DNA of 64,000 bases. It comes from an uncultured Gemmatimonadaceae bacterium (GTDB lineage Bacteria > Gemmatimonadota > Gemmatimonadetes > Gemmatimonadales > GWC2-71-9). The position numbers were made by a program, and so were the translations under genes. Each line of letters begins with the position of its first letter. Within the stretch, counting starts at the first letter, position 1. This document shows, in pieces, positions 1 through 64,000 of the stretch. The notes under the pieces were generated by a model. That model made no database searches, was not told where the DNA came from, and saw only the letters and a list, made by a program, of their open reading frames with translations. The DNA lies in NCBI GenBank assembly GCA_964574295.1, contig CAZNLY010000006.1, positions 48,805 through 112,804 on the forward strand, given 5' to 3'.

Positions 1-319
1 CCACCACGCTCCCCGTCCCGATCCGGACCCCGTTGAGGAGGATGCTCCCCATCCCGATCAGGCAGCCGTCCTCCACCGTGCAGCCGTGCAGGATGGCCTT
101 GTGCCCCACCCCCACCCGCTCCCCGATGGTGCACGGGAACCCGGCGTCCACGTGGACGATCGTCCCGTCCTGGATGTTGGTCCGCGCCCCGATGACGATC
201 GGCGCCATGTCCCCCCGGAGAACGCTGGTGTACCAGACGCTCGATTCAGGGCCGAGGGTCACGTCGCCCATGACCACCGCGGTCTGGGCAATGAACGCGG
301 TCTTGTGAATGGATGGCAC
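1..319 (-). CDS. gamma-carbonic-anhydrase-like hexapeptide-repeat (LbH) protein, 3' end outside window
   Basis: Minus-strand translation from GTG at 319 reads VPSIHKTAFIAQTAVVMGDVTLGPESSVWYTSVLRGDMAPIVIGARTNIQDGTIVHVDAGFPCTIGERVGVGHKAILHGCTVEDGCLIGMGSILLNG. This is the YrdA/PaaY/CaiE-type hexapeptide pattern. It starts 13 nt after the kinase stop. It is absent from the ORF track because no stop lies in the window. Confidence 0.75.
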   Translation of the reverse strand, partial: MPSIHKTAFIAQTAVVMGDVTLGPESSVWYTSVLRGDMAPIVIGARTNIQDGTIVHVDAGFPCTIGERVGVGHKAILHGCTVEDGCLIGMGSILLNGVRIGTGSVV

Positions 320-331
320 AAGGGCCTCGGG

Positions 332-2353
<2,022 letters not shown>

Positions 2354-2394
2354 GGGGAAAAGCTACGGATCGGAGGGGAGGGGCGCAAATATGA

Positions 2395-2537
2395 GGGACT
2401 TAGGGACTTACGGACTTGAGGACTTGGAGGGGAGGAAAGGCAAAAGGGAAAGGAGGCGCGTCCCCGCTCGGCGGCCCTCCTTTCCCCTTTCTCCTTCCGC
2501 CCCTCCAAGTCCCTTAGTCCCCTAGTCCCCAAGTCCC
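2395..2537. repeat. purine-rich long imperfect palindrome (repeat family 1, copy A)
   Basis: Left arm GGACTTGGAGGGGAGGAAAGGCAAAAGGGAAAGGAGG (2420-2456), 19-nt loop, right arm CCTCCTTTCCCCTTTCTCCTTCCGCCCCTCCAAGTCC (2476-2512). Flanked by inverted GGGACTTA-type short tandem units. The core GGAGGGGCGGAAGGAGAAAGG recurs at about 4860, 19490 and 49860. Confidence 0.7.
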
Positions 2538-2541
2538 ATTG

Positions 2542-4791
2542 CTATGGGTCGACAACGACAAACTGCTGACTCCTCCGATCGGTGTACCCATCCGGCCGCG
2601 TCACCTTGACCTCGATGGTGTAGGTGCCCGCCTTGAGCTTGGCGATCGACACCTCGCGGAGCAGCCGGTCCACGTCGCCCTGGCTCGGCTCCTCGAACTT
2701 GAGGCTGAGCGCCCGCCCCCCGCCCCCGAAGAGGCCCCCGCCCCCGCTCCCCTTCCGGACCGTCACCTCGGTCTTGAGCACCGTCCCCGCCGCCGCACCA
2801 TAGATCTCATAGTAAAGCTGCATGTCCTCGGTGCGGTGGAAGGTCTCGAGCGGGTTGATGTAGACGGTGTCCTCCGGCGTGGCAATCCACTGCAGGTTGG
2901 AGTGCCGCCGGCCCAGCACCAGGTCGCTCACCGCCAGGTAGGGGCTCTTGGCCACGCGCACCGTGTCGGTCGGCTGGACCAGCCCGACGTCCTCCCCCTG
3001 CTGGAGGAGGACGCGATAGCGGTGGACGCCCGGCGGGACGTGCACCTGCGCCCGCCCGACCAGGTGCTCCGAGGCCGGCACCGGCCCCCGCGAGAGGAAG
3101 AACCGCGTGGTGTCGATCGAGGCCAGCGCGTGCCCGACCGAGTCGAAGGCCACGAACCGGAGCCGGACCGGATAGACCTGCCCCCGCGCCGTCTCGATCG
3201 GCGTGAGCGAGCCCCCGGCGATGGCGTAGGCCACCTGCACCAGCGGCCCCTGCTGGTCCATGCCCACCGCCAGGACCTGGATCCGGGCGCTCAACGGCCG
3301 GCCGAAATGCAGCTCGTGGCTGTCGGTGGTGGTGCCCCGCTGGTAGCTCTGCCGCCCCTGGCTCCGCTCCTCGGCCATGTAGCGACTGATGGCCGCGCCA
3401 CCGGCGCCCTTCATCTTGGTGTAGATGGGCGACACCTGCTCCCGGGAGGAGAGCAGCTGCTCCGTGGTCCGGTTGAAGGCCAGCGAGGTGTCCGACCCCT
3501 GCAGCTGCAGCGCCGTGGAGAAGCCGAAGATGTCGAGGAGGCTCTCCACCAGCTTGAAGTCCTGGACGTCCTCCCGCGACACGAAGTGGAAGACGAGGTC
3601 GCCATCGGGGTTGGCGTACTGCCAGGTCTCGTTCGGTTCGATGTCGGGCGCGGCGTACGACGCCCGCGTGGTGGGCTCGCCGTGCTTGAGGTAGATCATC
3701 CCGCGGTCGTCGAACTCGTCGCTGCCGGAGCGGTAGATCTCCTCGATCTGGTAGTGCCGGTTGACGCTGGCCAGGCGGAAGTTGGTCCGCACGTAGGCCA
3801 GCCGCCGGTAGTGCTCCTTGAGCCGCTCGTTCTGGCTCCGGAGGCTGGCGTTGTCGCGGCCGTCCCAGAACTCGTGCAGCCACGTGACCCGGCCCGCCCC
3901 CGCGGCGGAGTCGAACGCCGCCAGTTCGGCCGGCGTGGCAATGTAGGAGAGGTCCTTCCGGTAGTGCGGCACGCTCAGCGTGTCGTCGTACCCGGCGCCC
4001 TCGTAGTAGTTGGCCACGCCGGCGTCGAGGCCGCCCCCCAACTGCGTGCGGCCCAGTTCGTAGTGCCCGAGCCCCGGATCGCCGCCGTGCGCGAGGTACG
4101 CGGTGAAGGCCGCGATGGCGGAATCGGGGCTCCCCACCTCGCGCTCGATCCGCCCGCGCGCCAGCAGCACCCGCGGGTCCTGCGCCGTCTGGCTCGGCGC
4201 CGAGGCGCGGAGGGCGTCGAGCGCCACCGAGAGGCGGATGTTGACCCGCTGGGCCAGGGCGGTGTTGGCCAGTTCCATGAGCCCGAGCACGAACCCCGGT
4301 TCCACCTCCGCCGACTTGGCGTAGGCCGCGGCGGCGCGTGCCATCGCGTCCTTGCCGAACATCGTCTTGAGGCCGGTCACGATGGCCACCTGGGAGTCGC
4401 CGATCCCCAGTTCCGCCAGGCCCAGCCCGTACCAGGCATAGGGCCAGGTGGGCTCGAGTTGGGTGGCCCACTCGAATTCGGAGGCGGCGTCGTCGTAGTG
4501 CGGGGAGCCGACCAGGTCGCCGTAGCGGAGCGCCAGGAACCCGAGCCGGAGGTGGAGCATGGTGTTGTCGCGGTCGTTCTTGGCGTCGATGATGAGGAGG
4601 CGCTCCCGACGCAGGAGCAGGATGGTGTCGGTGATCTGGCTCAGCGTGTCGCGGTAGGCGTCGAGTTCGGCGCGCTGGGCGGGGCTCTGGGCGGAGGCCC
4701 CTGCCGGCCACACCGCCAGCAGCAGTGCCAGCGACACCGACCAGGCGGCCCGGTGCCACGGATGGTTGCTGAAGGAAACGCCTCGGTTCAT
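2542..4791 (-). CDS. secreted TPR-repeat / GWxTD-like domain protein
   Basis: ORF 2542..4851. Likely start is ATG 4791, giving a signal peptide MNRGVSFSNHPWHRAAWSVSLALLLAVWPAGASAQ. N-terminal half looks TPR-like. The segment FDDRGMIYLKHGEPTTRASYAAPDIEPNETWQY resembles the GWxTD-domain core (xTDRGxxYIxxGxP...W.Y) but lacks the literal GW. Coding status is solid; the family assignment is tentative. Confidence 0.55.
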   Translation of the reverse strand: MNRGVSFSNHPWHRAAWSVSLALLLAVWPAGASAQSPAQRAELDAYRDTLSQITDTILLLRRERLLIIDAKNDRDNTMLHLRLGFLALRYGDLVGSPHYDDAASEFEWATQLEPTWPYAWYGLGLAELGIGDSQVAIVTGLKTMFGKDAMARAAAAYAKSAEVEPGFVLGLMELANTALAQRVNIRLSVALDALRASAPSQTAQDPRVLLARGRIEREVGSPDSAIAAFTAYLAHGGDPGLGHYELGRTQLGGGLDAGVANYYEGAGYDDTLSVPHYRKDLSYIATPAELAAFDSAAGAGRVTWLHEFWDGRDNASLRSQNERLKEHYRRLAYVRTNFRLASVNRHYQIEEIYRSGSDEFDDRGMIYLKHGEPTTRASYAAPDIEPNETWQYANPDGDLVFHFVSREDVQDFKLVESLLDIFGFSTALQLQGSDTSLAFNRTTEQLLSSREQVSPIYTKMKGAGGAAISRYMAEERSQGRQSYQRGTTTDSHELHFGRPLSARIQVLAVGMDQQGPLVQVAYAIAGGSLTPIETARGQVYPVRLRFVAFDSVGHALASIDTTRFFLSRGPVPASEHLVGRAQVHVPPGVHRYRVLLQQGEDVGLVQPTDTVRVAKSPYLAVSDLVLGRRHSNLQWIATPEDTVYINPLETFHRTEDMQLYYEIYGAAAGTVLKTEVTVRKGSGGGGLFGGGGRALSLKFEEPSQGDVDRLLREVSIAKLKAGTYTIEVKVTRPDGYTDRRSQQFVVVDP

Positions 4792-4853
4792 CGATCCCGG
4801 GATGGAAGGGTGCGAAAGGGGGACGTTGCAGCACGGGCCGCGTTCACACAAGC

Positions 4854-4884
4854 GGGAGGGGCCCTTCTCCTTTCTCCTTCGTCC
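4854..4884. repeat. partial copy of repeat family 1 (copy D)
   Basis: GGGAGGGGCCCTTCTCCTTTCTCCTTCGTCCC. Its reverse complement contains GAAGGAGAAAGGAGAAGGG, matching the family core. Lies between the amidase stop and the start of the upstream gene. Confidence 0.4.
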
Positions 4885-6873
4885 CTATTTTCCCCACGCC
4901 TTCAGGTACGCCACGATCCCGTTGTACACCGCCTCCGCGTACATCCTCTGCCCCACGGCGCTCCGGAGCGCCGCCTCCTGTTCCGGGACCGCCAGGAACA
5001 TCCCCTCGGTCAGGATGGACGGCATCCAGGTCGGCCGCACCAGCGCCAGGTCGCCGCGGCCCACGCCGAGGTCGCGGATGCCGAGCCGTGCCACGAGGGC
5101 GGCCTGCGTGGCGCGGGCCAGCGGCGCGCTGCGGGGCTGGTTGTAATAGACGCTCGTCCCGCTGTTGGTGAACGGGTTCACCCCGTCGGGCAGCGCGTTA
5201 TTGTGGATCGAGATCAGGAGGTCGGCGTTCACGCTGTCGGCGTAGATCGGCCGCCAGCTCAGGTCCACCGCGGAATCCACCGCCCGCGTCATCAGGACGG
5301 TGGCGCCGCCACCCTGCAGGAGGGCCCGCAGCCGGAGGGCCACCGCCAGGTTCGCCTCCGCCTCGCGGTAGCCGGTGGGGCCCGTGGCGCCGCCGGGGGG
5401 GTGCCCCGGATCCAGCACGATGCGCAATCCCGCGAGTGGCCTCGTGGCGTTGATCCTCGGTGGCCGACGGATCTCGAGGATGAGGTCGCTCCGGTCCCAC
5501 CGGGTCCGGTAGCCCCAGACCGGCTTGGTCAGGTCGAGGGTCAGCGTCACCTCGTCGGCCGAGGCCTGCGCCCAGGTCATCAGTTCCACCAGCGAGTCCG
5601 CCCCGCCGTAGCGCATCCAATTCACGTCCCCCGTCGCCCCGTAGAGCCGGACCGTGAGGGCGCGCTCCGTCTCGGTCACGAGGTACGGAATGCGGTTCGA
5701 GAGCGGAATGCGCAGGGTGGCACCGGTCGGGGATGGGCTCAGCGCCACGGAGCCGACCGTGGCAGTGAGCGCCGGGGTCCCCGGCGGCAGGGCATAGGCG
5801 TCGCCCGCCGGTATCCACGCGACGGAGGTCTCCGACAGCGACAGGCGCACATCCCCGTTCATCCGGCCCGACACATTGGCGCGGGTGCCCGCCGGGAAGA
5901 ACCAGTTGTAGGTGGCGCCGGGGGCCGCCCGCCCGATCGTGAGCCGGTCGGTATTGCCCTTCCCCGCCGTGTCGTCGTTCATCTCGATGACCACCGGCAG
6001 GCTGTCGAGGAGCGCCACCCGGATCGGCCATCGCACCCGGATGGTGTCGCCTCCCTTCACCGCCTCGAGGATGGGTTGCAGGGTGTCCACCCCCTCGGCC
6101 GCGCGGCGGCGGCAGCGCGGGCACCCCGCGACCACCGGCTCCGCCCCGAGGAGGGGGCCGGGGTCGCCGCCCAGGGAGCGCCCGCGGAGGAGGCCCACGT
6201 AGCGGTCGGCCCGCGCGGGGCGGGTCAGGTTGGCGGTGTCGCGATCGAAGGCGCGCACCCCCCACGGCACCTCGTCGAACCCGATCGAGTTGACCAGCGG
6301 GAAGGTGGAGCCGTCGGGCAGCAGCAACCGGAGCTCTGCCCCTTCGGCGGCGCGGACCGAGAGCGGCAGGTACTCGTCCGCCGGCCACCAGATGTTGCCG
6401 CGCGGCCGGAAGGAGAAGGTGTCCACCCAGAGGGGCGTGGTCGGTGCCGGAGCTCGGGGCGCCCGCCGCACGAGGTAGGTCAGCGAGTCGCGGGTGCCGT
6501 TGGGGCGGGTGGCCAGGAGCTGGAAGGTCATCACGCTGTCCGGCGGGAAGGGAATCCACGCCAGCCAGGCGCCGTTGGGCCAGACGCGCACCGAGTCGCC
6601 ATTGATGGTGAGGCGAGCGTCGCCGCTGCCGGTGTTCCCGAACATGAAGGAGTAGTCGCCGGCGGAGACGACGTCTCCTCTCGAGGGGTACACCACCGAG
6701 AGGGAGAGCGGCCCCGTGACCCGCGCGATCGGCGGCAGCCGTCCGGTGCTGGGATCCAGCGGCTTGGCCGGTGCCGCGGCCTTGGGCTTGGCGCGAGGCT
6801 TGGCCTGCTGGCCCTCTGCGGGTGACGCGACAGCCAAGGCAAGGAAAAGCGCGGCAAGAAGGCGTCTGGGCAT
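4885..6873 (-). CDS. N-acetylmuramoyl-L-alanine amidase (Amidase_3, AmiC-like) with long N-terminal domain
   Basis: 662 aa, ATG start, signal peptide MPRRLLAALFLALAVASPAEG. C-terminal LRIVLDPGHPPGGATGPTGYREAEANLAVALRLRALLQGGGATVLMTR...ADLLISIHNNALP...GTSVYY...LTEGMFL is the Amidase_3 signature. Confidence 0.85.
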   Translation of the reverse strand: MPRRLLAALFLALAVASPAEGQQAKPRAKPKAAAPAKPLDPSTGRLPPIARVTGPLSLSVVYPSRGDVVSAGDYSFMFGNTGSGDARLTINGDSVRVWPNGAWLAWIPFPPDSVMTFQLLATRPNGTRDSLTYLVRRAPRAPAPTTPLWVDTFSFRPRGNIWWPADEYLPLSVRAAEGAELRLLLPDGSTFPLVNSIGFDEVPWGVRAFDRDTANLTRPARADRYVGLLRGRSLGGDPGPLLGAEPVVAGCPRCRRRAAEGVDTLQPILEAVKGGDTIRVRWPIRVALLDSLPVVIEMNDDTAGKGNTDRLTIGRAAPGATYNWFFPAGTRANVSGRMNGDVRLSLSETSVAWIPAGDAYALPPGTPALTATVGSVALSPSPTGATLRIPLSNRIPYLVTETERALTVRLYGATGDVNWMRYGGADSLVELMTWAQASADEVTLTLDLTKPVWGYRTRWDRSDLILEIRRPPRINATRPLAGLRIVLDPGHPPGGATGPTGYREAEANLAVALRLRALLQGGGATVLMTRAVDSAVDLSWRPIYADSVNADLLISIHNNALPDGVNPFTNSGTSVYYNQPRSAPLARATQAALVARLGIRDLGVGRGDLALVRPTWMPSILTEGMFLAVPEQEAALRSAVGQRMYAEAVYNGIVAYLKAWGK

Positions 6874-6942
6874 GGCGACAAGCTACCCCCGGGGCGCGAG
6901 GTGCGACAAGCACTCGAACGCTCGTCCGGGCCGCGGAACCGA

Positions 6943-6971
6943 TTGACGCTCCCCGTGGCCCGGCCTAGATT
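6943..6971 (+). promoter_or_regulatory. candidate sigma-70-type promoter for the PP2C/FHA operon
   Basis: TTGACG (6943-6948), 17 nt, TAGATT (6966-6971), in the divergent intergenic region about 70 nt upstream of the PP2C start. Sequence match only. Confidence 0.35.
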
Positions 6972-7042
6972 CCCCGACCCCCTCCCCCCTCGCTCCGGAG
7001 CACCCGTGGCTCGGCGATCCTCCCCCCTCCCTCCCCGAGTCA

Positions 7043-8152
7043 TTGCCTAGTCCCGTGGCCTCCGCTCCCATTCACGTCTCCGTCTCCGGTCGCACCGACG
7101 TCGGCCGCACCCGCGACCACAACGAGGACACCTTCCTCGTGGCCGACCTCAGCACCGGCCAGGTCACCATCGAGCCGGGGCTCCACGAGCGTGTGGCGGG
7201 CGACCGGGGGATGCTGCTCATGGTGGCCGACGGGATGGGGGGCGCGGCCGCCGGCGAACTGGCCAGCGCGCTGGCCGCCGAGACGATTCACGCGCACCTG
7301 GCGGCCACCTGGTCGAAGGAATCGGAGTCGGGCGGGGAGCGGTTCGCGTTTCGAATGCGCGAGGCGGTGGAGGAGGCCAACGCCCGGATCCACGCCTACG
7401 CCCTGGAGCACACCGACGTGCGCGGGATGGGAACGACGGTGACCGCCGCCGGTGTGTACGGCCCCGACCTCTACATCGCGCAGATCGGCGACAGCCGGGC
7501 GTACCTCGTCCGCCAGGGCCAGGCCACCCTCCTCACCAAGGATCAGTCCCTGACGCAGCGGCTCGTGGACGCCGGCGAGCTCACGGAGGAGGAGGCCGAG
7601 CGCAGCGAGCGGCGAAACATCATCCTCCAGGCGCTGGGACCAGACCCGCAGGTCCGGGTGGACCTGACCCACGAGCCGCTCCGCCGCGGCGACCTCCTCA
7701 TCCTCTGCAGCGACGGGCTCAGCAACCAGGTCAAGCGCGAGGACTTCTCGTCGCTGGCGGCCTCCACCCCCGACCTCGACGCCCTCTGCGCCGCCTTGAT
7801 CTCCGTGGCCAACGAACGGGGCGGCCCCGACAACATCACGGTCGTCGCGGCCCGGTTCGAGGGTCCCGGCCTCCCCCTGGGCGACGTGAGCGAGCCGCCG
7901 GGCCATCACGTCTATGCCCTCCCGGGCGACGCGCCCCTGGAGGAGGACTTCCGGACCGGATACTCCACCGGTGAGATCCGCCCCGCCGATCGCGTGGGGA
8001 TCACCTACCCCGCCCCGGCCTCGGCCGTGGCCGCCGTCGCCACCGACCGCGCCATTCCGGCCCCACCCGTCCGCCGGCGCCTTCCGGTGGCGCTGCTCAG
8101 CAGCATCATCATCGGCGCCGCCATCCTGCTCTACTTCCTGCTGACCCGATGA
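7043..8152 (+). CDS. PP2C-family Ser/Thr protein phosphatase with C-terminal TM anchor
   Basis: GRTDVGRTRDHNEDTF, MVADGMGGAAAGELAS, ILCSDGLS, GGPDNITVV motifs. C-terminal LPVALLSSIIIGAAILLYFLL. Start is TTG 7043 or GTG 7055. The stop overlaps the next ATG (ATGA). Confidence 0.9.
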   Translation: MPSPVASAPIHVSVSGRTDVGRTRDHNEDTFLVADLSTGQVTIEPGLHERVAGDRGMLLMVADGMGGAAAGELASALAAETIHAHLAATWSKESESGGERFAFRMREAVEEANARIHAYALEHTDVRGMGTTVTAAGVYGPDLYIAQIGDSRAYLVRQGQATLLTKDQSLTQRLVDAGELTEEEAERSERRNIILQALGPDPQVRVDLTHEPLRRGDLLILCSDGLSNQVKREDFSSLAASTPDLDALCAALISVANERGGPDNITVVAARFEGPGLPLGDVSEPPGHHVYALPGDAPLEEDFRTGYSTGEIRPADRVGITYPAPASAVAAVATDRAIPAPPVRRRLPVALLSSIIIGAAILLYFLLTR

Positions 8153-9558
8153 CCCCGCGCCTGGCCATCCTCTCCGGCGCGCGCGCCGGGGCAGTGGAGC
8201 CGCTGCCGGGGGCGGTGGCGAGCATCGGGCGCCACGCCACCTGCCAGGTCCGGCTCGACCCCGACGCCGACGTGCAGGTGTCCAGCCGGCATGCGGTCAT
8301 CCAGCGCCGGGACGCCGCCTGGGTGGTGCGCGACCTCGGCAGCGCCCAGGGCACCTACGTGAACGGGCAGCGGATCGAGGCGGAGCAGCCGCTCAATGAC
8401 GGCGACGTGCTGCGGCTGGGGGCGGAGGGCCCGGAACTCCAATTCCTCCTCTCCGATCGCGCCGTCGTGGCCGCGCCGAGCGCGGCGCCGACGGCGGCGC
8501 AGCCGGGCAGGCCGACGCTGTCGCCCGAGGAACTGGCGCGGATCCTCGAGGAGGAACAGGCGGGGCTGCTGGCGCGGGAGATGGCGGCCGCCGCTCGCCG
8601 CCGCCAGCTGGTGCGGATTGCCGTCGGCACCCTCATGGCGATCACCGTGGTGACGACGGCGGTGGTGCTGGGCCGGCGCGCCGCGCTGAGGCGCGCGGAA
8701 ATCGAGGCGAGCACCGCGGAGCTGGCCCGGGCCGACAGCCTCATGGCGTCGGTCGCGACGCTCCGCGCCACCACCCCGGCCATGCAGGCGGCCCTCGACT
8801 CGGCCCGGCAGTCGGCCCGCCGGCTGCGGATGGCCCTCGACTCCTCCGGCCACAGGCCGGAGGCGATCCGCCCACTGATGACGCGACTCGATTCCGCCGT
8901 GGGGCGGCAGCGCGTGATCGCGGCTGCGGCGGCGTTCGACGCCCCGGCGATCGCGGCGCCGAGCGCCTTCGGGGTGGCGTTCGTGGTGGCCCAGTATGCC
9001 GACGGGAGCGAGGTGACCGCCACCGCCTCGGCGGTCCGCCGCGACGGCACCGGCGTGGTGCTGCTCACCTCGCGCGCGGTGGGAATCAGCGCCGCCTCGA
9101 TCCCGCCGGATCGGGTGCTCGTGCGCTACCCGGGCGTGGCGGGCGCGCTCTCCGCCACGGTGCTCGCGACGCACCTCACCGAAGACCTGGCGCTGCTGCG
9201 CGTGGCGCAGCGCGGCGGGTTGCCGGTGGTCCAGGGGCTCGGATGGAAGGACCCGCCACTGGCAGCCGGCGCGCCCGTGGCCGTGACGGCGTACGCCGCG
9301 CCGGCGCCCGCCGGCGACGGTGACTGGGCCAAGGCCTCCGTCGTGTCCAGCACGACCACCGGCACGGCGGTTCGGGTGACCAAGGAATTCATCACGGTGG
9401 ATGGGTGGGGGGCGGAGCTGGCGGCGGGGGCGCCGGTCTTCGACGCCGAGGGGCTGGTGGCGGGGGTGGTCTCGTCGGCGGCGCCCTCGAGCGGCGGGCG
9501 GCTCTACGACGTGGTGCCGGTCATCTACGCGTTGGAGCTGCTCGACCAGCTGCAGTAA
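8149..9558 (+). CDS. FHA domain - TM - trypsin-like (apparently non-catalytic) domain protein
   Basis: N-terminal FHA (SIGRHATCQVRLDPDADVQVSSRHAVIQRRDAAWVVRDLGSAQGTYVNGQRI). TM IAVGTLMAITVVTTAVVLG. C-terminal HtrA/trypsin_2-like blocks LLTSRAV, DLALLRV and GAELAAGAPVFD. Confidence 0.8.
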   Translation: MTPRLAILSGARAGAVEPLPGAVASIGRHATCQVRLDPDADVQVSSRHAVIQRRDAAWVVRDLGSAQGTYVNGQRIEAEQPLNDGDVLRLGAEGPELQFLLSDRAVVAAPSAAPTAAQPGRPTLSPEELARILEEEQAGLLAREMAAAARRRQLVRIAVGTLMAITVVTTAVVLGRRAALRRAEIEASTAELARADSLMASVATLRATTPAMQAALDSARQSARRLRMALDSSGHRPEAIRPLMTRLDSAVGRQRVIAAAAAFDAPAIAAPSAFGVAFVVAQYADGSEVTATASAVRRDGTGVVLLTSRAVGISAASIPPDRVLVRYPGVAGALSATVLATHLTEDLALLRVAQRGGLPVVQGLGWKDPPLAAGAPVAVTAYAAPAPAGDGDWAKASVVSSTTTGTAVRVTKEFITVDGWGAELAAGAPVFDAEGLVAGVVSSAAPSSGGRLYDVVPVIYALELLDQLQ

Positions 9559-9590
9559 ACCAAGCTCGACTTCCTCAGGCCATCGGGGTG

Positions 9591-9710
9591 GCTTCACCCC
9601 GTATCCCCCGCTCCAGCACGTCCACCTCACCCCCTGACCCCCTCTCCGCGAAACGGAGAGGGGGAATGACCTGACCTCCTGTCCCCCCTCCGGCAAGCGG
9701 AGAGGGGGGG
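9591..9710. repeat. 120-nt double-hairpin repeat (family 2, intergenic copy E)
   Basis: Hairpins CCCCCTCTCCG-cgaaa-CGGAGAGGGGG (9638-9664) and CCCCCCTCCG-gcaag-CGGAGAGGGGGG (about 9684-9710). About 90 percent identical over the roughly 90-nt core to 10073..10192. Lies between the convergent stops at 9558 and 9712. Confidence 0.75.
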
Positions 9711-9711
9711 C

Positions 9712-11145
9712 TCAGGCCGTGTGCCGACGAATCCAGCGGGCCGCCGCCTCCTGCATCAGCCGCTGGCGATGCCAAGCCACCAGCACCGGGGCCGTGCCCG
9801 GCAGCTGGGCCCCGAGCCGCGGGTGCGCGAAGAGCACCATCAGGTCGGCACCTGCCGCCTGGCCCAGCGCCGCGAGCGACGCGGCCCCAAAACCCGACCG
9901 CCCCTTCGACGCCCTCGGCTCCGCGAACGCCAGCACCACCCGGCTCCCCCCCTTCCCCAGCGGCACGCCGGCGGCGCGCAGCGCCTTCTCCGTCCAATCG
10001 TTCGGCGAGGCGGGCCAGGCGCCGCCCTGGTCATCGTCCACCACGATGAGCTCGATCGGAGCGCGGAGGCGGGCCTCACCCCCCGGCCCCCTCTGCGACT
10101 CGTCCACCTCACCCCCTGGCCCCCTCTCCGTGAAACGGAGAGGGGGAATGACCTCACCTCCTGTCCCCCTCTCCGCACGGCGGAGAGGGGGGACTGCTGC
10201 GAGGGTCCGCTGATAGCGCGCAACGGCGTCCGCGATCAGCGCCTCGGTCAACAAACCGCTGCGTAGCGCCTCGACGATCGCCCCGTGCTCCGCGACGGGA
10301 TCCGCCGGATAGCAGAGCACGTCGCATCCCGCCGCGAGGGCGCGGACGGCCGGCAGCGGTCCCGGCGCCCGGACGGCCGCGCCCATCATGAGCGCGTCGG
10401 TCACGATCAGGCCGTCGAAGCCGAGGTCGTGGCGGAGCGTGCGGAGGATCGGGGCCGAGAAGGTGGCCGGCGTGCCGCTGGGGTCGAGCGCCGGCACGCT
10501 CAGGTGCCCGGTCATGACCGCCGCCACGCCCGCCTCGATGCCCTGGCGGAAGGGGACGAGGTCCGTTGCCTCCAAGATTGCCGCGTCGGCCGCCACCACG
10601 GGGACCTCGTCGTGGCTGTCCCTCTTGGTGCGCCCGTGCCCCGGAAAGTGCTTGATGCAGGCCAGCGCCCCCGCGTGCTGGCAGGCCCGGACCCAGGTGG
10701 CCACGGCGCGGCCCACCGCGTCCGGGTCCGCCCCGAAGGACCTGGTCTGCACGATCGGGTTGTCGGGCTCGACGTCGAGGTCGGCGTCGGGGGCCAGCAC
10801 CCAGTTGATGCCGAGGGACCGCGCCTCGCGGGCCGTGGTGGCCGCGGCACATCGAATGGCGTCGGGATCGTGGAGGCTGGCGAGTGCCGCGGGCGGAGGA
10901 AACTCGGTGAGGCCGGGAAACTGCTGCCCGGCCCCGCGCTCAAGGTCGGCGGCGAGCAGGAGGGGGCGGCCCGCGCGGTCCACCAGCTCGGCGGTGAGCC
11001 GGGCCACCGCCTCGGGCCGGCCGCCGAAGAAGATGAATCCGCCCGCCCCGAACTCGAGCGCCGCGGCGATGGTGGCGGCCTCGTGTCCGAAGCCCGTGTC
11101 GTCCCGCCAGCGCAGCGCCGGCAGGAGGAGGCGGCCCGGGATCAC
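9712..11145 (-). CDS. nagZ: beta-N-acetylhexosaminidase NagZ (GH3) with C-terminal accessory domain
   Basis: GH3 blocks GGFIFFG, LLLAADLERGAGQQF, GINWVLAPDADLDVEPDNPIVQTRSFG, CIKHFPGHGRTKRDSHDE, GLIVTDALMMGA. Proposed start is GTG 11145, overlapping the anmK stop (GTGA). The upstream 84 aa of the track ORF is an R/G/P-rich run-on. Confidence 0.85.
   Translation of the reverse strand: MIPGRLLLPALRWRDDTGFGHEAATIAAALEFGAGGFIFFGGRPEAVARLTAELVDRAGRPLLLAADLERGAGQQFPGLTEFPPPAALASLHDPDAIRCAAATTAREARSLGINWVLAPDADLDVEPDNPIVQTRSFGADPDAVGRAVATWVRACQHAGALACIKHFPGHGRTKRDSHDEVPVVAADAAILEATDLVPFRQGIEAGVAAVMTGHLSVPALDPSGTPATFSAPILRTLRHDLGFDGLIVTDALMMGAAVRAPGPLPAVRALAAGCDVLCYPADPVAEHGAIVEALRSGLLTEALIADAVARYQRTLAAVPPLRRAERGTGGEVIPPLRFTERGPGGEVDESQRGPGGEARLRAPIELIVVDDDQGGAWPASPNDWTEKALRAAGVPLGKGGSRVVLAFAEPRASKGRSGFGAASLAALGQAAGADLMVLFAHPRLGAQLPGTAPVLVAWHRQRLMQEAAARWIRRHTA
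10073..10192. repeat. 120-nt double-hairpin repeat (family 2, copy F) embedded in frame in nagZ
   Basis: Same element and same orientation as 9591..9710. Hairpins CCCCCTCTCCG-tgaaa-CGGAGAGGGGG and CCCCCTCTCCG-cacgg-CGGAGAGGGGG. Translated in the nagZ frame as PPLRRAERGTGGEVIPPLRFTERGPGGEVDESQRGPGGEA. Confidence 0.75.
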
Positions 11146-12245
11146 GGTGGGGTGATGGAGCCGAGGACGCGAGGGCCGCGTGCCCCGGTGGCGGCGGGGA
11201 CGTTGCCCGGCTGACCGTGCAGCGTGAGGTACCCCAGGAGCGCGAAGGCCACCGCCTCCTTGGCGTCGCCGTCGAAGTAGAGCTCGTCGAAGCGCCGGAG
11301 CGTCCGGGGCGCCAGCCGCCGCGCGAGCGCCGCCATGAGGCCGGGGTGATGCACGCCGCCCCCCGAGGCCACGACCTCGACGGCGCCGGGCGCCCACCGG
11401 GCCACCGCGCCCGCCACGGTCCGGGCGGTCAGCTCCACCGCGGTGGCCACGCCGTCGGCGCCGGGGGCCCGGAGCGCCAGGGCCTGCGCGTACTGGGTGC
11501 CGAACTTCTCCCGGCCGGTGCTCTTGGGCGGGGGCGCGGAAAAGAAGGGGTCGGCGAGCAATTCGGCGAGCAGCGCCTCGTCCACCCGCCCACGCGCGGC
11601 GAGCAGCCCGTCCCGGTCCATGGCGAGCCCCGGATCGGCCAGGTGCGAGGTGGCGTCAATCAACGCCACCCCGGGGCCGGTGTCGAACGCCAGGGCCCCG
11701 GCCTCCCGCCCGCCGGCGGGGACGAGCGTCAGGTTGGCCATCCCACCGAGATTGAGCAGGACGCGGTCCCGGGCCTCGTCGGCAAAGAGGAGGAGGTCGG
11801 CCATCGGCACCAGCGGGGCGCCCTGGCCGCCCGCGGCCACGTCCCGCGCGCGGAAGCCGCTCACCACCCGGGTGCCGAACGCCTCCGCCAGCACCGCCGG
11901 CTCGCCCAGCTGCCAGGACACCAGCGGCGGCTCGTGCCAGACGGTCTGCCCGTGAAAGGCGATGCCGTCCAGCGCGTCGGGCCGCACTCCCGCCGCGTGG
12001 AGCACCGCCTGCACGGCGTCCACCGCCCACTCGGCGATCCGCACATGCAGCCGAGCCAGCGCCGGCGCGGCGGCCCGCCCCTCCAGCCCGGCCTTGAGTT
12101 CGGCGCGTTCCTCGTGGTCGTACGGCCGCGAGGCGAAGGCCACGAGCTCGGCGCGCGTGGGACCCTGGAACCGCACCAGCGCGGCGTCCATCCCGTCGAG
12201 CGAGGTGCCCGACATGAGCCCGACGATGAGCGAGGGCCGCTCCAT
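11142..12245 (-). CDS. anmK: anhydro-N-acetylmuramic acid kinase
   Basis: MERPSLIVGLMSGTSLDGMDAALV N-terminus, later LNLGGMANLT and VASGGGVHHPGLM. ATG 12245 shares one nt with the murQ stop (TGATG). Confidence 0.9.
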   Translation of the reverse strand: MERPSLIVGLMSGTSLDGMDAALVRFQGPTRAELVAFASRPYDHEERAELKAGLEGRAAAPALARLHVRIAEWAVDAVQAVLHAAGVRPDALDGIAFHGQTVWHEPPLVSWQLGEPAVLAEAFGTRVVSGFRARDVAAGGQGAPLVPMADLLLFADEARDRVLLNLGGMANLTLVPAGGREAGALAFDTGPGVALIDATSHLADPGLAMDRDGLLAARGRVDEALLAELLADPFFSAPPPKSTGREKFGTQYAQALALRAPGADGVATAVELTARTVAGAVARWAPGAVEVVASGGGVHHPGLMAALARRLAPRTLRRFDELYFDGDAKEAVAFALLGYLTLHGQPGNVPAATGARGPRVLGSITPP

Positions 12246-13159
12246 CAGTCGTGCGACACCGCGGGAGGATCGCCGAGGAGCACGCGGAGCCGACCGTGGG
12301 CCTCCACAAGCCGCCGCTCGGCGTCGGCGCGCGTGGTGCCGGTGCGCACCATCACGATGGCGGTCTTGACGCTGCCGCCAGCCGCCTCGAGCGCGGCCCG
12401 CGCCGCCGCCCGGTCCACCTGCCCCACCTCCATCACGATCCGCTCGCCGCGGTCCTGGAGCTTCTGGTTCCGCACCTGCAGGTCCACCATCAGGTTGCCG
12501 TAGGTCTTGCCGAGCCGCACCATGGCGCCTGTGGTGAGGATGTTCAGCACCAGCTTGGTGGCGGTGCCCGCCTTGAGGCGGGTGGACCCGGTCACCACCT
12601 CGGGGCCGACCGGCACCGTGATGCAGTCGTCGCAGGTGTCGCTGAGCACCTGCGGCGGTTCGGTGCAGCTCAGGAACACCGTGCGGGCCCCGAGCGCCTG
12701 GGCCCGGCCGAGGGCGGCGCGGACAAACGGCGTGGTGCCGCTGGCGGCGATCCCGACCACGACATCGTGCTCGCCGACGCGACGCTCGTCCATGGCGCCG
12801 ATGCCGGCGTTGAGGTCGTCCTCCGCGCCCTCGATCGACTTGACCAGCGCCGGCAGGCCCCCGGCGATGATCCCCTGCACCATCTCGGGGGGGGAACCGA
12901 AGGTCGGCGGGCACTCCGAGGCGTCGAGCACGCCGAGCCGGCCGCTGGTGCCGGCCCCCACATAGAAGAGCCGCCCCCCGGCGCGGAATGCCGCCTCAAT
13001 GAGGTCGATGGTCCGGGCGATCGGTTCGCGCGCGGCGGCCACGGCGGCGGGCACGCGGGCGTCCTCGCCGGCCATGAGGTCCACGAGTTCGAGGCTGGAG
13101 GCGGTGTCGATGGCCGTGCTGCTCGGGTTGCGCCGCTCGGTGAGCCTGGGGTCGCGCAC
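12245..13159 (-). CDS. murQ: N-acetylmuramic acid 6-phosphate etherase
   Basis: SIS-domain signature GGRLFYVGAGTSGRLGVLDASECPPTFG, VVGIAASGTTPFV, STRLKAGTATKLVLN. GTG start at 13159. Confidence 0.9.
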   Translation of the reverse strand: MRDPRLTERRNPSSTAIDTASSLELVDLMAGEDARVPAAVAAAREPIARTIDLIEAAFRAGGRLFYVGAGTSGRLGVLDASECPPTFGSPPEMVQGIIAGGLPALVKSIEGAEDDLNAGIGAMDERRVGEHDVVVGIAASGTTPFVRAALGRAQALGARTVFLSCTEPPQVLSDTCDDCITVPVGPEVVTGSTRLKAGTATKLVLNILTTGAMVRLGKTYGNLMVDLQVRNQKLQDRGERIVMEVGQVDRAAARAALEAAGGSVKTAIVMVRTGTTRADAERRLVEAHGRLRVLLGDPPAVSHD

Positions 13160-13191
13160 GGGAGCACCTGGCCTGGGGTGGGGGAGCGGGC

Positions 13192-13243
13192 TTGCCGCCG
13201 GGAAGATTTGGATAAATTAGGGCGCCCCGTCGCGTCGGGGCAA
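13192..13243. promoter_or_regulatory. AT-rich island in the murQ/ggt divergent intergenic region with candidate -10/-35 hexamers on both strands
   Basis: Minus strand: TTGCCC (13243-13238), 18 nt, TAATTT (13219-13214). Plus strand: TTGCCG (13192-13197), 15 nt, TAAATT. These are hexamer matches only. Confidence 0.25.
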
Positions 13244-13275
13244 CCTCCCACCACCACCCTCGCCCGAGGATTCCC

Positions 13276-14982
13276 GTGCGCCCACTCGCCCCCGCCGCCG
13301 CGCTGGTGTTGTCGCTCTCCGCCTGCGCCGGGCCCGCGCCCTCGGGCGTGGCCGACGGATGGAAGTTTGCCGGCAAGGCGATCGTCACCGACGCACCGAC
13401 GGCGGTCGTCGTCTCGGGCAGCCCGATTGCCAGCCGGGTCGGCCGAGACATCCTCCAGGCCGGCGGCAACGCGGTGGACGCCGCGGTGGCGGTCGGCTTT
13501 GCGCTGGCGGTGGTGCACCCTGAGGCCGGCAACATCGGCGGCGGCGGGTTCATGCTCTACCGTGAGGCCGGCGGCGCCGTGTACGCTCTCGACTACCGCG
13601 AGATGGCCCCCTCCGGCGCCTCGCGCGACATGTACCTCGAGCCCGACGGCGACCCGAACGACCTGAGCGTGACCGGCGCGCTGGCCGCGGCGGTGCCGGG
13701 GTCGGTGGCCGGCCTCATCGAGGCCCACCGCCGGTTCGGGCGGCTGCCCTTTGCCGACGTGATCAACCCCGCGATTGCGCTCGCCAACGACGGCTTCCTG
13801 GTGGACGAGTACCGCACCGAGTCGATCGGCGACGAGATGTCGCGCCTCTACCTCTTCCCCGCCTCCCGGGCCCAGTTCCTCCCCGGCGGTCACCCGCCGC
13901 AACCCGGCACCACGTTCGTGCAGCGCGACCTGGGCCGCACCCTTGAACTCATCCGGGACAAGGGCGCCGCCGGCTTCTACACCGGGCGCACCGCCGACCT
14001 CATCGTGGCGGAGATGGAGCGGAGCGGCGGGCTGATTACCCACGCCGACCTGGCCAACTACAAGGCGTACTGGCGCGACCCGATCCTCCTGACCTACCGC
14101 GGCGACACCATCTACTCGATGCCGCCGGCCAGCTCCGGCGGGACGACGATGGGGATGATCCTCAATATCATGGAGGGATACTCCCCCCTGCCGCCCTTCG
14201 GCTCGGCGGAGCTCATGCACCTCGAGTCGGAGGCGATGGCCCGCGCCTTCATGGACCGGAACGCCTACCTCGGCGACCCGGGATTCGTCCACAACCCGGT
14301 CGAGCAGCTGCTCTCCAAGCAGTACGCCGCCGAGCGGCGGGCCACCATCAACCCGAAGCGTGCCACGCCCCCCGAGGAGCTGCGGCCCGGCCTCAAGGAC
14401 GGCCCCTCCACCACGCACTATTCCATCGTGGACGGTGAGGGCAACGCCGTCAGCATCACCACCACGCTCAACAACAGCTACGGCAGCGGGGTGACGGTGG
14501 CGGGCGCCGGCTTTCTCCTCAACGACGAGATGGACGACCTGGCCTCGGCCCCCGGCCGGCCCAACATGTACGGCCTGGTGCAGGGCGACTCCAACGCCAT
14601 CCAGCCCGGCAAGCGCCCCCTCTCCGCCATGACGCCGAGCATGGTGGTGGGCCCCGACGGCCAGCTCCGGCTGGTGGTGGGCACGCCGGGCGGGCCCCGC
14701 ATCATCACGATGGTCTACCACGTGATCAGCAACATCCTCGACCACGGGATGACACTCCCGGAGGCGGTCACCGCGCCGCGGCTCCACGACCAGGGACTCC
14801 CCGACGTGGTCCGCATCGAGCGCGGCGGATTCCAGCCCGCGGTCATCCAGGCGCTGGAGCGGATGGGGCACACCGTGAACGAGGGGGGCTACACCGGAGA
14901 CATCGAGGCGATCATCCGGACCCCCACCGGATGGCAGGGGGTCAGCGATCCGCGGCTGGGCGGGGGGGGCGCGGGGTACTAG
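13276..14982 (+). CDS. ggt: gamma-glutamyltransferase
   Basis: GTG start 5 nt after GAGGA. Lipoprotein-like signal LSLSAC. GNIGGGGFMLY and the autoprocessing-site region GPSTTHYSIVDGEGNAVSITTTLN. Confidence 0.9.
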   Translation: MRPLAPAAALVLSLSACAGPAPSGVADGWKFAGKAIVTDAPTAVVVSGSPIASRVGRDILQAGGNAVDAAVAVGFALAVVHPEAGNIGGGGFMLYREAGGAVYALDYREMAPSGASRDMYLEPDGDPNDLSVTGALAAAVPGSVAGLIEAHRRFGRLPFADVINPAIALANDGFLVDEYRTESIGDEMSRLYLFPASRAQFLPGGHPPQPGTTFVQRDLGRTLELIRDKGAAGFYTGRTADLIVAEMERSGGLITHADLANYKAYWRDPILLTYRGDTIYSMPPASSGGTTMGMILNIMEGYSPLPPFGSAELMHLESEAMARAFMDRNAYLGDPGFVHNPVEQLLSKQYAAERRATINPKRATPPEELRPGLKDGPSTTHYSIVDGEGNAVSITTTLNNSYGSGVTVAGAGFLLNDEMDDLASAPGRPNMYGLVQGDSNAIQPGKRPLSAMTPSMVVGPDGQLRLVVGTPGGPRIITMVYHVISNILDHGMTLPEAVTAPRLHDQGLPDVVRIERGGFQPAVIQALERMGHTVNEGGYTGDIEAIIRTPTGWQGVSDPRLGGGGAGY

Positions 14983-16775
14983 GGCGACGGCTCCCGCGAT
15001 CGCTCCGCGGCCACCCACCGGTTGATCCTGGTCTGGAGGAGTGGCAGGGGAACGGCGCCGTCCTGCAGCACCTGGTCATGAAACGCCCTGATGTCGAACC
15101 TCGGCCCAAGGGTGCTCTCCGCCTGGGTCCTGAGCCGGCGAATCTCCAGCATGCCCAGCATGTAGGAGGTGGCCTGCCCCGGCCAGGTGATGTAGCGGTC
15201 GATCTCGGAGGCGGCCTCGCCCTGGATGACGGTCGTGTGTGACGCCAGGTAGTCGATGGCCTGTTCCCGGGTCCAGCCCTTGGTGTGCAGTCCCGGGTCG
15301 ATCACCAGCCGTGCGGCCCGCCAGGCCTGCTCCGAGAGCATCCCCATCCGGTCGAGGTCGCTGGAGTAGAGTCCCATCTCGTCCGCCAACCGTTCAGCGT
15401 ACAGCCCCCACCCCTCCGAGAACCCGCTGTTCCCCAGGTACCGCATCAGCTGGTGGTTCTCGCCCTGCTGCTCTCGCGCGATCGTGATCTGGAGGTGGTG
15501 CCCGGGAATCGTCTCGTGGAAGGCCACCGCCTGCGGACCGGCGCGGCTCCGCTGTTCGGGGTGGTAGGTGCTGATGAAGAAGGTGCCCGGCCGGCTGCCG
15601 TCCTCTGCGGCACTGGCGTACTCACCCACCGCGGACGTCTCCCGGAAGCTCGGGACCGGCTCGATCGTCACCTTGGCCTTGGGAAGCACCCCGAACCACT
15701 GGGGCATCACCGCCCACGCCCGGTCCACCGCGTCGCGGGAGTACGCCATGATCTCGGCCCGCGTCGTGAACATGTACCTGGGGTCGGTCTTGAACTGCCG
15801 CAACAGCCCGGGCACGTCGGAGGTCCCGAAACTCCGCTCCGCGATTACCTGCATCTCTCGCTCGATGAGCGCCATCTGGGCAAGGCCCAGGTTGTAGAGC
15901 GAGTCCGGCGAGATGTCCACCGTGCTCCAGGCCCGCACGCTGGCCCGGTAGCAGGCGGCGCCGTTGGGAAGCGCGGAGATGGCGAAGGTCTCGCGCGCCG
16001 CCGGCAGGTAGGTGTCGCGGAGGAAGTCGCGGTAGCGCGCCAGCGCCGGGTTGATGCTGTCCGCCACGAGGGCCCGGAATGCCGCGGCGAAGGCGGGAGA
16101 CGAGTCTCGGGCCGCGGGCGAATAGAACTCCGAGCTGTCGGGCGGCGGCGCGAGCAGGCGGTCGAGCTGGCCGATGACCAGCCGGACCGTTCCCTTCGGC
16201 GCCGAATACCCCAGCCGGAGCCCCTCGCGAAGGCTCTCGATCTCCACGTCGACATACCGTGGCACCTGCCGCCAGCGCACCAGCGCCTGGCCCCGAAGGC
16301 TGTCGGACCCGACCGGCTGGATGCTGGCGAGGTACGGCAGGGAGGTCTGCCACCCTCCCATCTGGTCCACCGCCCACAGTTCGTCGCGGCACACCCGGTT
16401 CTGCACCCCGGCCTCGAACATCTCCTTCAACGAGCCATAGAGCGCCCACTCGGGCCGGCCCAGCAGGGAGTCGCCGACGACCGGCGCCAGCTCTGCCAGC
16501 CAGCGGTCATCCTCGGCCTCATGGCGGCGCATGGTCGCGATCGAATTGTCGTGGAGGCCGTCGTGCGTCGCGCCGGCGATCCCGATGTAGGTCTTGCTCT
16601 CCGGGTAGCGCGAGAAGATGGCCGCGAGCGCGCTGTCCGCGATCGCGCGGACGAGCGCCGCCGACGCCTCGCCCGACAGGGGCGGAGGCGTGCGGTCACG
16701 GCCGGAGCAGGCGCAGAAGAGGAGGAGTGCACCCGCGAGGCATTGCGGGTGCCTGAGGGACAGGGATGGTGCCAT
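14979..16775 (-). CDS. DUF885-family protein (lipoprotein signal)
   Basis: Start at internal ATG 16775 gives MAPSLSLRHPQCLAGALLLFCACSG. HETIPGHHLQ and GFSEGWGLYAE blocks are typical of DUF885. Confidence 0.7.
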   Translation of the reverse strand: MAPSLSLRHPQCLAGALLLFCACSGRDRTPPPLSGEASAALVRAIADSALAAIFSRYPESKTYIGIAGATHDGLHDNSIATMRRHEAEDDRWLAELAPVVGDSLLGRPEWALYGSLKEMFEAGVQNRVCRDELWAVDQMGGWQTSLPYLASIQPVGSDSLRGQALVRWRQVPRYVDVEIESLREGLRLGYSAPKGTVRLVIGQLDRLLAPPPDSSEFYSPAARDSSPAFAAAFRALVADSINPALARYRDFLRDTYLPAARETFAISALPNGAACYRASVRAWSTVDISPDSLYNLGLAQMALIEREMQVIAERSFGTSDVPGLLRQFKTDPRYMFTTRAEIMAYSRDAVDRAWAVMPQWFGVLPKAKVTIEPVPSFRETSAVGEYASAAEDGSRPGTFFISTYHPEQRSRAGPQAVAFHETIPGHHLQITIAREQQGENHQLMRYLGNSGFSEGWGLYAERLADEMGLYSSDLDRMGMLSEQAWRAARLVIDPGLHTKGWTREQAIDYLASHTTVIQGEAASEIDRYITWPGQATSYMLGMLEIRRLRTQAESTLGPRFDIRAFHDQVLQDGAVPLPLLQTRINRWVAAERSREPSP

Positions 16776-16835
16776 CGGCGTACCCCCCGGAGTTGGCGCC
16801 AATCTGCCGGCCAATCCGGGGGGCCGCAAGCAGCC

Positions 16836-17606
16836 CTACTTCGCGGTGAACGCCTCCGACAGCGTCATCGTCACCGCGGCGCCCGGCAGGATGGTGATGT
16901 CCTGGTCGCCGGTCTCGTTGGCCACTGCGGCGCCAGCAGCCGCACCCGCCACGCCCCCGACCACGGTGCCGGTGGTGTTCTTCCCGATGGCCTGGCCGAG
17001 CAGGGCGCCCGCGGCGGCGCCGGCTCCGACCTTCGCCACCGTCCCGCCCGTGATGCCCCGCCCCTTGAGCGTGTAGTCGAGGTGGTCCACGGTCCCGCTG
17101 ATCGGATAGCTGGTGCCGTTGATGGAGACGGAGGTGACCGAGGCCGCGAAGGTCTCCTTCCCTCCCTTGCTCGCCGCCGACTTGAACTGAGTCAGGGTGA
17201 TCGTCACTACTGACCCGGCGGGGATGACCACCCGGCCGTCCGCCGCCTTCACGTCGGCGCCGACGGTGGCCTTCATCGTCCCGCCCGACTTGGTGGTCCG
17301 CGAGCTCACGCTGTCGTTGGCGGCGGCGGCAAAGGTGGTGCCGGCGGCCAGCGACGGCGCCGGCTTGGGCGCCGGCGGCTTGGGCTTGGGCGCCGGTGCC
17401 GGGGCGGGCTTGGGAGCCTGGGCCGGGGGCGGCGTCGGGGTGGCCGCCGGCGCGGTGGCCGTATCGTTCAGGGCGGCCGTCGTGTCCTGCTGGGCCAGCT
17501 GGAGGTCGCGGCTCAGGCTGTCGGCCGTCGCGGCGCCCTTGTCGCCGCCGCCACCACCACAGGCGGCCAGGCCAAGGACACAGAGGGAAGTCAGAAGGGT
17601 GCGCAT
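16836..17606 (-). CDS. lipoprotein with Pro/Ala-rich linker and C-terminal glycine-zipper segment
   Basis: AGGAGA SD then ATG 17606. MRTLLTSLCVLGLAACGG lipobox. C-terminal GGTVAKVGAGAAAGALLGQAIGKNTTGTVVGGVAGAAAGAAVA. Confidence 0.65.
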   Translation of the reverse strand: MRTLLTSLCVLGLAACGGGGGDKGAATADSLSRDLQLAQQDTTAALNDTATAPAATPTPPPAQAPKPAPAPAPKPKPPAPKPAPSLAAGTTFAAAANDSVSSRTTKSGGTMKATVGADVKAADGRVVIPAGSVVTITLTQFKSAASKGGKETFAASVTSVSINGTSYPISGTVDHLDYTLKGRGITGGTVAKVGAGAAAGALLGQAIGKNTTGTVVGGVAGAAAGAAVANETGDQDITILPGAAVTMTLSEAFTAK

Positions 17607-17689
17607 CGGGAGTCTCCTGTCAGGGCAACTTGCCGGACACCTCGGCGCCCGGCGACATTTCCGAACATGATGCACGGAAATATAGGAAC

Positions 17690-19438
17690 ATGCTGAAGGA
17701 ATTGCGCGCCCTCTGGCCGTACATCGCCAGGTACCGCGGCACCTACCTGGTCGGCATGGTATGCGTGGTCGTGTCGAACGGCCTCATCACCCTCGGCCCC
17801 AAGCTCCTCGAGCGGGGCGTCAACATCATCGCCGCGGGAGGGGCGGGCCGTGCGGTGGCCCAGGCCAGCCTCCTCCTGGTGGGGGTGACGCTCGCGGGGG
17901 GCGTGGCGCGCTTCGGGATGCGCCAGCTCCTCAACGGCGGGAGCCGCCTCGTCGAGTACGACCTCCGCAACGACCTCTTTCGCCAGCTCGAGCGGCTCTC
18001 CCCCGCCTTCTACGACCGCGCCTCCACCGGCGACCTGATGGCGCGCTCCACCAATGACCTCCTGGCCGCCCGGATGACCGCCGGGCCGGCGCTGATGTAC
18101 ATGTCGGACACGGCCGTCCGGTTCTCGATGGTGCTTCCCGCCATGCTGGCCATGAGCCCGCGCCTGACCCTGCTGGCGCTCCTGCCCCTCTTGGGCCTGC
18201 CGGTGGTGATGATCCTCCTCGGGCAGCAGATCCACCGCCGCTCGCTCGCCATCCAGGACCAGTTTTCCGTCCTGACGAGCCACGTGCACGAGCACCTCTC
18301 CGGCGTCCGGATCGTCCGCGCCTACCGGCAGGAGGCGGCGGAGACCGCCGAATTCCGCCGGCTCAACGACGAGTACCGCGAGCGAAACGTGGCGCTGGCC
18401 CGCGCGCAGGGGGCCTTCAACCCCCTCCTGGCCCTCCTCGCCGGGCTGGGCGGCGTGGTGGTGCTGGCGTTCGGCGGCCGGCTCGTCATCAACGGCACCG
18501 TGTCCATCGGCGAGTACGTGGCCTTCGGCGTGTACCTCGTGATGCTCGCCTGGCCGCTCATCGCGCTTGGCTGGGCCATCACCCTGGTGCAGCGGGGCGA
18601 GGCGGCGATGGGCCGGATCAATGCCCTCTTCCGCGAACGGCCGGCCATCGCGTCGCCGGCCAACCCGGCCCTCCTCCCGCCCCGGCGCGGGGCGCGGAGC
18701 ATCGCGATGGAGGGTGTGTGGTTTGCCTATCCCGGCGCCCCCGACCGCGGCTGGGTGCTGCAGGACATCTCCTTCCACGTCGAAGCGGGGCGCTCGCTGG
18801 CCATCGTCGGCGCCACCGGCTCAGGCAAGTCCACCGTGGCCGAGCTGCTGGCCCGGAGCTACGACCCAGACCGCGGGCGGGTGCTGCTCGACGGGAAGGA
18901 CATCCGCGCCCTGGCGCTCGAGGAACTCCGGGTAAACCTCGGCATGGTGCCGCAGGAGACCTTCCTCTTCAGCGCCACGGTCCGGGAAAACGTCCTCCTC
19001 GGCGCCCCCGATGATGGGCGCCTCGAGCGGGTGGCCGCTGTGTCCCAGCTCACCGAGGCCCTGCCCGACCTCCCCGACGGCTACGACACCATGCTCGGGG
19101 AACGGGGCATCAATCTCTCGGGCGGGCAGAAGCAGCGCGCCGCCATCGCGCGGGCCCTCGCCCAGGATCCGCCGGTGTTCGTGCTGGACGACGCCCTGAG
19201 CGCGGTGGACGCGCACACCGAGGCGCGGATCCTCCGGGAGCTGCGGGGGGCGCTGGCAGGGCGCACCAGCGTGATCATTTCCCACCGGCTTGCTGCGGTG
19301 CGCGACGCCGACTGGATCATCGTGCTCGACGGCGGCCGGATCGTGGAGGAGGGCATCCACGCCGACCTCCTGGCCCTGGGCGGGCGCTACTGGGAACTTC
19401 TCCGTCGGCAGGAGATCGAGGCGCAGATCGAAAGCTAG
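17690..19438 (+). CDS. ABC exporter, fused permease/ATPase (MsbA-like family)
   Basis: Internal ATG 17690 (MLKELRALWPYIARYRG). Six-TM region, then Walker A GATGSGKST, signature LSGGQKQR, Walker B FVLDDALSAVD. Confidence 0.9.
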   Translation: MLKELRALWPYIARYRGTYLVGMVCVVVSNGLITLGPKLLERGVNIIAAGGAGRAVAQASLLLVGVTLAGGVARFGMRQLLNGGSRLVEYDLRNDLFRQLERLSPAFYDRASTGDLMARSTNDLLAARMTAGPALMYMSDTAVRFSMVLPAMLAMSPRLTLLALLPLLGLPVVMILLGQQIHRRSLAIQDQFSVLTSHVHEHLSGVRIVRAYRQEAAETAEFRRLNDEYRERNVALARAQGAFNPLLALLAGLGGVVVLAFGGRLVINGTVSIGEYVAFGVYLVMLAWPLIALGWAITLVQRGEAAMGRINALFRERPAIASPANPALLPPRRGARSIAMEGVWFAYPGAPDRGWVLQDISFHVEAGRSLAIVGATGSGKSTVAELLARSYDPDRGRVLLDGKDIRALALEELRVNLGMVPQETFLFSATVRENVLLGAPDDGRLERVAAVSQLTEALPDLPDGYDTMLGERGINLSGGQKQRAAIARALAQDPPVFVLDDALSAVDAHTEARILRELRGALAGRTSVIISHRLAAVRDADWIIVLDGGRIVEEGIHADLLALGGRYWELLRRQEIEAQIES

Positions 19439-19528
19439 GGACTTGAGAACCTGGAAGGGAGAAGAGAGAAAAGAGGAGGGAGAAAGGAGGGGCGGAAGGA
19501 GAAAGGAGAAAGGAGGGGTCGCGTGGGG
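19438..19528. repeat. repeat family 1, copy B (purine-rich arm only)
   Basis: GGGACTTGAGAACCTGGAAGGGAGAAGAGAGAAAAGAGGAGGGAGAAAGGAGGGGCGGAAGGAGAAAGGAGAAAGGAGGGG. The internal 31-mer is near-identical to the reverse complement of the right arm of copy A. Confidence 0.65.
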
Positions 19529-19563
19529 TTCGTGCTTTCGTCTTTTCGTGATTTCGTGACTTC
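19529..19563 (+). repeat. short tandem TTTCGTG-type repeat
   Basis: TTCGTGC TTTCGTC TTTTCGTG ATTTCGTG ACTTC, immediately upstream of the SD/ATG of the SIMPL gene. Confidence 0.6.
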
Positions 19564-19584
19564 AATGATGGAAAGGTGCTCGCA

Positions 19585-20319
19585 ATGAGAAAGGTGGAGC
19601 CCACGGTGATCGGCGCGGTGGTGCTGGCGGCCGGTCTCGTAGCTGGGGGCTGGTTCATGGGCACCGGCATCGCGCGGATGCGGATGGCGGACAGGGTGGT
19701 GACGGTCAAGGGCATCGCCGAGCGTGACGCCCAGGCCGACCTGGCCCTCTGGCCGCTCCGGCTGGTGGTGAGCGACAACGACCTGGCCCGCGCCTACGGC
19801 CGGCTGGAGACCCAGCTCGGCCAGGTGCGCCGGTTCCTGGCGCGGCAGGGCATCGACACCCTCAACACCGAATTGCAGGCGTTCTCCGTGACCGACGCCT
19901 ACACCAACCAGTACCGGACCTCGGACGTGGCCACCCGCTACGTGATCAACCAGACGCTGATGGTGCGGAGCGCCGAGCCGCTCAAGGTGCTGGCCGCAAG
20001 CCAGAAGGTGGGGGAGCTGGTGCAGGCCGGCGTGGTCTTCTCGTCCGGGCAGGAGTACGGCGGGGGGGGACCGACCTTCGTCTTCACGGGGCTCAACGAC
20101 CTCAAGCCGCAGATGATCGCCGAGGCCACGGCGCGGGCGCGCGAGGCCGCCGACCAGTTCGCGGCCGACTCGAAGAGCCGCCTCGGCGGCATCCGCCGGG
20201 CCAATCAGGGCGTGTTCGAGATCCTCCCGCGCGACCAGGCCCCGGGAATCCAGGAGCAGCAGCAGATTGCCAAGCGGATCCGCGTGGTGAGCACCGTCGA
20301 GTACTTCCTGGCCGACTGA
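19585..20319 (+). CDS. SIMPL (DUF541)-domain protein
   Basis: GGAAAGG SD then ATG 19585 (track ORF starts at GTG 19576). One N-terminal TM. Overall pattern (VTVKGIAERDAQADLA...ARAREAADQFAADSKSRLGGI) resembles YggE/SIMPL proteins. Confidence 0.6.
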   Translation: MRKVEPTVIGAVVLAAGLVAGGWFMGTGIARMRMADRVVTVKGIAERDAQADLALWPLRLVVSDNDLARAYGRLETQLGQVRRFLARQGIDTLNTELQAFSVTDAYTNQYRTSDVATRYVINQTLMVRSAEPLKVLAASQKVGELVQAGVVFSSGQEYGGGGPTFVFTGLNDLKPQMIAEATARAREAADQFAADSKSRLGGIRRANQGVFEILPRDQAPGIQEQQQIAKRIRVVSTVEYFLAD

Positions 20320-20339
20320 GCGGGGACGGCCGGGACCGG

Positions 20340-21068
20340 CTACAGCCGCCCGCGCAGAAATTCAGGCGTCAGCGCCTGCAGCCACCCGGCGAGCCGGGTG
20401 AACTCGCCCGTGACCATCAGGAGGCCGACGAAGACGAGCAGGGCGCCGCTGGCCCGCATGACCCAGGGCAGGTAGCGGCGGAACCGCTGGAACCAGTCGA
20501 GGAACCCCTCCATGGCCCACGCGGCCACGAGGAACGGCACCGCGAGCCCCGCCGAATAGGCGGCGAGGAGCGCGGTGCCGTGCGCCACGTCCCCCTGCGT
20601 GGCCGCCATGCCGAGAATCCCCCCCAGGATCGGCCCGATGCAGGGCGTCCACCCCGCCGCAAACGCCATCCCGACCAGCACCGACCCCAGGTAGCCGAGC
20701 GGCTTCCGGTCCAGGTGGACGCGCTGCTCCCGCTGCAGCGCCCCGAGCTTGAGCACCCCCATCGCATAGAGCCCGAAGAGAATGATCAGCACGCCGCCGA
20801 CGCGCTGCAGCCAGACCTGGTAGTACTTGAGGGCGGCGCCGAGGGCGGTGGCACTGGCGCCGAGGAGGACGAAGACGAGTGAGAAGCCGAGGACGAAGAG
20901 GAGCGAGTGCAGCATCGCCAGCCGCCGCCGGTCGCCCAGTTCCTCGAGCGTCATGCCGGTGACGAACCCCAGGTAGCTCGGCACGAGGGGAAGCACGCAG
21001 GGGGAAAGGAAGCTCAGCACCCCCGCGGCGAAGGCCACGGCAAATCCGAGCTGGTCGGGCGGGTTCAG
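20340..21068 (-). CDS. ccdA: cytochrome c biogenesis / thiol:disulfide transporter CcdA (DsbD family)
   Basis: FAAGVLSFLSPCVLPLVPSYLGFVTG and AAGWTPCIGPILGGIL motifs, multi-TM. Start is uncertain: CTG 21068 (overlapping the upstream stop) or GTG 21038. Confidence 0.8.
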   Translation of the reverse strand: MNPPDQLGFAVAFAAGVLSFLSPCVLPLVPSYLGFVTGMTLEELGDRRRLAMLHSLLFVLGFSLVFVLLGASATALGAALKYYQVWLQRVGGVLIILFGLYAMGVLKLGALQREQRVHLDRKPLGYLGSVLVGMAFAAGWTPCIGPILGGILGMAATQGDVAHGTALLAAYSAGLAVPFLVAAWAMEGFLDWFQRFRRYLPWVMRASGALLVFVGLLMVTGEFTRLAGWLQALTPEFLRGRL

Positions 21069-21535
21069 AGTGCCTCCAGGGCGCGCCGCTGGCAGGCGCG
21101 GCAGGTGCCGTGGAGCTCCACCCGGTGCCGCACGTACCGGAACTGGTGCTCGTCGGCGATGATCGGGAGCATCCGCTCCAGTCGCTCGTTGGCGAACTCC
21201 TCCACCCCGCCGCACTCGGCGCACACGAAATGTCCGTGGGAGCCCTGGGGCGGCGCACCCTCGTAGCGGCGGAACCCGTCGCCGAATTCATGGCGCCGGA
21301 TGAGCCCGCTCTCAACCAGCAAATCGAGCGTGCGGTAGATGGTGGCCACGCTTACGTGGTGGCGGTCCCGCGTCAGGCGCTGGTGGACGGCCGGGGCGCT
21401 GAGGTGATCGGTGGAAGTGAAGACCGTCTGGGCCACGAGGTCGCGCTGGCGGGTGACCGGCTGGCGGTGCTCGCGGAGGTAGGCGCGGAAGCGCTCGAGG
21501 AGGTCGGCAACCTCAGCCGAGGTCAGGTGCGCCAT
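21065..21535 (-). CDS. Fur-family metalloregulator (Fur/Zur/PerR not resolved)
   Basis: ATG 21535. VSVATIYRTLDLLVESGLIRRHEF winged helix, HGHFVCAECGGVEEF and HGTCRAC metal-site motifs. Confidence 0.85.
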   Translation of the reverse strand: MAHLTSAEVADLLERFRAYLREHRQPVTRQRDLVAQTVFTSTDHLSAPAVHQRLTRDRHHVSVATIYRTLDLLVESGLIRRHEFGDGFRRYEGAPPQGSHGHFVCAECGGVEEFANERLERMLPIIADEHQFRYVRHRVELHGTCRACQRRALEAL

Positions 21536-21917
21536 CGGGCCCGGCAGGATACCAGCGGAGGACCGGGATGCGGACGGGAGGCTCCTCCTCCGTGCGCTTC
21601 GGCACCAGCGCCACGAGCTCGTCGAGCGCCTCGAGGGGGCCCCGCCCCACCTCGGCCAGCTCGGAGGCAAACTCGCCACGCTTCTTCCCCTTAAGGGTGT
21701 GGGCGTAGCGGGCGGTGTAGATCACGAGGCGGTCGCCCTCGCGGCGGGAGAGGATGGCGGTGCCGTACTCCTTGCCGTCGCGCCGGAAGGGACGGAATAC
21801 CCAGAGCCCGTCGAGTTCGGCCACCGGCACCTCGGCGGCCACCGCCTGGGCCAACCGCTCCCAGCCGGCCCCGGTCCCCGGCTCCGCCGGCGCGGCTAGC
21901 GGGTACCCTGTTCCCAT
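21513..21917 (-). CDS. hypothetical protein
   Basis: C-terminal part of track ORF 21513..23078, from ATG 21917: MGTGYPLAAP...LWVFRPFRRDGKEYGTAILSRREGDRLVIYTARYAHTLKGKKRGEF. Composition looks protein-like. Overlaps both neighbours by about 22 nt. No family recognised. Confidence 0.45.
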   Translation of the reverse strand: MGTGYPLAAPAEPGTGAGWERLAQAVAAEVPVAELDGLWVFRPFRRDGKEYGTAILSRREGDRLVIYTARYAHTLKGKKRGEFASELAEVGRGPLEALDELVALVPKRTEEEPPVRIPVLRWYPAGPDGAPDLG

Positions 21918-23008
21918 CGTTCCACGTAGAGCCGGAGGACGTGCATGAAGTCCTGCGCGTTGGTCACCACCCCGTACGCCTGGTGGGTGCCCCGGTCCTT
22001 GAGCTTGTTGACCACGAACTCGGTCTGGTCCACGCAGATGGTCATCAGCTCGCTGGGCACGCCGTCGTAGTGGGTGTGAAAGGCCGGCAGCATGTTGCCC
22101 ACGGCAATGGCGTGCAGCGCGGTGGCCACGAAGATGGCCCCCGTGGCGCGGACGGTGTGCTCGCGCATGGCGTCCTGCGCGGCCAGGCCGTCCGAGAGGA
22201 CGCCCGGCAGCGGGCCGTCGTCGCGGATCGAGCCGGCCAGGATGTAGGGCACCTTGGCGGTCACCAGCGCGTGCATGATGCCGCTCCGGATGAGCCCCGT
22301 CTCCACCGCCCGCTCGATGCTGCCCAGCGCGCGCACTTGGTTGATGGCCCGCATGTGGAGCCCGTGCCCGCCCTCGGTGGGCTGCCCGGTGTTGGACATG
22401 CCAAGCGTAGTGCCGAAGATGGCGGCCTCGATGTCGTGCACCGCCACGGCATTGCCGGCCAGCACCGCCTGCACGTACCCCTGCCGGATGAACCACTCGA
22501 GGTCGGCCCGCGCCCGCGAGTGCACCAGGGCCGGCCCCACCACCCAGAGCACGTACCCGCCGCGGGCCCGCTCCTCGCCGAGCCGGGCGGCGAGCACCTC
22601 GTAGTTGACGGGGCGCTCGCGGCTCACCTCGGTGGACATGAACCGGAACTCGTTGGCGCTGTGCGAGCCCGCCAGGAACCCGGCGGCGTGGACCAGCACC
22701 CCCTCCGAGCCGTCCTCCGCCTGCCCCATCACGATCTCGTCGCCCCGGCGGAGGCGGCGCGGCTCGGCCACGGACAATTCCGTGCCGTTGCGGACGATCA
22801 CGCAGTCCATGCGGGGCCGTGTGGGCATGCGCCAGGTGCCGCCACCCAGGTGGACGTAGGTCGGGAGGTTCGACGTCGAGAAGAACCCCTCGGGGAGGAC
22901 CCCGTCGGCCGGGAGCGGCGCAAATCGCGCGGCCGGCGCGCCACGGAGCGGCGCCGAGCGGAAGTCGGGCGGTGTGTATTTGGGAGTCGCCATGGGAGCG
23001 GGAATCAT
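21896..23008 (-). CDS. TIGR00300 / LOR-SDH-like family protein (archaeal-type ornithine cyclodeaminase-like)
   Basis: 370 aa. The block VLAGNAVAVHDIEAAIFGTTLG...GHGLHMRAINQVR...PYILAGSIRDDGPLPGV is as I recall for this family. Assigned from memory only. Confidence 0.5.
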   Translation of the reverse strand: MIPAPMATPKYTPPDFRSAPLRGAPAARFAPLPADGVLPEGFFSTSNLPTYVHLGGGTWRMPTRPRMDCVIVRNGTELSVAEPRRLRRGDEIVMGQAEDGSEGVLVHAAGFLAGSHSANEFRFMSTEVSRERPVNYEVLAARLGEERARGGYVLWVVGPALVHSRARADLEWFIRQGYVQAVLAGNAVAVHDIEAAIFGTTLGMSNTGQPTEGGHGLHMRAINQVRALGSIERAVETGLIRSGIMHALVTAKVPYILAGSIRDDGPLPGVLSDGLAAQDAMREHTVRATGAIFVATALHAIAVGNMLPAFHTHYDGVPSELMTICVDQTEFVVNKLKDRGTHQAYGVVTNAQDFMHVLRLYVERWEQGTR

Positions 23009-23110
23009 AGGCGCGGGACGGGGGGGGATTCAAGCGCCCTTGAAGCCGCCACCGATCCGGCCCACCTTTGGCCAGCACGGTGCTCCTTCACCTATCGCGA
23101 GGCCCGCCGC

Positions 23111-25279
23111 GTGGCGCACCCCGCCCGCCCCGTTCGCCCATCCCAAGCCGCCTCGATCTGCCTGACCCTCGCGGTGGCGCTGGCCCCGGGCGTGGCGGCC
23201 CAGGTGCCGGACTCCGCCCGGCGCGACTCCGGCGTGGTCGTCCTGCCCGACATCTCCGTCGGCGTCACCCGCGTGCCGGAATCGCTCCAGCGCGTGCCGG
23301 CAGCGGTGTCGGTGCTCGATTCCGCCGCCATTCGGCGCGGCCGCCCGACCCTGGGCCTGAGCGAGTCGCTCAACGAACTGCCGGGGGTGTACGTCGCCAA
23401 CCGGTACAACTTTTCGCTGGACGAGCGGGTGACGATCCGCGGCGTGGGCGCCCGCGCCAATTTCGGCATCCGAGGAATCCAGGTGCTCCTCGACGGCGTG
23501 CCGCAGACCGCGCCCGACGGCCAGAGCCAGATGACCAACGTGGACCTCGACGCCGTCTCCCGCATCGAGGTGCTCCGGGGCAACGCCTCCTCGCTCTACG
23601 GCAACGCCTCGGGAGGGGTCCTGAGCCTGGCGACCTCCGCCGCCCCGGCCACCGGCAGCGCCACGCAGGGCCGCCTGGTCGTCGGCGACTTCGGGATGCT
23701 CAAGGCCAATCTCCTTGCGGCGGGACACACCGGCCCCCTCGCCGCCACGCTCGCCCTCTCGCACACCGACTGGCTGGGCTTCCGCCAGCACAGCGGGTCG
23801 CAGTTGTCCACATTGAGCCTTGGCGGCGACCTCCCGCTCTCCGGCTCGACCTCGCTGGCGTTCCGGCTCCGCTACACCGACCAGCCCGTGGCCGACAACC
23901 CCGGGGCGCTGACCTTTGCGGAGTACGAGGCCAACCGCGATTCCGCCGCGCCCAACAACCTCCTCCGTGACGCCGGCAAGGCGGTCCAGCAGGGTCAGGC
24001 GTCCCTCACGCTGCTCCATGTCACCCCCGGCGGGAGCGAGTACCAGGCGGTGCTGTTCGGCATCGGCCGGACGGTGCGCAATCCGCTGGCCGCGCCTCCG
24101 CCCCAGGGACCGGGCCCCGATGTCGGCACCTACGTGGCGCTCGACCGGTCGCTCGGCGGGCTCCGGCTGATGGGCATCACCCCCCTGGGCGCCGCTACCG
24201 GCGCCGTCCGCATCAACTTTGGGATCGACCTGCAGTCGATGCACGACCAGCGCACCAACTCCCGCGCCGTCGGCGGTCGGCCCGACACCCTCATCCAGGA
24301 CCAGGACGAACGGGTGACGGAGGTCGGCCCCTTTGCGCAACTGACCTGGAACGCGCCGTCGGGCGTGTCCCTGTCGGCCGGCCTCCGGTACGACTGGCTG
24401 TCCTTCGAGGTGACCGACCACTTCCTGGCCGACGGAATCGACCAGAGCGGGCAGCGGACCATGGAGGCGCCGAGCGGGCACCTCGGCGTGAGCTACCTGG
24501 TGTCACCGGCGGCGATTCCCTACCTCTCGGTGGCCACCTCCTTCGAGACGCCCACCACCACCGAGCTCGCCAATTCCCCGGGGGTCACCGGCGGCTTCAA
24601 CCCGGACCTCGGCCCGCAGACGTCGGTGACCTTCGAGTTGGGCGGCCGCGGCACCTGGCGCGGCGTCACCTGGAGCGTGGCGGGCTACGCCACCCGGGTC
24701 GAGGACGCCATCACCCAGTACACCGAGGTCGGCGGCCGGGCCTACTTCACCAACGCCGGCCGAGTGGACAACCGCGGGATCGAGGCGCGGGTGGACGTGA
24801 CGGTGACCCCCGCGGTGCGGGCCTTCGTGAGCTACACCTACAGCCACTTCCGGTTCGATCACTATCGCCTCGTGTCGGGCGCCACGGTGGACACGCTCGA
24901 CGGGAACACGCTGCCCGCCGTCCCGGAGTCGTTCCTGCGCGTCGGCCTCCGCGCCGCCCCATGGACCGGAGCGTACCTCGATGTGGACCTCTCGCTCAGC
25001 ACGCGGGTCTACGCCGACGACGCCAACACCCTCTTCGTCAACGGATGGGGAACGCCGGTCGCCGGCATGCCGGGCGGCATCGCCGGTGGGGTGACGAACG
25101 TCGTGCTCGGATGGGAGGGAGTGGTGGCGGGGATGCGACTCTCGCCGTTCCTCGGCGTGACCAACCTCTTCGACCGCTCCTATGTCGGTGCGGTAACAGT
25201 CAACGGCATCGGCGGCCGGGTGTACGAGCCGGCGCCGCGCCGGGCGCTCTACGCCGGCCTGGGTGTCGGCTACCCCTAG
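23111..25279 (+). CDS. TonB-dependent outer-membrane receptor
   Basis: GTG 23111 in frame with track ORF 21941..25279. Signal ICLTLAVALAPGVAAQ. Plug-domain blocks VSVLDSAAIRRG, LNELPGVYV, TIRGVGARANFGIRGIQVLLDGVP, RIEVLRGNASSLYGN. Terminal aromatic residue (GVGYP). Confidence 0.85.
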   Translation: MAHPARPVRPSQAASICLTLAVALAPGVAAQVPDSARRDSGVVVLPDISVGVTRVPESLQRVPAAVSVLDSAAIRRGRPTLGLSESLNELPGVYVANRYNFSLDERVTIRGVGARANFGIRGIQVLLDGVPQTAPDGQSQMTNVDLDAVSRIEVLRGNASSLYGNASGGVLSLATSAAPATGSATQGRLVVGDFGMLKANLLAAGHTGPLAATLALSHTDWLGFRQHSGSQLSTLSLGGDLPLSGSTSLAFRLRYTDQPVADNPGALTFAEYEANRDSAAPNNLLRDAGKAVQQGQASLTLLHVTPGGSEYQAVLFGIGRTVRNPLAAPPPQGPGPDVGTYVALDRSLGGLRLMGITPLGAATGAVRINFGIDLQSMHDQRTNSRAVGGRPDTLIQDQDERVTEVGPFAQLTWNAPSGVSLSAGLRYDWLSFEVTDHFLADGIDQSGQRTMEAPSGHLGVSYLVSPAAIPYLSVATSFETPTTTELANSPGVTGGFNPDLGPQTSVTFELGGRGTWRGVTWSVAGYATRVEDAITQYTEVGGRAYFTNAGRVDNRGIEARVDVTVTPAVRAFVSYTYSHFRFDHYRLVSGATVDTLDGNTLPAVPESFLRVGLRAAPWTGAYLDVDLSLSTRVYADDANTLFVNGWGTPVAGMPGGIAGGVTNVVLGWEGVVAGMRLSPFLGVTNLFDRSYVGAVTVNGIGGRVYEPAPRRALYAGLGVGYP

Positions 25280-27696
25280 AGGAGGCTCACCGGGTCGCGG
25301 TCGATCGTGACCCGCGGCTCCCGATGGCCCCCCAGGTGGAGGGCGGCGTAGCGCACCACGCGGCCCAGGGTGGCGCCCTCCCCTTTGAGCACCACGTGCC
25401 AGCGCCACCGCGTCTTGATGCGCGCCAGCGGACAGGGTGCCGGCCCGAGCACGGTCACGCCGAGGCGGTGGCGCGCCGCCAGCGCATCCGCCCACTCCGC
25501 CACCTCCGCCGCCACCTTCCCGACGTCGGCCTCCTCGGTGCCGGACACGACCAGGTTCACCAGCCCCGTCACTGGCGGGTAGGGCGGGGACTCCCGCTGG
25601 CGCACCTCCTCGTCGAGGAAGCCCGCGGCGTCGTGCGCGGCGGCGCGCAGGAGGGCGTGGTGCCCGGGCTGTCGCGTCTGCACGATCACCCGACCGCCGA
25701 GCGGCCCCCGCCCCGCCCGCCCCGCCACCTGCGCAATGAGCTGGAAGGTCCGCTCCGCCGCCCGGAAGTCCGGCAGGTGCAGGGCGGTGTCGGCGTCCAC
25801 CACGCCCACCAGGGTCACGTTCGGGAAGTCGAGCCCCTTGGCGATCATCTGCGTGCCGAGGAGGAGGTCCACCTCCCGCCGCTCGACGGCGGAGAGGATG
25901 CGGTGGTGGGCCCACTTGGTGGTGGTGGTGTCGAGGTCCATCCGCGCCAGGCGCGCCATCGGATACCGTTCGGCAAGCCAGCGCTCGAGCTGCTGCGTGC
26001 CGATGCCGCGCATCCGGACCACCGGATGGCTGCACACCGGGCACGCCACGTGGAGCGACTCCTCGTGCGCGCAGTAGTGACAGCGGAGCGCCGGCGGCGC
26101 CGAGTGGACGGTCAGGCTGATCGAGCAGCGCGGGCAGTCGGGAACGTGCCCGCACCCGGGGCACTGCAGGAACGCGGCGAACCCGCGCCGATTGAGCAGC
26201 AACATGCCCTGCTCGCCCCGCGCCAGGACGCGATCCACCGCCGCATCGAGCCTCTCCGACCACGGGATGGCGCCGGCGGCGGCCACCTTCGGCTCGCTCC
26301 GGAGGTCCACCAGCTCGACGGGCGGAAGGGCCCCGGCCCCCGCCCGCTCCGGGAGGCGGATGACCGCCAGCCGACCGCCTTCCCGCCCCTCCGCCCAGCT
26401 CTCGACCGACGGCGTGGCGCTCCCGAGCACGAGGCGCGCCCCCTCGAGGCGCGCGCGCACCGCCGCCACCTCGCGGGCGTGGTAGCGGGGAGACTCGCCG
26501 TTCTTGTACGAGCCCTCGTGCTCCTCGTCCACCACGATCACCGCGGGCGACACCACCGGCGCAAACACCGCCGAGCGCGCCCCCACCGCCACCCGCCGCT
26601 CGCCCCGGCGGAGCGCCCGCCAGGCGTCGGCCCGCTCCCCGTCGGAGAGGCCGCTGTGGAGGACCGCCACCTCGTCGCCGAACATCCCGCGCACCCGGCG
26701 GACCGTCTGCGGGGTGAGGCTGATTTCGGGGACGAGGATGATGGCGCCACGATTGTCCTCGAGCCCGCGGCGGATGGCCTCGAGGTACACCAGCGTCTTG
26801 CCGCTCCCGGTGACCCCGAAGAGCAGCGCGCCGTCGCCGGGCGCGACTTCCTCCACCCGCGCGAGGGCGGCCCGCTGCGCGTCGGTGAGGGCGCCGGGCG
26901 GCGGCGTGCCCTCCTCGCCGGCAAACGGGTCCCGATGGCGCTCCACCTCCTCGACGCGCGCCAGTCCGCGAGCGGCGAGGGCGCGGATGAGGGCGTCGCT
27001 GAATCCGAGCTGGGTGCGCAGGTGACCCACCGACGCGCTCCCGCCGAGCTGCTCGACCGCCTCGAAGAGGGCGCGCTGCCGGGGGGTCGTGCGGAAGAGC
27101 TCCTGCCGCTCGAGCAGCGTCGCACGCCCTGCGCGCAGCACGAGAAGGCGCTCGGTGGCCACGTCCCCGCCGGTGTCGGGCGGGATCACCTGCAGCGTCA
27201 CGGCGCCGACGCGCGCCAGGCGATCCACCGCGTCCCACACCGGACGCTTCATGCCATGCGCAATGGCGCGGACGGGTGCGCTGCCTCCCTTGCGGTCGAG
27301 CCAGCGGAGGACCTCTCCCCCCGTGCCGCCCGGCACCCGCCGCGCGTCGGCCACTTCCACCACGACCTCCGAGCTCCCCCAGAGGCCGGCCGGGAGCGCG
27401 GCCCGCAGCGCCAGCCCGAGTGGCGCCCCGTAGTACCCGGCCATCCATTCGACGGTGCGGAGGAGAGGTGCCGGGAGCGCGGGCTCGGCGTCCGGCGTGG
27501 CCAGGATGGCGCGCGCGACGGCGTCCGGCGCGGGCACCTCGACGGCGGTGACGACGCCGATCAGTTCCCGCCCGCGGACGGGCACCACGACCCGCGCCCC
27601 GGCCGCCACTCGGTCGGCCAGGGCCTCGGGAATCTGGTAGCTGTAGGGAGTGGGGAGTGGGAGCGGAAGCGCGACGTGCGCAAACCGGTCGGTCAT
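25276..27696 (-). CDS. priA: primosomal protein N' (replication restart helicase PriA)
   Basis: ATG 27696 (MTDRFAHVALPLPLPTPYSYQIP). Walker A GVTGSGKT, DEEH box, Cys-rich zinc region CPGCGHVPDCPRCSISLTVH...CHYCAHE...CPVC. Confidence 0.9.
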   Translation of the reverse strand: MTDRFAHVALPLPLPTPYSYQIPEALADRVAAGARVVVPVRGRELIGVVTAVEVPAPDAVARAILATPDAEPALPAPLLRTVEWMAGYYGAPLGLALRAALPAGLWGSSEVVVEVADARRVPGGTGGEVLRWLDRKGGSAPVRAIAHGMKRPVWDAVDRLARVGAVTLQVIPPDTGGDVATERLLVLRAGRATLLERQELFRTTPRQRALFEAVEQLGGSASVGHLRTQLGFSDALIRALAARGLARVEEVERHRDPFAGEEGTPPPGALTDAQRAALARVEEVAPGDGALLFGVTGSGKTLVYLEAIRRGLEDNRGAIILVPEISLTPQTVRRVRGMFGDEVAVLHSGLSDGERADAWRALRRGERRVAVGARSAVFAPVVSPAVIVVDEEHEGSYKNGESPRYHAREVAAVRARLEGARLVLGSATPSVESWAEGREGGRLAVIRLPERAGAGALPPVELVDLRSEPKVAAAGAIPWSERLDAAVDRVLARGEQGMLLLNRRGFAAFLQCPGCGHVPDCPRCSISLTVHSAPPALRCHYCAHEESLHVACPVCSHPVVRMRGIGTQQLERWLAERYPMARLARMDLDTTTTKWAHHRILSAVERREVDLLLGTQMIAKGLDFPNVTLVGVVDADTALHLPDFRAAERTFQLIAQVAGRAGRGPLGGRVIVQTRQPGHHALLRAAAHDAAGFLDEEVRQRESPPYPPVTGLVNLVVSGTEEADVGKVAAEVAEWADALAARHRLGVTVLGPAPCPLARIKTRWRWHVVLKGEGATLGRVVRYAALHLGGHREPRVTIDRDPVSLL

Positions 27697-28709
27697 CGCG
27701 GCCGGACGCCGAGCCCCGGGCCGGTGGGAAGGCGAACCTGGCCGCCCGCGATGCCGGCTCCCGTGAAGGGATCCACGGAAAGGAGCGCGGCGCCGTCGAG
27801 GTCCACGATGTCCACCAGCGGCGTGAAGTGGGCGGCGGCAGTGATCGCGAGGGAGCTCTCGATCATGCAGCCGACCATGACGGTGAGGTGGTGCGCCCGC
27901 GCGATGGCGATCATCCGCAGCGCCTCGCGAAGGCTGCCGCACTTGGCCAGCTTGATGTTGATGCCGTCCACCTTGCCGACCAGCGCGGGAATGTCGCTGG
28001 CCACCCGGCAGGACTCGTCGGCGATGAGCGGGATCCTCGCCGCCCGGCGGATGAGGGAGAGGCCGTCGAGGTCGGTGGGCACCAGAGGCTGCTCCAGCAC
28101 CGTCACGCCGAATTCCTCGAGCACCGGCAGCATCCGGAGGGTGTGCTTGACCGTCCACCCGCAATTGGCGTCCACCCGGAGCTCGCGATCGGTGGCCTCG
28201 CGGATGGCCCGCAGGATCTCGAGGTCGCGATCACTCCCCAGCTTGATCTTGAGGATCGGGTACTCGGCGGCCTCGGCCACCTTCATCCGGATCCGCTCCG
28301 GGGTGTCGATGCCAATGGTGAAGGTGGATTGCGGCGCCTTGGCCGGGTCGAGCCCCCAGAGCTGGTAGACGGGCACGCCGAGTCGCTTGCCCACCAGGTC
28401 GTGCATTGCCGCCGAGATGGCGGCGCGGGCGGAGGGGTTCCCCTTGAGGGCTGTCTCCAGCCTCCGGTCGGTCTCCTCGAGGTCGAAGGGGTCGGCCGGC
28501 AGCTGCTGGGCGTACACCTGCAGCGTCTCCATCACCGTCTCGGGGGTCTCGCCATAGAATCGGGTCGGCGCCGCCTCGCCCCAGCCTTCCAGGCCGTCGC
28601 CGTCCGTCACGCGAACCCAGACGGTGCGGTAGTCGCTCTGGCCGCCGCGCGCGATGATGAACGGATGCTTGGTGCGGAGGGCGAGGTATTCGGCCTGGAG
28701 ACGGAGCAT
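27693..28709 (-). CDS. dipeptide epimerase (L-Ala-D/L-Glu epimerase type, enolase superfamily)
   Basis: ATG 28709. GWGEAAP, KIKLG, LRVDANCGW, LEQPL, IPLIADES blocks of the MR/MLE family. The stop overlaps the priA ATG. Confidence 0.8.
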   Translation of the reverse strand: MLRLQAEYLALRTKHPFIIARGGQSDYRTVWVRVTDGDGLEGWGEAAPTRFYGETPETVMETLQVYAQQLPADPFDLEETDRRLETALKGNPSARAAISAAMHDLVGKRLGVPVYQLWGLDPAKAPQSTFTIGIDTPERIRMKVAEAAEYPILKIKLGSDRDLEILRAIREATDRELRVDANCGWTVKHTLRMLPVLEEFGVTVLEQPLVPTDLDGLSLIRRAARIPLIADESCRVASDIPALVGKVDGINIKLAKCGSLREALRMIAIARAHHLTVMVGCMIESSLAITAAAHFTPLVDIVDLDGAALLSVDPFTGAGIAGGQVRLPTGPGLGVRPR

Positions 28710-28749
28710 GGAAGGGTCCGTTGATGGGGAGGAACGTCGCCCGGGAAAG

Positions 28750-29646
28750 CTATCCGAGCGCCTGTACGTGCGCCACGACGCCGTCGGCCAGGCGGGACGG
28801 GTTGTAGCCCCCTTCCATCGTGCCGAGAATCGGGGCGTCGGGCGCCCGCTCACGGAGGCGCTCGGTGAGGGCCCGGTAGTGCGCCGGCTCGAGGGTGAAG
28901 CCGCCGAGGGGATCGCCGGCCATGGCGTCGAACCCAGCCGAGACGATCACGGCGTCGGGAACCCAATCCGTCGTGGCGGTGGCGATCGCCGCCCAGAGGT
29001 CCTCGACGTACCGCTCGGCCGGGAGGCCGGCGGGGCGCGGCACGTTGAAGATGTTGCCGACCCCGCGCTCCTCCGCGGCCCCGGTGAACGGCCACCAGGG
29101 CCACTGGTGGAGCGACACGAAGCGGAGGTCGGCGTCCCGTTCCACGAGGGCCTGGGTGCCGTTGCCGTGGTGCACGTCCCAGTCCACCACCAGCACGCGA
29201 CGCCGCCCCAGCGCCTGGAACCGCCGCGCCGCCACGACGGCGTTGTTCACCAGGCAGAAGCCCATGACGCGATCGGCCAGGGCGTGGTGCCCGGGAGGGC
29301 GCACCGCCGCGAAGGCGTGGCCCTGGCCGGCGTGCGCGTGCTCCACGCCGGCCAGCACCGCCCCCACGGCGCCGAGCATCGCCTCGAGGCTGCCGGGGCT
29401 CATCCAGGTGTCCTCGTCCAGCTGGCCTCCGCCTGCGGCGTCCATTGCCACGAGGTGCTCCAGGTGGGCGGCGGTGTGGACGCCGCGGAGGGCGTCGAGC
29501 GAGGCGGCGTCCGCCGTGATGAGCGTGGCCCCGGGGCGCCCGGCGAGCGCACCGAGCACCGCGCGAAGGCGCGCCGGCGCCTCCGGATGCCCGGCGACCG
29601 GCGTGTGCCACTCACAGCTGGGATGGGAAAAGACGGCGACGGTCAT
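28750..29646 (-). CDS. histone deacetylase-family (Zn-dependent) deacylase
   Basis: HPEAPARL, VRPPGHHA, DWDVHHGNGTQ, SAGFDA, EGGY motifs. Confidence 0.85.
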   Translation of the reverse strand: MTVAVFSHPSCEWHTPVAGHPEAPARLRAVLGALAGRPGATLITADAASLDALRGVHTAAHLEHLVAMDAAGGGQLDEDTWMSPGSLEAMLGAVGAVLAGVEHAHAGQGHAFAAVRPPGHHALADRVMGFCLVNNAVVAARRFQALGRRRVLVVDWDVHHGNGTQALVERDADLRFVSLHQWPWWPFTGAAEERGVGNIFNVPRPAGLPAERYVEDLWAAIATATTDWVPDAVIVSAGFDAMAGDPLGGFTLEPAHYRALTERLRERAPDAPILGTMEGGYNPSRLADGVVAHVQALG

Positions 29647-29664
29647 CGGCAGGGCCGATGCCGG

Positions 29665-29925
29665 CTACTTGACCGGCCGCCGGCGGGCGGGGAGGACGAT
29701 CAGGGCGGCGTTGTCCACGACCGCGGCGGCGCCCAGCGTGGCGCCCTCGTCCCGGAGGGCGGCGCCCCGGTACTTGACCAGGTATTCGGACGGATCCCGC
29801 GCGATGTTGCTCGCCACGAGCGCCCGGAGCTTGAGCTCGGCGATCGAGGCGGTCGGCTCGAGCTCGAGGGGGACGGTGTCCCAGGTGTCCTGCACGGTCA
29901 CGCGAAGGCGCAGGGCGTCGGTCAT
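29665..29925 (-). CDS. small hypothetical protein with ubiquitin-like (beta-grasp) sequence pattern
   Basis: 86 aa. The ATG overlaps the upstream stop (ATGA). VPLELEPTASIAELKLRAL and YLVKYRGAALRDEGATLGAAAVVDNAALIVLPAR align by eye with ubiquitin ITLEVEPSDTIENVKAKI and [31 protein letters not shown]. Confidence 0.5.
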   Translation of the reverse strand: MTDALRLRVTVQDTWDTVPLELEPTASIAELKLRALVASNIARDPSEYLVKYRGAALRDEGATLGAAAVVDNAALIVLPARRRPVK

Positions 29926-30194
29926 GCCGCCGCTCCCGCCACCTGCGGCAGCGTGGAGAGGAAGCGGCCGATGGCCTGGTCGAAGAAGAGGGTCGAGGCC
30001 CGGACCAGCGTGCCGCCCTCGGCGGGCAGCGTGGCCAGCGCGATCTCCTCCCCGCCCTGCCCCCGGAGCGTCACGAACGTGGGCCCCTCCTCCTCCGGGA
30101 AGGCCGCCTGGTGCGGCACCCGCTCGGCAAAGAACGCCTTGGCCCGCGCCAGGACCTCGGGGCCGGGAAGCGTCGTCGTCAGTTGATGGACCAT
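29922..30194 (-). CDS. hypothetical protein
   Basis: 90 aa, ATG start 10 nt after the upstream stop, translationally coupled to the next ORF. No family recognised. Confidence 0.5.
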   Translation of the reverse strand: MVHQLTTTLPGPEVLARAKAFFAERVPHQAAFPEEEGPTFVTLRGQGGEEIALATLPAEGGTLVRASTLFFDQAIGRFLSTLPQVAGAAA

Positions 30195-30204
30195 GGCCGT
30201 CCGC

Positions 30205-31350
30205 TCAATGCGTGAGGAGAATGGTGATGCCCGTGGGCTGCGCCGGGAGCGGCGTGGAGCTCACGCGGGTCAACGAGGAGAGGTCAATCACATCCACCGC
30301 CCCCGGGTCGGCGCCGATGGACTCCTGCGTGACGTAGGCGTACTTGCCGTCCGGGCTGTACGCCACGCCGTGCACGATCTTCTTGGTGGTGGGAATCCGG
30401 GCCAGCTCCGTGAGCGACCTGGCGTCCACGATGCTCACGCTCTGCGCCTTCTTGTTGGTCACGATCACGAACCGCCCGTCGGGCGAGGGCTCCACGTTGT
30501 AGGCGCCCGCCCCCACCGCGATTTCCTTCTGCATCGTGAGCCCCTCGGCCTCCCACACCTGCAGCGTGCCCTTGTGGTTGCAGGCCACGTACAGCGTCCG
30601 GTCGTCCCGGGAGACGCTGACGAACGTGGGGGCGCACTCGTTGTCCACCGCCGGCGCGGGGACCGCGCCCGAGGGCGCGCTCGCGGCGGGCGCCGGCGCC
30701 GGCGTGCCGTGATTCATGCCGGCGTGGGCCGACGCCGCGGCGGCCGGCATCGCCATGCCGGAACCGGTCTTGGCCCGGCGCACCACGTCGAGCGTGGCGG
30801 CGTCCACCTGGAGGATCTCGTCGCTGTGCATGCAGGACACCCACACCGCCGTGCCGGCGTGGTTGACCTTCACGCCGTGGGGCATGTCGCACGCGGGGAT
30901 CTCGGTGATGGTGACCATGTCCGGCGTGTACACCGCCGAGACGGTGTTGACGCGAGGATGGTCGCCGTGGAAGTCGGAGTTCGCGACGAAGGCGAAGTCG
31001 CCGTCGGGCGAGGCTGAGATGGTCGTGGGGAAGTATTCCAGCGGGGCGCGGCCCGCGACGGTGTCATTCCGGGCGTCGAAGCGCCAGAGGGTGCCGTACG
31101 GCGTCCCGTGGGCAATCGACACGTAATACCACTTCTGGTCGGGGGAGACGGTGATGTTGTGGGGGCCGTCGATGTCGGCCGGCATGATCCCGACCGGGAC
31201 CACGTGGTCCACCACCAGGGTGTTCCCCTCGGGGCGGAGCCAGGTCACGATGTCGCCCGACTCGCTGACCACGCCGACCCGATACCCGGCGCCCTGGGCC
31301 GCCAGCGGAGCCGCGACGAGGGAGAGGCCGAGGATGACGATGCGCCGCAT
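30205..31350 (-). CDS. secreted YVTN/YncE-type beta-propeller repeat protein
   Basis: GGAGGA SD then ATG 31350. Signal MRRIVILGLSLVAAPLAAQG. Repeated blades (ISASPDGDFAFVAN, FVSVSRDDRTLYVAC, VEPSPDGRFVIVTN, VAYSPDGKYAYVT). Confidence 0.7.
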   Translation of the reverse strand: MRRIVILGLSLVAAPLAAQGAGYRVGVVSESGDIVTWLRPEGNTLVVDHVVPVGIMPADIDGPHNITVSPDQKWYYVSIAHGTPYGTLWRFDARNDTVAGRAPLEYFPTTISASPDGDFAFVANSDFHGDHPRVNTVSAVYTPDMVTITEIPACDMPHGVKVNHAGTAVWVSCMHSDEILQVDAATLDVVRRAKTGSGMAMPAAAASAHAGMNHGTPAPAPAASAPSGAVPAPAVDNECAPTFVSVSRDDRTLYVACNHKGTLQVWEAEGLTMQKEIAVGAGAYNVEPSPDGRFVIVTNKKAQSVSIVDARSLTELARIPTTKKIVHGVAYSPDGKYAYVTQESIGADPGAVDVIDLSSLTRVSSTPLPAQPTGITILLTH

Positions 31351-31384
31351 GGGCGTCCTCCGATGCTGGGAAATCGGCCGAAAG

Positions 31385-32089
31385 CTAACCGGGTGGCCCG
31401 GGGGACGCCTCCACCGCCGCGACGAACGGGGTGGCCCGGCGCAGGAAGTCCAGGAGGCCTGTCCGGCGCCGGACGACCAGCACCAGCTCCCCCGGCGGCG
31501 GTTGCTGGACTCCCCCCGCCACGCTGAGGAAGGCCGGCAGCGTGGCTCCCGCGGGCACCGGCGCCCGGTAGGCCCGCCCGTGCCATTGGAAGTCCACGGC
31601 GGCCGGAAGGGTCCGCACCACCTGCTCCACGAAAAAGTCGTCGTCCACCTGATAGATGCCGTCGGCCACCTCCTCCCCGGCCAGGTAGAAGAGGGGGTCG
31701 AACGGCTCCCCGTCGGCGCGGGCAAAGTTCTGCTCCGCGGCCTCGTCGAAGGCCTCGAGCGCGCCTTCGCGCGCCCGCCACTCGAGGTGGTGCCGCAGCT
31801 CGTGGGTCAGGGTGTCCCACGCCTCGGTCCGCCAGTCGAACTCCGGATCCAGCTCCGCCAGCGCCTTGAAGGAGCCGTGGTAGAGGACCACGCGGCTCTG
31901 GATCTCGTCGAGGGTGCCGCCCTCGGACGCGTGGAAGGGGATGCAGTGGCCGAGGGTGAAGATCTCCTCGCGCGTCGGGTGGGGCACGGCGCGCGGCGAG
32001 ACGGTGATCTCCGCCACGCCGTCGAGGAACTCCTCGGGCACCTCGGTCGCCATCCGCGACACCAGCGCCCGGAACGTCTCCAGCTTCAT
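31385..32089 (-). CDS. zincin-like metallopeptidase family protein (DUF1025-like)
   Basis: 234 aa. N-terminal FRALVSRMATEVPEEFLDGVAEITV and an HExxH motif in THELRHHLEW. Extra C-terminal region of about 100 aa. Confidence 0.55.
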   Translation of the reverse strand: MKLETFRALVSRMATEVPEEFLDGVAEITVSPRAVPHPTREEIFTLGHCIPFHASEGGTLDEIQSRVVLYHGSFKALAELDPEFDWRTEAWDTLTHELRHHLEWRAREGALEAFDEAAEQNFARADGEPFDPLFYLAGEEVADGIYQVDDDFFVEQVVRTLPAAVDFQWHGRAYRAPVPAGATLPAFLSVAGGVQQPPPGELVLVVRRRTGLLDFLRRATPFVAAVEASPGPPG

Positions 32090-32098
32090 GGCCCCGCC

Positions 32099-33370
32099 CT
32101 ACACCGACTCGAGGGCGGCCTGGAGGTCCGCGATCAGGTCCTCATAGTGCTCGACGCCCACGGAGAGCCGCACCAGTCCCGGCGTGATGCCCATCCGCGC
32201 CTGGTCCTCCGTCGGCACGTCGGCGTGGGTCATCGAGCCCGGGTGCTCGGCGAGCGACTCCGTCCCGCCGAGGCTCACGGCCAGCTTGACCATCCGCAGC
32301 GCGTTGAGGAATCGAAACGCCGCCGGCTGCCCGCCGACCACCTCGAAGGAAATCATTGACCCCGGAGCGGCGCACTGCCGGCGGTACACGTCGAACTGCG
32401 GCGAGGATTCCGGCAGGTGTCCGAGGTAGTGGACCGCCTGCACCTTCGGATGGTCGGCAAGGGCATCGGCCACGTAGCGGGCGTTCTTCATGGCCGCCGT
32501 CATTCGCATCTTGAGCGTCTCGAGGCTCCGGAGCAGGAGCCAGCCCGTCCAGGGCCCGGCCATCGTCCCCATGAAGGTGCGGAGGGTGCGAATGGGGGCC
32601 ATGACCTCGCCGCGGCCCAGCGCCGCTCCCGCGATCACATCGCTGTGCCCGCCGATGAACTTCGTGGCCGAATAGAGGACGAGGTCGGCGCCGTGCTTGA
32701 GCGGGTGCTGGAAGACGGGGCCGAGGAAGGTGTTGTCCACCATCACGACGGCGGGCCGGCCGGGCGCGGCGAGGGCGTGCACCAGGTCGGCAATCCCGCG
32801 GATGTCGATGAGGGCGTTCGTGGGGTTGGCCGGCGTCTCCAGGAGCGCCGCCGCCACTGGGCGGCCCGCCACGCGGGACGTGAGGTCGGCCGCGAGGTCC
32901 GCGATCGGCACCCCGGCCGGGAAACCGACCGGGTGGACGCCCATGCGCGGCAGGAAGTGCTTCACGAAGTGATCGCAGCCGCCGTAGAGCGGCTCGCTGT
33001 GCACCAGGACGTCGCCGGGGGTCAGGAAGGCCAGGAGCGAGGTGGTGATGGCGGCCATGCCGCTGGCAAAGACGGCGCACTCCTCCGCCTCGTCCCAGAG
33101 CGTCAGGCGCCCCTCGAGGATCTCGAGGTCGGGGTTGTTGAGCCGGCTATAGATGAGCCCCGTCTGCTCGCCGCGGCGGGGCTCCCGGAGTCCATAGGCC
33201 AGCTCGAAGAAGGCCTTGCCGTCTTCCGCCGACTCGAATGCGAAGGTCGATGTCTGGAAGATGGGGCACTTGACCGCCCCCTCGCTCAGCTTCGGGTCGT
33301 ACCCGAAGCTCATCATCAGGCTCTCGGGACGCAGCCTCGTCCCGCCGATCTCCCGCAGCTTCCCGCTCAT
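32099..33370 (-). CDS. Cys/Met-metabolism PLP-dependent enzyme (methionine gamma-lyase / cystathionine gamma-synthase family)
   Basis: GAGGA SD then ATG 33370. YSRLNNP, ASGMAAI, YSATKFIGGHSDVIAG (PLP lysine), SLGGTESL. Confidence 0.85.
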   Translation of the reverse strand: MSGKLREIGGTRLRPESLMMSFGYDPKLSEGAVKCPIFQTSTFAFESAEDGKAFFELAYGLREPRRGEQTGLIYSRLNNPDLEILEGRLTLWDEAEECAVFASGMAAITTSLLAFLTPGDVLVHSEPLYGGCDHFVKHFLPRMGVHPVGFPAGVPIADLAADLTSRVAGRPVAAALLETPANPTNALIDIRGIADLVHALAAPGRPAVVMVDNTFLGPVFQHPLKHGADLVLYSATKFIGGHSDVIAGAALGRGEVMAPIRTLRTFMGTMAGPWTGWLLLRSLETLKMRMTAAMKNARYVADALADHPKVQAVHYLGHLPESSPQFDVYRRQCAAPGSMISFEVVGGQPAAFRFLNALRMVKLAVSLGGTESLAEHPGSMTHADVPTEDQARMGITPGLVRLSVGVEHYEDLIADLQAALESV

Positions 33371-33402
33371 GGCGTCCTCAGTCCCTGGTCGTCGGGCCGG
33401 CC

Positions 33403-34734
33403 TCACTCCCCGAGCCGTTCCGCGACCCACCCCGGCAGCTGCGCCGCCGCGATCCGGTCCTGGTTCATCGCGTCGCGGTGCCGGACGGTCACGGTGTCGT
33501 CCTGCAGCGTCTGCCCGTCCACCGTCACGCAGTACGGGGTGCCCGCCTCGTCCATCCGGCGGTAGCGCCGCCCCACCGCCCCGCTGTCATCGTAGAAGGC
33601 CGGCACCCGGCGCTTGAGGTCGTGGTAGAGCCGGGTGGCGTACTCCGGCATCCCGTCCTTCTTGACGAGGGGGAAGACGCCGGCCTTGATCGGGGCGATG
33701 GTCGGGTGGAAGCCCAGCACCACCCGCGTCTCGCCCTCGACCTCCTCCTCGCGGTAGGCGTCCACCAGGGTGGTGAGCGTCACGCGGTCGGCGCCGGCCG
33801 AGGTTTCCACGATGAAGGGGACGTACCGCTCGTTGGCCGCCTGGTCGAAGTAGTCGAGCTTCTTGCCGGACATCGCCTGGTGGCGCTGGAGGTCGAAGTC
33901 GGTCCGGTTGTGGATGCCCTCGATCTCGTTCCAGCCGAACGGGAACTCGTACTCGATGTCGAACGCGGCCTTGGCGTAGTGGGCCAGCTCACCCGGCCCG
34001 TGCTCGTGCCAGCGGAGCCGGGACGGCGTGAGCCCGATGGACACGTGCCACTCCATTCGCCAGGCCCGCCACCGCTCGAACCACTCCGCGTCGGTGCCCG
34101 GCTTGACGAAGAACTGCATCTCCATCTGCTCGAACTCCCGGGTGCGGAAGATGAAGTTGCCCGGGGTGATCTCGTTGCGGAACGCCTTGCCGATCTGGGC
34201 GATGCCGAACGGCACCTTCTGGCGCGAGCCCTGGAGCACGTTGAGGTAGTTGACGTAGATCCCCTGCGCCGTCTCGGGGCGGAGGTAGACCACCGCCGCC
34301 GATTCCTCGACCGGGCCCATGAAGGTCTTGAACATCAGGTTGAAGAGCCGGGGCTCCGTCAGCTCGCAGGCGGTGTGTTGGCCGGGCCGCTTGCTCGGTT
34401 TCTGGGGGCACTGGGCGTCCTGGAGCTTGTCGGCGCGGAAGCGGGCCTTGCAGGTCTTGCAGTCCACGAGCGGATCGGTGAAGCCCGCCACGTGGCCCGA
34501 CGCCTCCCAGACCTTGGGGTGCATCAGGATGGCGGCGTCCAGCCCCTCGATGTCGTCGCGGGCGTGGACCATGGCGCGCCACCACCGGTCCTTGACGTTC
34601 TTCTTGAGCTCGACCCCCAGCGGGCCGTAGTCCCACACCGACCCGAGCCCCCCGTAGATCTCGGAGGACTGGAACACGAATCCGCGCCGCTTGCAGAGCG
34701 ACACGAGCTTGTCCATGCGGGTGGTGTCGGCCAT
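33403..34734 (-). CDS. glyQS: glycine--tRNA ligase (homodimeric type)
   Basis: ATG 34734. MADTTRMDKLVSLCKRRGFVFQSSEIYGGLGSVWDYGPLGVELKKNV, FRNEITPGNFIFRTREFEQMEMQFF, anticodon-binding C-terminus. Confidence 0.95.
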   Translation of the reverse strand: MADTTRMDKLVSLCKRRGFVFQSSEIYGGLGSVWDYGPLGVELKKNVKDRWWRAMVHARDDIEGLDAAILMHPKVWEASGHVAGFTDPLVDCKTCKARFRADKLQDAQCPQKPSKRPGQHTACELTEPRLFNLMFKTFMGPVEESAAVVYLRPETAQGIYVNYLNVLQGSRQKVPFGIAQIGKAFRNEITPGNFIFRTREFEQMEMQFFVKPGTDAEWFERWRAWRMEWHVSIGLTPSRLRWHEHGPGELAHYAKAAFDIEYEFPFGWNEIEGIHNRTDFDLQRHQAMSGKKLDYFDQAANERYVPFIVETSAGADRVTLTTLVDAYREEEVEGETRVVLGFHPTIAPIKAGVFPLVKKDGMPEYATRLYHDLKRRVPAFYDDSGAVGRRYRRMDEAGTPYCVTVDGQTLQDDTVTVRHRDAMNQDRIAAAQLPGWVAERLGE

Positions 34735-34820
34735 CGAACGGCTCGGGGTGCGGGAAGGGGCGATTGGAGTACGCGGATAATAGACGGGGCCGGGAGGGCC
34801 GACAAGCAACCGAAGCGGGT

Positions 34821-34838
34821 GCAAGCGCTTGCGCGCAA
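34821..34838. promoter_or_regulatory. palindromic upstream site 1 (candidate enhancer-binding-protein site)
   Basis: GCAAGCGCTTGCGCGCAA, i.e. GCAAG-N2-CTTGC-N2-GCAA. Centred about 104 nt upstream of the -24 GG at 34934. Matches the site at 39248 in 17 of 19 positions. Confidence 0.45.
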
Positions 34839-34933
34839 ATCGCGTCGCTGGGGGCAGAAACGGGCACCTTCCACGACGTGGTGCGACCGCCTAACTTCCT
34901 GCGCGCCAGTGGGTTAAAGTTCGGTCGCCAGGC

Positions 34934-34947
34934 GGCACCCGACTTGC
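34934..34947 (+). promoter_or_regulatory. sigma-54 type -24/-12 promoter element, pilin module 1
   Basis: GGCACCCGACTTGC has the GG-N10-GC spacing and the GGCAC...TTGC bases of the TGGCACG-N4-TTGCW consensus. 88 nt upstream of GTG 35035. Identical 14-mer at 39360. Confidence 0.6.
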
Positions 34948-35034
34948 TCACCCCACCCAGCTTGGCCGGAGTCGACGCCGCACGAAGTGTCCGGGCGTCC
35001 GTTCCACCTCTCCCGCGATTGCCGAGGACCGCCG

Positions 35035-35631
35035 GTGAACTGCCCATCTCGAACGCCCCCGGGCCCGCGCGCCGGGTTCACGCTGGTGGAGATGCTGATC
35101 GTGGTGATCATCATCGCGATCACCTCCGCCATCGCGTTCCCCAAGATCAACGTGTCGCGCATCCGGTCGAAGGCGGCCATCACCACCCTCGGCACCACGA
35201 TGCTGGCCATCCAGCGCGACGCCATCGCCAAGCAGCACAACGTCCTCGTGCTGGTGGACTCGGTGAACGCCCGGCTCCGGGTGGCCTACGACTCGACCAA
35301 CGACCTCCGGATCACGACGGGGGAGCGGGTGCGGGCGGTGGACCTGGGCGAGGAGATCGTCTTCGGCCGGCCGTCGGGCGTGCCGGCACGGCCCTTCGGG
35401 ACCAACCCGATCAACTTCGTGCAGCGGGAGCCCACCACCAACCTCCCGGTCATCATCCTCTACCGGAACGGCAGCGCCTCCGAGGCCGGCGGGCTCTACC
35501 TGAGCACCGTCAAGGCCATGGCCGGGCTGCCGGGCCACCAGAACGAGACCTGGGCCATGGAAATGGTCCGGGCCACGGGACGCGCGGAATGGATGCGCTG
35601 GAACGGCACCGGCTGGGTGCGGGGGTTCTGA
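35035..35631 (+). CDS. prepilin-type protein, GspH/FimT/FimU-like pseudopilin (module 1)
   Basis: GAGGA then GTG 35035 (longest ORF starts at GTG 34987). Class III signal ...GPRAG|FTLVEMLIVVIIIAITSAIAFP with Glu+5. 198 aa. The stop shares one nt with the next ATG. Confidence 0.8.
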   Translation: MNCPSRTPPGPRAGFTLVEMLIVVIIIAITSAIAFPKINVSRIRSKAAITTLGTTMLAIQRDAIAKQHNVLVLVDSVNARLRVAYDSTNDLRITTGERVRAVDLGEEIVFGRPSGVPARPFGTNPINFVQREPTTNLPVIILYRNGSASEAGGLYLSTVKAMAGLPGHQNETWAMEMVRATGRAEWMRWNGTGWVRGF

Positions 35632-36029
35632 TGCGGACCAACGAACGCGGCTTCACGCTCATCGAGATGGCCATCGCCCTCACGATCCTGTCGATCGTGC
35701 TCGTGGCCATTCCCTACGCCGGCCTCCGCTTCACCAAGGCCGTCTCCACCAACCGGGTGCGCAACGAGGCGAACGCGATCGCCGACGCGTGGATCGCGCA
35801 GTGCCGCTCGCTGCCCAACTACGCCGCCCTCGACTCCACCAACGGCCGGTGCCGCGGCACGGTGACCGGGCTCGGCACGTACAACTTCACCCGGACCACC
35901 ACCGTGACCGGCGACGCCACCCTTTCCGGCGTGGCCGACTCCCTCAACAACTACAAGCGGATCTCCGTCGTCGTCACCTCGACCTCGCTCGCCTCGCCGG
36001 TCAAGCGGACGGTGACGGTGGCCAAGTGA
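35631..36029 (+). CDS. prepilin-type protein, PilV/GspI-sized minor pilin (module 1)
   Basis: MRTNERG|FTLIEMAIALTILSIVLV, 132 aa. Found as the C-terminal part of track ORF 34764..36029. Confidence 0.8.
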   Translation: MRTNERGFTLIEMAIALTILSIVLVAIPYAGLRFTKAVSTNRVRNEANAIADAWIAQCRSLPNYAALDSTNGRCRGTVTGLGTYNFTRTTTVTGDATLSGVADSLNNYKRISVVVTSTSLASPVKRTVTVAK

Positions 36030-36043
36030 GGAGGGAGCCCCCC

Positions 36044-37225
36044 ATGCGCACCCGCCGCGGCGTGACCCTGGTCGAGATGCTGATCGCCATCACCGTCTTC
36101 ACGATGGTGCTGGCGGCCACCCTCGGGTTCCTCTCCCGCATCACGCGCGGGCTCGACCGGAACGCCAGTGACATGGGCATGCTGCAGAACCTGACCTTCG
36201 CCAGCTCGATCCTGCAGGAGGAGCTGCGGATGGCCGGGGCCAACGTGCCCTTCAAGCAGCCGGTCATCATCTACGCCGGCGCCAACTCCTTCAGCTTCAA
36301 CGCCGACTACGCCTCGAACGTGGACAGCCTGTACGCGGTGTACCTGCTGCCCAACCTGCCGGCCGGGCAGCGCAACGCGATGATCCCGGCCGACCGGATC
36401 GCCATCCCGGGGTCGAGCCCGTCGTTCAGCTACCCCGACTCGACGTACATGGCCGACGGCGGCGCCGCGATGCCGAGCCCCGCCGAGACGATCACCTGGT
36501 TCTTTGCCCTCGACACCAGCACCACGGCGGGCAACGACTACGTCCTCTTCCGGCAGGTCAACGACCAGCCGCCCGAGGTGGCCATCCGCAACGTCATCCA
36601 GACCCCGGGCCGGAACTTCTTCCGCTACTACTACAAGCGGATTCCCGCCTCGGGCACCTCGTCCTCCTCGCTCGATACCGTGCCGACCGCCTGGATGCCG
36701 CTCCGGCACACCCAGGGCGTCCACGGCATGCCGTCGGACACGGCGGCGGCGGCGCGGGTGGACAGCCTGGCCCAGGTGGAGGTGGCCTTCACGGTCACGA
36801 ACGCCCTCACCGGCGCCAACCAGCGGACGCGGGCCATCTCGTTCATCGTGCCGATGCCGAACATGGGCACCAAGAAGGTCACGAGCTGCGGGGACATGCC
36901 CCTCTTCGGGTCGGGCATCACCACCACCTGGCAGATCAACACCGCCGCCTCCCCGCCCGACACCTTCATGCTCATCCGGTGGAACCGCGCCACCGACGAG
37001 ACTGGCGGCGAGTCCGACGTGGTGGCGTACATCATCTGGCGCCGCCTCCTGAGCGAGACGACGTGGGACGAGCCGCTGGCGGCGGTCCCGGCGGGTGCCG
37101 CCAATCCCAGCTTTGCCGACCAGACGGCCAATCCCGGCACCCAGTACACCTACGCCGTGGCGGCCCAGGATTGCACCCCGACGCTGTCGACGATGTCGAC
37201 GGCCTCACCCCCCGCCTCCCCGTGA
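36044..37225 (+). CDS. prepilin-type protein, PilW/GspJ-like, with C-terminal FN3-like domain (module 1)
   Basis: GAGGAGGGA SD then ATG 36044. MRTRRG|VTLVEMLIAITVFTMVLAA. The C-terminal region LIRWNRATDETGGESDVVAYIIWRR...ANPGTQYTYAVAAQD follows the fibronectin type III pattern. Confidence 0.8.
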   Translation: MRTRRGVTLVEMLIAITVFTMVLAATLGFLSRITRGLDRNASDMGMLQNLTFASSILQEELRMAGANVPFKQPVIIYAGANSFSFNADYASNVDSLYAVYLLPNLPAGQRNAMIPADRIAIPGSSPSFSYPDSTYMADGGAAMPSPAETITWFFALDTSTTAGNDYVLFRQVNDQPPEVAIRNVIQTPGRNFFRYYYKRIPASGTSSSSLDTVPTAWMPLRHTQGVHGMPSDTAAAARVDSLAQVEVAFTVTNALTGANQRTRAISFIVPMPNMGTKKVTSCGDMPLFGSGITTTWQINTAASPPDTFMLIRWNRATDETGGESDVVAYIIWRRLLSETTWDEPLAAVPAGAANPSFADQTANPGTQYTYAVAAQDCTPTLSTMSTASPPASP

Positions 37226-37248
37226 GGCGGCCCCGGAGGGCAGGCACC

Positions 37249-39168
37249 ATGTCGTCCACCCACTTCGTCCGGAACCGGCGCGGCGTCGCGCTCATCACCG
37301 TGATGCTGGTGGCGTTCGCCGCGTCGGCGATCGCCCTGGCGGCGGTGATGATGACGCTCAACGCCAACCTCGTGGCCAAGAACACCGAGCGGGTGTCGGT
37401 GGTGGACGCCGCCGCCATCGCCGGGCTGGAGGAGGCGCGGAGCCGGCTCAACGGCACCCGGGGGCTCTACCCGAACAACGGGTACGTCACCCTCGAGAAC
37501 AACGTGCCGGTCAAGGACGCCTTCAACGCCGCCATCCCGACCGTGACGCGGTCCACGTACATCGGCCCCAGCGGCATCACGAGCGGGCAGTACGGCGTGG
37601 TGGGGAGCATCATCACCGTGGCACGGGACAGCTTCGGCAACCGGGTGGTGCGCCGGCTCGAGGTGAACCAGGAGAGCTTCTCGAAGTTCGCCTACTTCAC
37701 GAACGAGGAGACCGACACCACCGGCAGCACCGTCGTGTTCGCCAGCGGCGACCAGCTCCGCGGCCCGGTGCACTCCAACGACCAGATCCGGATCGGTTCC
37801 TCGCCGACCCCGGCGGTGACCTTCTTCGACCAGGTGACCACCGCCAACGCGTCCATCAACAACCAGTCGAATGGGTCGTTCATCAAGCCGCCGCTCCTCA
37901 GCCAGCCGCGCATCCCGATGCCGACGGTGGCGGACCTCAACAAGCTCGACAGCCTGGCCCAGGTGGGCTCCACCCGCTTTGCCGGCTCCACCGCCGGCGA
38001 CGCCGGCGAGGCGCGCACCCGCGTCCACTTCCTGACCATCGACCTGGGCCCGCCCTACGGCGTCCAGGGCTTCTTCATGGTGTACCAGGCCGGCACCCTC
38101 ACCACCGTGGGGCAGCCGGAGGACTTCGTCTCCGCCAGCCTCCCGACCACGTCGGGCACCACCGGGGGCTACCTGGAGCTCTCGCCCAACTGCGGCGACT
38201 ACGGCACCGGCGGCCGCTTCATGCCCGCGTACTATCACGACACGACCACCCAGGCGGCGCACCTGCACGTGGCCGGCAGCACCAACGCCAACAAGATCGC
38301 GCGCCGCGACTCGTCCCTCACCCGGGGCACCAACTCCCGCTGCTTCCTCGGGGGCGACTCCATCCTGACGAAGCCGGCCATCGCCACGGGCGCCAACGCC
38401 ACCTGGCCGACCAACGGGCACCCTGACGGGGGGGCCTGGGTGGCCGCCCCGGGAGGCATCCAGGCGGCGCTCGCGGCGCTGGGCCCCGTCATCACCAACC
38501 GGCCCGACGCCAACTATCTCTTCCCCCTCAGCCGCCAGTGGAACTCGCGGTTCAAGGGGATCGTCTTCGTGGCGGGCAAGGTCATCGTGGACGGCGTCAT
38601 CCACGGCCGGGTGACCGTGGCCGCCACCGGCAACGTGATCTTCGGCGATGACGTCACCTACTATCAGGGCCAGACCCGCGACTGCGCCACCGGCGACATC
38701 GCCGGGTACTTCTCCGGGCAGTCGCTCCTCGTGTCGAACAACACGGTCAACGCGCCGCAGACCCTGAACAACAACAGCTCGCTCTCGACCGCGCCGTCGG
38801 GGACCTTCCGCAGCTACGATGAGACCGCGAACGAGACGATCCTCGGCTTCTTCCTGACCCTCCGGACCTTCGGCGCGGAGGAGAACAACCTCGGCGCCGA
38901 CGACTCGGAGCGCTGCCTCATCGGCGGCACCTTCAGCGCCGGCCGCGGCTGCCTCGTGACGTTCGGCGGGATCATCCAGGAGAACCGCGGCGCCGTCGGC
39001 CTCACCAGCGGCGAGGGATACGTCAAGCGCTACCAGTACGACGCCTGCGGCGCCACCGACCCGCCGCCGTACTACCCGACCACCGGCGTGTTCATCAAGA
39101 ACCGCTTCTACGAGCTCGACCCGACGCGGTTCAACGTGGCCGGCTGGTTCGCCGCCAACCAGAACTAG
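37249..39168 (+). CDS. large PilX_N/GspK-like prepilin-type protein (module 1)
   Basis: ATG 37249. MSSTHFVRNRRG|VALITVMLVAFAASAIALAAV (no Glu+5). 639 aa. Shares the motif F.F.YF..E......G.VHSN..I with the next gene. Confidence 0.75.
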   Translation: MSSTHFVRNRRGVALITVMLVAFAASAIALAAVMMTLNANLVAKNTERVSVVDAAAIAGLEEARSRLNGTRGLYPNNGYVTLENNVPVKDAFNAAIPTVTRSTYIGPSGITSGQYGVVGSIITVARDSFGNRVVRRLEVNQESFSKFAYFTNEETDTTGSTVVFASGDQLRGPVHSNDQIRIGSSPTPAVTFFDQVTTANASINNQSNGSFIKPPLLSQPRIPMPTVADLNKLDSLAQVGSTRFAGSTAGDAGEARTRVHFLTIDLGPPYGVQGFFMVYQAGTLTTVGQPEDFVSASLPTTSGTTGGYLELSPNCGDYGTGGRFMPAYYHDTTTQAAHLHVAGSTNANKIARRDSSLTRGTNSRCFLGGDSILTKPAIATGANATWPTNGHPDGGAWVAAPGGIQAALAALGPVITNRPDANYLFPLSRQWNSRFKGIVFVAGKVIVDGVIHGRVTVAATGNVIFGDDVTYYQGQTRDCATGDIAGYFSGQSLLVSNNTVNAPQTLNNNSSLSTAPSGTFRSYDETANETILGFFLTLRTFGAEENNLGADDSERCLIGGTFSAGRGCLVTFGGIIQENRGAVGLTSGEGYVKRYQYDACGATDPPPYYPTTGVFIKNRFYELDPTRFNVAGWFAANQN

Positions 39169-39190
39169 GCCCAGCAGAACGCGCTACCGA

Positions 39191-39216
39191 CGAGCCCCCG
39201 CCCCCGCGGGGGCTCG
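39191..39216 (+). terminator. GC-rich stem-loop after pilin module 1
   Basis: CGAGCCCCCGC-cccc-GCGGGGGCTCG (perfect 11-bp stem) followed by TTGCGTT, 23 nt after the stop at 39168. Confidence 0.55.
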
Positions 39217-39247
39217 TTGCGTTCGGGGGCTCCGGCGCCCGCGCCCT

Positions 39248-39266
39248 GCAAGGGCTTGCACGCAAG
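39248..39266. promoter_or_regulatory. palindromic upstream site 2 (candidate enhancer-binding-protein site)
   Basis: GCAAGGGCTTGCACGCAAG, i.e. GCAAG-N2-CTTGC-N2-GCAAG. Centred about 103 nt upstream of the -24 GG at 39360. Confidence 0.45.
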
Positions 39267-39359
39267 AGGCGGCACGACCGGGCTCTCTGGCCGAAAAATG
39301 CAGTTCAAGTAATCTGGTAACACCATGTGTGACAACGCTTTAGATAGATCCCAGAACCG

Positions 39360-39373
39360 GGCACCCGACTTGC
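39360..39373 (+). promoter_or_regulatory. sigma-54 type -24/-12 promoter element, pilin module 2
   Basis: GGCACCCGACTTGC, identical to 34934..34947. 85 nt upstream of ATG 39458. Confidence 0.6.
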
Positions 39374-39457
39374 CAATTCTCCCGCGGACGTCCGCCGCCA
39401 CGCCCCCGGCCCCCGGAGCGTACAGCGGTGGACCACGACCCAAGTTCGGAGTGCCCG

Positions 39458-41257
39458 ATGCGCATGCCTGACCAGCAGCACCCCCTCCAGCCCAGCCTGG
39501 CCGACCGGCGCGGGTTTGCGCTCGAGGCCACGCTGATCGTCCTCGTCCTCGTGTCCGTGCTGGTGGCGGCCTCGGTGGCGAGCTACGTGATGATCCAGAA
39601 GTCGGGCAACGTGGACTACCGCGGGACCCGCGTGTCCTACGCCGCCGAGGCGGGGGCCGACGCCGTCATTTCGCAGCTGGCCGCCAACATGACCGACGGC
39701 ATCCTGAGCTCGGCCGACATCGCGTCGATCACCCTGCCCACCCTCAGCGGCTTCACCTTCGCCACGCCGACCGTCACCACCATCGGCGCACCGGTGCCGC
39801 GCACCATCACCTACGGCCCCTTCAGCGGGCTGATGGGCCTCAACCAGCGGATCGACATCGGCATCACCGCCACCGACGGCCTGGGCAACCGCGGCCAGGT
39901 GGTCGTGACCGCCAACGCCCAGTCGATCCCGCTCTTCCAGTTCGGCGTGTTCTACGACGAGGACCTGGAGATCCACAACGGCCAGAACATGGACTTTGCG
40001 GGCTGGGTGCACAGCAACTCGAACATCTACCTGACGCCGGGCGGCTCGGCGGTGACGAGCTTCCACGACCTCATCACCACCCCGGACAGCCTCTTCTGGC
40101 AGCGGAAGGCCTACAGCGAGCGGAACGCCAACGTGCGGATCGACAACGCCTCCGCGGTGGCGCAGACCCTCAACTTCGACAGCCGGAGCAACCCCGGGCA
40201 GTCGTTCGTGACGGCCAGCAATTCCCTCGTCAACGGCCGGGTCATGACCGGCGTGAGCGGCGTCCAGCCCCTCCGCCTGCCGCTCCCGGTGGGCATGCCC
40301 CCGATCGAGCTGATCCGCCCGCGCAACGGGGCCGACGACGCCGACACCCGCGCCGTCAAGTTTGCCTGGAAGGCCACGGCCCACATCACGGTGGACCTGG
40401 CCCAGCTGGCCAACGTCAACACCTGCGCCGGCCTGACGATCATCGGGTCGCCGCTGCCCACCGGGGCCAGCTGCGCCATGTTCACCGGGATCCCGCAGGC
40501 GTTCTGGGACGGGCGCGAGAACATCGGCGCCGACGTCTTCCAGATCGACGTGGGCGCGCTCCAGACCTGGGCGGCCGGCAGCGCGGCGCGCGACTACAGC
40601 ATCATCTACGTCACGTTCACGAACTACAGCGCCACGACGAACACCCGCGACTATCCCGTGGTGCGGATCCGGAACGGCGCCACGCTGCGGAAGCCGATCA
40701 CCATCTCCACCGACCGCCCCCTCTACCTCTGGGGCGACTACAACACCGTCGGCTGGTACCCGGCCTCGTTCATCGCCGACGCCATCATCTTCCAGTCGAG
40801 CGCCTGGACCGACGCCGCGCACCCGCTCACCGGCCACACCGCCGCGGGCGGCGGCACCGACTGGCTCAACCCGGCCCAGAACACCGCCAACAACATGACG
40901 GTGTACGCCGCCATCGCCGCCGGGCACTCGGCCACCCCCTGCGACTGGCAGCGCGCCTGCACGCCGAGCGCCCCGCCCCCGCTCGTCGGCTCGACGAGCA
41001 ACTACGGCGGCGGGCTCGAGAACTTCCCCCGCTTCCTGGAGAACTTCAGCGGGCGCACGGTGACCTACCGCGGCTCCCTGGTGTCGCTCTTCCAGAGCCA
41101 GTACGCCAACCGGCGCCGGTGGAGCTGGACCTCCTACTACGGCGTCCCCACGCGTGACTGGCGCTTCGACCTCCGCTTCCGGGACCCGAACAACCTTCCC
41201 CCGGGCACCCCGGTGGTGGGCAGCGTGGTGCAGACCTCCTTCCGGCCGGTGTTCTAG
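39458..41257 (+). CDS. large PilX_N/GspK-like prepilin-type protein (module 2)
   Basis: ATG 39458 (alternatives GTG 39428, ATG 39464). ...LADRRG|FALEATLIVLVLVSVLVAASVA. 599 aa. IPLFQFGVFYDEDLEIHNGQNMDFAGWVHSNSNIYL motif. C-terminal GGGLENFPRFLENFSGRTVTYRGSLVSLF...RDWRFDLRF. Confidence 0.75.
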   Translation: MRMPDQQHPLQPSLADRRGFALEATLIVLVLVSVLVAASVASYVMIQKSGNVDYRGTRVSYAAEAGADAVISQLAANMTDGILSSADIASITLPTLSGFTFATPTVTTIGAPVPRTITYGPFSGLMGLNQRIDIGITATDGLGNRGQVVVTANAQSIPLFQFGVFYDEDLEIHNGQNMDFAGWVHSNSNIYLTPGGSAVTSFHDLITTPDSLFWQRKAYSERNANVRIDNASAVAQTLNFDSRSNPGQSFVTASNSLVNGRVMTGVSGVQPLRLPLPVGMPPIELIRPRNGADDADTRAVKFAWKATAHITVDLAQLANVNTCAGLTIIGSPLPTGASCAMFTGIPQAFWDGRENIGADVFQIDVGALQTWAAGSAARDYSIIYVTFTNYSATTNTRDYPVVRIRNGATLRKPITISTDRPLYLWGDYNTVGWYPASFIADAIIFQSSAWTDAAHPLTGHTAAGGGTDWLNPAQNTANNMTVYAAIAAGHSATPCDWQRACTPSAPPPLVGSTSNYGGGLENFPRFLENFSGRTVTYRGSLVSLFQSQYANRRRWSWTSYYGVPTRDWRFDLRFRDPNNLPPGTPVVGSVVQTSFRPVF

Positions 41258-41258
41258 G

Positions 41259-41825
41259 ATGCCGGCCATGCGGCACGACGCCCGGGGCTTCACGCTCGCC
41301 GAGATGATGATCGTGATCGTCGTCCTCGGCCTGGCGACGATGATGATGGTGCCGCGGTTCCGCGCCTCGAGCAAGACCAAGGCGCGGATGGCGGCCACCC
41401 AGCTGACCGCGGACCTCGAGCTGGCCCGGGCCAAGGCGATGGCCCGCCGGGCCACCGTCCGCGTGGTGTTCAATACCGCCGCCAACAGCTACACCGGCTA
41501 CCTCGACTTCGACCGCGACGGGGTCATCGGGCAGACGCTGGCCGAGCGGGACTCGCTCAACGCCTTCGGCACCCGGACCCTCCCCAACGGGGCGGTCTTC
41601 GGGCGGGCGGGCCAGGCGGACATCACCGACTTTGCCGGCTCGGGGGGGATCACCTTCCCGACGCCGCAGATCAATTTCGACGGGCGCGGCCTCACCACCC
41701 CCTTCGGCACCCGCGGCGTCGTGTATGTGCAGCGCACCGATGACTCCGCCGCCGTGGCGGCGGTGACGGTGTCGGGTGCGGGGGGCGTCCGGCTGTGGAC
41801 CACCGAGGGAGGGTACTGGCGATGA
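41259..41825 (+). CDS. prepilin-type protein, GspH/FimT/FimU-like pseudopilin (module 2)
   Basis: ATG 2 nt after the upstream TAG. MPAMRHDARG|FTLAEMMIVIVVLGLATMMMVP. 188 aa. The stop overlaps the next ATG (ATGA). Confidence 0.8.
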   Translation: MPAMRHDARGFTLAEMMIVIVVLGLATMMMVPRFRASSKTKARMAATQLTADLELARAKAMARRATVRVVFNTAANSYTGYLDFDRDGVIGQTLAERDSLNAFGTRTLPNGAVFGRAGQADITDFAGSGGITFPTPQINFDGRGLTTPFGTRGVVYVQRTDDSAAVAAVTVSGAGGVRLWTTEGGYWR

Positions 41826-42193
41826 CCCGGCAGCGCGAAGGCGGCTTCACCCTGATCTCGGTGATCATCGCCGTGGTCATCCTCTCGGTCGGCATCATGG
41901 CCCTGGGCAAGACCCAGGGGATGCTGATCCGGGCCCAGGCCACGAACGCGGAGCGGAACGTGGCGCTCGGCATCGCCCGCAACTACGTGGAGGAGGTGCG
42001 GTCGCGCACCGCCGTGCCCGCCTCGGAGCCCTCGGCCCGCGTCGATGCAACTGGCGCCCTCTCAGGCACGGGCGCCTACCGGCGCACCCTCGACGTGGCC
42101 GACCTGGGCAACAACCTCTACCGCGCCACCTGCAACGTGACGTACCCGCGCGGCACCGTGCCCGTGTCCATCGTCACCCTCATCTACCGGTGA
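41822..42193 (+). CDS. prepilin-type protein, PilV/GspI-sized minor pilin (module 2)
   Basis: MTRQREGG|FTLISVIIAVVILSVGIMAL (Ser in place of Glu+5), 123 aa. Confidence 0.75.
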   Translation: MTRQREGGFTLISVIIAVVILSVGIMALGKTQGMLIRAQATNAERNVALGIARNYVEEVRSRTAVPASEPSARVDATGALSGTGAYRRTLDVADLGNNLYRATCNVTYPRGTVPVSIVTLIYR

Positions 42194-42198
42194 CCGCC

Positions 42199-43122
42199 AT
42201 GCGCCTTCACGCCCCCACCGGCCGGGCGGGCTTCACCCTGGTCGAGCTGATGATCGCGATGATCGCCGGCCTGGTGGTCCTGGCCGCGGCCACCGCCGCC
42301 GTGGCCTCCACCTGGCGGGGCCTCTCCGCCGGCCGCATGCGCGAAGGCATCGAACGGAACGCCCGCTTCATCAACGAGGCGCTCCAGCGCGACCTCTCCG
42401 AGACCGGCGTGGACCTGGCCTCCAGCGTCCGCTTCGGGAGCCTCTCGGTGCGGGGCGACACCATCGTCGTCCTGAGCGTGCCCTACACCAACGGTGTGGC
42501 GGCCGCGGCGCACACCTTCCAGTACGGGGGCGCCCCGCTCGCGCCGGGCACCGGCAGCTGCGGCACCTGGTGCGTGGACGTGGACACGGTGGCCTGGGAC
42601 CTCGCGGCGAACGACGTCGCAGTCCTGCAGTCGAGCAACGAGCGGCGCCTGATCCAGGTCACGAACGTGACGCGGAGCGGGGCCATTGCCTCGATCACCT
42701 TCCGGTCCGACACGACGCTCCTGCAGCACGAGGCGGCGTACGCCCGGAACCTCCAGCTGGCCAACAACGGCACCGCCGTGACCCGGATGAAGTTCGTGGC
42801 CTACTGGGTGGACAACGGGCGGCTGATGCGCGCCGAGCGGATGAATCCGGACGGCACGCCGGCGGGAGAACTGATTGCGACGGGGGTGGACAGCATTCGC
42901 GTCCGCCTGGTGTTCAGCGACGGCAGCGAGGCCACCACCGCCAACCCGACGGACGCGAGCGGCAACAACGATTGGGACGACATCCTGGCGGTGCGGGTGT
43001 TCGCCACCCTCCGGTCCGACCCGACCGACCTCCGCCTCAACGGCGGGCAGCCGGTCACGCGGAACTTCGGCTGGTGGTTTGCGCCCCGGAACCTGCGCTA
43101 CGAGAAGAACCGCATCAACTGA
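42199..43122 (+). CDS. prepilin-type protein, PilW/GspJ-like (module 2)
   Basis: MRLHAPTGRAG|FTLVELMIAMIAGLVVLAAATAA, 307 aa. No FN3-like tail. Confidence 0.8.
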   Translation: MRLHAPTGRAGFTLVELMIAMIAGLVVLAAATAAVASTWRGLSAGRMREGIERNARFINEALQRDLSETGVDLASSVRFGSLSVRGDTIVVLSVPYTNGVAAAAHTFQYGGAPLAPGTGSCGTWCVDVDTVAWDLAANDVAVLQSSNERRLIQVTNVTRSGAIASITFRSDTTLLQHEAAYARNLQLANNGTAVTRMKFVAYWVDNGRLMRAERMNPDGTPAGELIATGVDSIRVRLVFSDGSEATTANPTDASGNNDWDDILAVRVFATLRSDPTDLRLNGGQPVTRNFGWWFAPRNLRYEKNRIN

Positions 43123-43134
43123 CCGGGGTCGGCG

Positions 43135-44412
43135 CTAGACCTCGATGATCTGGTCGCGGCGCGTGCCGACGCTCACGTAGCGGATCGGCGCGCCCGCGAG
43201 GTCCTGCAGGCGGTCGAGGTACGCCCGTGCCTCGGGCGGCAGGTCGGCCATGCGCCGGGCGCCCTCGGTGGACTTCCGCCACCCCGGGAGCGTCTCGTAG
43301 ACCGGCTCCACCTGGTCCAGCCGCTCCACCTCGGCCGGCAACGCGTCCGTCCCCTCCCCATCCACGCGGTAGCCCGTCCCCACCGGAATCTCGGCGAAGG
43401 TGTCCAGCACGTCGAGCTTGGTCACCGCCAGCCCCGTGAGGCCGTTGACCCGCACGGAGTAGCGCACCACGCTGGCGTCGAACCAGCCGCAACGCCGGGG
43501 GCGCCCCGTCACGGCGCCAAACTCGCCGCCGATGCGCTGCAGCGCGGCGCCGGCCTCGCCGTGGGCCTCCGTCGGCAGGGGGCCGTTCCCCACCCGTGTG
43601 GTGTAAGCCTTCACCACGCCCAGCACGCCGTCGATGGCGGTGGGCCCGATGCCCGCCCCCACCGCGGCCCCGCCGGCCGTCGTGTTCGAGCTCGTCACGT
43701 ACGGGTAGGTGCCGTGGTCCACGTCGAGCAGCGCCCCCTGCGCGCCCTCGAGCAGCACCCGCTGGCCTGAGCGGAGCGCCTGGTGCACCAGGAGCCCGGT
43801 GTCGGTGGCCAGGGGAAGGAGCCGGGGCGCCAGCCGCTCCAGGAGCGCCACATGCTCCTCGAGCGACGCCGGCGCCGCGCCCATCATCGCGAGGAGCTGG
43901 TTGGCGCGCTCGATCCGCGCGGCGAGCTGGGCGCGGAGCGCCGTGGCGTCGCGGAGGTCGGCCACCCGCACGCCGCGGCGGCCGTACTTGTCCTCGTAGG
44001 TCGGGCCGATGCCGCGCCCGGTGGTGCCGATCTTCTGGGACTTCTCGCTGGCGGCGTCGAGCAGCTTGTGATACGGCAGCACGAGGTGCGCCCGCTCCGA
44101 CACGAAGAGCCGGCCTGCGGTGTCCACCCCCCGCCCCGTGAGTCCGTCCAGCTCCTTGAAGAGCGTCTCCGGGTCGAGCACCACCCCATTGCCGATGACG
44201 CACGTGGCCCGGCGGTGCAGGATGCCCGACGGGATCTGCTGCAGGATGAACTGGTCCTCGCCGATGACGACGGTGTGGCCGGCGTTGGCGCCCCCCTGGT
44301 AGCGCACCACGCAGTCGGCGCGCTCCGACAGGACGTCCACCAGCTTTCCCTTGCCCTCGTCGCCCCACTGGGCGCCCACCACCACCACGCAGTGGGTTTT
44401 CGGATCGAACAT
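43135..44412 (-). CDS. purA: adenylosuccinate synthase
   Basis: VVVGAQWGDEGKGKLVD, YQGGANAGHTV, GTTGRGIGPTYEDK. Confidence 0.95.
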   Translation of the reverse strand: MFDPKTHCVVVVGAQWGDEGKGKLVDVLSERADCVVRYQGGANAGHTVVIGEDQFILQQIPSGILHRRATCVIGNGVVLDPETLFKELDGLTGRGVDTAGRLFVSERAHLVLPYHKLLDAASEKSQKIGTTGRGIGPTYEDKYGRRGVRVADLRDATALRAQLAARIERANQLLAMMGAAPASLEEHVALLERLAPRLLPLATDTGLLVHQALRSGQRVLLEGAQGALLDVDHGTYPYVTSSNTTAGGAAVGAGIGPTAIDGVLGVVKAYTTRVGNGPLPTEAHGEAGAALQRIGGEFGAVTGRPRRCGWFDASVVRYSVRVNGLTGLAVTKLDVLDTFAEIPVGTGYRVDGEGTDALPAEVERLDQVEPVYETLPGWRKSTEGARRMADLPPEARAYLDRLQDLAGAPIRYVSVGTRRDQIIEV

Positions 44413-44444
44413 GCGCCCTCACACGGACACGGCCGGACAACAGA

Positions 44445-44466
44445 ACGGGCCCCTCGCGGGGCCCGT
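44445..44466 (-). terminator. stem-loop between the M28 peptidase gene and purA
   Basis: ACGGGCCCC-tcgc-GGGGCCCGT, perfect 9-bp stem. On the minus strand it is followed by TCTGTTGT. Confidence 0.4.
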
Positions 44467-44505
44467 GCATCCTCGGGGAAAAGTTAGCCGCCGCCGGGGC
44501 GGGGG

Positions 44506-45588
44506 TCAATTCGGCTTGGCCACCGCCCTGCCGACCATTTCCGCGGTCCGAAACGCGACCCCCTCGGCCGTATCCGCGCGGGTGTGGATCCGCCGAAGGG
44601 TGTGCCAGTCGAGGCGTGCCAGCGTGACGGCGGAGGCCCCGCTCGCCGCCAGCGGCCGGCTGTCCACATAAGCCCAGAGCGGCTGCCCGCGGGCCCGGAC
44701 GCGGGCCCCGACCCCACCGAGCGCCGGGGCGAGTGCCTCCCCGAGCCGTGCCCCCGACGGGTCGTGGGACACCACGTAGAGGTCGCCCCGATCGTCCAGG
44801 GTGTCGAGGTTCACCACCTCGACACCCACCAGCTGGGGTCCGTGTTCCCGCGCGAATACCCGGGCCCCGACCAGCCCGAACTCCTCAGCGCCGGTCACCA
44901 GGATGCCCACCCCCTCCGCCGGCGCGGCCTCCGCCGCCACCGCGAGGGCCAGGAGTCCGGTGCCGTTGTCCCGGGCCCCGGGGGAGGTGCCGCGGAGGGC
45001 GCCCCGGGCCGCCAGGCCGCACGCCACGAGGGCCAGGATGGCCGCCCAGGCCATGACATCGCCCTCGAGGGGCCCCCACAGCCGGAGGATCGCCAGGACC
45101 GTCAGGCCGGCCAGCGCCCCGAGCGCCATCACCACCGCCACCGCCCGACCCGCCAGCGATTGCCCCTGCGCCTTGGTGTCGAGATGGGCCACGATCCAGC
45201 GCCGGACCGGTGCGTTGCCCCGCGTGGCCACGAGGTTGGCGTCCTGCCGGGTGCCCCCTCCCAGCGAAGACCACCCCATGGCGGTGCCGCGGACCAGGAA
45301 GCCGAGACAGGCCAACCCGCCCAGCCAGGCGGCGAGGGCGCCCCAGGCGGGCGCGCCGGCCACGGTGCAGAGGGGGATTTGGAGGAGGGTCAGCCAACCC
45401 AGGCCGGCCCCGAACATCGGCAGGGCGTTGAGGCTCGAGGGGTAGAAGGTGAACGGCTCTTCGCGGACGGCATAGCCGAGACCTGCCAGGTGGTCGGCCA
45501 TGAGGCGCCGGGCGTTCGCCGCGGCGGGGGTCCCCGCCTCGCGCGGGGCGTCGAGGAGCAGCGCGAGGAGCTCGCGCGGCCGGGCCAT
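44506..45588 (-). CDS. M28-family metallopeptidase with hydrophobic insertions
   Basis: ATG 45588, 2 nt after the pilT stop. M28 ligand motifs IVAHLDT, PGARDNGTG, GAEEFGLVGAR, NLDTLD, IHTRADT. Confidence 0.75.
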   Translation of the reverse strand: MARPRELLALLLDAPREAGTPAAANARRLMADHLAGLGYAVREEPFTFYPSSLNALPMFGAGLGWLTLLQIPLCTVAGAPAWGALAAWLGGLACLGFLVRGTAMGWSSLGGGTRQDANLVATRGNAPVRRWIVAHLDTKAQGQSLAGRAVAVVMALGALAGLTVLAILRLWGPLEGDVMAWAAILALVACGLAARGALRGTSPGARDNGTGLLALAVAAEAAPAEGVGILVTGAEEFGLVGARVFAREHGPQLVGVEVVNLDTLDDRGDLYVVSHDPSGARLGEALAPALGGVGARVRARGQPLWAYVDSRPLAASGASAVTLARLDWHTLRRIHTRADTAEGVAFRTAEMVGRAVAKPN

Positions 45589-45590
45589 CG

Positions 45591-46661
45591 CTAGCGGGCC
45601 TTCTTCCTGCGGTCGCGCGGCTCCGGTTCGGACTCGCCGCGGGCAGCGGCCGCGGCCGTCTCCTCGGTAATCAGTCCTTCCTTGACCAGGTCGGCCAGGC
45701 TCTGCTCGAAGGTCTGCATCCCGTGCTGGTCGCGCCCCAGGGACATCAGCGTGCGGAGCTCGTTCCACCGCGTCGGGTTCTTGATGCAGGCCCGTACCTG
45801 GGGCGTGTTCACCAGGATCTCGATCGCCGCGACGCGCCCCTCCTCGTCGGCGCGGGGCAGGAGCTGCTGGGCCACGATGCCGCGCAGCGCCTCCGCCAGA
45901 CGGACCCGGCCGATGTCCCGCTCCTCCGGGGGGAACATCGCCACCAGGCGCTCGATGGTGGTGGGCACGTCGGCGGTCGGCATGGCGGAAATGACCAGGT
46001 GGCCCGTCTCCGCGGCCTTCACGGCGATGTCGGCGGTCTCCGGGTCGCGCATCTCGCCGATGAGGACCACGTCGGGGTCCTGCCGGAGGGCGGCCCGGAG
46101 CCCGATGGCCATCGACTCGGTATCCACGCCCACCTCGCGCTGGGTCACCGAGCAGTTGAGGTCGCGGTGGAGGAACTCGATCGGGTTCTCGATCGTCACC
46201 ACGTGCTTCTGTTTGGTCCGGTTGATGTGCTCGATGATGGCGGCCACGGTGCTGGTCTTCCCGCTGCCGCTCACGCCGGTCACGAGGAGCAGCCCGCGTT
46301 CCGAGTCGGCCAGGGTCGACACGACCTCCGGCAGGCCGAGGGAGGCCACCGAGGGCACCGCGAACGGGATGACGCGCATCACGATCATGAACGACGACCG
46401 CTGGCGGAGCACGTTCACCCGGAACCGCCCGACGCCGGGCATGCCCCAGGAGCAGTCGAAGTCGCGCAGCTTGTCGAGCTGGGCGCGGTCCTCCTCGCTC
46501 GGGATCAGCTTGTAGGCGATCGCGCGGGTCTGGTCGGGGGTGAGCCGCTGCTTGGTGAGCGGCACCAGCTTGCCGTTGATCCGGGCGCGAAAGACGTCGC
46601 CGGCCTTGATGTGGAGGTCGGAGGCGCCCCGCTCGACGGCGGCCTTGATGATCTTTTCCAT
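45591..46661 (-). CDS. pilT: type IV pilus retraction (twitching motility) ATPase PilT
   Basis: GASDLHIKAG, Walker A GVSGSGKTST, TIENPIEFLH, ALRQDPDVVLIGEMRD, His-box region. Confidence 0.9.
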   Translation of the reverse strand: MEKIIKAAVERGASDLHIKAGDVFRARINGKLVPLTKQRLTPDQTRAIAYKLIPSEEDRAQLDKLRDFDCSWGMPGVGRFRVNVLRQRSSFMIVMRVIPFAVPSVASLGLPEVVSTLADSERGLLLVTGVSGSGKTSTVAAIIEHINRTKQKHVVTIENPIEFLHRDLNCSVTQREVGVDTESMAIGLRAALRQDPDVVLIGEMRDPETADIAVKAAETGHLVISAMPTADVPTTIERLVAMFPPEERDIGRVRLAEALRGIVAQQLLPRADEEGRVAAIEILVNTPQVRACIKNPTRWNELRTLMSLGRDQHGMQTFEQSLADLVKEGLITEETAAAAARGESEPEPRDRRKKAR

Positions 46662-46665
46662 GGTG

Positions 46666-47667
46666 TCAGTCCCCGGCGCCGTGCGCCGCGAGGAATCCCA
46701 TCCGCCCCCGCACCTCCGCCAGCGTCCGCCGCGCCTCCGCCCGCGCCCGCGCCGCCCCGGCGGCCAGGATGGCCCGTACCCCCGTCTCGTCGGCCTTGTG
46801 GACCAGCGCCCGTTCGCGGATCGGGGCCAGGGCCGCGGCCATGTTGTCCGCCAGCACCCGCTTGCAGTCGAGGCATCCCCATTCGGCGCCGCGGCACTTC
46901 CGCGCCACCTCGTCCACCGTGGCCGGCGGCGAGAAGTGCCGGTGCAGCGTGTACACGTTGCAGATGTCGGGGTTGCCCGGGTCCTTCTTGGTCTTCCGCG
47001 CCGGGTCGGTCATGGCCGGGCGGAGCTTCTGCCAGATCTCCTCGGGGGTGTCGAGCACCCCGATCGTGTTGCCGAGGCTCTTCGACATCTTGGCCTGTCC
47101 GTCGAGGCCGAGGATCCGCCGCGCCGGCGTGAGGAGCGACTGCGGCGCCGGGAAGAAGGCCTCCCCCCCGCCGAATTCCGCGTTCCACCGCCGGGCGATG
47201 ACCCGCGCCAGCTCGAGGTGCTGCAGCTGGTCGTCGCCGACGGGCACCTGGTCGGCGCGGTAGAGGAGGATGTCCGCCGCCATCAGGATCGGGTAATTCA
47301 GCAGGCCGGCCGGGACGCTCTCGAACTTCTGCGCCTTATCTTTGTACTGCGTCATTCGCTCGAGCTCGCCGAGCGGCGTGACGGCATTCAGGAGCCACAT
47401 CAGCTCGGCGTGTTCCGCCACGTGCGACTGCACGAAGAGGGTGCACCGGGCCGGATCGACCCCGGCGGCGAGGAGCCCGATGGCCATGTCCAGGGTGCGC
47501 CGTTCCAGCGTGGCCGGGTCATGCTGGCCGGTGATCGCGTGGAGATCCACGATGGCAAAGAAGCACTCATGGCGCTCCTGCAGCGCCACCCAGTTCTGGA
47601 CGGCCCCGAGGAGGTTCCCGATGTGGAGGTCGCCGGAGGGTTGGATGCCGGAGAAGACACGCGCCAT
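46666..47667 (-). CDS. trpS: tryptophan--tRNA ligase
   Basis: FSGIQPSGDLHIGNLLGA (HIGH) and KMSKS motifs. Confidence 0.95.
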   Translation of the reverse strand: MARVFSGIQPSGDLHIGNLLGAVQNWVALQERHECFFAIVDLHAITGQHDPATLERRTLDMAIGLLAAGVDPARCTLFVQSHVAEHAELMWLLNAVTPLGELERMTQYKDKAQKFESVPAGLLNYPILMAADILLYRADQVPVGDDQLQHLELARVIARRWNAEFGGGEAFFPAPQSLLTPARRILGLDGQAKMSKSLGNTIGVLDTPEEIWQKLRPAMTDPARKTKKDPGNPDICNVYTLHRHFSPPATVDEVARKCRGAEWGCLDCKRVLADNMAAALAPIRERALVHKADETGVRAILAAGAARARAEARRTLAEVRGRMGFLAAHGAGD

Positions 47668-47703
47668 TTTGGCAAGCTACCAAGCCGGGGCCGGGGCGGC
47701 AAG

Positions 47704-48486
47704 ATGCTATCGCCCATAGACTTACTCGACCGGGCGGTGTCTGCGGCCCGCCGCGCCGGGGCGTTCCTCTCCTCGGTCGGGCCGCCCCCCGACCCGGCCG
47801 CGTGGGGCGTGAAGGGCCAGCGCGACTTCGTGACCGAGGTGGACCGGGAATCGGAGCGCCTGATTGCGGAGGATTTGCTGGGGGCCGTCCCCGGCTCCCG
47901 GATGCTGGGGGAGGAGCTCTCGCCCTCCGGCCCGGTCGAGGGCCTCACCTGGATCGTGGATCCCCTCGACGGCACCACCAACTTCCTGCACGGCGTGCCG
48001 ATCTGGGCGGTGTCGATCGGGGTGGCGGTGGACGGGGCGCTGGTGGCGGGCGTCGTGCACGACGTGCCGCGCGGGGCACTTTACCGGGCGGCCCTCGGGC
48101 ACGGCGCCTGGGAGGGCGACCGCCGCCTGAAGGTCTCGGCCATCGACGACCCCGCACTCGCCCTCATCGGCACCGGGTTTCCCTTCAAGGAGGTGGGCCG
48201 GCTCCCGGAGTACCAGCGCCAGTTCGCGGCGGTCGCCTCCGCCACCAGCGGGATCAGAAGACCCGGCGCGGCCTCCCTCGACCTCGTGGACGTGGCGGCC
48301 GGGCGCTTCGACGGCTTCTGGGAGCTGGAACTGGCGCCGTGGGACATCGCGGCGGGAATCGTGCTGGTGCGGGAGGCGGGCGGGGTGGTGACGGACTTCA
48401 GCGGGCGCGCCGTCGGGGCCGAGCGGACGGCCGTGGTGGCCGGCAACCCGGCCATCCACGCCTGGCTGGCGCGGGTCGTGGCCTAG
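47704..48486 (+). CDS. inositol monophosphatase family protein (SuhB/CysQ-like)
   Basis: Internal ATG 47704. FVTEVDRESE, WIVDPLDGTTNF, WDIAAG motifs. Confidence 0.85.
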   Translation: MLSPIDLLDRAVSAARRAGAFLSSVGPPPDPAAWGVKGQRDFVTEVDRESERLIAEDLLGAVPGSRMLGEELSPSGPVEGLTWIVDPLDGTTNFLHGVPIWAVSIGVAVDGALVAGVVHDVPRGALYRAALGHGAWEGDRRLKVSAIDDPALALIGTGFPFKEVGRLPEYQRQFAAVASATSGIRRPGAASLDLVDVAAGRFDGFWELELAPWDIAAGIVLVREAGGVVTDFSGRAVGAERTAVVAGNPAIHAWLARVVA

Positions 48487-49235
48487 GCCGCCGTCAGGAT
48501 CCTCGGCCCGTTGGCCGTGACGGCCACGGTGTGCTCGAAATGGGCGGAGAGGCTCCCGTCGGCGGTCACGACGGTCCACTTGTCGGCGAGCGTCTTCGTG
48601 GCGGGGTCGCCCATCGTGATCATCGGCTCGATGGCGATCGTCATTCCCTCGAGGAGCCGGGGCCCCCGCCGGGGCGCCCCGTAGTTCGGCACCTGGGGCT
48701 CCTCGTGGAACCGGGCGCCGATGCCGTGCCCCACCAGCTCGCGCACCACCCCGAATCCCGCCCCCTCCGCGATCGTCTGCACCGCGTGCCCGATGTCGCC
48801 CACGTGGTTGCCCGCCCGGGCCTGCGCCACTCCCGCCGCCAGGCACTCCTGGGTCACGTCCAGCAGCCGCCGGGTCTCGGGCGCGATCTCGCCGACCGGA
48901 AGGGTCGTGGCGGAGTCGGCGTGCATCCCCTCGAAGTGCACCCCCACGTCCACGCTCACGATGTTTCCCTCGCGGAGCACCCGCTTCTTCGAGGGGATCC
49001 CGTGGACGATTTCCTGGTTGATCGAGGTGCAGAGGGTCTTCGGGAAGCCGTAGAGCCCCTTGAACGACGGCATGGCGCCGGCGTGACTGCGGATGAACTC
49101 CTCGGCCAGCCGGTCGAGGTCCTCGGTGGACATCCCGGGCCGAACCTCGCGCCCAAGCAGGGCCAGCACCTGGCCCACGATGCGCCCGCCGTGGGCCATC
49201 GCCTCGAGTTCCCGCGGCGACTTGAGGGTGATCAT
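48483..49235 (-). CDS. map: type I methionine aminopeptidase
   Basis: MITLKSPRELEAM, VHGIPS, DVGVHFEGMHADS, GHGIG, IEPM, EHTV. Confidence 0.95.
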   Translation of the reverse strand: MITLKSPRELEAMAHGGRIVGQVLALLGREVRPGMSTEDLDRLAEEFIRSHAGAMPSFKGLYGFPKTLCTSINQEIVHGIPSKKRVLREGNIVSVDVGVHFEGMHADSATTLPVGEIAPETRRLLDVTQECLAAGVAQARAGNHVGDIGHAVQTIAEGAGFGVVRELVGHGIGARFHEEPQVPNYGAPRRGPRLLEGMTIAIEPMITMGDPATKTLADKWTVVTADGSLSAHFEHTVAVTANGPRILTAA

Positions 49236-49804
49236 GCGCCGTGGAGGGCCAGCGCGCGCCGCACCCGGGTGGCGATGTCGTCCACCGGGCCCACCGCCGG
49301 GATCCGTACCAGGGTGCCGCGCTGCTCGTACCAGGCGAGCACCGGGGCCGTCTGGTCGCGGTAGCTCTGGAGCCGGATGGCGACCGCCGCCGGGTCGTCG
49401 TCGGCGCGGCCCTCGATGCCGCGACGCCGCTCGATCCGGCCCAGGATTTCGGCGTCGGGCACGTCGAAGAAGAGCACGTGGGAAAGCCGGCGGCCCCGCT
49501 CGGCGAGGAGCCGCTCCATCCCCTCCGCCTGCGGGATGGTGCGCACCACGCCGTCGAAGATGACTCCCTTGGCGGCGGCCGGCTTGTCCACCTCCTCGCG
49601 GATCACGCCAAGGATGAGGTCGTCACTCACCAGCTTGCCGGACTCCATCACCGCCTTGGCCTTGAGGCCCAGGGGGGTGCCGTTCCGGACGGCGTCGCGG
49701 AGGACGTTTCCGGTGGCCAGCGTGGGCAGCCCGGTCCGCTCGGAGAGCAGCGCGGCCTGCGTGCCCTTCCCGGCGCCCGGGGGGCCCATCAAGAGGATGT
49801 CCAT
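49232..49804 (-). CDS. adk: adenylate kinase (short-lid type)
   Basis: ATG 49804. MDILLMGPPGAGKGTQA P-loop, DGVVRTIPQAE. No Cys4 lid. Confidence 0.9.
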   Translation of the reverse strand: MDILLMGPPGAGKGTQAALLSERTGLPTLATGNVLRDAVRNGTPLGLKAKAVMESGKLVSDDLILGVIREEVDKPAAAKGVIFDGVVRTIPQAEGMERLLAERGRRLSHVLFFDVPDAEILGRIERRRGIEGRADDDPAAVAIRLQSYRDQTAPVLAWYEQRGTLVRIPAVGPVDDIATRVRRALALHGA

Positions 49805-49834
49805 CGCCACCTCCTTCGCGCGGCGCGACCTGAG

Positions 49835-49958
49835 CAAGGAGAAAGGGACTTGGAGAAAGGAGGGGCGGAAGGAGAAAGGAGACAGGTGGCCGCCCCGGCG
49901 CCCCTCGTCTCTCCTTCCGCTTTCCGCCCCTCCTTGGCCCTTGTCCCTTTCGCTTTCC
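49835..49958. repeat. repeat family 1, copy C (long imperfect palindrome) between secY and adk
   Basis: Left arm AAGGAGAAAGGGACTTGGAGAAAGGAGGGGCGGAAGGAGAAAGGAGAC. Right arm GTCTCTCCTTCCGCTTTCCGCCCCTCCTTGGCCCTTGTCCCTTTCGCTTTCC. An adjacent 7-bp hairpin CCTCACG-ttgccac-CGTGAGG (49957-49977) lies just downstream of the secY stop. Confidence 0.7.
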
Positions 49959-49985
49959 TCACGTTGCCACCGTGAGGAACCGTGT

Positions 49986-51299
49986 CTAGATAAACCGCTG
50001 CTGCCGCCCGCGGAACTTGATCCGCCCCGACTTCATGAAGCCGTCGTACTTCCGCAGCTGGCGGTGCTGCTCGATCTGGGCCAGCGTGTCGAGCAGCGTG
50101 CCCACCACGATCAGCACCGAGGTGCCGCCGAACTGCTGCTGCAGCCCCAGCCGGCCGCTCAGGAAGACGGGGATCAGTGCGATCACCGCCAGGAAGACGG
50201 CGCCCGGCAGGGTGATCCGCATCAGCACGTCGTCGATGTAGTCGGCGGTGCTGGCGCCGGGCTTCACGCCCGGGATGAACCCGCCCTGCTTCTTGAGGTT
50301 TTCCGCCAGGTCCACGGAGTTGAAGATGATGCTGGTGTAGAAATAGCTGAACAGCAGCACCATGACCGTGAACGCCAGGCTGTACGGCAACCCGCCCGGG
50401 TTGAAGAACCCGGCCACGTCGCGCAGGAGGGGGCTCTTGGTGAAGCTGGCCAGCGTGCCCGGGACGATGATGATCGTCTGGGCGAAGATGATCGGCATCA
50501 CGCTGGCGGTCAGGAGCCGGATGGGGATGAAGGTCTTCTGCCCCTCGCGGATCCGCCCGCGGCCCATGACCTTGCGCGGGATCTGGATGGGCACCCGCCG
50601 CGCGGCGATGGTCATGGCCGTCGTGGCGCCGATGAGGGCCACCACCACCGCCAGGTAGAGGATGGCGGCCAGCGGCGAGACGACGCTCCCCTTGATGAGG
50701 GAGCCGAGCTGGAGGATGCCGGGCCAGAGCCGCTCGAGGATCGAGAAGGTGATGAGCAGGCTCATCCCGTTCCCGATGCCGCGCTCGGTGATCTGCTCGC
50801 CGAGCCACATGACGAACACGGCGCCGACGGTGAGCGTCACCACCATCACCGCCCGCGAGGCCAGGCCGGGATTGGCCACGGCGCCGGGGATCGACTCGGT
50901 GAAGAGGGTGAAGGTGTAGGCCTGCGCAAACGCGATGAACACCGTCAGGTAGCGGGTCCACTGCGTCAGCGTCTTCCGGCCCTCCTCCTCCTTCTGCATC
51001 TTGCCGACCGTCGGCACGACGCCGCCGATGAGCTGGAAGATGATGGAGGCGGAGATGTACGGCATGATGCCCAGCGCGAAGACCGTCGCGCGGGAGAGGC
51101 CGCCGCCCAGCATGTCATAGAGGCCGAAGAACCCGGCCGCGGCCGAGTTCCGGATGAAGTCGGCCAGGGCCTGGACGTTGACCCCGGGCGCGGCGATGTG
51201 CGCGCCGACCCGGTAGATCAGGAGGGCCAGGGCGGTGAAGAGGAGCTTGCGCTTGAGCTCCGGGTCGATCGAGAGCGCCGGCGTGCCGGGAGCGGTCAC
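49986..51299 (-). CDS. secY: preprotein translocase subunit SecY
   Basis: GTG start directly after the rplO TAA. ALLIYRVGAHI, FALGIMPYISASII, 10-TM pattern. Confidence 0.95.
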   Translation of the reverse strand: MTAPGTPALSIDPELKRKLLFTALALLIYRVGAHIAAPGVNVQALADFIRNSAAAGFFGLYDMLGGGLSRATVFALGIMPYISASIIFQLIGGVVPTVGKMQKEEEGRKTLTQWTRYLTVFIAFAQAYTFTLFTESIPGAVANPGLASRAVMVVTLTVGAVFVMWLGEQITERGIGNGMSLLITFSILERLWPGILQLGSLIKGSVVSPLAAILYLAVVVALIGATTAMTIAARRVPIQIPRKVMGRGRIREGQKTFIPIRLLTASVMPIIFAQTIIIVPGTLASFTKSPLLRDVAGFFNPGGLPYSLAFTVMVLLFSYFYTSIIFNSVDLAENLKKQGGFIPGVKPGASTADYIDDVLMRITLPGAVFLAVIALIPVFLSGRLGLQQQFGGTSVLIVVGTLLDTLAQIEQHRQLRKYDGFMKSGRIKFRGRQQRFI

Positions 51300-51764
51300 T
51301 TACGCCTCGACCGAGCCGCCGGCCGCCTCGATCTTCGCGCGGGCCGAGGCGGACACCGGGATTCCGCGCACGGTGTAGGCGCGGGCGGCCTCGCCCGTGC
51401 CGAGGATCTTGACCGGCTGCCCCGCGCGGGCAATCCCGGCGGCGGCGAGCGTCTCGGGGGTCACCTCGCCGCCCGTCAGCTTGACCAGGCGCGCCAGGTT
51501 GACCGGGACCGCGGCCTCGCGGAACGGGTTGGTGAAGCCCCGCTTCGGCAGCCGCCGGTACATCGGCATCTGGCCGCCCTCGAAGCCGGGGTTGGTCGAG
51601 CCGCCGGTCCGCGCCTTGTGGCCCTTGTGGCCCTTGCCGGAAGTCTTGCCGAGCCCGGAGCCCGGGCCGCGGCCGATCCGCTTGCGGGCCTGGGTGGCGC
51701 CCGGCGCCGGCTGCAGCGTCGAGAGCGTCACCGAGGGAGCCTTCACGTCCTTCGCCTTCGCCAT
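51300..51764 (-). CDS. rplO: 50S ribosomal protein L15
   Basis: [23 protein letters not shown] 51764 shares one nt with the rpmD stop. Confidence 0.95.
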
Positions 51765-52024
51765 CACCCCTCCCCTGCCGGCGCCACCTCGACGAGGTGG
51801 CGCACCTTGAAGAGCATCCCGCGGACCGAGGCGGTGTTGGCCACCTCGATCACCTGCTGGTGATGCCGGAAGCCGAGCGCCTCGAGCGTGCGCCGCATGG
51901 TGGCGGCGTGCCCGATGGTCGACCGGATCTGCTTGACCGCGAGCCGCTTGGCGCGCTTCTCATCGGGAATCGTGGCGGCGTGATACGCCGGCCCCTGCCG
52001 TCCGACGACGGGGTTCCGTCCCAT
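51764..52024 (-). CDS. rpmD: 50S ribosomal protein L30 (N-terminally extended if ATG 52024 is used)
   Basis: [37 protein letters not shown] lies 4 nt after the rpsE stop. Confidence 0.85.
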
Positions 52025-52027
52025 GGC

Positions 52028-52666
52028 TCAGCCCTCCTGCCGCGGCTTGTAGGGGAGGTCCGCGACCTCCACCCCGCGCTCGCGCGCCACCTGCCGCACC
52101 GACACCAGCCGGCCGATGGCGTCCATCGTGGCGCCGACCATGTTGTGCGGGTTGGCGGAGCCGAGGCTCTTGGTGAGGATGTCGGTGACGCCGGCGCACG
52201 TGAGCACCGCGCGGATCGGGCCGCCGGCGATGACGCCGGTACCGGTGGCGGCGGGCTTGAGCAGCACCCGGCCGGCCCCGTGCTCGCCGACGATCTCGTG
52301 CGGGATCGTGGTGCCGGTGCGCGGCACCTCGATCATCTTGCGCTTGGCGGCGTCCACCGCCTTGCGGACCGCCTCGGACACCTCGTTGGCCTTGCCGGTG
52401 GCCACGCCGACCTTGCCCTTGCCGTCGCCCACCGCCACGAGGGCGTTGAACGAGAAGCGCCGGCCGCCCTTGACCACCTTGGCCACGCGGTTGATGGCGA
52501 TCACGCTCTCCACGTGGTCGCTGGAGCGGTCCCGGTCGCGATCGCGCCGGGGCCCGCGATCGCGGTCGCCCCGCTCGCCGCGCCCACGCCCGCGCCCGCC
52601 GCGGCGTTCCGGCTGCTCCGGGGCCGCCTCGGGGGCGGCGCTGCCCACTGCCTGTTCGTCGCTCAT
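52028..52666 (-). CDS. rpsE: 30S ribosomal protein S5
   Basis: ATG 52666. [34 protein letters not shown]-rich N-terminal extension. Confidence 0.95.
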
Positions 52667-52667
52667 C

Positions 52668-53039
52668 CTAGAACTCCAGTCCGCCGGCGCGCGCGCCGTC
52701 GGCGACCGCCTGCACGCGGCCATGGTAGCGGTATCCCGCCCGGTCGAAGACGACCTTCGAGAACCCGGCGGCCTTCGCCTTCGCGGCGAGGAGCTGCCCG
52801 ACGGCCTTGGCCCGGGCCACCTTGCCCGTGCCCTCGACCGCGATGCCCTCGCTGGTGTCCGTGACGCCGAGCAGGGTGACGCCGAGATCGTCGTTCACCA
52901 GCTGGGCGGTGGTGTGCTTGAGCGACCGGAAGACCACCAGCCGCGGACGCTCCTGGGTGCCCGCCACCTTCTGGCGGACGCGGAGGTGCCGCCGGTAGCG
53001 CTTGTCCCGGCGCGTCTTGGGGGCGTGAATGGCGCGCAT
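52668..53039 (-). CDS. rplR: 50S ribosomal protein L18
   Basis: [20 protein letters not shown]...[12 protein letters not shown]. Confidence 0.95.
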
Positions 53040-53041
53040 GC

Positions 53042-53581
53042 CTACTTCGCTCCTGTCTTGCCGGCCTTCCGCCGGACCTGCTCACCCTGGTAGCGCACGC
53101 CCTTGCCCTTGTAGGGCTCCGGCGGCCGGACCTGCCGGATCTCGGCGGCCACCTGGCCGACGAGCTCCTTGTTGGCGCCCTGGATCCGCACCACGGTGTT
53201 GTTCTCCACCGTGATCTTGATCCCCTGCGGCGCGTGGAACGGCACCTGGTGCGACAGCCCGACCACCAGGTTGATGCCGTACGGCTTCGGCTCCGCGCGG
53301 TAGCCCACGCCCTGGAGCTCGAGCACCTTCTCGTAGCCCGCCGTGACGCCCTGGACCATGTTGGCCACGAGGGTGCGGGTCAGGCCGTGGAGCGCCTTGT
53401 GGCGCTTCTCGTCGCTCGGGCGGGACACCGACACCTGGCCGTCCCGGAAGGCGACCGCCATGTCCGGGTGGAGGGTGCGGGCCAGCTCGCCCTTGGGGCC
53501 CTTCACCGCGATGGTGTGCCCCGAGACGTTCACCGTGACGCCTGCGGGCACCGCCACCGGCTTCTTGCCAATGCGCGACAT
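53042..53581 (-). CDS. rplF: 50S ribosomal protein L6
   Basis: ATG 53581. [15 protein letters not shown]...[11 protein letters not shown]. Confidence 0.95.
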
Positions 53582-53589
53582 GGCCCCTC

Positions 53590-53985
53590 CTACCAGACCA
53601 CGGCGAGGAGCTCGCCGCCGAGGTTGGCGGTGCGCGCCTGCCGGTCGGTCATCAGGCCCTTGGGGGTGGACACGATCGCCATCCCGAGGCCGTTCTTGAC
53701 CCGCGGCAGGTCCCGGCACTTCACGTACTGCCGGAGCCCCGGGGTGGACACGCGCCGGAGCTCGCGGATGACCGGGAGCTCGTTGTGGTACTTGAGGTAG
53801 AGCCGCAGCACGCCGCGGCCGCCATCCTCGAGCACCTTGCAGTCGGCGATGTAATGGTTGTCCAGGAGCAGGCGCGCCAGCTCGACCTTGAGCTTGGACG
53901 CCGGCACGTCGACGCGCCGGTGGCCCGCGGAGCAGGCGTTCCGGATGCGCGTCAGCATATCCGCGACGGGATCTGTCATGCTCAT
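53590..53985 (-). CDS. rpsH: 30S ribosomal protein S8
   Basis: MSMTDPVADMLTRIRNA. Confidence 0.95.
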   Translation of the reverse strand: MSMTDPVADMLTRIRNACSAGHRRVDVPASKLKVELARLLLDNHYIADCKVLEDGGRGVLRLYLKYHNELPVIRELRRVSTPGLRQYVKCRDLPRVKNGLGMAIVSTPKGLMTDRQARTANLGGELLAVVW

Positions 53986-53998
53986 TCCACGCGTCCCC

Positions 53999-54184
53999 TT
54001 ACCAACTGGCCTTGCGCACGCCGGGGATCTCCCCCTTCAGCGCGAGCTCACGGAAGCAGATTCGGCACAGGCCGAACCGGCGAAGGACTGCCCGGGACCG
54101 CCCGCAGCGGCCGCACCGGCGAACCGTGCGCACCTTGAACTTGGGCGTGCGCTTGGCCCGTTCGATCCAACTGGTCTTTGCCAT
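53999..54184 (-). CDS. rpsN: 30S ribosomal protein S14, zinc-binding type Z
   Basis: 61 aa with CGRCGR...CRIC. Confidence 0.95.
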
Positions 54185-54197
54185 CGTCTCTCCCTGG

Positions 54198-54219
54198 GGG
54201 CGCCCCGTGCGGGGCGCCC
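54198..54219 (-). other. intercistronic GC hairpin between rplE and rpsN
   Basis: GGGCGCCCC-gtgc-GGGGCGCCC, perfect 9-bp stem, directly upstream of the AGGGAGAG SD of rpsN. Confidence 0.4.
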
Positions 54220-54225
54220 GGTTCC

Positions 54226-54897
54226 CTACGCCATCGCGACCGGCGTCTCGCCCCGGAAGGGCCAGCCCATCTCGCGGAGCAACGCCATGGCGAGGTCGTC
54301 CCGCCCGGCGGTCGTGACCACCGTGATGTCCATCCCGTGGATCTTCTCGACCTTGTCGTAGTCGATCTCGGGGAAGATCAGCTGCTCCTTGATGCCGATC
54401 GTGTAGTTCCCGCGCCCGTCGAAGCTCCGGTTCGGCAGCCCGCGGAAGTCCCGGACGCGCGGCACGGCGATCGTGATGAAGCGGTCGAGGAACTCGTACA
54501 TCCGGGCGCCGCGCAGCGTCACCGAGGCGCCGACCGGCACCCCGGCCCGGAGGCCGAAGTTGGCGATCGACTTCTTGGCGCGGGTGACCACCGGCTTCTG
54601 GCCGGTGACCTGCGCCAGCTCCGCCACCACCGCGTCCAGCAGCTTGGGCTGCTTGGCCGCCTCGCCCATCCCCACGTTGAGGACGATCTTGGCCACCCGC
54701 GGCACCTGCATCGGGTTGGTGATGCCGAACTGCTTGGCCAGGCGCGGGCGCACCGTGTCCTGGTAGTACGCCTGGAGCCGCGGCGTGCCCGCGCTCGCCT
54801 TCGGCGCCGGATCGGTGGCCAGCGCCCCCGCCGCGCCCTTGTCCTTGCCCGGCTTGGCCCCGGCGCCCTTGGGCGCCTTTTCCTTCGTGGTCGCCAT
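54226..54897 (-). CDS. rplE: 50S ribosomal protein L5 with Lys/Ala/Gly-rich N-terminal extension
   Basis: [14 protein letters not shown]...VLNVGMGEA...[14 protein letters not shown]. Confidence 0.95.
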
Positions 54898-55278
54898 CTA
54901 TCGGTTCCTCGGAATCGGCTGCCCCGACTTCACCGCGATCCGCTCCACGGTGCCGTCGGCGTCCCGCCGGCGGCGCACCCGGGTCGGCTCGCCGCTCTTC
55001 GGGTCGATCAGCATGGTCTTCGAGTGGTGGATCGGGGCCGGGAACGTGATGATCCCGCCCTCGGCGGTCTGCGTGGCGCGCCGGTGGCGCTTGACCACGT
55101 TGACCCCCTCCACCGTCACCCGCCCCGTCTTCGGGTACACGCGGAGCACCTTGCCCCGCTTCCCCTTGTCCTCGCCCGCGATGACCTGGACGGTGTCGCC
55201 CTTGGTGATCGGGAAGCGGTGCCGGACCACCGGCTGCTGGCGGGGCCGCCTGGCCTTGCGGTACACGAGCGGCTTCAT
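54898..55278 (-). CDS. rplX: 50S ribosomal protein L24
   Basis: [24 protein letters not shown] (KOW motif). Confidence 0.9.
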
Positions 55279-55279
55279 G

Positions 55280-55648
55280 TCAGAGCACCTCCGGGGCCAG
55301 CGAGACGATCTTCATGTAGCGCTTTTCCCGGAGCTCGCGCGCCACCGGCCCGAAGATGCGCGTCGCCCGCGGCTCGCCCTTGTCGTCGATGAGCACCGCC
55401 GCGTTCTCGTCGAAGCGGATGTAGGAGCCGTCCTTGCGGCGGGTCTCCTTCACGGTGCGGACGATCACCGCCTTCGCGACGTCGCCCTTCTTCACCTGGC
55501 CGGTCGGGATGGCGTCCTTGATGGCCACCACCACCGTGTCGCCGAGCCCCGCGTACCGGCGCCGGCTCCCGCCCAGGACGCGGATGACCAGCGCCTTCCG
55601 GGCGCCGGAATTGTCCGCGATCTTGAGAATGCTCTCTTGCTGAACCAT
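55280..55648 (-). CDS. rplN: 50S ribosomal protein L14
   Basis: ATG 55648. [18 protein letters not shown]. Confidence 0.95.
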
Positions 55649-55692
55649 GGCTACCTCAATCTCCGTTGGTGCCGGCGCTCCGCGGTGCGCCG

Positions 55693-55959
55693 CTACTTCG
55701 CCCGCTCGACGATTTCGGTCACCCGCCACCGCACGGTCTTGGCGAGGGGACGCGTCTCCATGAGGCGCACGGTGTCGCCCGCCTTGGCCCCGTGCTCGTC
55801 CCGCGCCTTCACCGTCACCGTGCGGGTCATCATCTTCCCGTAGGTCGGGTGCGCAAAGCGGCGGGTCAGGGTGACCGTGACCGTCTTCTGCATCTTGTCG
55901 CTCTTCACCACGCCGGTGCGGACCTTCCGCTGCCCGCGGGTGCCTGTCGTCTCAGCCAT
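55693..55959 (-). CDS. rpsQ: 30S ribosomal protein S17
   Basis: [16 protein letters not shown]...HPTYGK. Confidence 0.95.
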
Positions 55960-55995
55960 CTGTCGTGTCCCGTCTGCTGGGGTCGGCGGCGCGGG

Positions 55996-56187
55996 CTACT
56001 TGGCCGCGCGCTCGCGCAGGACCGTGAGGATCCGCGCGATGTCCCGGCGCAGCGTCCGGAACCGCATGGGGTTGTCGATCGCCTCGCTGGCGCTGCGGAA
56101 GCGCAGCCGGAACCGCTCCTCGCGCAGCTCCGCCAGCTTGCCCTTCAGTTCGTCCGGCGAGAGCTCGCGCAACTCGGTGGCGTTCAT
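55996..56187 (-). CDS. rpmC: 50S ribosomal protein L29
   Basis: ELRELSPDELKGKLAELREERFRLRF. Confidence 0.9.
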   Translation of the reverse strand: MNATELRELSPDELKGKLAELREERFRLRFRSASEAIDNPMRFRTLRRDIARILTVLRERAAK

Positions 56188-56190
56188 CGG

Positions 56191-56604
56191 TCAGATCTCC
56201 TCGCGCTTCACGAAGCGCGTCCGCACCGGGAGCTTGGCCTGGGCCAGCGCCAGCGACTTGCGCGCCATGTCCTCGGTCACGCCCTCGACCTCGAAGAGCA
56301 CGCGGCCCGGCCGCACCACCGCCACCCATCCCTCCGGGTTGCCCTTGCCCTTGCCCATGCGCGTCTCGGCCGGCTTCTTGGTGATCGGCTTGTCCGGGAA
56401 GATCCGGATCCACACCTTGCCGCCGCGCTTCATTTCCCGCGTCATCGCGACGCGCGCCGCCTCGATCTGCCGGTTGGTGATCCACCCCGGCTCGAGCGAC
56501 AGGACCGCATACTCGCCGAAGGCCACCGAGGCGCCGCGCGAGGCGATGCCCTTGGTCCGGCCCTTGAACGTCTTGCGGAACTTGACCCGCTTCGGTGCCA
56601 GCAT
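56191..56604 (-). CDS. rplP: 50S ribosomal protein L16
   Basis: [19 protein letters not shown]...[10 protein letters not shown]. Confidence 0.95.
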
Positions 56605-56609
56605 CGTCC

Positions 56610-57269
56610 TCAGGCCCCCGTGCTGTAGGTGCGGCCGGTCACGTCCTCGACCACCTCACCCCGGAAGATCCAGACCTTGACCCCGATGGTGCCGTAGGTC
56701 GTCTTGGCCGTGGACGTGGCGTAGTCGATGTCGGCCCGCAGGGTGTGGAGCGGCACCCGCCCCTCCCGGTACCCCTCGGTGCGCGCGATCTCGGAGCCGC
56801 CCAGCCGCCCCGACACCCGCACGCGGATGCCCTGCGCGCCCATCCGCATGGCGCTCTGCACCGCCCGCTTCATGGCGCGGCGGAACGAGATCCGCTGCTC
56901 GAGCTGGTGCGCGATGTTGTCGCCCACGAGCTGCGCCGCCACCTCGGGCCGCTTGATCTCCTCGACGTTGATCGCGGCTTCCTTGCCGGTCAGCTGGGCC
57001 AGCTCGTCGCGGAGCTTGTCCACCTCGGCGCCCCGCTTGCCGATCACCACGCCCGGCCGCCCGGTGTGCACCGTGACGGTCACCTTGCCCGGCTTCCGCT
57101 CCACGTGCACCTCGGCGATCGCCGCGTGCCCCAGGCGGGCCTTGAGGTACTTCCGGATCAGCTCGTCTTCCTTGAGGAGCGCCGGCATGTCCTTGGTGGC
57201 GAACCACCGGGACCGCCAGGGCTGCACGATGCCGAGCCGGAACCCGACCGGATGGGTCTTCTGCCCCAT
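56610..57269 (-). CDS. rpsC: 30S ribosomal protein S3
   Basis: [14 protein letters not shown]... Confidence 0.95.
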
Positions 57270-57625
57270 TACTTGCCCCCCTTCGTGGCCACGTGAATCG
57301 TCACGTGGCTCGTCCGCTTGCGGATCGGGGTGGCGCGGCCCTGCGCCGCGGCCGTGAACCGCTTGAGCGGCTGCCCCATGTCCACCGTCGCCCTGGCCAC
57401 GTAGAGCGCGTCCACGTCGAACGCCTCGTTGGACCGCTGCGCCCCCTGCTCCGCGTTCGACACCGCCGACCGGAGGGTCTTGGCGATCTGCCGCGCCGCC
57501 AGCTTCTTGCTGAACTTGAGGATGGCGTACGCCTCGTTGACATCCTTGCCGCGGATCTGGTCCGCGACGAGCCGCATCTTCCGGGGCGACTGGCGCACCA
57601 GCCGCTGGGTCGCTGTGCCTGGCAT
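57269..57625 (-). CDS. rplV: 50S ribosomal protein L22
   Basis: ATG 57625 (the track ORF begins at GTG 57631, overlapping the rpsS stop). [17 protein letters not shown]. Confidence 0.9.
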
Positions 57626-57627
57626 CG

Positions 57628-57918
57628 TCACTCCGGCTTGGCCTTCTTGTCGGCCACGAGCTTGCCGCTGTGGCCGCGGAACAGCCGCGTGGGCGAGAAC
57701 TCGCCCAGCTTGTGTCCCACCATGTTCTCGGTCACGTACACCGGGACGAACTTGTTCCCGTTATGCACGGCGAAGGTGTGCCCCACGAACTCGGGCAGGA
57801 TGGTGCTCGCCCGGCTCCAGGTCTTCACGACCTTCTTCTCGTTCTTCGCGTTGAGGGCCTCGACCTTGAGCAGGAGCGAATCCTGCACGAAGGGGCCCTT
57901 CCGGATGCTGCGTGCCAT
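57628..57918 (-). CDS. rpsS: 30S ribosomal protein S19
   Basis: [10 protein letters not shown]...[11 protein letters not shown]. Confidence 0.95.
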
Positions 57919-57933
57919 AAGTGGTCCCCTGCC

Positions 57934-58773
57934 CTACCGGGTGGCCTTGCCGCGGCGCCGGCCGCGGACGATGTGCTTCGTCGACGCCTTCTTGGTGTGC
58001 CGGGTCTTCTTGCCCTCGGCCTTGCCCCACGGCGACACCGGCGGCCGGCCGCCCGAGCTCTTGCCCTCGCCGCCGCCCAGCGGGTGGTCGACCGGGTTCA
58101 TGGCGACGCCCCGGACCGTCGGGCGGGTGCCGAGCCAGCGGGTCTTGCCCGCCTTGCCCACCGACAGGAGCTCGTGCTCCGCGTTGCCCACCTCGCCGAT
58201 CGTGCCGAGGCAGCGGGCGTGCACCCGGCGCACCTCGGTGGAGCGGAGGCGGAGCGTCACGTAGTCGCCTTCCTTGGCCACGACCTGGCAGCCGGAACCG
58301 GCGGTACGGGCCATCTGGCCGCCCTTGCCGATCTTGAGCTCCACGTTGTGCACCATCGTGCCGAGCGGGATCTCGCCGAGCGGCACCGCGTTGCCCAGGC
58401 GGATGTCGGCGCCGGGGCCCGAGACCACGGTGTCGCCCTGCTTGAGGCCCGCGGGGTGCAGGATGTAGCGCTTCTCGCCGTCGGCGTACACCAGGAGCGC
58501 GATCCGCGCCGTCCGGTTCGGGTCGTACTCGATCTCGGCCACCCGCGCCGGCACGCCGGCCTTGTCGCGCTTGAAGTCGATCTTGCGGTACTGGCGCTTG
58601 TGCCCGCCGCCGATGTGCCGGGCGGTCAGGTGCCCCTTGTTGTTGCGCCCGCCGCTCTTGCGCTGCGGCTCGAGCAGCGACTTCTCGGGCGTGCCCCGCG
58701 TGATCTCGTCGAACCCGGACACCGACCGGAAGCGCGTCCCGGCGGTCATCGGGCGGAACTGTCGAATGGTCAT
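57934..58773 (-). CDS. rplB: 50S ribosomal protein L2
   Basis: GGGHKRQYR...[17 protein letters not shown]. Confidence 0.95.
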
Positions 58774-58777
58774 CGGC

Positions 58778-59065
58778 TCAGCCCTCGAACACCGGCAGCG
58801 TCTCGCCGTCCTTGAGGACGACGACGGCCTTCTTCCACCGCGCGGTCGCGCCGCGGGTGCGGCCCCGGGTGACCTCGTGGCGCCGCATCTGCATGGTGCG
58901 GACGTCGGTGGCGGTCACGCCGAAGAGCTGGCGGAGCGCCTCGCGAATCTGGTGCTTGTTCGCCTCCGGGTGCACGCGGAACGCGTACTCCCGGCGCGCC
59001 TGGAAGGCCGCCGAGCTCTTCTCGGTGATCAGCGGCCGGACGATCACTTCGTGCAGGGCGGGCAT
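58778..59065 (-). CDS. rplW: 50S ribosomal protein L23
   Basis: [12 protein letters not shown]; I checked the reading frame codon by codon against the sequence rows. Confidence 0.95.
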
Positions 59066-59833
59066 TTACTTGCTCCCCTTCTTCTTGGCGCCGGCCTTGG
59101 CCGGCTTCTTCGCGGCCTTGGGCCGAGGGGCGGCCTTGGCCTTTGCCTTGGGCCGGGGCGCCGCCTTGGCCTTGGCCTTCGCCTTCGGACGGGCCGCCGG
59201 GGCCGCGTCCGCCGCGGGCCCCTCGGTGCCCAGCGCCCCCTGCTCCACCACCAGGGCGTCGGCCCAGAGGATGTCGTACGCCGAGGCCTCGGTGTACGGC
59301 AGGACGCCGGCGTCGGGCAGGTTGCGGGCGCTCAGGTACGCCGTCGGGTTGGTCCCGTGGGTGAGCACCAGCACCTTGCGCCCCTCGAAGCCCAGCTTGC
59401 CGAGGAGCTCCACCATCTGGCTCGTCTTGGGCGCGGCGAACTCGAGCCGCTCCACCACCGCCAGCAGGCCGTCCTGGGCCCGGGCGTTGAGCGCCGACTT
59501 CCGCGCCAGCTGCCGGATCCGCTTCGGGATGCCGGTGCGCCAGTCGCGGGGCGTGGGGGCGAACGCGATGCCGCCGCCGCGCCAGTGGGGCGCCCGGGTG
59601 GTGCCCTGCCGGGCCCGGCCGGTGCCCTTCTGCTTCCAGGGCTTCTGGTTGCCGCCCGACACCTCCGAGCGGGTCTTGGCCTTCTGCGTGCCCTGGCGCT
59701 GGTTGTTCAGGAACACCTTCACGGCCTCGTGGAGCGCCGGGTGGTGCACCGTCCCGTCGAACGTGTCGGCGGGAAGGGCGAACGGCGTCTTGAGCCGCGC
59801 GCCGACCGGGGAATAGAGCGGAGCCTCAATCAT
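59066..59833 (-). CDS. rplD: 50S ribosomal protein L4 with Lys/Ala-rich C-terminal tail
   Basis: [29 protein letters not shown]. Tail [46 protein letters not shown]. Confidence 0.95.
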
Positions 59834-60452
59834 GGCGGCTCTTGCCTCCCTGCTTGGAAACGGTCACGATGCCGTTCTTCGAGCCCGGGATCGCGCCCCG
59901 CACGAAGAGGAGGTTGCGCTCGGCGTCCACCTGCACGACCGTGAGGCCGAGCTCGGTGTGCCGCGCCGCGCCCTGGTGCCCCGGCATCTTCTTGCCCTTG
60001 ATGACGCGCGACGGGTCGGTGCCCGGGCTGATCGAGCCCGGCTTCCGGTGCCGCGTGTTGCCGTGGGTGGCGGGGCCGCCGCCGAAGCCGTGGCGGTGCA
60101 CCACGCCCTGAAACCCGCGCCCCTTCGAGGTGCCGGTCACCTTGACCCGCTCCCCGGGGCTGAAGATCCCGACGGTGACGGTGCTCCCCGCCTCGGGGGC
60201 CGCCTCGCCCGCCACCGCGAACTCGCGGAGGACCTGGGGCGCCGTCGCGAGGCCCGCCGCCTTGGCGTGGCCGAGCGCCGCCTTGGTGGCGCGCGAGGCC
60301 TTCCGGGCGCCGAAGCCGAGCTGCACCGCCCCGGCCCGCACCTGGACCACCTGGCAGGGCCCCGCCTCGATGACGGTCACTGGGGTGGCGGTGCCGTCCT
60401 CGGCGAAGACCCGCGTCATGCCGAGCTTCCGGCCGATGAGTCCGTTCGTCAT
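59826..60452 (-). CDS. rplC: 50S ribosomal protein L3
   Basis: ATG 60452: [16 protein letters not shown] (the track ORF starts at GTG 60458). Confidence 0.95.
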
Positions 60453-60454
60453 GG

Positions 60455-60763
60455 TCACTGGACCTTGATCTCGACGTCCACGCCCGCGGGGAGGTCGAGC
60501 TTCGTCAGCGCGTCCACCGTCTGGGGGCGGGAATCGTTGATGTCGAGCAGCCGCTTGTGGGTCCGCAGCTCGAACTGCTCCCGGCTCTTCTTGTCGACGT
60601 GCGGGCTCCGCAGCACCGTCCAGCGCTCCACCTTGACGGGGAGCGGGATCGGGCCGGACACCTGCGCCCCCGTCTTTTCCGCCGTGCGCACGATGTCCGC
60701 CGCGGCCTGGTCCAGCACCACGTGGTCGAACGCCTTGAGGCGGATGCGAATCTTCTGCGCCAT
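60455..60763 (-). CDS. rpsJ: 30S ribosomal protein S10
   Basis: [14 protein letters not shown]... Confidence 0.95.
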
Positions 60764-60785
60764 GGGACTCTCGTTTCTGGTAGAG

Positions 60786-60810
60786 GCCGCGGGGGCAGCA
60801 CCCCCGCGGC
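60786..60810 (-). terminator. GC hairpin between tuf and rpsJ (terminator/attenuator candidate)
   Basis: GCCGCGGGGG-cagca-CCCCCGCGGC, perfect 10-bp stem, 16 nt downstream of the tuf stop. No clear U-tract. Confidence 0.4.
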
Positions 60811-60825
60811 GTGCCGGCCTCCGGC

Positions 60826-62028
<1,203 letters not shown>

Positions 62029-62077
62029 GGCTCGCTATCCTGTCGAGGTGTGGATGTCCGCTGAGCGCCCTGCGGCC

Positions 62078-64000
62078 TCAGCCCTTCTGCTTCGAGATGA
62101 TGCCTTCGGCAATGTTCTTCGGCACTTCTTCGTAATGGTCGAACTGCATGGAGTACACGGCCCGCCCCTGCGTCATGCTGCGGAGCGTCGTGGAGTACCC
62201 GAACATCTCGGCCAGCGGCACGTCCGCCGCCACCACCTGCGCGTCGCCGCGCTGGGTCATGCCGCCGATCTTGCCCCGGCGGCTGGAGAGGTCGCCGATG
62301 ACGTCGCCGAGGAAGTCGGCCGGGCTCACCACCTCGACCTCCATCACCGGCTCCAGGAGGACCGGGCTGGCCATCCGCGCCGCCTCCTTGACCGCCATCG
62401 ACCCCGCGATCTTGAAGGCCATTTCGCTGGAGTCGACGTCGTGGTACGACCCGAACACCAGCGACACCTTCACGTCCACCATCGGGTAGCCCGCCAGCAC
62501 ACCGCCCTCGAGCGCCTCGCGGATGCCCGCCTCCACCGGCTTGATGAACTCCCGGGGGATGACGCCGCCCACGATCTTGTCCTCGAACACGAACCCCTGG
62601 CCCACGTCGGCCGGCTCCACGTGGATGACCACGTGGCCGTACTGGCCCTTGCCGCCCGACTGGCGGATGAACTTGCCCTCGACGTTCTCGACCCGCTTCC
62701 GGATCGTCTCGCGGAAGGCCACCTGGGGCTTGCCGACGTTCGCCTCGACCTTGAACTCCCGCTTCATGCGGTCGACGAGGATCTCGAGGTGCAGCTCGCC
62801 CATCCCGGCGATGATCGTCTGGCCCGTCTCGGCGTCGGACCGCACGCGGAAGGTCGGGTCCTCCTCCTGGAGCTTCTGGAGGGCCATCGTCAGCTTGTCC
62901 TGGTCCGCCTTCGTCTTCGGCTCGATGGCCACGTCGATGACGGGGTTCGGGAACTTCATCGCCTCGAGGATGATCGGCTTGTCCTCGTCGGAGAGGGTGT
63001 CCCCCGTCCGCGTGTCCTTGAGGCCGATGGCGGCGCCGATGTCGCCCGCCAGCACTTCCTCGATCTCGTCCCGCTTGTTCGCGTGCATCTGGAGCAGCCG
63101 CCCCACCCGCTCGCGCCGGTCCTTGGTGCTGTTGTACACGTAGCTGCCCGACTTGAGCGAGCCCGAGTACACCCGGAAGTAGGTCAGCCGGCCGACGTAC
63201 GGGTCGGTGGCCACCTTGAACGCCAGGGCCGCGAACGGCTCGTCGTCGCTCGCCGCCCGGGTGGCCGCGGTGTCGTCGTGCAGCGGCAGGTGCCCCTGCA
63301 CCGGCCGCACGTCCCGCGGGCTCGGCAGGTAGTCGATGACCGCGTCCAGCAGCGCCTGCACGCCCTTGTTCTTGAACGAGGCGCCGCAGAGCACCGGGAC
63401 GATGGCGCCGGCGCAGGTGGCCGCCCGGATGGCCTGGTTGATCTCGTCGAGCGAGAGCTCCTCGCCGCCCAGGTACTTCTCCAGCAGGGCCTCGTCGTAC
63501 TCGACCGCCGCCTCGATGACCTCGTGCCGGGCCTGCTCCACCCGGTCCTTGAAGGCGTCGGCCACCGGCATCTCGGTGAAGGTCTTGCCGAGGGTCTCCT
63601 CGTCGAAGATGACCTCGACCCGGCGCAACACGTCGATGTGGCCGGTGAAGGTCTCGCCCGAGCCCACCGGAAGCTGGATCGGGAACGCCTTCTTGGTCAG
63701 CCGGTCGCGGATCATGGACAGGCAGCGGTCGAAGTCGGCGCCGACGCGGTCCATCTTGTTCGCGAAGATGATCCGCGGCACGCCGTACCGGTCCGCCTGC
63801 CGCCAGACCGTCTCGGTCTGGGGCTCGACGCCCGCCACCGAGTCGAGCAGGGTCACGGCGCCGTCGAGCACCCGGAGCGACCGCTCCACCTCGACGGTGA
63901 AGTCCACGTGGCCCGGCGTGTCGATGATGTTGATCCGGTACGGCTTGTCGTGCCGCTGCCAGAAGCAGGTCGTGGCCGCGGAGGTGATCGTGATGCCCCG
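62078..64000 (-). CDS. fusA: elongation factor G, 5' end outside window
   Basis: The track ORF starts at an internal Met. The frame stays open to 64000, where it reads [35 protein letters not shown]. Confidence 0.95.

Follow-up and report, generated by a model that had tools for sequence, protein, structure and literature searches.

Location and architecture of the two repeat copies

The window in the present study, i.e., the whole stretch of 64,000 nt that was analyzed, contains a murQ-anmK-nagZ cluster, the last gene of which, nagZ (9712–11145, minus strand), was predicted by gene callers and Pfam (PF00933) to encode a two-domain GH3 beta-N-acetylglucosaminidase (NagZ-like) of 477 aa. Its start is overlapped by the stop of anmK (11142–12245, minus strand), which was predicted to encode an anhydro-N-acetylmuramic acid kinase (PF03702 and gene calls), and an FHA/trypsin-like gene (8149–9558, plus strand) is convergent on nagZ. 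Two co-oriented copies of a 120-nt element are present in this region, at 9591–9710 (copy 1) and 10073–10192 (copy 2), both read here on the minus strand, as had been described in an earlier note made from the sequence alone. Copy 1 is intergenic and lies, as stated in that note, between the convergent stop codons of the FHA/trypsin-like gene (9556–9558, plus strand) and nagZ (9712–9714, minus strand); it begins one base past the TGA of nagZ, and 32 nt separate its other end from the stop of the FHA gene. The 120 nt of copy 2 begin at the third base of nagZ codon 318, so that the frame is kept, and its reading through as 40 codons of nagZ was confirmed (residues 319–358, PPLRRAERGTGGEVIPPLRFTERGPGGEVDESQRGPGGEA). 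The position of this segment at the junction between the GH3 and C-terminal domains was also as claimed, after the TIM-barrel (PF00933, E 3.6e-65) and before the alpha/beta domain.

A global alignment of the two copies gave 104 identities in 122 columns (85.2%), with four gap columns, and the similarity ended at the element boundaries. Since 65 of the 68 positions are identical in the core (9619–9686 vs. 10101–10168), the previous estimate of approximately 90% core identity was slightly conservative. Copy 1 retains an open frame corresponding to that of copy 2, and the two form direct repeats, 482 nt apart, with precisely the C-domain coding region between them.

Each copy is a compound of two full units and one partial unit, the modular unit being 42–45 nt. 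On the minus strand, the unit is arranged as CCCCCTCTCC-loop-GGAGAGGGGG-N3-GGGGGTGAGG, in which the last block mirrors the second and provides ten allowed purine-motif triads. Regarding the two hairpins of 10–11 bp that had been assigned to each copy, the 11-bp stems CCCCCTCTCCG/CGGAGAGGGGG were found at 9638–9664, 10120–10146, and 10165–10191, while the fourth hairpin (9680–9709, copy 1) is degenerate and the third, mirror block had been overlooked. This block is evident as a conserved 13-nt tail, NCNGGNGGTGAGG, which follows each hairpin on the minus strand and is the mirror image of its right arm. Interpretations of the tail as an anti-Shine-Dalgarno sequence or a G-quadruplex were dropped because the mirror-repeat/triplex architecture accounts for its conservation.

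A purpose-written finder for the layout of intrastrand triplex motifs, in which a pyrimidine stem is followed by its purine complement and then by a purine stem mirroring the latter with allowed triads (the class has stems of 6–15 nt and a short second loop), identified exactly three places in the 64 kb, all on the minus strand and inside the copies, and none in 20 window shuffles; triplexes were assessed by base-triad rules, and nearest-neighbor folding models the hairpins alone. Two of the three motifs are complete in duplex and triads (10/10 each). In copy 2, unit B1 (10152–10192, CCCCCCTCTCC-loop-GGAGAGGGGG-ACA-GGAGGTGAGG) has 10/10 duplex pairs and 9/10 triads, and unit B2 (10107–10146, CCCCCTCTCC-GTTTCAC-GGAGAGGGGG-CCA-GGGGGTGAGG) is a perfect 10-triad motif with no mismatches. 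Unit B3 (10074–10096, minus strand, GCAGAGGGGG-CCG-GGGGGTGAGG) is partial, consisting of a purine mirror pair without the C-rich partner, and has one mismatch to the unit pattern. Copy 1 carries the other perfect 10-triad motif (9625–9664, CCCCCTCTCC-GTTTCGC-GGAGAGGGGG-TCA-GGGGGTGAGG) preceded by a degenerate first unit (9668–9710, minus strand, CCCCCCCTCTCCGCTTGCCGGAGGGGGGACAGGAGGTCAGG), which was recognized from the sequence and falls below the thresholds of the finder. The sequence of the triplex-motif 40-mer is CCCCCTCTCCGTTTCACGGAGAGGGGGCCAGGGGGTGAGG. The simpler pattern CCCTCTCC-N(3-9)-GGAGAGGG also had three matches in the window, all within copies 1 and 2 (zero expected from shuffles), and only these two loci in the window carry the unit.

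Regarding the flanking sequences, the 8-nt direct repeat CTCAGGCC (9574–9581 on the plus strand and 9711–9718, the second of which includes the nagZ stop) brackets a 129-nt segment containing copy 1, with a chance expectation of approximately 0.02 by a rough post hoc estimate. An equivalent direct repeat was found neither around copy 2 nor around the B units of the orthologs described below. A scan of 9000–10800 against Rfam at E values of up to 10 returned nothing at the gathering threshold, the best hit being a microRNA model at the level of noise (27 vs. 72 bits), and a promoter and terminator scan yielded no promoter-like or terminator-like site.

Predicted effect on the NagZ protein

The allele is genuine. 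The identical 477-aa product is encoded on at least 23 contigs, and the six contigs compared share the same sequence over a 720-nt stretch that spans copies 1 and 2; two of these contigs stop inside copy 1 and cover approximately 640 nt. These six assemblies are independent, being derived from different samples and different pipelines (ENA, NCBI, and Logan). In a 99%-identical variant (P0125), the differences are confined to positions outside the element.

The AF2 model of the window NagZ had a pLDDT of 87.8 and TM scores of 0.83–0.84 to 3SQL, 3SQM, and 6K5J and of about 0.73–0.79 to the B. subtilis NagZ entries. The sole segment with a pLDDT below 50 was 324–355, which suggests that the repeat-encoded residues form a disordered, Pro/Gly/Glu/Arg-rich surface loop. 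In the high-confidence model of an element-free ortholog (P0014), a helix (329–341) and a strand (344–346) are present that are both missing from the window NagZ. A comparison of the two models suggests that the three-unit array took the place of this native helix and strand and left a floppy loop; accordingly, the earlier description of the site as a tolerant linker was only half right, the array having apparently displaced secondary structure that is modeled with confidence in the ortholog. NagZ is presumably produced and active despite the element.

NagZ orthologs and synteny

An alignment of orthologs, which had been proposed as a means of identifying an indel, was informative. Among the 120 NagZ orthologs surveyed, the 40-aa segment is absent from all of those with an identity of 68% or below and from most of the closer ones, and the proteins without it have a conserved linker of approximately 77 aa (75–81). 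Units are restricted to a subclade at identities of at least 65%, in which unit B is present in nine proteins and an inverted unit A in seven, and the two form inverted pairs. Unit B occupies one codon position and one frame in the window, L127–L130, and L132; in the window, this site is occupied by unit B1. A partial unit resembling B3 follows unit B in L129. Close relatives carry zero to two units at the nagZ site and the window carries three. On a simple neighbor-joining tree, units A and B are distributed patchily, which is compatible both with one early insertion that was lost many times and with insertion or conversion on repeated occasions.

The gene order next to nagZ also differs. In all relatives examined, a gene for an SSF symporter, which is the ancestral state, lies between nagZ and the FHA/trypsin-like gene, and it follows nagZ in seven relatives, among them outgroups whose identity is 68 and 59%; a tblastn search with the SSF protein had no match in the window. 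The stretch from copy 1 to the FHA gene stop was considered as a relic of the SSF gene start and rejected because its alignment scores (9–14) were close to the null mean (12.2). In L131, an array with a period of 121 nt is located downstream of the SSF gene. The zero to three units at one nagZ site, the SSF loss, and this array together indicate raised local variability near the copies, in a qualitative comparison without control loci.

Since orthologs at low identity lack the unit and retain the conserved linker of approximately 77 aa, the segment is an insertion and not a coding relic. Between the two origins that the earlier note had offered, the insertion of a repeat element is supported by these orthologs, by the abundance of the unit in the non-coding DNA of many phyla, and by its translation in varied frames and on both strands in unrelated proteins; a coding module that left a non-coding relic is not supported.

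Distribution of the repeat family

The string GGAGAGGGGNNCNGGNGGTGAGG matched at least 120 stretches of genome sequence, which belong to a dozen or more phyla, including Gemmatimonadota, Chloroflexota, Bacteroidota (Hymenobacter isolates among them), Planctomycetota, Acidobacteriota, Armatimonadota, and Desulfobacterota, as well as 38 IMG/VR viral contigs. Nearly all of the matches listed have CCCCCTCTCC and a variable loop upstream, with unrelated flanks. Across genomes, the units are dispersed in both orientations with conserved stems and variable loops, and some form inverted pairs. When metagenome contigs were scanned for the inner junction (GGTSAGGTCATTCCCCCTCTCC), two unrelated loci were found that share this string alone, so the whole 120-nt compound was not seen elsewhere. 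Searches of the literature with the 10-mers and peptides as strings found no bacterial paper.

The unit is mostly non-coding in these genomes, and where it is translated in unrelated proteins, different frames and both strands are used. The sample of 120 loci included at least six further in-frame cases, with units between or inside Pfam domains in HemN-like, HypF, GcvPB, and CtaA genes; glycosyltransferase and DNA methylase ORFs also contain units. Five of the six reading frames are open across the consensus purine arm and tail. Covariation analysis showed that the ten core pairs are invariant and that the two pairs next to the loop covary (AU<->GC and CG<->UA), while the peptide at the covarying positions varies (HMV, HIM, or RRA). 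This pattern suggests that the constraint acts on the nucleic acid and not on the peptide.

No protein family recurred within approximately 4 kb of the unit in the 120 cellular loci, the maximum being seven loci for a common housekeeping-type family. All-against-all ORF clustering of 158 loci, in which a linked transposase was sought, recovered just housekeeping families and phage structural genes.

Relationship to intrastrand triplex motifs

The three-block architecture corresponds to that of the intrastrand triplex motifs of the G/C-rich class II, known as BoxC, PIT, or TM_ECO (Holder 2015, NAR 43:10126, PMC4666352), for which earlier descriptions are cited in the same paper (Bergler 1992; Hoyne and Maher 2000). 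The two share a C-rich stem, a variable first loop, a purine stem, a second loop of 3 nt, in many cases CCG, and finally a mirror purine stem, along with the core words CCCTCTCC, GGAGAGGG, and GGGGTGAGG. Both are multi-copy, occur in both orientations and as inverted pairs, have no linked transposase, and are accompanied by local deletions and variable neighborhoods. The unit aligned with the E. coli TM_ECO type B sequences (PMC4666352) at 29–30 of 34–36 nt (z 6.7–9.2).

Differences from TM_ECO were also noted. The consensus CCCTCNCCC-N3-6-GGGNGAGGG-N3-GGGNGAGGG had no match in the window because the G-runs are 2+5 and 5+2 rather than 3+3, and the present unit has ten triads, whereas TM_ECO has nine. 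In a blastn search of E. coli genomes, copy 2 had no match, probably because the query was short and low-complexity sequence was filtered. TM_ECO has been reported in Proteobacteria, with no phage association according to Holder et al., and is always intergenic in E. coli K-12, whereas the present unit is found in Gemmatimonadota, at least a dozen other phyla, and viral contigs and is also translated within genes, copy 1 being intergenic and copy 2 not.

In single-stranded DNA, the mirror block would fold back on the hairpin through G.G-C, A.A-T, and T.A-T triads, and such a triplex may also form in vivo. Holder et al. found no support for a stable triplex in double-stranded DNA or in vivo (PMC4666352); on this basis, the triplex may be irrelevant, which would leave the conservation of the motif unexplained.

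Origin and fate of the in-frame copy

Taken together, we consider it likely that the element is a non-autonomous G/C-rich repeat of the BoxC/PIT/TM class that was inserted in frame into nagZ and spread without a dedicated transposase. Copy 1 would be an ordinary intergenic copy. Copy 2 would go back to a unit that was inserted between the two nagZ domains in an ancestor of one Gemmatimonadales subclade, after which the site may have undergone repeated gain, loss, and decay of units; in the window genome, the array would have grown to three units with the loss of the adjacent native helix and strand. Such an insertion would survive because its length is a multiple of three, it is free of stops in the frame used, and it is translated as a disordered surface loop. 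The spread and expansion are most likely attributable to recombination, template switching, or slippage during replication, to which a very stable hairpin or triplex-prone sequence would be liable, and the instability of the repeat may plausibly have contributed to the loss of the neighboring SSF gene.

The repeat class has already been described and in-frame uptake is also known; the present case is neat and not unprecedented. In-frame insertions have been documented for other repeat families; the review in PMC3184786 covers Rickettsia palindromic elements along with further small repeats that became fused in frame to genes (Ogata 2000; Delihas 2007; Croucher 2011). With these precedents and the further in-frame cases among the 120 loci, the assertion in the earlier note that either origin would be unusual was overstated. 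Similar to Rickettsia palindromic elements, the nagZ insertion is a palindromic repeat in frame within a conserved enzyme, in a tolerated surface segment, and its presence varies by ortholog; the conserved ORF contains the repeat with no stop or frameshift, and orthologs lack it. This resemblance is one of common behavior and not of common ancestry: neither the sequence family nor the host range is related, the present unit is smaller and modular, and the array in the window appears to have replaced native secondary structure rather than merely adding to the protein.

An alternative, which we regard as unlikely but deserving of consideration, is that a REP/REPIN- or MITE-type element, moved in trans by a RAYT, an IS200-like Y1, or another transposase whose gene lies at a different genomic site, entered nagZ and the position past its stop, once each. 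REP/REPINs are GTAG/CGTC-tagged, GC-rich palindromes of 20–40 nt mobilized by RAYT transposases (PMC3733652), and the present unit resembles them in being GC-rich, palindromic, and usually intergenic, in forming inverted doublets, and in lying between convergent genes. The dispersed, multi-copy nature of the unit in both orientations, the REPIN-like inverted A/B pairs in nagZ orthologs, the CTCAGGCC bracket, which would suit a transposition-like insertion, and the contig breaks within copy 1 are all consistent with such movement. However, the ends of the 120-mer are not mutual inverted repeats, and a search for target-site duplications, which had been suggested as a check, showed no consistent one, the 8-nt repeat being present near copy 1 only and absent from copy 2 and the B units. 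CGTC precedes both window copies (9619–9622 and 10101–10104) and is not conserved in 145 family instances; the family thus shows no conserved GTAG/CGTC tag, no sign of a RAYT was seen among the proteins within approximately 4 kb of the unit in the loci surveyed, and the mirror block that is obligatory in the present unit is not found in REPs. The absence of a recurrent protein family near the unit in the 120 cellular loci and the lack of association with mobile elements reported for TM motifs by Holder et al. (PMC4666352) also argue against this alternative. The element is not MITE-like, contrary to the earlier note, in that inverted terminal repeats, a consistent target-site duplication, and a transposase near the unit in the loci surveyed were all missing; it lacks the tag of classical REPs and matches the three-block BoxC/PIT/TM class. 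REP-RAYT pairs are generally lineage-specific, unlike the present unit, which is near-identical over at least a dozen phyla.

We also considered a broader proposal, namely, that the present 10-triad motif is a single actively spreading DNA parasite or a self-copying repeat driven by its structure, which occurs almost unchanged in at least a dozen bacterial phyla and in phages, routinely supplies disordered linker or loop cassettes to essential enzymes (NagZ, HypF, HemN-like, GcvPB, and CtaA), and causes the loss of nearby genes. We are doubtful of this proposal; if true, the repeat would be a general source of new protein loops and of local deletions across phyla, possibly carried by phages.

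It appears very unlikely that the copies act as a functional cis element, by which regulated recombination or slippage generates a NagZ that lacks the C-domain (...GEATPMA*) or an mRNA structure tunes expression. The geometry would allow the former, in that the direct repeats bracket exactly the C-domain coding region and the frame after a crossover meets a TGA five codons beyond the element, and TM motifs have been linked to local rearrangement (PMC4666352). Nevertheless, all six contigs have the unrearranged form, PIT elements show neither promoter nor terminator activity in E. coli and no such site was predicted here, and purine-motif triplexes do not form in RNA (Holder et al., PMC4666352). 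Even less probable, and already largely refuted, is the possibility that PPLxxxERGxGGEV is a true module of the NagZ protein, with copy 1 as a decayed coding fragment, e.g., from a partial gene duplication. The open frame of copy 1 and the in-frame unit B in nine orthologs are compatible with a module, but it is missing from most orthologs and all distant ones, the two copies are not alike beyond the element, the unit is chiefly non-coding elsewhere and uses other frames and the other strand in other proteins, covariation preserves the hairpin and not the residues, and the segment is predicted to be disordered. An assembly or binning artifact creating a chimeric ORF, a concern for repeats prone to mis-assembly in metagenome sources, is scarcely credible with both copies identical across six independent assemblies.

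As a BoxC/PIT/TM-class repeat within a gene, the element joins two literatures that are kept apart in the papers cited above, one of them on the remodeling of proteins by in-frame insertion of repeats. The nagZ locus provides empty, one-, two-, and three-unit alleles at one codon position together with the loss of an adjacent gene; this allele series makes it a usable test bed for instability caused by the motif, and it could reveal how much secondary structure an enzyme trades for a repeat-encoded loop. Annotators would do well to recognize the units, which yield spurious "hypothetical proteins", break assemblies, and inflate the diversity of linkers within protein families. An exhaustive phmmer search with the 40-aa peptide returned three short ORFs at E values of up to 0.001, all of which appear to be spurious calls over repeats.

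Results

Architecture of the repeats

The two co-oriented repeats described in the earlier note, with a claimed core identity of about 90%, are present, and a global alignment of copy 1 (9591-9710) and copy 2 (10073-10192) gave 104 identities in 122 columns (85%), with 65 of 68 positions identical in a 68-nt core. Copy 1 lies between convergent stops, as claimed, of which one belongs to an FHA/trypsin-like gene (plus strand, 9556-9558) and the other to a GH3 gene (minus strand, 9712-9714); it starts one base past the TGA of the latter, and 32 nt separate its other end from the stop of the FHA gene. Copy 2 is translated through as residues 319-358 of the GH3 gene, which is exactly the peptide previously reported. 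Within the 64 kb, all three occurrences of the hairpin pattern CCCTCTCC-N3-9-GGAGAGGG fall in the two copies, against an expectation of none by chance.

Every hairpin is trailed on the minus strand by a conserved tail that the earlier note missed, and the full unit reads CCCCCTCTCC - loop - GGAGAGGGGG - N3 - GGGGGTGAGG. The third block mirrors the second and, when read antiparallel to the purine arm, allows a G.G, A.A, or T.A triad at each of the ten positions. A purpose-written finder for this three-block design matched at 10152-10192, 10107-10146, and 9625-9664 and nowhere else in the window, with no match in 20 shuffles. On the basis of the tail and these sites, each 120-mer is a compound of two full units 45 nt apart and a partial unit, which has the purine mirror pair but lacks the C-block. 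In a comparison of 12 units, the ten core pairs are invariant and the two loop-proximal pairs vary by compensatory substitutions, with which the encoded residues shift (HMV, HIM, RRA). Hence it is the nucleic acid, and not the peptide, that is constrained.

The nagZ allele and its product

The GH3 gene nagZ (9712-11145, minus strand, 477 aa) has a start that overlaps the anmK stop and is the final gene of a murQ-anmK-nagZ peptidoglycan-recycling cluster. An AlphaFold model of its product (pLDDT 87.8) resembles two-domain GH3 N-acetylglucosaminidases, with TM-scores of 0.83-0.84 to 3SQL/3SQM/6K5J and approximately 0.73-0.79 to Bacillus subtilis NagZ entries; the name nagZ and the placement of copy 2 at the domain junction both hold on this model and its structure matches. 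The sole low-confidence stretch, residues 324-355, is the element peptide, and the rest of the C-domain is modelled well. A comparison with orthologues showed that the window NagZ is without the native '...GQSxAIADRLLAQGLxRGxxP' segment, which in the element-free orthologue P0014 is modelled with confidence as a helix (329-341) and a strand (344-346). In the window allele, the element peptide is thus predicted to be disordered, with the native helix and strand lost. The window NagZ retains all residues that do not vary in an alignment of 25 orthologues, among them the KHFPGHG stretch and the DAL motif. The protein is presumably made and active.

The allele is not an artefact because the identical 477-aa product is encoded on at least 23 contigs and the six contigs retrieved agree completely over a 720-nt stretch spanning both copies, as far as each extends, two of them terminating within copy 1. 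The nagZ frame stays open through the element. In a 99%-identical NagZ variant, all differences lie outside the element. Two independent assemblies encoding the window-identical product (L125 and L126) stop 93-94 nt past the nagZ stop, within copy 1; such breaks are expected when a repeat is present elsewhere in the genome.

Among 120 NagZ orthologues (57-73% identity; Gemmatimonadales where named), those at or below 68% identity all carry a 75-81-aa linker (LCYPxD to VVDDD) and no unit, as do most closer ones. The 40-aa segment is accordingly an insertion, and of the two origins previously offered, a repeat inserted into nagZ is supported, whereas a coding module that left a non-coding relic is not. 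In one subclade, nine proteins, the window NagZ among them, carry unit B (V-PPLH[MI][VM]ERGTGGE-V, 14 codons) at an identical codon position and in a shared frame, and an inverted unit A (PHPLSPSPASGEG) precedes its site closely in seven proteins; the window allele itself consists of two full units, B1 and B2, and the partial unit B3. The units are distributed patchily on a neighbour-joining tree, with sister sequences differing, which points either to an inverted pair that was inserted once, long ago, and then lost many times, or to a hot spot at which insertion or conversion has recurred. When residues 320-346 of P0014 were set against 318-358 of the window NagZ, a G-rich variable stretch, GPRGGGAESAGQS, was noted before the native helix in element-free orthologues. 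At the DNA level, it bears a loose likeness to a decayed purine block, and repeat sequence may have been present here earlier than the units that can still be recognised would indicate.

Distribution of the unit and its coding insertions

A scan for the purine half GGAGAGGGGNNCNGGNGGTGAGG, using one genome per species, yielded at least 145 instances in at least 120 stretches. The matches listed included Chloroflexota, Gemmatimonadota, Acidobacteriota, Bacteroidota (including cultured Hymenobacter strains), Planctomycetota, Armatimonadota, Desulfobacterota, SAR324, Bdellovibrionota, Ignavibacteriae, Melainabacteria, Spirochaetes, and one gammaproteobacterium; CCCCCTCTCC and a variable-length loop precede almost every listed instance, and the flanks are unrelated. 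No matching family was found in Rfam. Among viral sequences in IMG/VR, 38 contigs carry the pattern; a portal-like ORF is common to eight of them and another large ORF, probably a phage structural gene, to seven; several have two to four copies, with four in L164 (788-810, 1330-1352, 5581-5603, and 7870-7892). Tandem arrays were found in the close relative L131, in which unit and spacer recur 2.6 times (5674-5984) with a 121-nt period and 98% identity downstream of its sodium:solute symporter (SSF) gene, with an inverted solo unit 400 nt beyond (6389-6431). In other phyla, the periods range from 106 nt (L008 and L077) through 120 nt (five copies in L098, a Deltaproteobacteria MAG, plus strand, about 4917-5540) to 166 nt (L054), and the viral contig L151 has a unit with the left-flank sequence of L098.

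Coding insertion is not peculiar to nagZ. Open frames pass through the unit in 37 cases among the 120 loci listed, and six of the seven checked against Pfam had hits. In-frame units lie between Radical_SAM and HemN_C of a HemN-like radical SAM protein (two copies), inside HypF_C_2 of HypF, between GcvPB domains (a 14-aa unit, PPLHSVESPPVVSA, expanded to four tandem copies), inside COX15/CtaA of heme A synthase, and in PMT_2 glycosyltransferase and DNA methylase ORFs (L022, L023, L046, L118, L105, and L070; four phyla). The purine strand is read as ERGxGGEV and the other strand as LTPRPPL, PHPPAPSP, or SPPGPLS. The consensus purine arm and tail contain a stop in just one of six frames (GG-TGA-GG). 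This openness, combined with selection for lengths that are multiples of three, accounts for the tolerance of the unit within genes.

Discussion

The closest known relative is an E. coli repeat that has been described in turn as 'BoxC', the PIT element, and TM_ECO. Its sequence, CCCTCNCCC-N3-6-GGGNGAGGG-N3-GGGNGAGGG, makes it a class II intrastrand triplex motif of the G/C-rich type. A survey of 262 proteobacterial genomes counted 3610 occurrences, and cyanobacteria have other G/C-rich motifs in abundance (Holder et al., 2015, PMC4666352). The window unit has the same layout and core words and aligns with TM_ECO type B over 29-30 of 34-36 nt (z 6.7-9.2); however, it does not match the published consensus because its G-runs are 2+5 instead of 3+3. 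We file it, by sequence, as a member of the intrastrand triplex motif class and not strictly as TM_ECO. In E. coli K-12, all 23 TM_ECO copies lie between genes, with inverted pairs at five sites; single strands form a stable triplex in vitro, but a stable one was seen neither in duplex DNA nor in vivo (PMC4666352). TM_ECO has been associated neither with mobile elements nor with phages (PMC4666352), in contrast to the 38 viral contigs carrying the present unit.

The gene order ggt, murQ-anmK-nagZ-SSF, FHA gene is found in seven relatives with sequence there (L128, L129, L130, L131, L132, L175, and L176), two outgroup identities being 68% and 59%; in the window, nagZ and the FHA gene are separated by 9559-9711, and tblastn with the SSF protein detected no homologue in the 64 kb. 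Considering these gene orders and the position of copy 1, the loss of SSF is derived and adjoins the repeat. The short spacer left between copy 1 and the FHA stop was considered as an SSF relic and rejected, as it is not recognisable as SSF. Rearrangement among strains was greater at TM_ECO loci than at controls (PMC4666352), and the loss fits the instability reported for this motif class; the repeat may have promoted the deletion.

We consider it probable that a triplex-class repeat was inserted in nagZ and spread without a transposase, copies arising when DNA prone to very stable hairpins or to triplexes undergoes slippage, template switching, or recombination. Mobilisation of a REP/MITE-like element by a transposase appears unlikely, and no recurrent protein family was found beside the unit among the listed loci. 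What speaks most for a transposition-like event is an 8-nt direct repeat, CTCAGGCC, at 9574-9581 and 9711-9718, which flanks a 129-nt segment holding copy 1. The second CTCAGGCC takes in the nagZ stop codon, the chance expectation of the pair is approximately 0.02 by a rough post hoc estimate, and the pair may be a target duplication or microhomology. The coding-module and artefact readings, and a regulatory one, TM_ECO having neither promoter nor terminator activity (PMC4666352), are improbable.

The repeat class and the in-frame insertion of small repeats in other families were already known (PMC3184786 for the latter). In the triplex-motif and in-frame-repeat literature examined, we found no description of the 10-triad variant, of near-identity of the unit across many phyla and phage contigs, or of frequent translation in conserved enzymes, here at the predicted cost of native secondary structure. 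On a bolder and less likely reading, judged from a small sample, a single cross-phylum and possibly phage-borne repeat would remodel protein loops and drive local deletions.

Two further features of the window are unrelated to this unit. A second repeat family (2430-2540, 19445-19516, and 49832-49960) consists of long imperfect palindromes with polypurine/polypyrimidine arms based on GGAGAAAGGAGGGGCGGAAGGAGAAAGGAG, which are unusual for so G+C-rich a genome. The string GGCTTCACCCTG.TCGAG.TG, common to six positions in 35074-36094 and 41286-42264, encodes GFTL(I/V)E, which we take to be the prepilin-type N-terminal signature, and its recurrence suggests two pilin or pseudopilin gene clusters.

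Follow-up and report, generated by a model that had tools for sequence, protein, structure and literature searches.

Predicted Sigma-54 Promoters and a Common Upstream Site of Two Minor-Pilin Operons in a Gemmatimonadales Bacterium

Introduction

The question raised by this locus is how two adjacent minor-pilin operons are transcribed, and which proteins read the pair of DNA elements that they have in common. The operons (g1-g4 and g5-g8, four genes each) lie in a 64 kb stretch of DNA from a Gemmatimonadales bacterium (71% GC), hereafter called the window. A -24/-12 element and a palindromic site stand 5′ of each four-gene operon. Sigma-54/PilR-dependent pilA promoters are found in Pseudomonas aeruginosa, Myxococcus xanthus and Geobacter. 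To our knowledge, no promoter or regulator of Gemmatimonadota has been characterised so far. A link between sigma-54 and pili in general is stated in the literature (PMC3162934).

Results

Two Minor-Pilin Operons in the Window

Both operons are encoded on the + strand. Pfam analysis detected consecutive genes with the prepilin N-terminal methylation motif and GspH/PilW/PilX-type domains, as in type IV pilus minor-pilin operons. Module 1 begins with g1 (35035-35631), a prepilin with the N_methyl motif in the FimT/GspH-like position. It continues with g2 (35631-36029, PilV-like minor pilin with N_methyl) and g3 (36044-37225, PilW-like minor pilin with N_methyl), and ends with g4 (37249-39168), a large PilX-like protein with DUF4900. 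The GTG start of g1 at 35035 matches a 198-aa protein, 100% identical, that is called in an NCBI MAG. Module 1 is closed by a G+C-rich, terminator-like hairpin (39189-39223, + strand; -36.3 kcal/mol, z = -3.5), and equivalent hairpins are present at the corresponding place in the orthologous loci L082 and L152.

Module 2 begins with g5 (39458-41257, PilX_N-like, 599 aa), followed by g6 (41268-41825, GspH/FimT-like minor pilin), g7 (41822-42193, PilV-like minor pilin) and g8 (42199-43122, PilW-like minor pilin), the last gene. In Pfam, N_methyl was detected in g6, g7 and g8, and GspH in g6; the matches of PilW in g8 and PilX_N in g5 were weak. More than 600 homologs of g5 were found, and every named one belongs to Gemmatimonadales.

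The -24/-12 Elements

The 14-mer GGCACCCGACTTGC (GGCAC-CCGAC-TTGC) occurs on the + strand at 34934-34947 (promoter 1) and at 39360-39373 (promoter 2), as an initial annotation of this DNA had reported. No further copy exists in the window, also when up to two mismatches are allowed. By chance, one would expect 0.002 exact second copies in the whole window, and 4e-6 in a single 300-nt region. In the two intergenic regions, the longest common word measures 14 nt, and shuffled sequences (n = 300) reached a maximum of 13. Both copies have GG and GC doublets exactly 10 nt apart, together with the GGCAC and TTGC bases of sigma-54 promoters. The distance is 88 nt from 34947 to the GTG of g1 and 85 nt from 39373 to the ATG of g5 at 39458, in agreement with the annotation. 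From the sequence, transcription is predicted to start at about 34958-34960 from promoter 1 and at about 39384-39386 from promoter 2. A consensus scan of 34600-39600 detected no sigma-70-type promoter on the + strand. In contrast, a clear one (TTGTCG-17-TATTAT, 34777-34805, - strand) precedes the divergent glyQS gene, and its GATAAT and CGACAAGC boxes are kept in orthologous loci.

The annotation had proposed a scan with a sigma-54 matrix. When a matrix was built from orthologs only, promoter 1 (19.3 bits) and promoter 2 (16.5 bits) ranked 1 and 2 of 128,000 positions in the window, and the next score was 12.5 bits. A third, weak match at 59060 (+ strand) was dismissed, since it sits among minus-strand ribosomal protein genes. 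With an independent core matrix of 18 E. coli sigma-54 promoters (PMC2831329 Table 1), the two sites ranked 5-7 in the window, and this matrix by itself does not set them apart from a few intragenic chance matches.

The Upstream Palindromic Sites

Candidate activator site 1, TGCAAGCGCTTGCGCGCAA (34820-34838, no strand assigned), is composed of three GCAA/TTGC half-sites, and candidate site 2, TGCAAGGGCTTGCACGCAA, is located at 39247-39265 (no strand assigned). The near-identical palindromes that had been noted at these starts are unique in the window. The 19-mer pattern TGCAAG-N2-CTTGC-N2-GCAA starts only at 34820 and 39247, and GCAAGNNCTTGCNNGCAA matches only 34821-34838 and 39248-39265 (expected exact matches, 3e-4). 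With the ortholog-only matrix, site 1 is the best of the window (22.5 bits) and site 2 ranks second (20.6 bits). The spacing to the promoter had been given as about 103-104 nt, and this value was about 10 nt off. Measured from the T of TGCAA to the first G of GG, it is 114 nt in copy 1 and 113 nt in copy 2, and the gap between the blocks is 95 and 94 nt, respectively. Thus, in both copies a dyad-symmetric TGCAA-N4-TTGCA stands within the range of about 80-150 bp 5′ of the promoter that is asked of an enhancer. When read as its reverse complement, site 2 looks like a -24/-12 element as well; this orientation is not kept in orthologs.

Outside the blocks, the ungapped identity between the two copies is 0.18-0.44, where about 0.30 is expected at random. 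The view that the rest of the intergenic regions cannot be aligned was thus essentially right. Two small extra features are common to both copies: CTAAC/GTAAC about 42 nt 5′ of GG, and CA[AG]-N4-TTA ending 18 nt 5′ of GG. The latter may be an IHF-type bending site. In copy 1, this tentative site is CAGTGGGTTA (34907-34916, no strand assigned; 5/9 of the IHF core), in which TTA starts 20 nt 5′ of GG. In copy 2, it is CAACGCTTTA (39333-39342, no strand assigned; WATCAANNNNTTR, 7/9 of the core), likewise tentative, in the only A+T-rich stretch of the region. The TTA 20 nt 5′ of GG is invariant in 10 of 10 ungapped aligned promoters, and CA[AG]-N4-TTA is found in about 6 of the 10.

Conservation of the Elements and Their Spacing

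In 12 orthologous metagenome loci, the two elements still show about 80-90% pairwise identity, and the DNA between them is at random identity (about 0.3). For footprinting, we used 10 promoters, namely window copy 1 and those of L082, L083, L085-L087, L089, L090, L152 and L165, whose proteins share 73-89% identity with those of the window. In this set, the -24/-12 element had a mean pairwise identity of 0.89 and the site core one of 0.80, compared with 0.28-0.38, the random level, for the spacers and the 5′ UTR. At the place of promoter 2, the orthologs in L082-L090 and L152 carry GGCAC/T-N5-TTGC.

A combined pattern search of 1.83 Mb of DNA gave 18 matches, of which 17 were upstream of these pilin modules. 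The spacing from site to GG was 114 nt in 12 matches, 113 nt in two and 145 nt in three. The 145-nt spacing was seen in one sublineage, and the additional 31 nt correspond to three helical turns. Thus, the site and its helical phase are kept, as in an enhancer, and the intervening DNA is free to vary (0.80 versus 0.28-0.38).

Among 51 non-redundant g5 homologs, 20 have GG-N8-TTGC upstream on the coding strand, whereas shuffles gave a mean of 4.3 and the opposite strand gave 5. All seven orthologs of at least 76% identity have it. For the more distant loci, the fact that GG and TTGC do not vary is to some extent a circular result, since the sites were found with that pattern. Upstream of more distant promoters of this class, 11 TGCAA/TTGCA half-sites were observed and 3.4 were expected, a count reached by 4 of 2000 shuffles. 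A strict motif search of 80 glyQS-anchored genome loci was almost empty; in most species representatives, no pilin module adjoins glyQS.

Candidate Readers of the Elements

The initial annotation had found neither rpoN nor an activator gene in the window, and our six-frame motif scan (GAFTGA, Walker A and RpoN box; window and all loci) and Pfam analysis of about 45 ORFs of the 64 kb likewise detected no rpoN or enhancer-binding protein gene there. Neither the window nor the 3-10 kb around the orthologous loci showed a GAFTGA-type AAA+ activator gene. In all the loci scanned, an activator was found only in L045 and RpoN only in L052, neither of which is labelled Gemmatimonadota. L045 is a canonical example, in which an activator gene with GESGTGKE and GAFTGA motifs is followed by TGGCATTGAAATTGCA and then by a pilin gene. 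Within the phylum, a sigma-54 ortholog is documented only for another member, Gemmatimonas aurantiaca T-27 (PMC3162934 supplement 1; PMC3372290 Table 1), which also has one or more homologs of enhancer-binding proteins (PMC3162934 supplement 3). Our literature search on Gemmatimonadota with sigma-54, rpoN or minor pilin gave the presence of RpoN at the phylum level only and no promoter work, and that on enhancer-binding proteins with a TGCAA-type site gave no usable match.

As the proteins that read these elements, we infer sigma-54 and an enhancer-binding protein. Other readers can be proposed: an ordinary dimeric transcription factor may use the palindrome as its operator, and GGCAC-N5-TTGC may be bound by another factor or be the promoter for an unusual sigma factor of the sigma-70 family (e.g., ECF). 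A palindrome alone names no protein family, and there is no activator gene nearby. Furthermore, the T at -26 of the sigma-54 consensus (TGGCAC) is missing, being C in copy 1 and G in copy 2. Orthologs mostly have C or G, and T was found in 3 of 22 ortholog sites versus 18 of the 18 E. coli promoters used. This T is frequent in the sigma-54 consensus but does not belong to the essential doublets. In more distant homologs of the operon, the upstream motifs are visibly different, which also fits other readers and shows that the regulation of the operon is evolutionarily plastic.

However, GG and GC are always exactly 10 nt apart, without an indel in the 22 tabulated ortholog sites or in the further sites found later. 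The preference for CAC after GG fits sigma-54, although it was not selected for. In the aligned orthologs, no conserved -10-like hexamer was found at any fixed distance 3′ of TTGC. In addition, upstream sites at more than 110 bp whose spacing preserves the phase (114 or 145 nt) are characteristic of activators that act by looping, and not of class I/II activators or repressors. Thus, we consider it unlikely that other proteins read these elements.

Alternatively, the promoter region may have been duplicated locally, or copied by gene conversion, in a recent event that added the second pilin module; the similarity of the two regions would then be a residue of that event, and the blocks would be functionless. 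The CCGAC spacer, common to both window copies, would fit such an event, as most orthologs have CCGAA. The purA-glyQS interval in relatives, which holds one module or two in either order, would fit as well; this variation indicates that the interval was rearranged repeatedly. However, the surroundings are at random identity between the copies and among orthologs, whereas the blocks are 80-100% identical, and single-module lineages retain the same blocks with the same spacing. A functionless remnant is therefore very improbable.

RNA Structures and Riboswitches

In sister lineages, the 5′ UTR of the same minor-pilin operon holds c-di-GMP-I riboswitches, and transcripts that read through from module 1 could extend into site 2, which lies just past its end. 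The conserved islands might then be motifs of a structured RNA (leader, riboswitch or small RNA), or the palindrome a terminator. However, Rfam gave nothing relevant over the whole window at the gathering threshold, or over 34600-39600 at a relaxed one, and RNAalifold with the 10 promoter regions gave no conserved fold beyond trivial palindromes (covariation term, -0.31). The palindromes fold no better than shuffles (z = -0.66 and +0.51), the two 5′ UTRs are likewise no more stable, and the site of copy 1 abuts the divergent glyQS promoter, leaving no room for a + strand promoter upstream. An RNA function is thus the least credible explanation of the elements.

The predicted +1 coincides with the start of a c-di-GMP-I-type aptamer in one relative (L156), exactly 12 nt past the -12 C; in two others (L096 and L099), the distance from the -12 C to the aptamer start is 56-57 nt. 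The annotation had read the blocks as a sigma-54 element with a selectively conserved upstream site. Orthologs keep the blocks and their spacing with randomised DNA between them, which supports that reading, and it is also backed by the lack of a + strand sigma-70-type promoter, the lack of an RNA family or fold and the position of the L156 aptamer.

Discussion

As far as can be judged from the DNA, each minor-pilin operon is probably transcribed from its own sigma-54 promoter and activated by looping from an upstream enhancer-binding-protein site. RNA polymerase with sigma-54 (RpoN) would bind GGCAC-N5-TTGC as a closed complex and would be unable to open the DNA until contacted by an ATP-dependent enhancer-binding protein. 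This activator, presumably encoded elsewhere in the genome, would bind the composite TGCAA-N4-TTGCA-CGCAA, whose centre lies about 132 bp 5′ of the transcription start, and would reach the polymerase via DNA looping. An IHF/HU-type bend at the conserved CA[AG]-N4-TTA box may aid the looping. Since the same site stands at the same helical phase in both operons, one signal should switch both on together.

The arrangement resembles the sigma-54/PilR-dependent pilA promoters in that a -24/-12 promoter precedes a type IV pilin gene and that an enhancer-binding protein, here a predicted one, acts from upstream sites. In contrast, the genes are minor-pilin operons and not a major pilin gene, and no PilS/PilR pair is adjacent. 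Pfam scans detected no such kinase/activator pair in the window; a linked pilS-pilR with a major pilin as the target, the mark of PilS/PilR control, is thus not seen here, and the targets are GspH/PilV/PilW/PilX-type minor pilins. The activator had been called PilR-like in the annotation, and our results give this label no support. The sequence TGCAA-N4-TTGCA-CGCAA is not known to resemble the published PilR sites of P. aeruginosa.

In Klebsiella nifH, a NifA site near -132 acts with IHF, and enteric glnAp2 has NtrC sites near -140 and -108. The present locus is like these in its dyad-symmetric candidate enhancer about 130 bp upstream of +1, its possible bending-protein site in between and its helical-phase logic; the spacing classes of 114, 113 and 145 nt fit helical-phase-dependent activation. 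However, it differs from them in half-site sequence, regulated function and phylum, and its IHF-like box is partial (5-7/9 of the core). The minor-pilin operon fimU-pilVWXY1Y2E of P. aeruginosa is described as sigma-70/AlgR-controlled. Its gene content is alike, with GspH/FimT-, PilV-, PilW- and PilX-like genes in one operon, whereas the operon is duplicated here and both copies have sigma-54-type promoters and a common upstream site. The LuxO sites upstream of Vibrio qrr genes (TTGCA-W3-TGCAA) also place TTGCA/TGCAA half-sites, bound by an enhancer-binding protein, upstream of a sigma-54 promoter, as the candidate sites do here. In contrast, our half-sites have the opposite relative orientation and another spacer (TGCAA-N4-TTGCA), and the likeness concerns the site sequence only, not a kinship of the binding proteins.

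More tentatively, TGCAA-N4-TTGCA-CGCAA could be the operator of a lineage-specific enhancer-binding protein. The sigma-54-dependent regulon of this protein might then serve pilus tip (minor-pilin) operons exclusively, with two paralogous tip-complex modules co-activated; in sister lineages, the same promoter class stands in series with a c-di-GMP-I riboswitch. If so, pilus tip composition would depend on two inputs, one stacked on the other: ATP-dependent initiation and c-di-GMP-dependent elongation.

The regulatory design is a textbook one, here in a little-studied phylum, and our knowledge of how sigma-54 promoters work is unchanged. Gemmatimonadota are widespread in soil and freshwater and have very few cultured members. 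For this phylum, the locus offers a precise cis-regulatory model (-24/-12 element, enhancer motif, fixed 114-bp phase and possible bending site) of a surface-appendage operon conserved throughout the order. With the c-di-GMP riboswitches that sister lineages carry on this operon, the locus also illustrates regulatory rewiring in compact form. According to the model, one activator would switch on both sets of minor pilins together, and the motif could be used to find its regulon in complete genomes.

Gene Context of the Two Pilin Modules

In the window (G+C content, 71%), modules 1 and 2 are located on the + strand, between glyQS (33403-34734, −) and purA (43135-44412, −). Prepilin N_methyl motifs were detected in g1-g3 of module 1 (g1-g4) and DUF4900 in g4. 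Module 2 (g5-g8) encodes, in order, a weak PilX_N match, GspH, N_methyl, and PilW. Both modules are minor-pilin operons of type IV pili rather than major pilin genes. A strong hairpin (39189-39223; −36.3 kcal/mol, z = −3.5) precedes module 2. The glycyl-tRNA synthetase of the window is 80-82% identical to Gemmatimonadales MAG proteins, and the sigma-70-like promoter of glyQS (TTGTCG-17-TATTAT; 34805-34777, −) lies 15 nt from the upstream site of module 1. A gene for a PilT-like T2SSE ATPase (45591-46661, −) is separated from module 2 by about 2.5 kb, with purA and an M28 peptidase gene in between; no matching promoter element is present upstream of this ATPase gene.

−24/−12 Elements in the Window

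The 14-mer GGCACCCGACTTGC, which has the form GGCAC-N5-TTGC, occurs on the + strand at 34934-34947 and 39360-39373. The initial annotation had described this identical pair, and our exact search and two-mismatch search agreed with it; no further copy was found in the window with up to two mismatches permitted. From the base composition, the expected number of exact second copies is 0.002 per window and 4e-6 per given 300-nt region. It is the sole word of such length common to both intergenic regions (maximum in 300 shuffles, 13 nt). Recomputed from the −12 C, the start codons GTG 35035 and ATG 39458 lie 88 and 85 nt away, as previously given. A g1 protein of 198 aa with the same sequence, annotated in a Gemmatimonadales MAG at NCBI, supports the GTG start.

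With a matrix built from orthologs only, the two elements scored 19.3 and 16.5 bits and ranked 1 and 2 of 128,000 positions; the next-best position scored 12.5 bits. With an E. coli sigma-54 core matrix, derived from 18 experimentally supported promoters (PMC2831329 Table 1), both ranked 5-7. The consensus T at −26 is missing from the window elements. The E. coli matrix gave a slightly higher score to the reverse complement of element 2 (39360-39374, −; TGGCAA-GTCGG-GTGC) than to its + strand; the minus-strand orientation was not kept in the orthologs. No sigma-70-like promoter was found by a scan of the + strand from 34600 to 39600.

Upstream Sites and Their Spacing

The palindromic site GCAAGNNCTTGCNNGCAA was found in the window only at 34821-34838 and 39248-39265, and the window sites ranked 1 and 2 with the ortholog-only site matrix (22.5 and 20.6 bits). 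The spacing between site and GG had been given as 103-104 nt; the corrected value, counted from the T of TGCAA up to the leading G of GG, is 114 nt in copy 1 and 113 nt in copy 2. When 1.83 Mb of sequence was searched with the combined site and promoter pattern, 17 of the 18 matches were upstream of these pilin modules. The spacing was 114 nt in 12 matches, 113 nt in 2, and 145 nt in 3; the 145-nt class is longer by 31 nt, or three helical turns. These results show two bipartite elements of sigma-54 geometry, unique within the window, and two copies of a composite dyad site at a fixed helical phase.

It is unlikely that a different pair of proteins reads the conserved blocks, since this would leave the strict 10-nt gap unexplained and would account neither for the missing −10-like box nor for the phase-preserving long-range spacing. 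A sigma-54 promoter with an upstream activator site at both modules, as initially proposed, is supported computationally by the matrices, the orthologs, and the spacing.

In orthologs L082-L090, L152, and L165, a second conserved block, GGCGCGATCG-N9-TTGCGCG, directly follows the site core, 19-60 nt downstream of the T of TGCAA. This block, which may be a second activator-binding site, is largely lost from both window copies.

Conservation among Orthologs

More than 600 homologs of the g5 protein were found, and all organism-named ones belong to Gemmatimonadales. We compared eighty metagenome loci obtained by g5-homolog alignment and eleven obtained through g1 homologs. In orthologs with 73-89% protein identity (L082-L090, L152, L162, and L165/166), GGCAC/T-N5-TTGC was detected upstream of the first pilin gene, with TGCA[AG]-N4-[TC]TGC[AG]-CGCAA located 113-114 nt further upstream. 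GG-anchored ungapped alignment gave conserved islands in otherwise unalignable DNA. The mean pairwise identity was 0.89 in the −24/−12 element, 0.80 in the upstream site core, and 0.61 in a CA[AG]-N4-TTA box, whereas it was 0.28-0.38 in the spacers and 5′ UTR; the random expectation at this base composition is about 0.30. The blocks had been thought selectively conserved, and the ortholog values bear this out. A conserved TTA-containing box lies between the dyad site and the bipartite element, and at the level of sequence the comparison demonstrates purifying selection across orthologs on the promoter elements, the dyad sites, and this box. That the blocks are a neutral residue of a duplication is very improbable, as all DNA around them is at random identity and they are kept in one-module lineages.

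Coding-strand GG-N8-TTGC was found upstream of 20 of 51 non-redundant g5 homologs (shuffle mean, 4.3; opposite strand, 5), a count made with the search pattern itself, so that the GG/TTGC invariance in this distant set is partly circular. The C-A-C preference after GG was not part of the selection pattern and agrees with sigma-54. In g5 homologs of about 45% identity (L118-L137, L146, L151, and L153), the 250 nt upstream lack the −24/−12 element and carry repeated CGT[CT]AC[AG] boxes, with a CGTA[TC][TC]TC motif near the start codon. This suggests another promoter or regulator for the same operon.

Leaders and Riboswitches in Relatives

Sister lineages sharing about 55% protein identity carry, within the 5′ UTR of their g5-type operon, c-di-GMP-I riboswitches of family RF01051 or of the GGC variant RF03167: L096 2279-2354, L005 1026-1101 (−), L099 2874-2949, L100 2867-2943, L107 2885-2959, and L156 2884-2958. 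None was found in the window. The L156 aptamer (c-di-GMP-I-GGC type; 41.4 bits, E = 2e-8, under the Rfam gathering score) starts exactly 12 nt past the −12 C of GGCAGGAATCTTGC. Since this is the expected start of a sigma-54 transcript, it provides independent positional support for the proposed promoter. In L096, L099, and L005, the RF01051 riboswitch (above gathering) begins 56-57 nt downstream of the element.

In L082, L086, L089, L090, and L152, a hairpin CAGGCCAC-N5-GTGGCC with a variable loop is kept about 20-45 nt downstream of the −12 element (e.g., L086 ~2950-2975), with GACCCGAAGCAGGAGT between it and the start codon. The hairpin is missing from both window leaders. In L163, L168, and L169/L170, GGCGT[GA][CT]TTCTTGC elements lie about 260 nt upstream of g1 homologs, and the long leader that follows (about 235 nt) contains conserved stretches (…caagttgctgggaga.a.cacattcctaa…). 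This leader matched no Rfam family and may be an undescribed leader RNA. Structured RNA as the source of the conserved blocks themselves is contradicted by Rfam, RNAalifold, and folding controls, and is the least credible explanation.

History of the Locus

The slot between purA and glyQS differs in content from relative to relative. Both modules are arranged as in the window in the closest relatives, L082 and L152. In L084-L090, glyQS, site, and promoter are followed directly by module 2; in L162 and L165/166, by module 1; and in L098 and L171/172, module 2 precedes module 1. Because one-module relatives have a single intergenic region that is orthologous to the glyQS-proximal half of the window's first one, upstream site 1 included, the second promoter copy probably arose by local duplication on addition of a module, after which only the functional blocks and their spacing were retained. 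Both copies in the window have the spacer CCGAC, which is consistent with common descent or gene conversion.

The occupant of the slot in another Gemmatimonadota MAG is a gene for a Wzc-like chain-length/tyrosine kinase of 786 aa (L013 6854-9362, −). Upstream of this gene, GGCACGTCCCTTGC and a tract rich in A+T represent a further sigma-54-like promoter of the phylum. In a MAG with the label Planctomycetota (68% GC), the region adjoining glyQS (L045 1990-5960) shows the canonical sigma-54 order: an activator gene (GESGTGKE and GAFTGA motifs) comes first, then TTTGGCATTGAAATTGCA, and some 70 nt further on a pilin gene (GFSLIEML).

Predicted Regulation

Six-frame scans of the window for GAFTGA, the activator Walker A, and the RpoN box were empty, and Pfam found no activator or rpoN in about 45 window ORFs, in agreement with the original reading of the window. 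No activator gene is linked to the pilin locus. Within the phylum, Gemmatimonas aurantiaca has both RpoN, as a sigma-54 ortholog (PMC3162934 supplement 1; PMC3372290 Table 1), and one or more homologs of enhancer-binding proteins (PMC3162934 supplement 3). The window also contains a signaling-gene cluster (332-9558) encoding a zinc-ribbon Ser/Thr protein kinase, a TPR protein, an Amidase_3 protein, a PP2C phosphatase, and an FHA/trypsin-like protein.

On the basis of established sigma-54 biology, polymerase carrying sigma-54 would bind GGCAC-N5-TTGC as a closed complex. TGCAA-N4-TTGCA, centered near −132, would be occupied by an AAA+ enhancer-binding protein, which would loop to the polymerase, possibly helped by an IHF/HU bend, and would open the promoter through ATP hydrolysis. 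One activator would be expected to control both operons. The label PilR for it is unsupported, and the targets are minor pilins.

The computational evidence supports a classical-type sigma-54/enhancer architecture at both modules. This newly documents such an architecture for minor-pilin operons of Gemmatimonadales, along with a defined motif for the candidate enhancer and a phase of 114 bp that is conserved.

What the first reader, a model, noticed from the sequence alone, without database searches (positions are those of the whole stretch)
35035..43122. Eight consecutive prepilin-type genes forming two paralogous minor-pilin modules without a major pilin, PilY1 or assembly machinery
Every gene from 35035 to 43122 begins with a class III signal (basic leader, Gly, then a hydrophobic helix FTLVEM/FTLIEM/VTLVEM/FTLAEM/FTLVEL). 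The order is H-like, V/I-like, W/J-like, large X/K-like. After a terminator and the second promoter, the order is large X/K-like, H-like, V/I-like, W/J-like. The paralogs share only architecture, so the duplication is old. Glu+5 is missing in the two large proteins and in V2, as expected for tip-located subunits. These are two complete priming or tip complexes of the GspHIJK / FimU-PilVWX type. No major pilin, PilY1-like adhesin, secretin, platform protein or assembly ATPase is adjacent. The only pilus motor gene in the window is an orphan pilT 2.5 kb downstream. Whether they serve one T4P, a T2SS, or two alternative tips for one fibre cannot be told from sequence.
Basis: partly seen in the sequence, partly recalled or inferred. 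Interest (0 to 1): 0.7.

Follow-up and report, generated by a model that had tools for sequence, protein, structure and literature searches.

The report
Two minor-pilin cassettes with bulky tip pilins
A soil bacterium of the phylum Gemmatimonadota carries two four-gene sets for the tip of its type IV pili, each with its own very large cap protein, much like systems already described in Thermus and cyanobacteria, so this is a clear but fairly ordinary new example.

Summary
Positions 35035-43122 (+) hold eight tightly packed genes with a prepilin-type N-terminus, and no other such gene occurs in the 64 kb. They form two operon-like modules, H1-V1-W1-X1 and X2-H2-V2-W2.

The organism belongs to the Gemmatimonadales. 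Module 1 was intact wherever its upstream region was held, among the best 80 of at least 550 matching species genomes. Module 2 is a separate cassette. In relatives it lies after module 1, before it, alone in the same GlyRS/PurA-PilT slot, or is absent there.

The two large proteins are not classical PilX or GspK:
- **X1** (DUF4900) has one significant structural match, the Thermus tip pilin ComZ.
- **X2** belongs to a very large family with no Pfam model that shares motifs with cyanobacterial HpsA.
- The two are homologous over their first ~200 residues.

Bulky PilX caps have been proposed to replace PilY1, which would explain why no PilY1 gene is here.

Both modules are preceded by an identical sigma-54-type -24/-12 element and a shared palindrome, which suggests co-regulation. 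W1 carries a C-terminal FN3-like domain.

Verdict: two alternative type IVa pilus priming/tip complexes. This is a new member of a known kind, of moderate to low interest.

The parts
34820..34838 (+). Palindromic element TGCAAGCGCTTGCGCGCAA. Candidate binding site for an enhancer-binding protein, 114 nt upstream of the module 1 promoter-like element.
   Evidence: This pattern occurs only twice in the 64 kb, once before each module, against 0.01 expected by chance. It is conserved in the close relatives L005, L006 and L088.
34934..34947 (+). Sigma-54-type -24/-12 element GGCACCCGACTTGC, ending 88 nt before the H1 start codon.
   Evidence: The identical 14-mer lies before X2. Across relatives, 35 of 74 H1 upstream regions carry such an element with at most 1 mismatch, against 3.4% of control windows.
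35035..35631 (+). H1: GspH/FimU-position minor pilin, 198 aa, leader MNCPSRTPPGPRAG|FTLVEM.
   Evidence: N_methyl scores 29.9 bits against a cut-off of 21.2. ComGD and GspH match through the N-terminal region only. Homologues in L087 and L089 give faint to weak GspH hits. A profile of the family matches type IV pilin N-terminal helices in the PDB.
35631..36029 (+). V1: PilV/GspI-position minor pilin, 132 aa, G|FTLIEM.
   Evidence: N_methyl scores 37.5 bits. GspI (2.8e-5) and PilV (1e-3) match below their cut-offs. It is conserved as the second gene of module 1.
36044..37225 (+). W1: PilW/GspJ-position minor pilin, 393 aa, G|VTLVEM, with a C-terminal FN3-like domain (about residues 300-385).
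   Evidence: N_methyl scores 27.3 bits. A family profile matches titin FN3 repeats (7e-12) and an Fn3-like protein (0.011) at profile positions 287-367. A length of about 375-390 aa is conserved across the phylum.
37249..39168 (+). X1: large tip pilin, 639 aa, RRG|VALITVM with no Glu+5, DUF4900, ComZ-like.
   Evidence: PF16241 scores 32.9 bits against a cut-off of 29.4. The AlphaFold2 model has pLDDT 85 and pTM 0.80. The only Foldseek PDB hits below 1e-3 are two chains of ComZ, 6QVI (9e-8 and 1.1e-7, probability 1.0). Six Cys residues are invariant in the family.
39186..39222 (+). GC-rich hairpin (16-bp stem) just after the X1 stop codon. A likely terminator or attenuator between the modules.
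   Evidence: The 92-nt region folds at -60.6 kcal/mol, z = -4.2 against shuffles. It has no T run, so the simple terminator scan missed it.
39247..39265 (+). Second copy of the palindromic element, TGCAAGGGCTTGCACGCAA.
39360..39373 (+). Second sigma-54-type element GGCACCCGACTTGC, ending 85 nt before the X2 start codon.
   Evidence: Six of 8 X2 upstream regions in relatives have such an element with at most 1 mismatch.
39458..41257 (+). X2: large tip pilin, 599 aa, RRG|FALEATL with an invariant Glu at +4, HpsA-related.
   Evidence: PilX_N is weak (17.6 bits against a cut-off of 25.5). All 45 family members hit NCBIfam HpsA (best 3.6e-15), far below the equivalog cut-off. The AlphaFold2 model has pLDDT 83. 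It is homologous to X1 over about 200 residues. The family comprises 3980 clusters at 50% identity.
41259..41825 (+). H2: GspH/FimU-type minor pilin, 188 aa, G|FTLAEM.
   Evidence: PF12019 GspH scores 32.3 bits against a cut-off of 21, and N_methyl scores 28.7 bits.
41822..42193 (+). V2: PilV/GspI-type minor pilin, 123 aa, G|FTLISV with Ser at +5.
   Evidence: PilV TIGR02523 gives 4e-10 (40.3 bits against a cut-off of 52.2). Ser+5 is conserved in every module 2 copy captured by the signal scan (L005, L006, L011, L013, L024, L051).
42199..43122 (+). W2: PilW/GspJ-type minor pilin, 307 aa, G|FTLVEL.
   Evidence: N_methyl scores 24.6 bits. PilW scores 21.5 bits against a cut-off of 26, and T2SSJ is weak.
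45591..46661 (-). pilT: type IVa pilus retraction ATPase. Context only, not part of either module.
   Evidence: TIGR01420 scores 412 bits against a cut-off of 319. It is conserved next to PurA and the M28 peptidase in related genomes.

Best explanation
The interval encodes two alternative core minor-pilin sets for a type IVa pilus machine that is encoded elsewhere in the genome.

**Proposed mechanism**
1. A prepilin peptidase cleaves each protein after the conserved Gly. This step is inferred; the enzyme is not in the window.
2. In the inner membrane the four subunits of one set bundle through their N-terminal helices. The large X subunit sits on top, V and W sit beneath it, and H links the complex to the major pilin, as in GspHIJK and FimU-PilVWX.
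3. This complex primes fibre polymerisation and ends up at the pilus tip.
4. The bulky beta-rich body of X1 (ComZ-like) or X2 (HpsA-related) cannot fit inside a fibre. It therefore caps the tip and acts as the plug and adhesin or receptor that PilY1 provides in Proteobacteria.
5. One machine can thus build pili with two different tips.
6. Each module is its own transcription unit, driven by a sigma-54-type promoter with the same upstream palindrome. One enhancer-binding regulator probably switches both on.
7. PilT retracts the fibres.

**Shown:** gene anatomy, family and fold relationships, conservation, cassette behaviour and the sequence motifs.

**Inferred:** processing, complex assembly, tip location, replacement of PilY1, sigma-54 dependence, and any division of labour between the two sets (for example DNA uptake versus adhesion or motility).
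For: - There are eight prepilin-type genes and no others in the 64 kb.
- X1's only significant PDB fold match is ComZ, 6QVI (E 9e-8). ComZ is a tip pilin with a beta-solenoid inserted before the last strand of the pilin sheet, and it binds DNA and PilA2 (PMC6561018).
- The strand order in the X1 and X2 models is long helix, four strands, about 420-460 residues of mostly short strands, then one final strand. This fits the ComZ topology.
- All 45 X2 relatives and 10 of 10 distant relatives match HpsA motifs. None of the 47 X1 relatives does.
- X1 and X2 are homologous over their N-terminal ~200 residues.
- Cyanobacteria have the same arrangement: two core minor-pilin sets (Com-type, and EPS-type with HpsA-like PilX) that prime two distinct pili, with the PilX solenoid proposed as the substitute for PilY1 (bioRxiv 10.64898/2026.02.12.705559).
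- Module 1 is intact in every one of the 80 species loci that holds its upstream region.
- In L040, two PilA-like genes with a C-terminal Cys pair lie directly upstream of module 1.
- PilT is a bona fide T4aP ATPase.
- No PilY1-family gene appears in the five annotated neighbourhoods.
- An identical sigma-54-type 14-mer and a shared palindrome precede both modules. The sigma-54-type element is enriched upstream of both modules across the phylum.
- All eight genes are under purifying selection, and the X genes are the most constrained in each module.
Against: - No major pilin, PilB, PilC, PilD, PilMNOPQ or secretin gene is in the window, so the link to a T4aP machine rests on PilT and on relatives.
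- The match between X1 and ComZ is at fold level only. TM-scores are 0.23-0.29, and a profile search of PDB sequences found nothing.
- X2 has no significant structural match in the PDB or BFVD, so calling its body a solenoid is not demonstrated.
- X2's HpsA score is 43 bits against a cut-off of 400.
- The V and W assignments rest on sub-threshold matches plus position and size.
- A shared regulatory design argues, if anything, against reciprocal switching between the two sets.
- Some Gemmatimonadota have PilY1 homologues (PMC13190605), so a PilY1 elsewhere in this genome is not excluded.
Confidence: 0.6

Rival explanations
1. One or both modules are GspH-I-J-K pseudopilus tip complexes of a type II secretion system, not of a pilus.
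For: The H-I-J-K gene order is the T2SS order. H2 passes the GspH Pfam model. GspH, GspI, GspJ and GspK models give weak hits. The pilin domain of ComZ is closest in fold to GspK (PMC6561018).
Against: No gspG or other gsp gene is in the window or in five annotated neighbourhoods. No T2SSK domain was found. X1 and X2 have a 420-460-residue beta-rich insertion, not the alpha-helical GspK domain. PilA-like genes with a disulfide D-region adjoin module 1 in L040. PilT is present.
Confidence: 0.12
2. The two sets are functionally redundant priming complexes, like minor-pilin clusters 1 and 3 of Myxococcus xanthus. Either one suffices for the same pilus, with no specialisation.
For: Both sets have the same promoter-like element and upstream palindrome, which suggests co-expression. 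Many relatives carry only module 1 at this locus, and one carries only module 2. Redundant sets are documented in M. xanthus (PMC7541494).
Against: X1 and X2 differ completely beyond residue ~200 and belong to two deeply separated families, each conserved across many lineages. In cyanobacteria the corresponding lineages have distinct functions (bioRxiv 10.64898/2026.02.12.705559). V2 and X2 have their own conserved N-terminal peculiarities.
Confidence: 0.2
3. Module 2 serves a pilus-like polysaccharide secretion apparatus of the Hps type, not an extended pilus.
For: X2 shares motifs with HpsA. The X-first gene order resembles hpsA followed by pseudopilin genes; that order is from my own recall, not checked here. 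V1 and V2 hit HpsB weakly.
Against: No glycosyltransferase or polysaccharide export gene adjoins module 2 in the window or in L087, L088 or L089. The HpsA match covers only two short motifs. In cyanobacteria the EPS-type set is now reported to prime a genuine motility pilus (bioRxiv 10.64898/2026.02.12.705559).
Confidence: 0.08

Closest known systems
Thermus thermophilus competence pilin locus (pilA1-pilA2-pilA3 with comZ; ComZ structure 6QVI)
   Same: Three small pseudopilin-like minor pilins accompany one very large pilin-like protein that lacks typical pilin sequence features. That protein carries a big beta-rich insertion in the pilin fold and is argued to sit at the tip. X1's only significant PDB fold match is ComZ (PMC6561018).
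   Different: There is no detectable sequence similarity and the global superposition is poor (TM 0.23-0.29). No major pilin gene is adjacent here. DNA binding is untested. W1 carries an FN3-like domain. A second, different set lies next to the first.
Cyanobacterial Com-type and EPS-type core minor-pilin sets (Schuergers et al., bioRxiv 10.64898/2026.02.12.705559)
   Same: One genome holds two four-member sets (FimT, PilV, PilW, PilX). Each has its own bulky PilX lineage, one ComZ-like and one HpsA-like. There is no PilY1. The sets are often encoded as single loci, and some species have one set, both, or several copies.
   Different: The phylum is different. X2 is far shorter than HpsA (599 residues against a profile of about 1500) and shares only two motifs with it. 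Here the two sets are adjacent, carry the same promoter-like and upstream elements, and behave as cassettes in one conserved chromosomal slot. Functions are untested.
Pseudomonas aeruginosa fimU-pilVWXY1E and Myxococcus xanthus minor-pilin/PilY1 clusters (PMC5979040, PMC7541494)
   Same: Core minor pilins in H-V-W-X order prime T4aP assembly and form the tip. M. xanthus has several paralogous clusters.
   Different: Those clusters each include a PilY1 adhesin and a small PilX. Here there is no PilY1, and the X proteins have about 600 residues.
Type II secretion GspH-GspI-GspJ-GspK tip complex
   Same: The gene order is the same. The top subunit lacks Glu5. H2 is a member of the GspH family.
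   Different: There are no gspG or gsp machinery genes, no GspK alpha-domain, and the X proteins are much larger.

Membership tests
Type IV pilin / pseudopilin superfamily | Class III signal: a short basic leader, Gly at -1 and a hydrophobic N-terminal helix (Pfam N_methyl / TIGR02532) | tested here: met
   N_methyl is above its cut-off in H1, V1, W1, H2, V2 and W2. X1 and X2 have RRG followed by a predicted helix of about 60 residues but do not reach the model.
Type IV pilin / pseudopilin superfamily | Processing by a prepilin peptidase (PilD/GspO) | not testable with these tools
   No peptidase A24 gene is in the window, and the rest of the genome is not available.
GspH / FimU-FimT family | GspH domain (PF12019) above the Pfam gathering score | tested here: met
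   H2 scores 32.3 bits against a cut-off of 21. H1 shows only N-terminal GspH and ComGD matches, and H1 homologues give faint to weak GspH hits, so H1 is inconclusive.
PilV / GspI family | TIGR02523 or TIGR01707 above the curated cut-off | tested here: inconclusive
   V2 scores 40.3 bits on PilV against a cut-off of 52.2. V1 scores 24.6 bits on GspI against 44.35. Size and position fit.
PilW / GspJ family | PF16074 PilW or PF11612 T2SSJ above the cut-off | tested here: inconclusive
   W2 scores 21.5 bits on PilW against 26 and 15.3 bits on T2SSJ against 28. W1 shows only N-terminal matches.
GspK (T2SS tip pseudopilin) | GspK family model (NF037980), which includes the alpha-helical insertion domain | tested here: not met
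   Only weak matches to the N-terminal helix were found (12.8 bits against a cut-off of 130; 2 of 47 X1 relatives). The models show beta-rich insertions.
ComZ-like tip pilins | A pilin fold with a large beta-rich domain inserted before the last strand of the sheet | tested here: met
   For X1, Foldseek gives E 9e-8 and probability 1.0 to 6QVI, with no other entry below 0.7, and the strand order fits. Caveats: TM-scores are 0.23-0.29, and I had no coordinates to inspect. X2 was not matched.
ComZ-like tip pilins | DNA binding and binding to the neighbouring PilA2-type pilin | not testable with these tools
   This requires biochemistry.
HpsA (NCBIfam NF038301, equivalog) | Whole-protein score of at least 400 bits | tested here: not met
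   X2 scores 43 bits. All 45 relatives match, but only at profile positions of about 1310-1400, and distant relatives also match at 285-325. X2 is related to HpsA but is not an HpsA.
PilY1-containing minor-pilin clusters | A PilY1/PilC gene within the cluster | tested here: not met
   No such gene is in the window or in five annotated related neighbourhoods.
Sigma-54-dependent promoters | GG and GC dinucleotides spaced as in TGGCAC-N5-TTGCW, upstream of the operon | tested here: met
   GGCACCCGACTTGC lies before both modules. The element is enriched upstream of H1 and X2 in relatives, 47% and 75% against 3.4% in controls. Activity, rpoN and the activator are not testable here.
Type IVa pilus system | PilT/PilU retraction ATPase in the genome | tested here: met
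   TIGR01420 scores 412 bits against a cut-off of 319.
Type IVa pilus system | Major pilin, PilB, PilC, PilMNOP and the PilQ secretin | not testable with these tools
   None is in the 64 kb. PilA-like genes adjoin module 1 in the relative L040.

The most novel reading that the evidence does not exclude
Two ancient lineages of bulky PilX caps, ComZ/DUF4900-like and HpsA-like, may be a general PilY1-independent way for non-proteobacterial phyla to arm one type IVa machine with two specialised tips. The phyla in question are Gemmatimonadota, Acidobacteriota, Cyanobacteria and Deinococcota. In Gemmatimonadota these caps would travel as portable four-gene cassettes into a fixed chromosomal slot, under the control of a common sigma-54 activator.
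Probability: 0.35. Interest if true: 0.55.

Novelty: new member of a known kind. Interest (0 to 1): 0.35.

Why it matters
Nothing on type IV pili of Gemmatimonadota turned up in the searchable literature. These bacteria are abundant in soil and largely uncultured.

The locus shows that a scheme just proposed for cyanobacteria also exists in an unrelated heterotrophic phylum. That scheme has two core minor-pilin sets, each with its own bulky cap, and no PilY1. Here the two sets lie side by side, which makes them easy to compare.

The work also gives a first handle on two large uncharacterised protein families. DUF4900 can now be linked to ComZ. The X2 family has about 4000 clusters at 50% identity and no Pfam model.

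Practically, this improves annotation: most of these genes carry no name or "hypothetical protein" in the source databases. It also gives testable predictions about DNA uptake, adhesion and sigma-54 control.

Tried and rejected
- **PDB sequence searches.** Profile searches with X1 and X2 found nothing relevant.
- **Fold searches for X2.** Foldseek against the PDB and the viral BFVD library gave no hit below E 0.09, so I do not claim a solenoid for X2 from structure.
- **Terminator scan.** The simple scan found none in the interval. The hairpin after X1 lacks a T run and was found by reading and folding the sequence.
- **W1 C-terminus.** Pfam gave nothing on it. A family profile against the PDB was needed to show FN3 similarity.
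- **Polysaccharide context for module 2.** I looked for polysaccharide genes next to module 2 in three long contigs to test an Hps-like context and found none.
- **Literature.** Three searches for type IV pili or minor pilins in Gemmatimonadota returned no dedicated study. The only relevant statement is that some PilY1.3-like homologues occur in the phylum.
- **Verru_Chthon four-gene cassette.** I considered it (TIGR02596, TIGR02598 and TIGR02599 gave weak hits). Only the N-terminal helices match, and no cassette protein A match was seen.
- **Upstream palindrome.** It is not conserved across the phylum, only in close relatives.
- **Antisense ORFs.** The minus-strand ORFs with high GC3 inside the interval are treated as shadow ORFs of a 70% GC genome.

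Full report
**1. The observation**

The window has about 71% GC. Between 35035 and 43122 on the + strand lie eight closely packed ORFs:

| Gene | Coordinates | Length (aa) |
|---|---|---|
| H1 | 35035-35631 | 198 |
| V1 | 35631-36029 | 132 |
| W1 | 36044-37225 | 393 |
| X1 | 37249-39168 | 639 |
| X2 | 39458-41257 | 599 |
| H2 | 41259-41825 | 188 |
| V2 | 41822-42193 | 123 |
| W2 | 42199-43122 | 307 |

Independent gene calls on identical metagenomic contigs agree apart from the start chosen for V1 and H2.

Within each group of four, the genes overlap or lie 1-23 nt apart. A 290-nt gap separates the two groups.

A six-frame scan for Gly plus a hydrophobic helix after a basic leader finds seven such ORFs in the whole 64 kb, all of them here. 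X2 (RRG|FALEATL) is the eighth.

Profile scans gave the following:
- Pfam N_methyl is above its cut-off in six genes.
- GspH is above its cut-off in H2.
- PilV, GspI, PilW, T2SSJ, PilX_N and GspK give weak, sub-threshold matches in the expected genes.

The rest of the window encodes unrelated genes:
- **Upstream:** a Ser/Thr kinase, PP2C and FHA proteins, an amidase, GH3, GGT, an ABC transporter, Fur, PriA and GlyRS.
- **Downstream:** PurA, an M28 peptidase, PilT, TrpRS, Map, Adk, SecY and ribosomal proteins.

No other pilus or secretion gene was found. PilT is a genuine PilT/PilU-family ATPase (412 bits against a cut-off of 319).

**2. Organism and conservation**

Homologues of X1 and X2 come from Gemmatimonadales and Gemmatimonadota MAGs. 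A scan of one genome per species found at least 550 species encoding an X1 relative. The best 80 loci were fetched.

Module 1 is intact in every locus that holds its upstream region. The sizes are nearly constant: H about 181 aa, V about 121, W about 380 and X 565-650. Module 1 is therefore a phylum-wide unit.

Module 2 always appears as X2-H2-V2-W2 (at contig ends only part of it is held), but its position varies:
- after module 1: the window, L005 and L006;
- before module 1: L011, L013, L018, L024, L087 and L089;
- after two X1 copies: L051;
- alone in the slot: L088;
- absent from the locus: most genomes.

Twenty-nine loci lie in the same chromosomal slot, GlyRS | ... | PurA, M28 peptidase, PilT. 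Twenty-four loci with full flanks lie elsewhere. The pilT adjacency therefore reflects housekeeping synteny.

Two further variations were seen:
- tandem duplicates of module 1 (L014, L019);
- a third, smaller module type with H about 143 aa, V about 120, W about 285 and X about 360 (L023, L025, L031/L085, L040, L055, L059, L073).

In L040, two PilA-like genes lie directly upstream of module 1. They have the canonical FTLIELL N-terminus and a C-terminal Cys pair. This ties module 1 to a pilus, not a secreton.

All eight window genes are under purifying selection against L005. dN/dS is 0.19-0.39, compared with 0.09-0.11 for PurA and PilT, and the X genes are the most constrained in each module.

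**3. The large proteins**

AlphaFold2 models built on alignments of 45-47 sequences are confident: pLDDT 85 and pTM 0.80 for X1, pLDDT 83 and pTM 0.78 for X2.

Both models share one layout:
1. an N-terminal helix of about 60 residues;
2. four long strands;
3. about 420-460 residues made mostly of short strands;
4. one final strand.

For X1, the only PDB entry matched below E = 0.7 is ComZ of Thermus thermophilus (6QVI, E 9e-8 and 1.1e-7 for two chains, probability 1.0). Weak hits to the Thermus pilin PilA2 follow. TM-scores are low (0.23-0.29) and there is no sequence-level match, so this is a fold-level relationship.

ComZ is a GspK-like pilin with a beta-solenoid of about 380 residues inserted between the penultimate and last strands. 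It is argued to sit at the pilus tip, and it binds DNA and the neighbouring pilin PilA2 (PMC6561018).

X2 has no significant structural match in the PDB or BFVD. However, all 45 aligned relatives hit the NCBIfam HpsA model (best 3.6e-15), whereas none of 47 X1 relatives does.

An exhaustive profile search finds 3980 clusters (at 50% identity) related to X2, among them Acidobacteriota proteins. Ten distant, longer members all match HpsA, at two motifs: profile positions 285-325 and about 1330-1400.

X2 scores 43 bits against the HpsA equivalog cut-off of 400. It is an HpsA relative, not an HpsA.

X1 and X2 profiles align over about 200 N-terminal residues: the helix, the pilin sheet and the DUF4900 region (hhalign probability 95.8%, E 8e-9). 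They are ancient paralogues. The other pairs share mainly the N-terminal helix, except V1 and V2, which align over about 89 residues.

**4. Other anatomy**

*W1 domain.* The C-terminal ~90 residues of W1 are FN3-like. A family profile matches titin FN3 repeats at 7e-12 and an Fn3-like protein at 0.011. W1 is therefore a modular pilin, and this feature is conserved across the phylum.

*N-terminal peculiarities of module 2.* X2 has an invariant Glu at +4. V2 has a conserved Ser at +5 in every module 2 copy captured by the scan. I cannot explain this pair of features.

*Regulatory elements.* Each module is preceded by the identical 14-mer GGCACCCGACTTGC, at 34934 and at 39360. This fits the sigma-54 -24/-12 consensus. 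About 114 nt further upstream of each lies the palindrome TGCAAG-N2-CTTGC[AG]CGCAA, at 34820 and 39247, with 0.01 occurrences expected by chance.

Across relatives, 35 of 74 H1 upstream regions and 6 of 8 X2 upstream regions carry a GG/GC element with at most one mismatch. Control windows do so in 3.4% of cases. The palindrome is conserved only in close relatives.

*Hairpin.* A 16-bp GC hairpin follows the X1 stop codon (z = -4.2 for the region).

**5. Interpretation**

The best reading is two alternative core minor-pilin (priming/tip) sets for one type IVa pilus machine encoded elsewhere. X1 or X2 would form the bulky cap.

This matches the Thermus comZ locus. It matches even more closely the scheme recently reported for cyanobacteria, which includes (bioRxiv 10.64898/2026.02.12.705559):
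- two conserved FimT-PilV-PilW-PilX sets, Com-type and EPS-type, the latter with an HpsA-like PilX;
- priming of two morphologically and functionally distinct pili;
- a PilX solenoid proposed to replace PilY1.

By analogy, module 1 is the ComZ-like set and module 2 the HpsA-related set. The missing PilY1 is then expected, not puzzling.

What is not shown:
- processing of the eight proteins;
- assembly of the complexes and their tip location;
- which function each set serves;
- sigma-54 dependence.

The shared promoter design suggests co-expression, which differs from the divergent regulation reported for the cyanobacterial sets.

**6. Rival explanations**

- **T2SS pseudopilus tips.** This fits the gene order and the GspH hit. 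Against it are the absence of gspG and gsp genes, the non-GspK bodies of X1 and X2, the adjacent PilA-like genes in L040, and PilT. Confidence 0.12.
- **Redundant sets, as in Myxococcus.** This is possible, but the X proteins belong to deeply separated, widely conserved families. Confidence 0.2.
- **An Hps-like polysaccharide secretion role for module 2.** No glycosyltransferase context supports it. Confidence 0.08.

**7. Novelty and score**

No paper in the searchable library treats type IV pili of Gemmatimonadota. One mentions PilY1.3-like homologues in the phylum.

The kind of system is known. What is new here:
- the phylum;
- the side-by-side cassettes in a fixed slot, with variable order;
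- the FN3-bearing PilW;
- the shared sigma-54-type control elements;
- the link between DUF4900 and ComZ, and between the large X2 family, which has no Pfam model, and HpsA.

I rate it a new member of a known kind, with interest 0.35.

Noticed in passing
window 34820-34838, 34934-34947, 39247-39265, 39360-39373: The regulatory design is duplicated. An identical sigma-54-type -24/-12 14-mer (GGCACCCGACTTGC) and a palindrome about 114 nt upstream of it precede both modules. The -24/-12 element is enriched upstream of these modules across the phylum.
   Followed up: yes
window 36044-37225 (W1, C-terminal ~90 residues): The PilW-position pilin carries an FN3-like C-terminal domain that Pfam misses. 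The W length is conserved (about 375-390 aa) across the fetched loci, so this is a modular minor pilin.
   Followed up: partly
window 39458-41257 (X2) and 41822-42193 (V2): X2 has an invariant Glu at +4, not +5. V2 has a conserved Ser at +5 in every module 2 copy captured by the scan. The rule that only the top subunit lacks Glu5 does not explain this pair.
   Followed up: partly
L023, L025, L031/L085 (3637-6493), L040, L055, L059, L073: A third, smaller minor-pilin module type occurs next to module 1 in several Gemmatimonadota. Its sizes are H about 143 aa, V about 120, W about 285 and X about 360. Its X protein matches no Pfam or NCBIfam model.
   Followed up: partly
L040 6585-7452; L055 about 4082-5120: Tandem small PilA-like genes lie just upstream of module 1 in some relatives. 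They have the FTLIELL N-terminus, and the L040 pair has a C-terminal Cys pair. In L055 a sigma-54-type element (4681-4694) precedes the second gene.
   Followed up: partly
L014 (52-8767), L019 (7817-16527), L051, L072: Some species have tandem duplications: whole module 1 in L014 and L019 (second copy 32-39% identical to the window's proteins), or X1 alone in L051 and L072.
   Followed up: no
window 33403-34824 (-) to 46666-47667 (-): A conserved slot, GlyRS | minor-pilin cassettes | PurA, M28 peptidase, PilT, TrpRS, recurs in 29 related loci with variable cassette content. It looks like an integration hotspot, but no mobility genes are visible.
   Followed up: partly
window 332-9558: A signalling cluster: a Ser/Thr kinase with an N-terminal zinc ribbon and a TonB_C-like C-terminus, a TPR/GWxTD protein, an amidase_3 protein, a PP2C phosphatase and an FHA-trypsin-like protein.
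   Followed up: no
window 17329-17342 (-): This is the third and only other exact GGCAC-N5-TTGC match in the window. It lies on the minus strand, about 500 nt upstream of the DUF885 gene start. Its significance is unknown.
   Followed up: no
window 23030-24481 (-): A 483-aa ORF with no Pfam match lies between the ArgZ-like gene and PriA.
   Followed up: no
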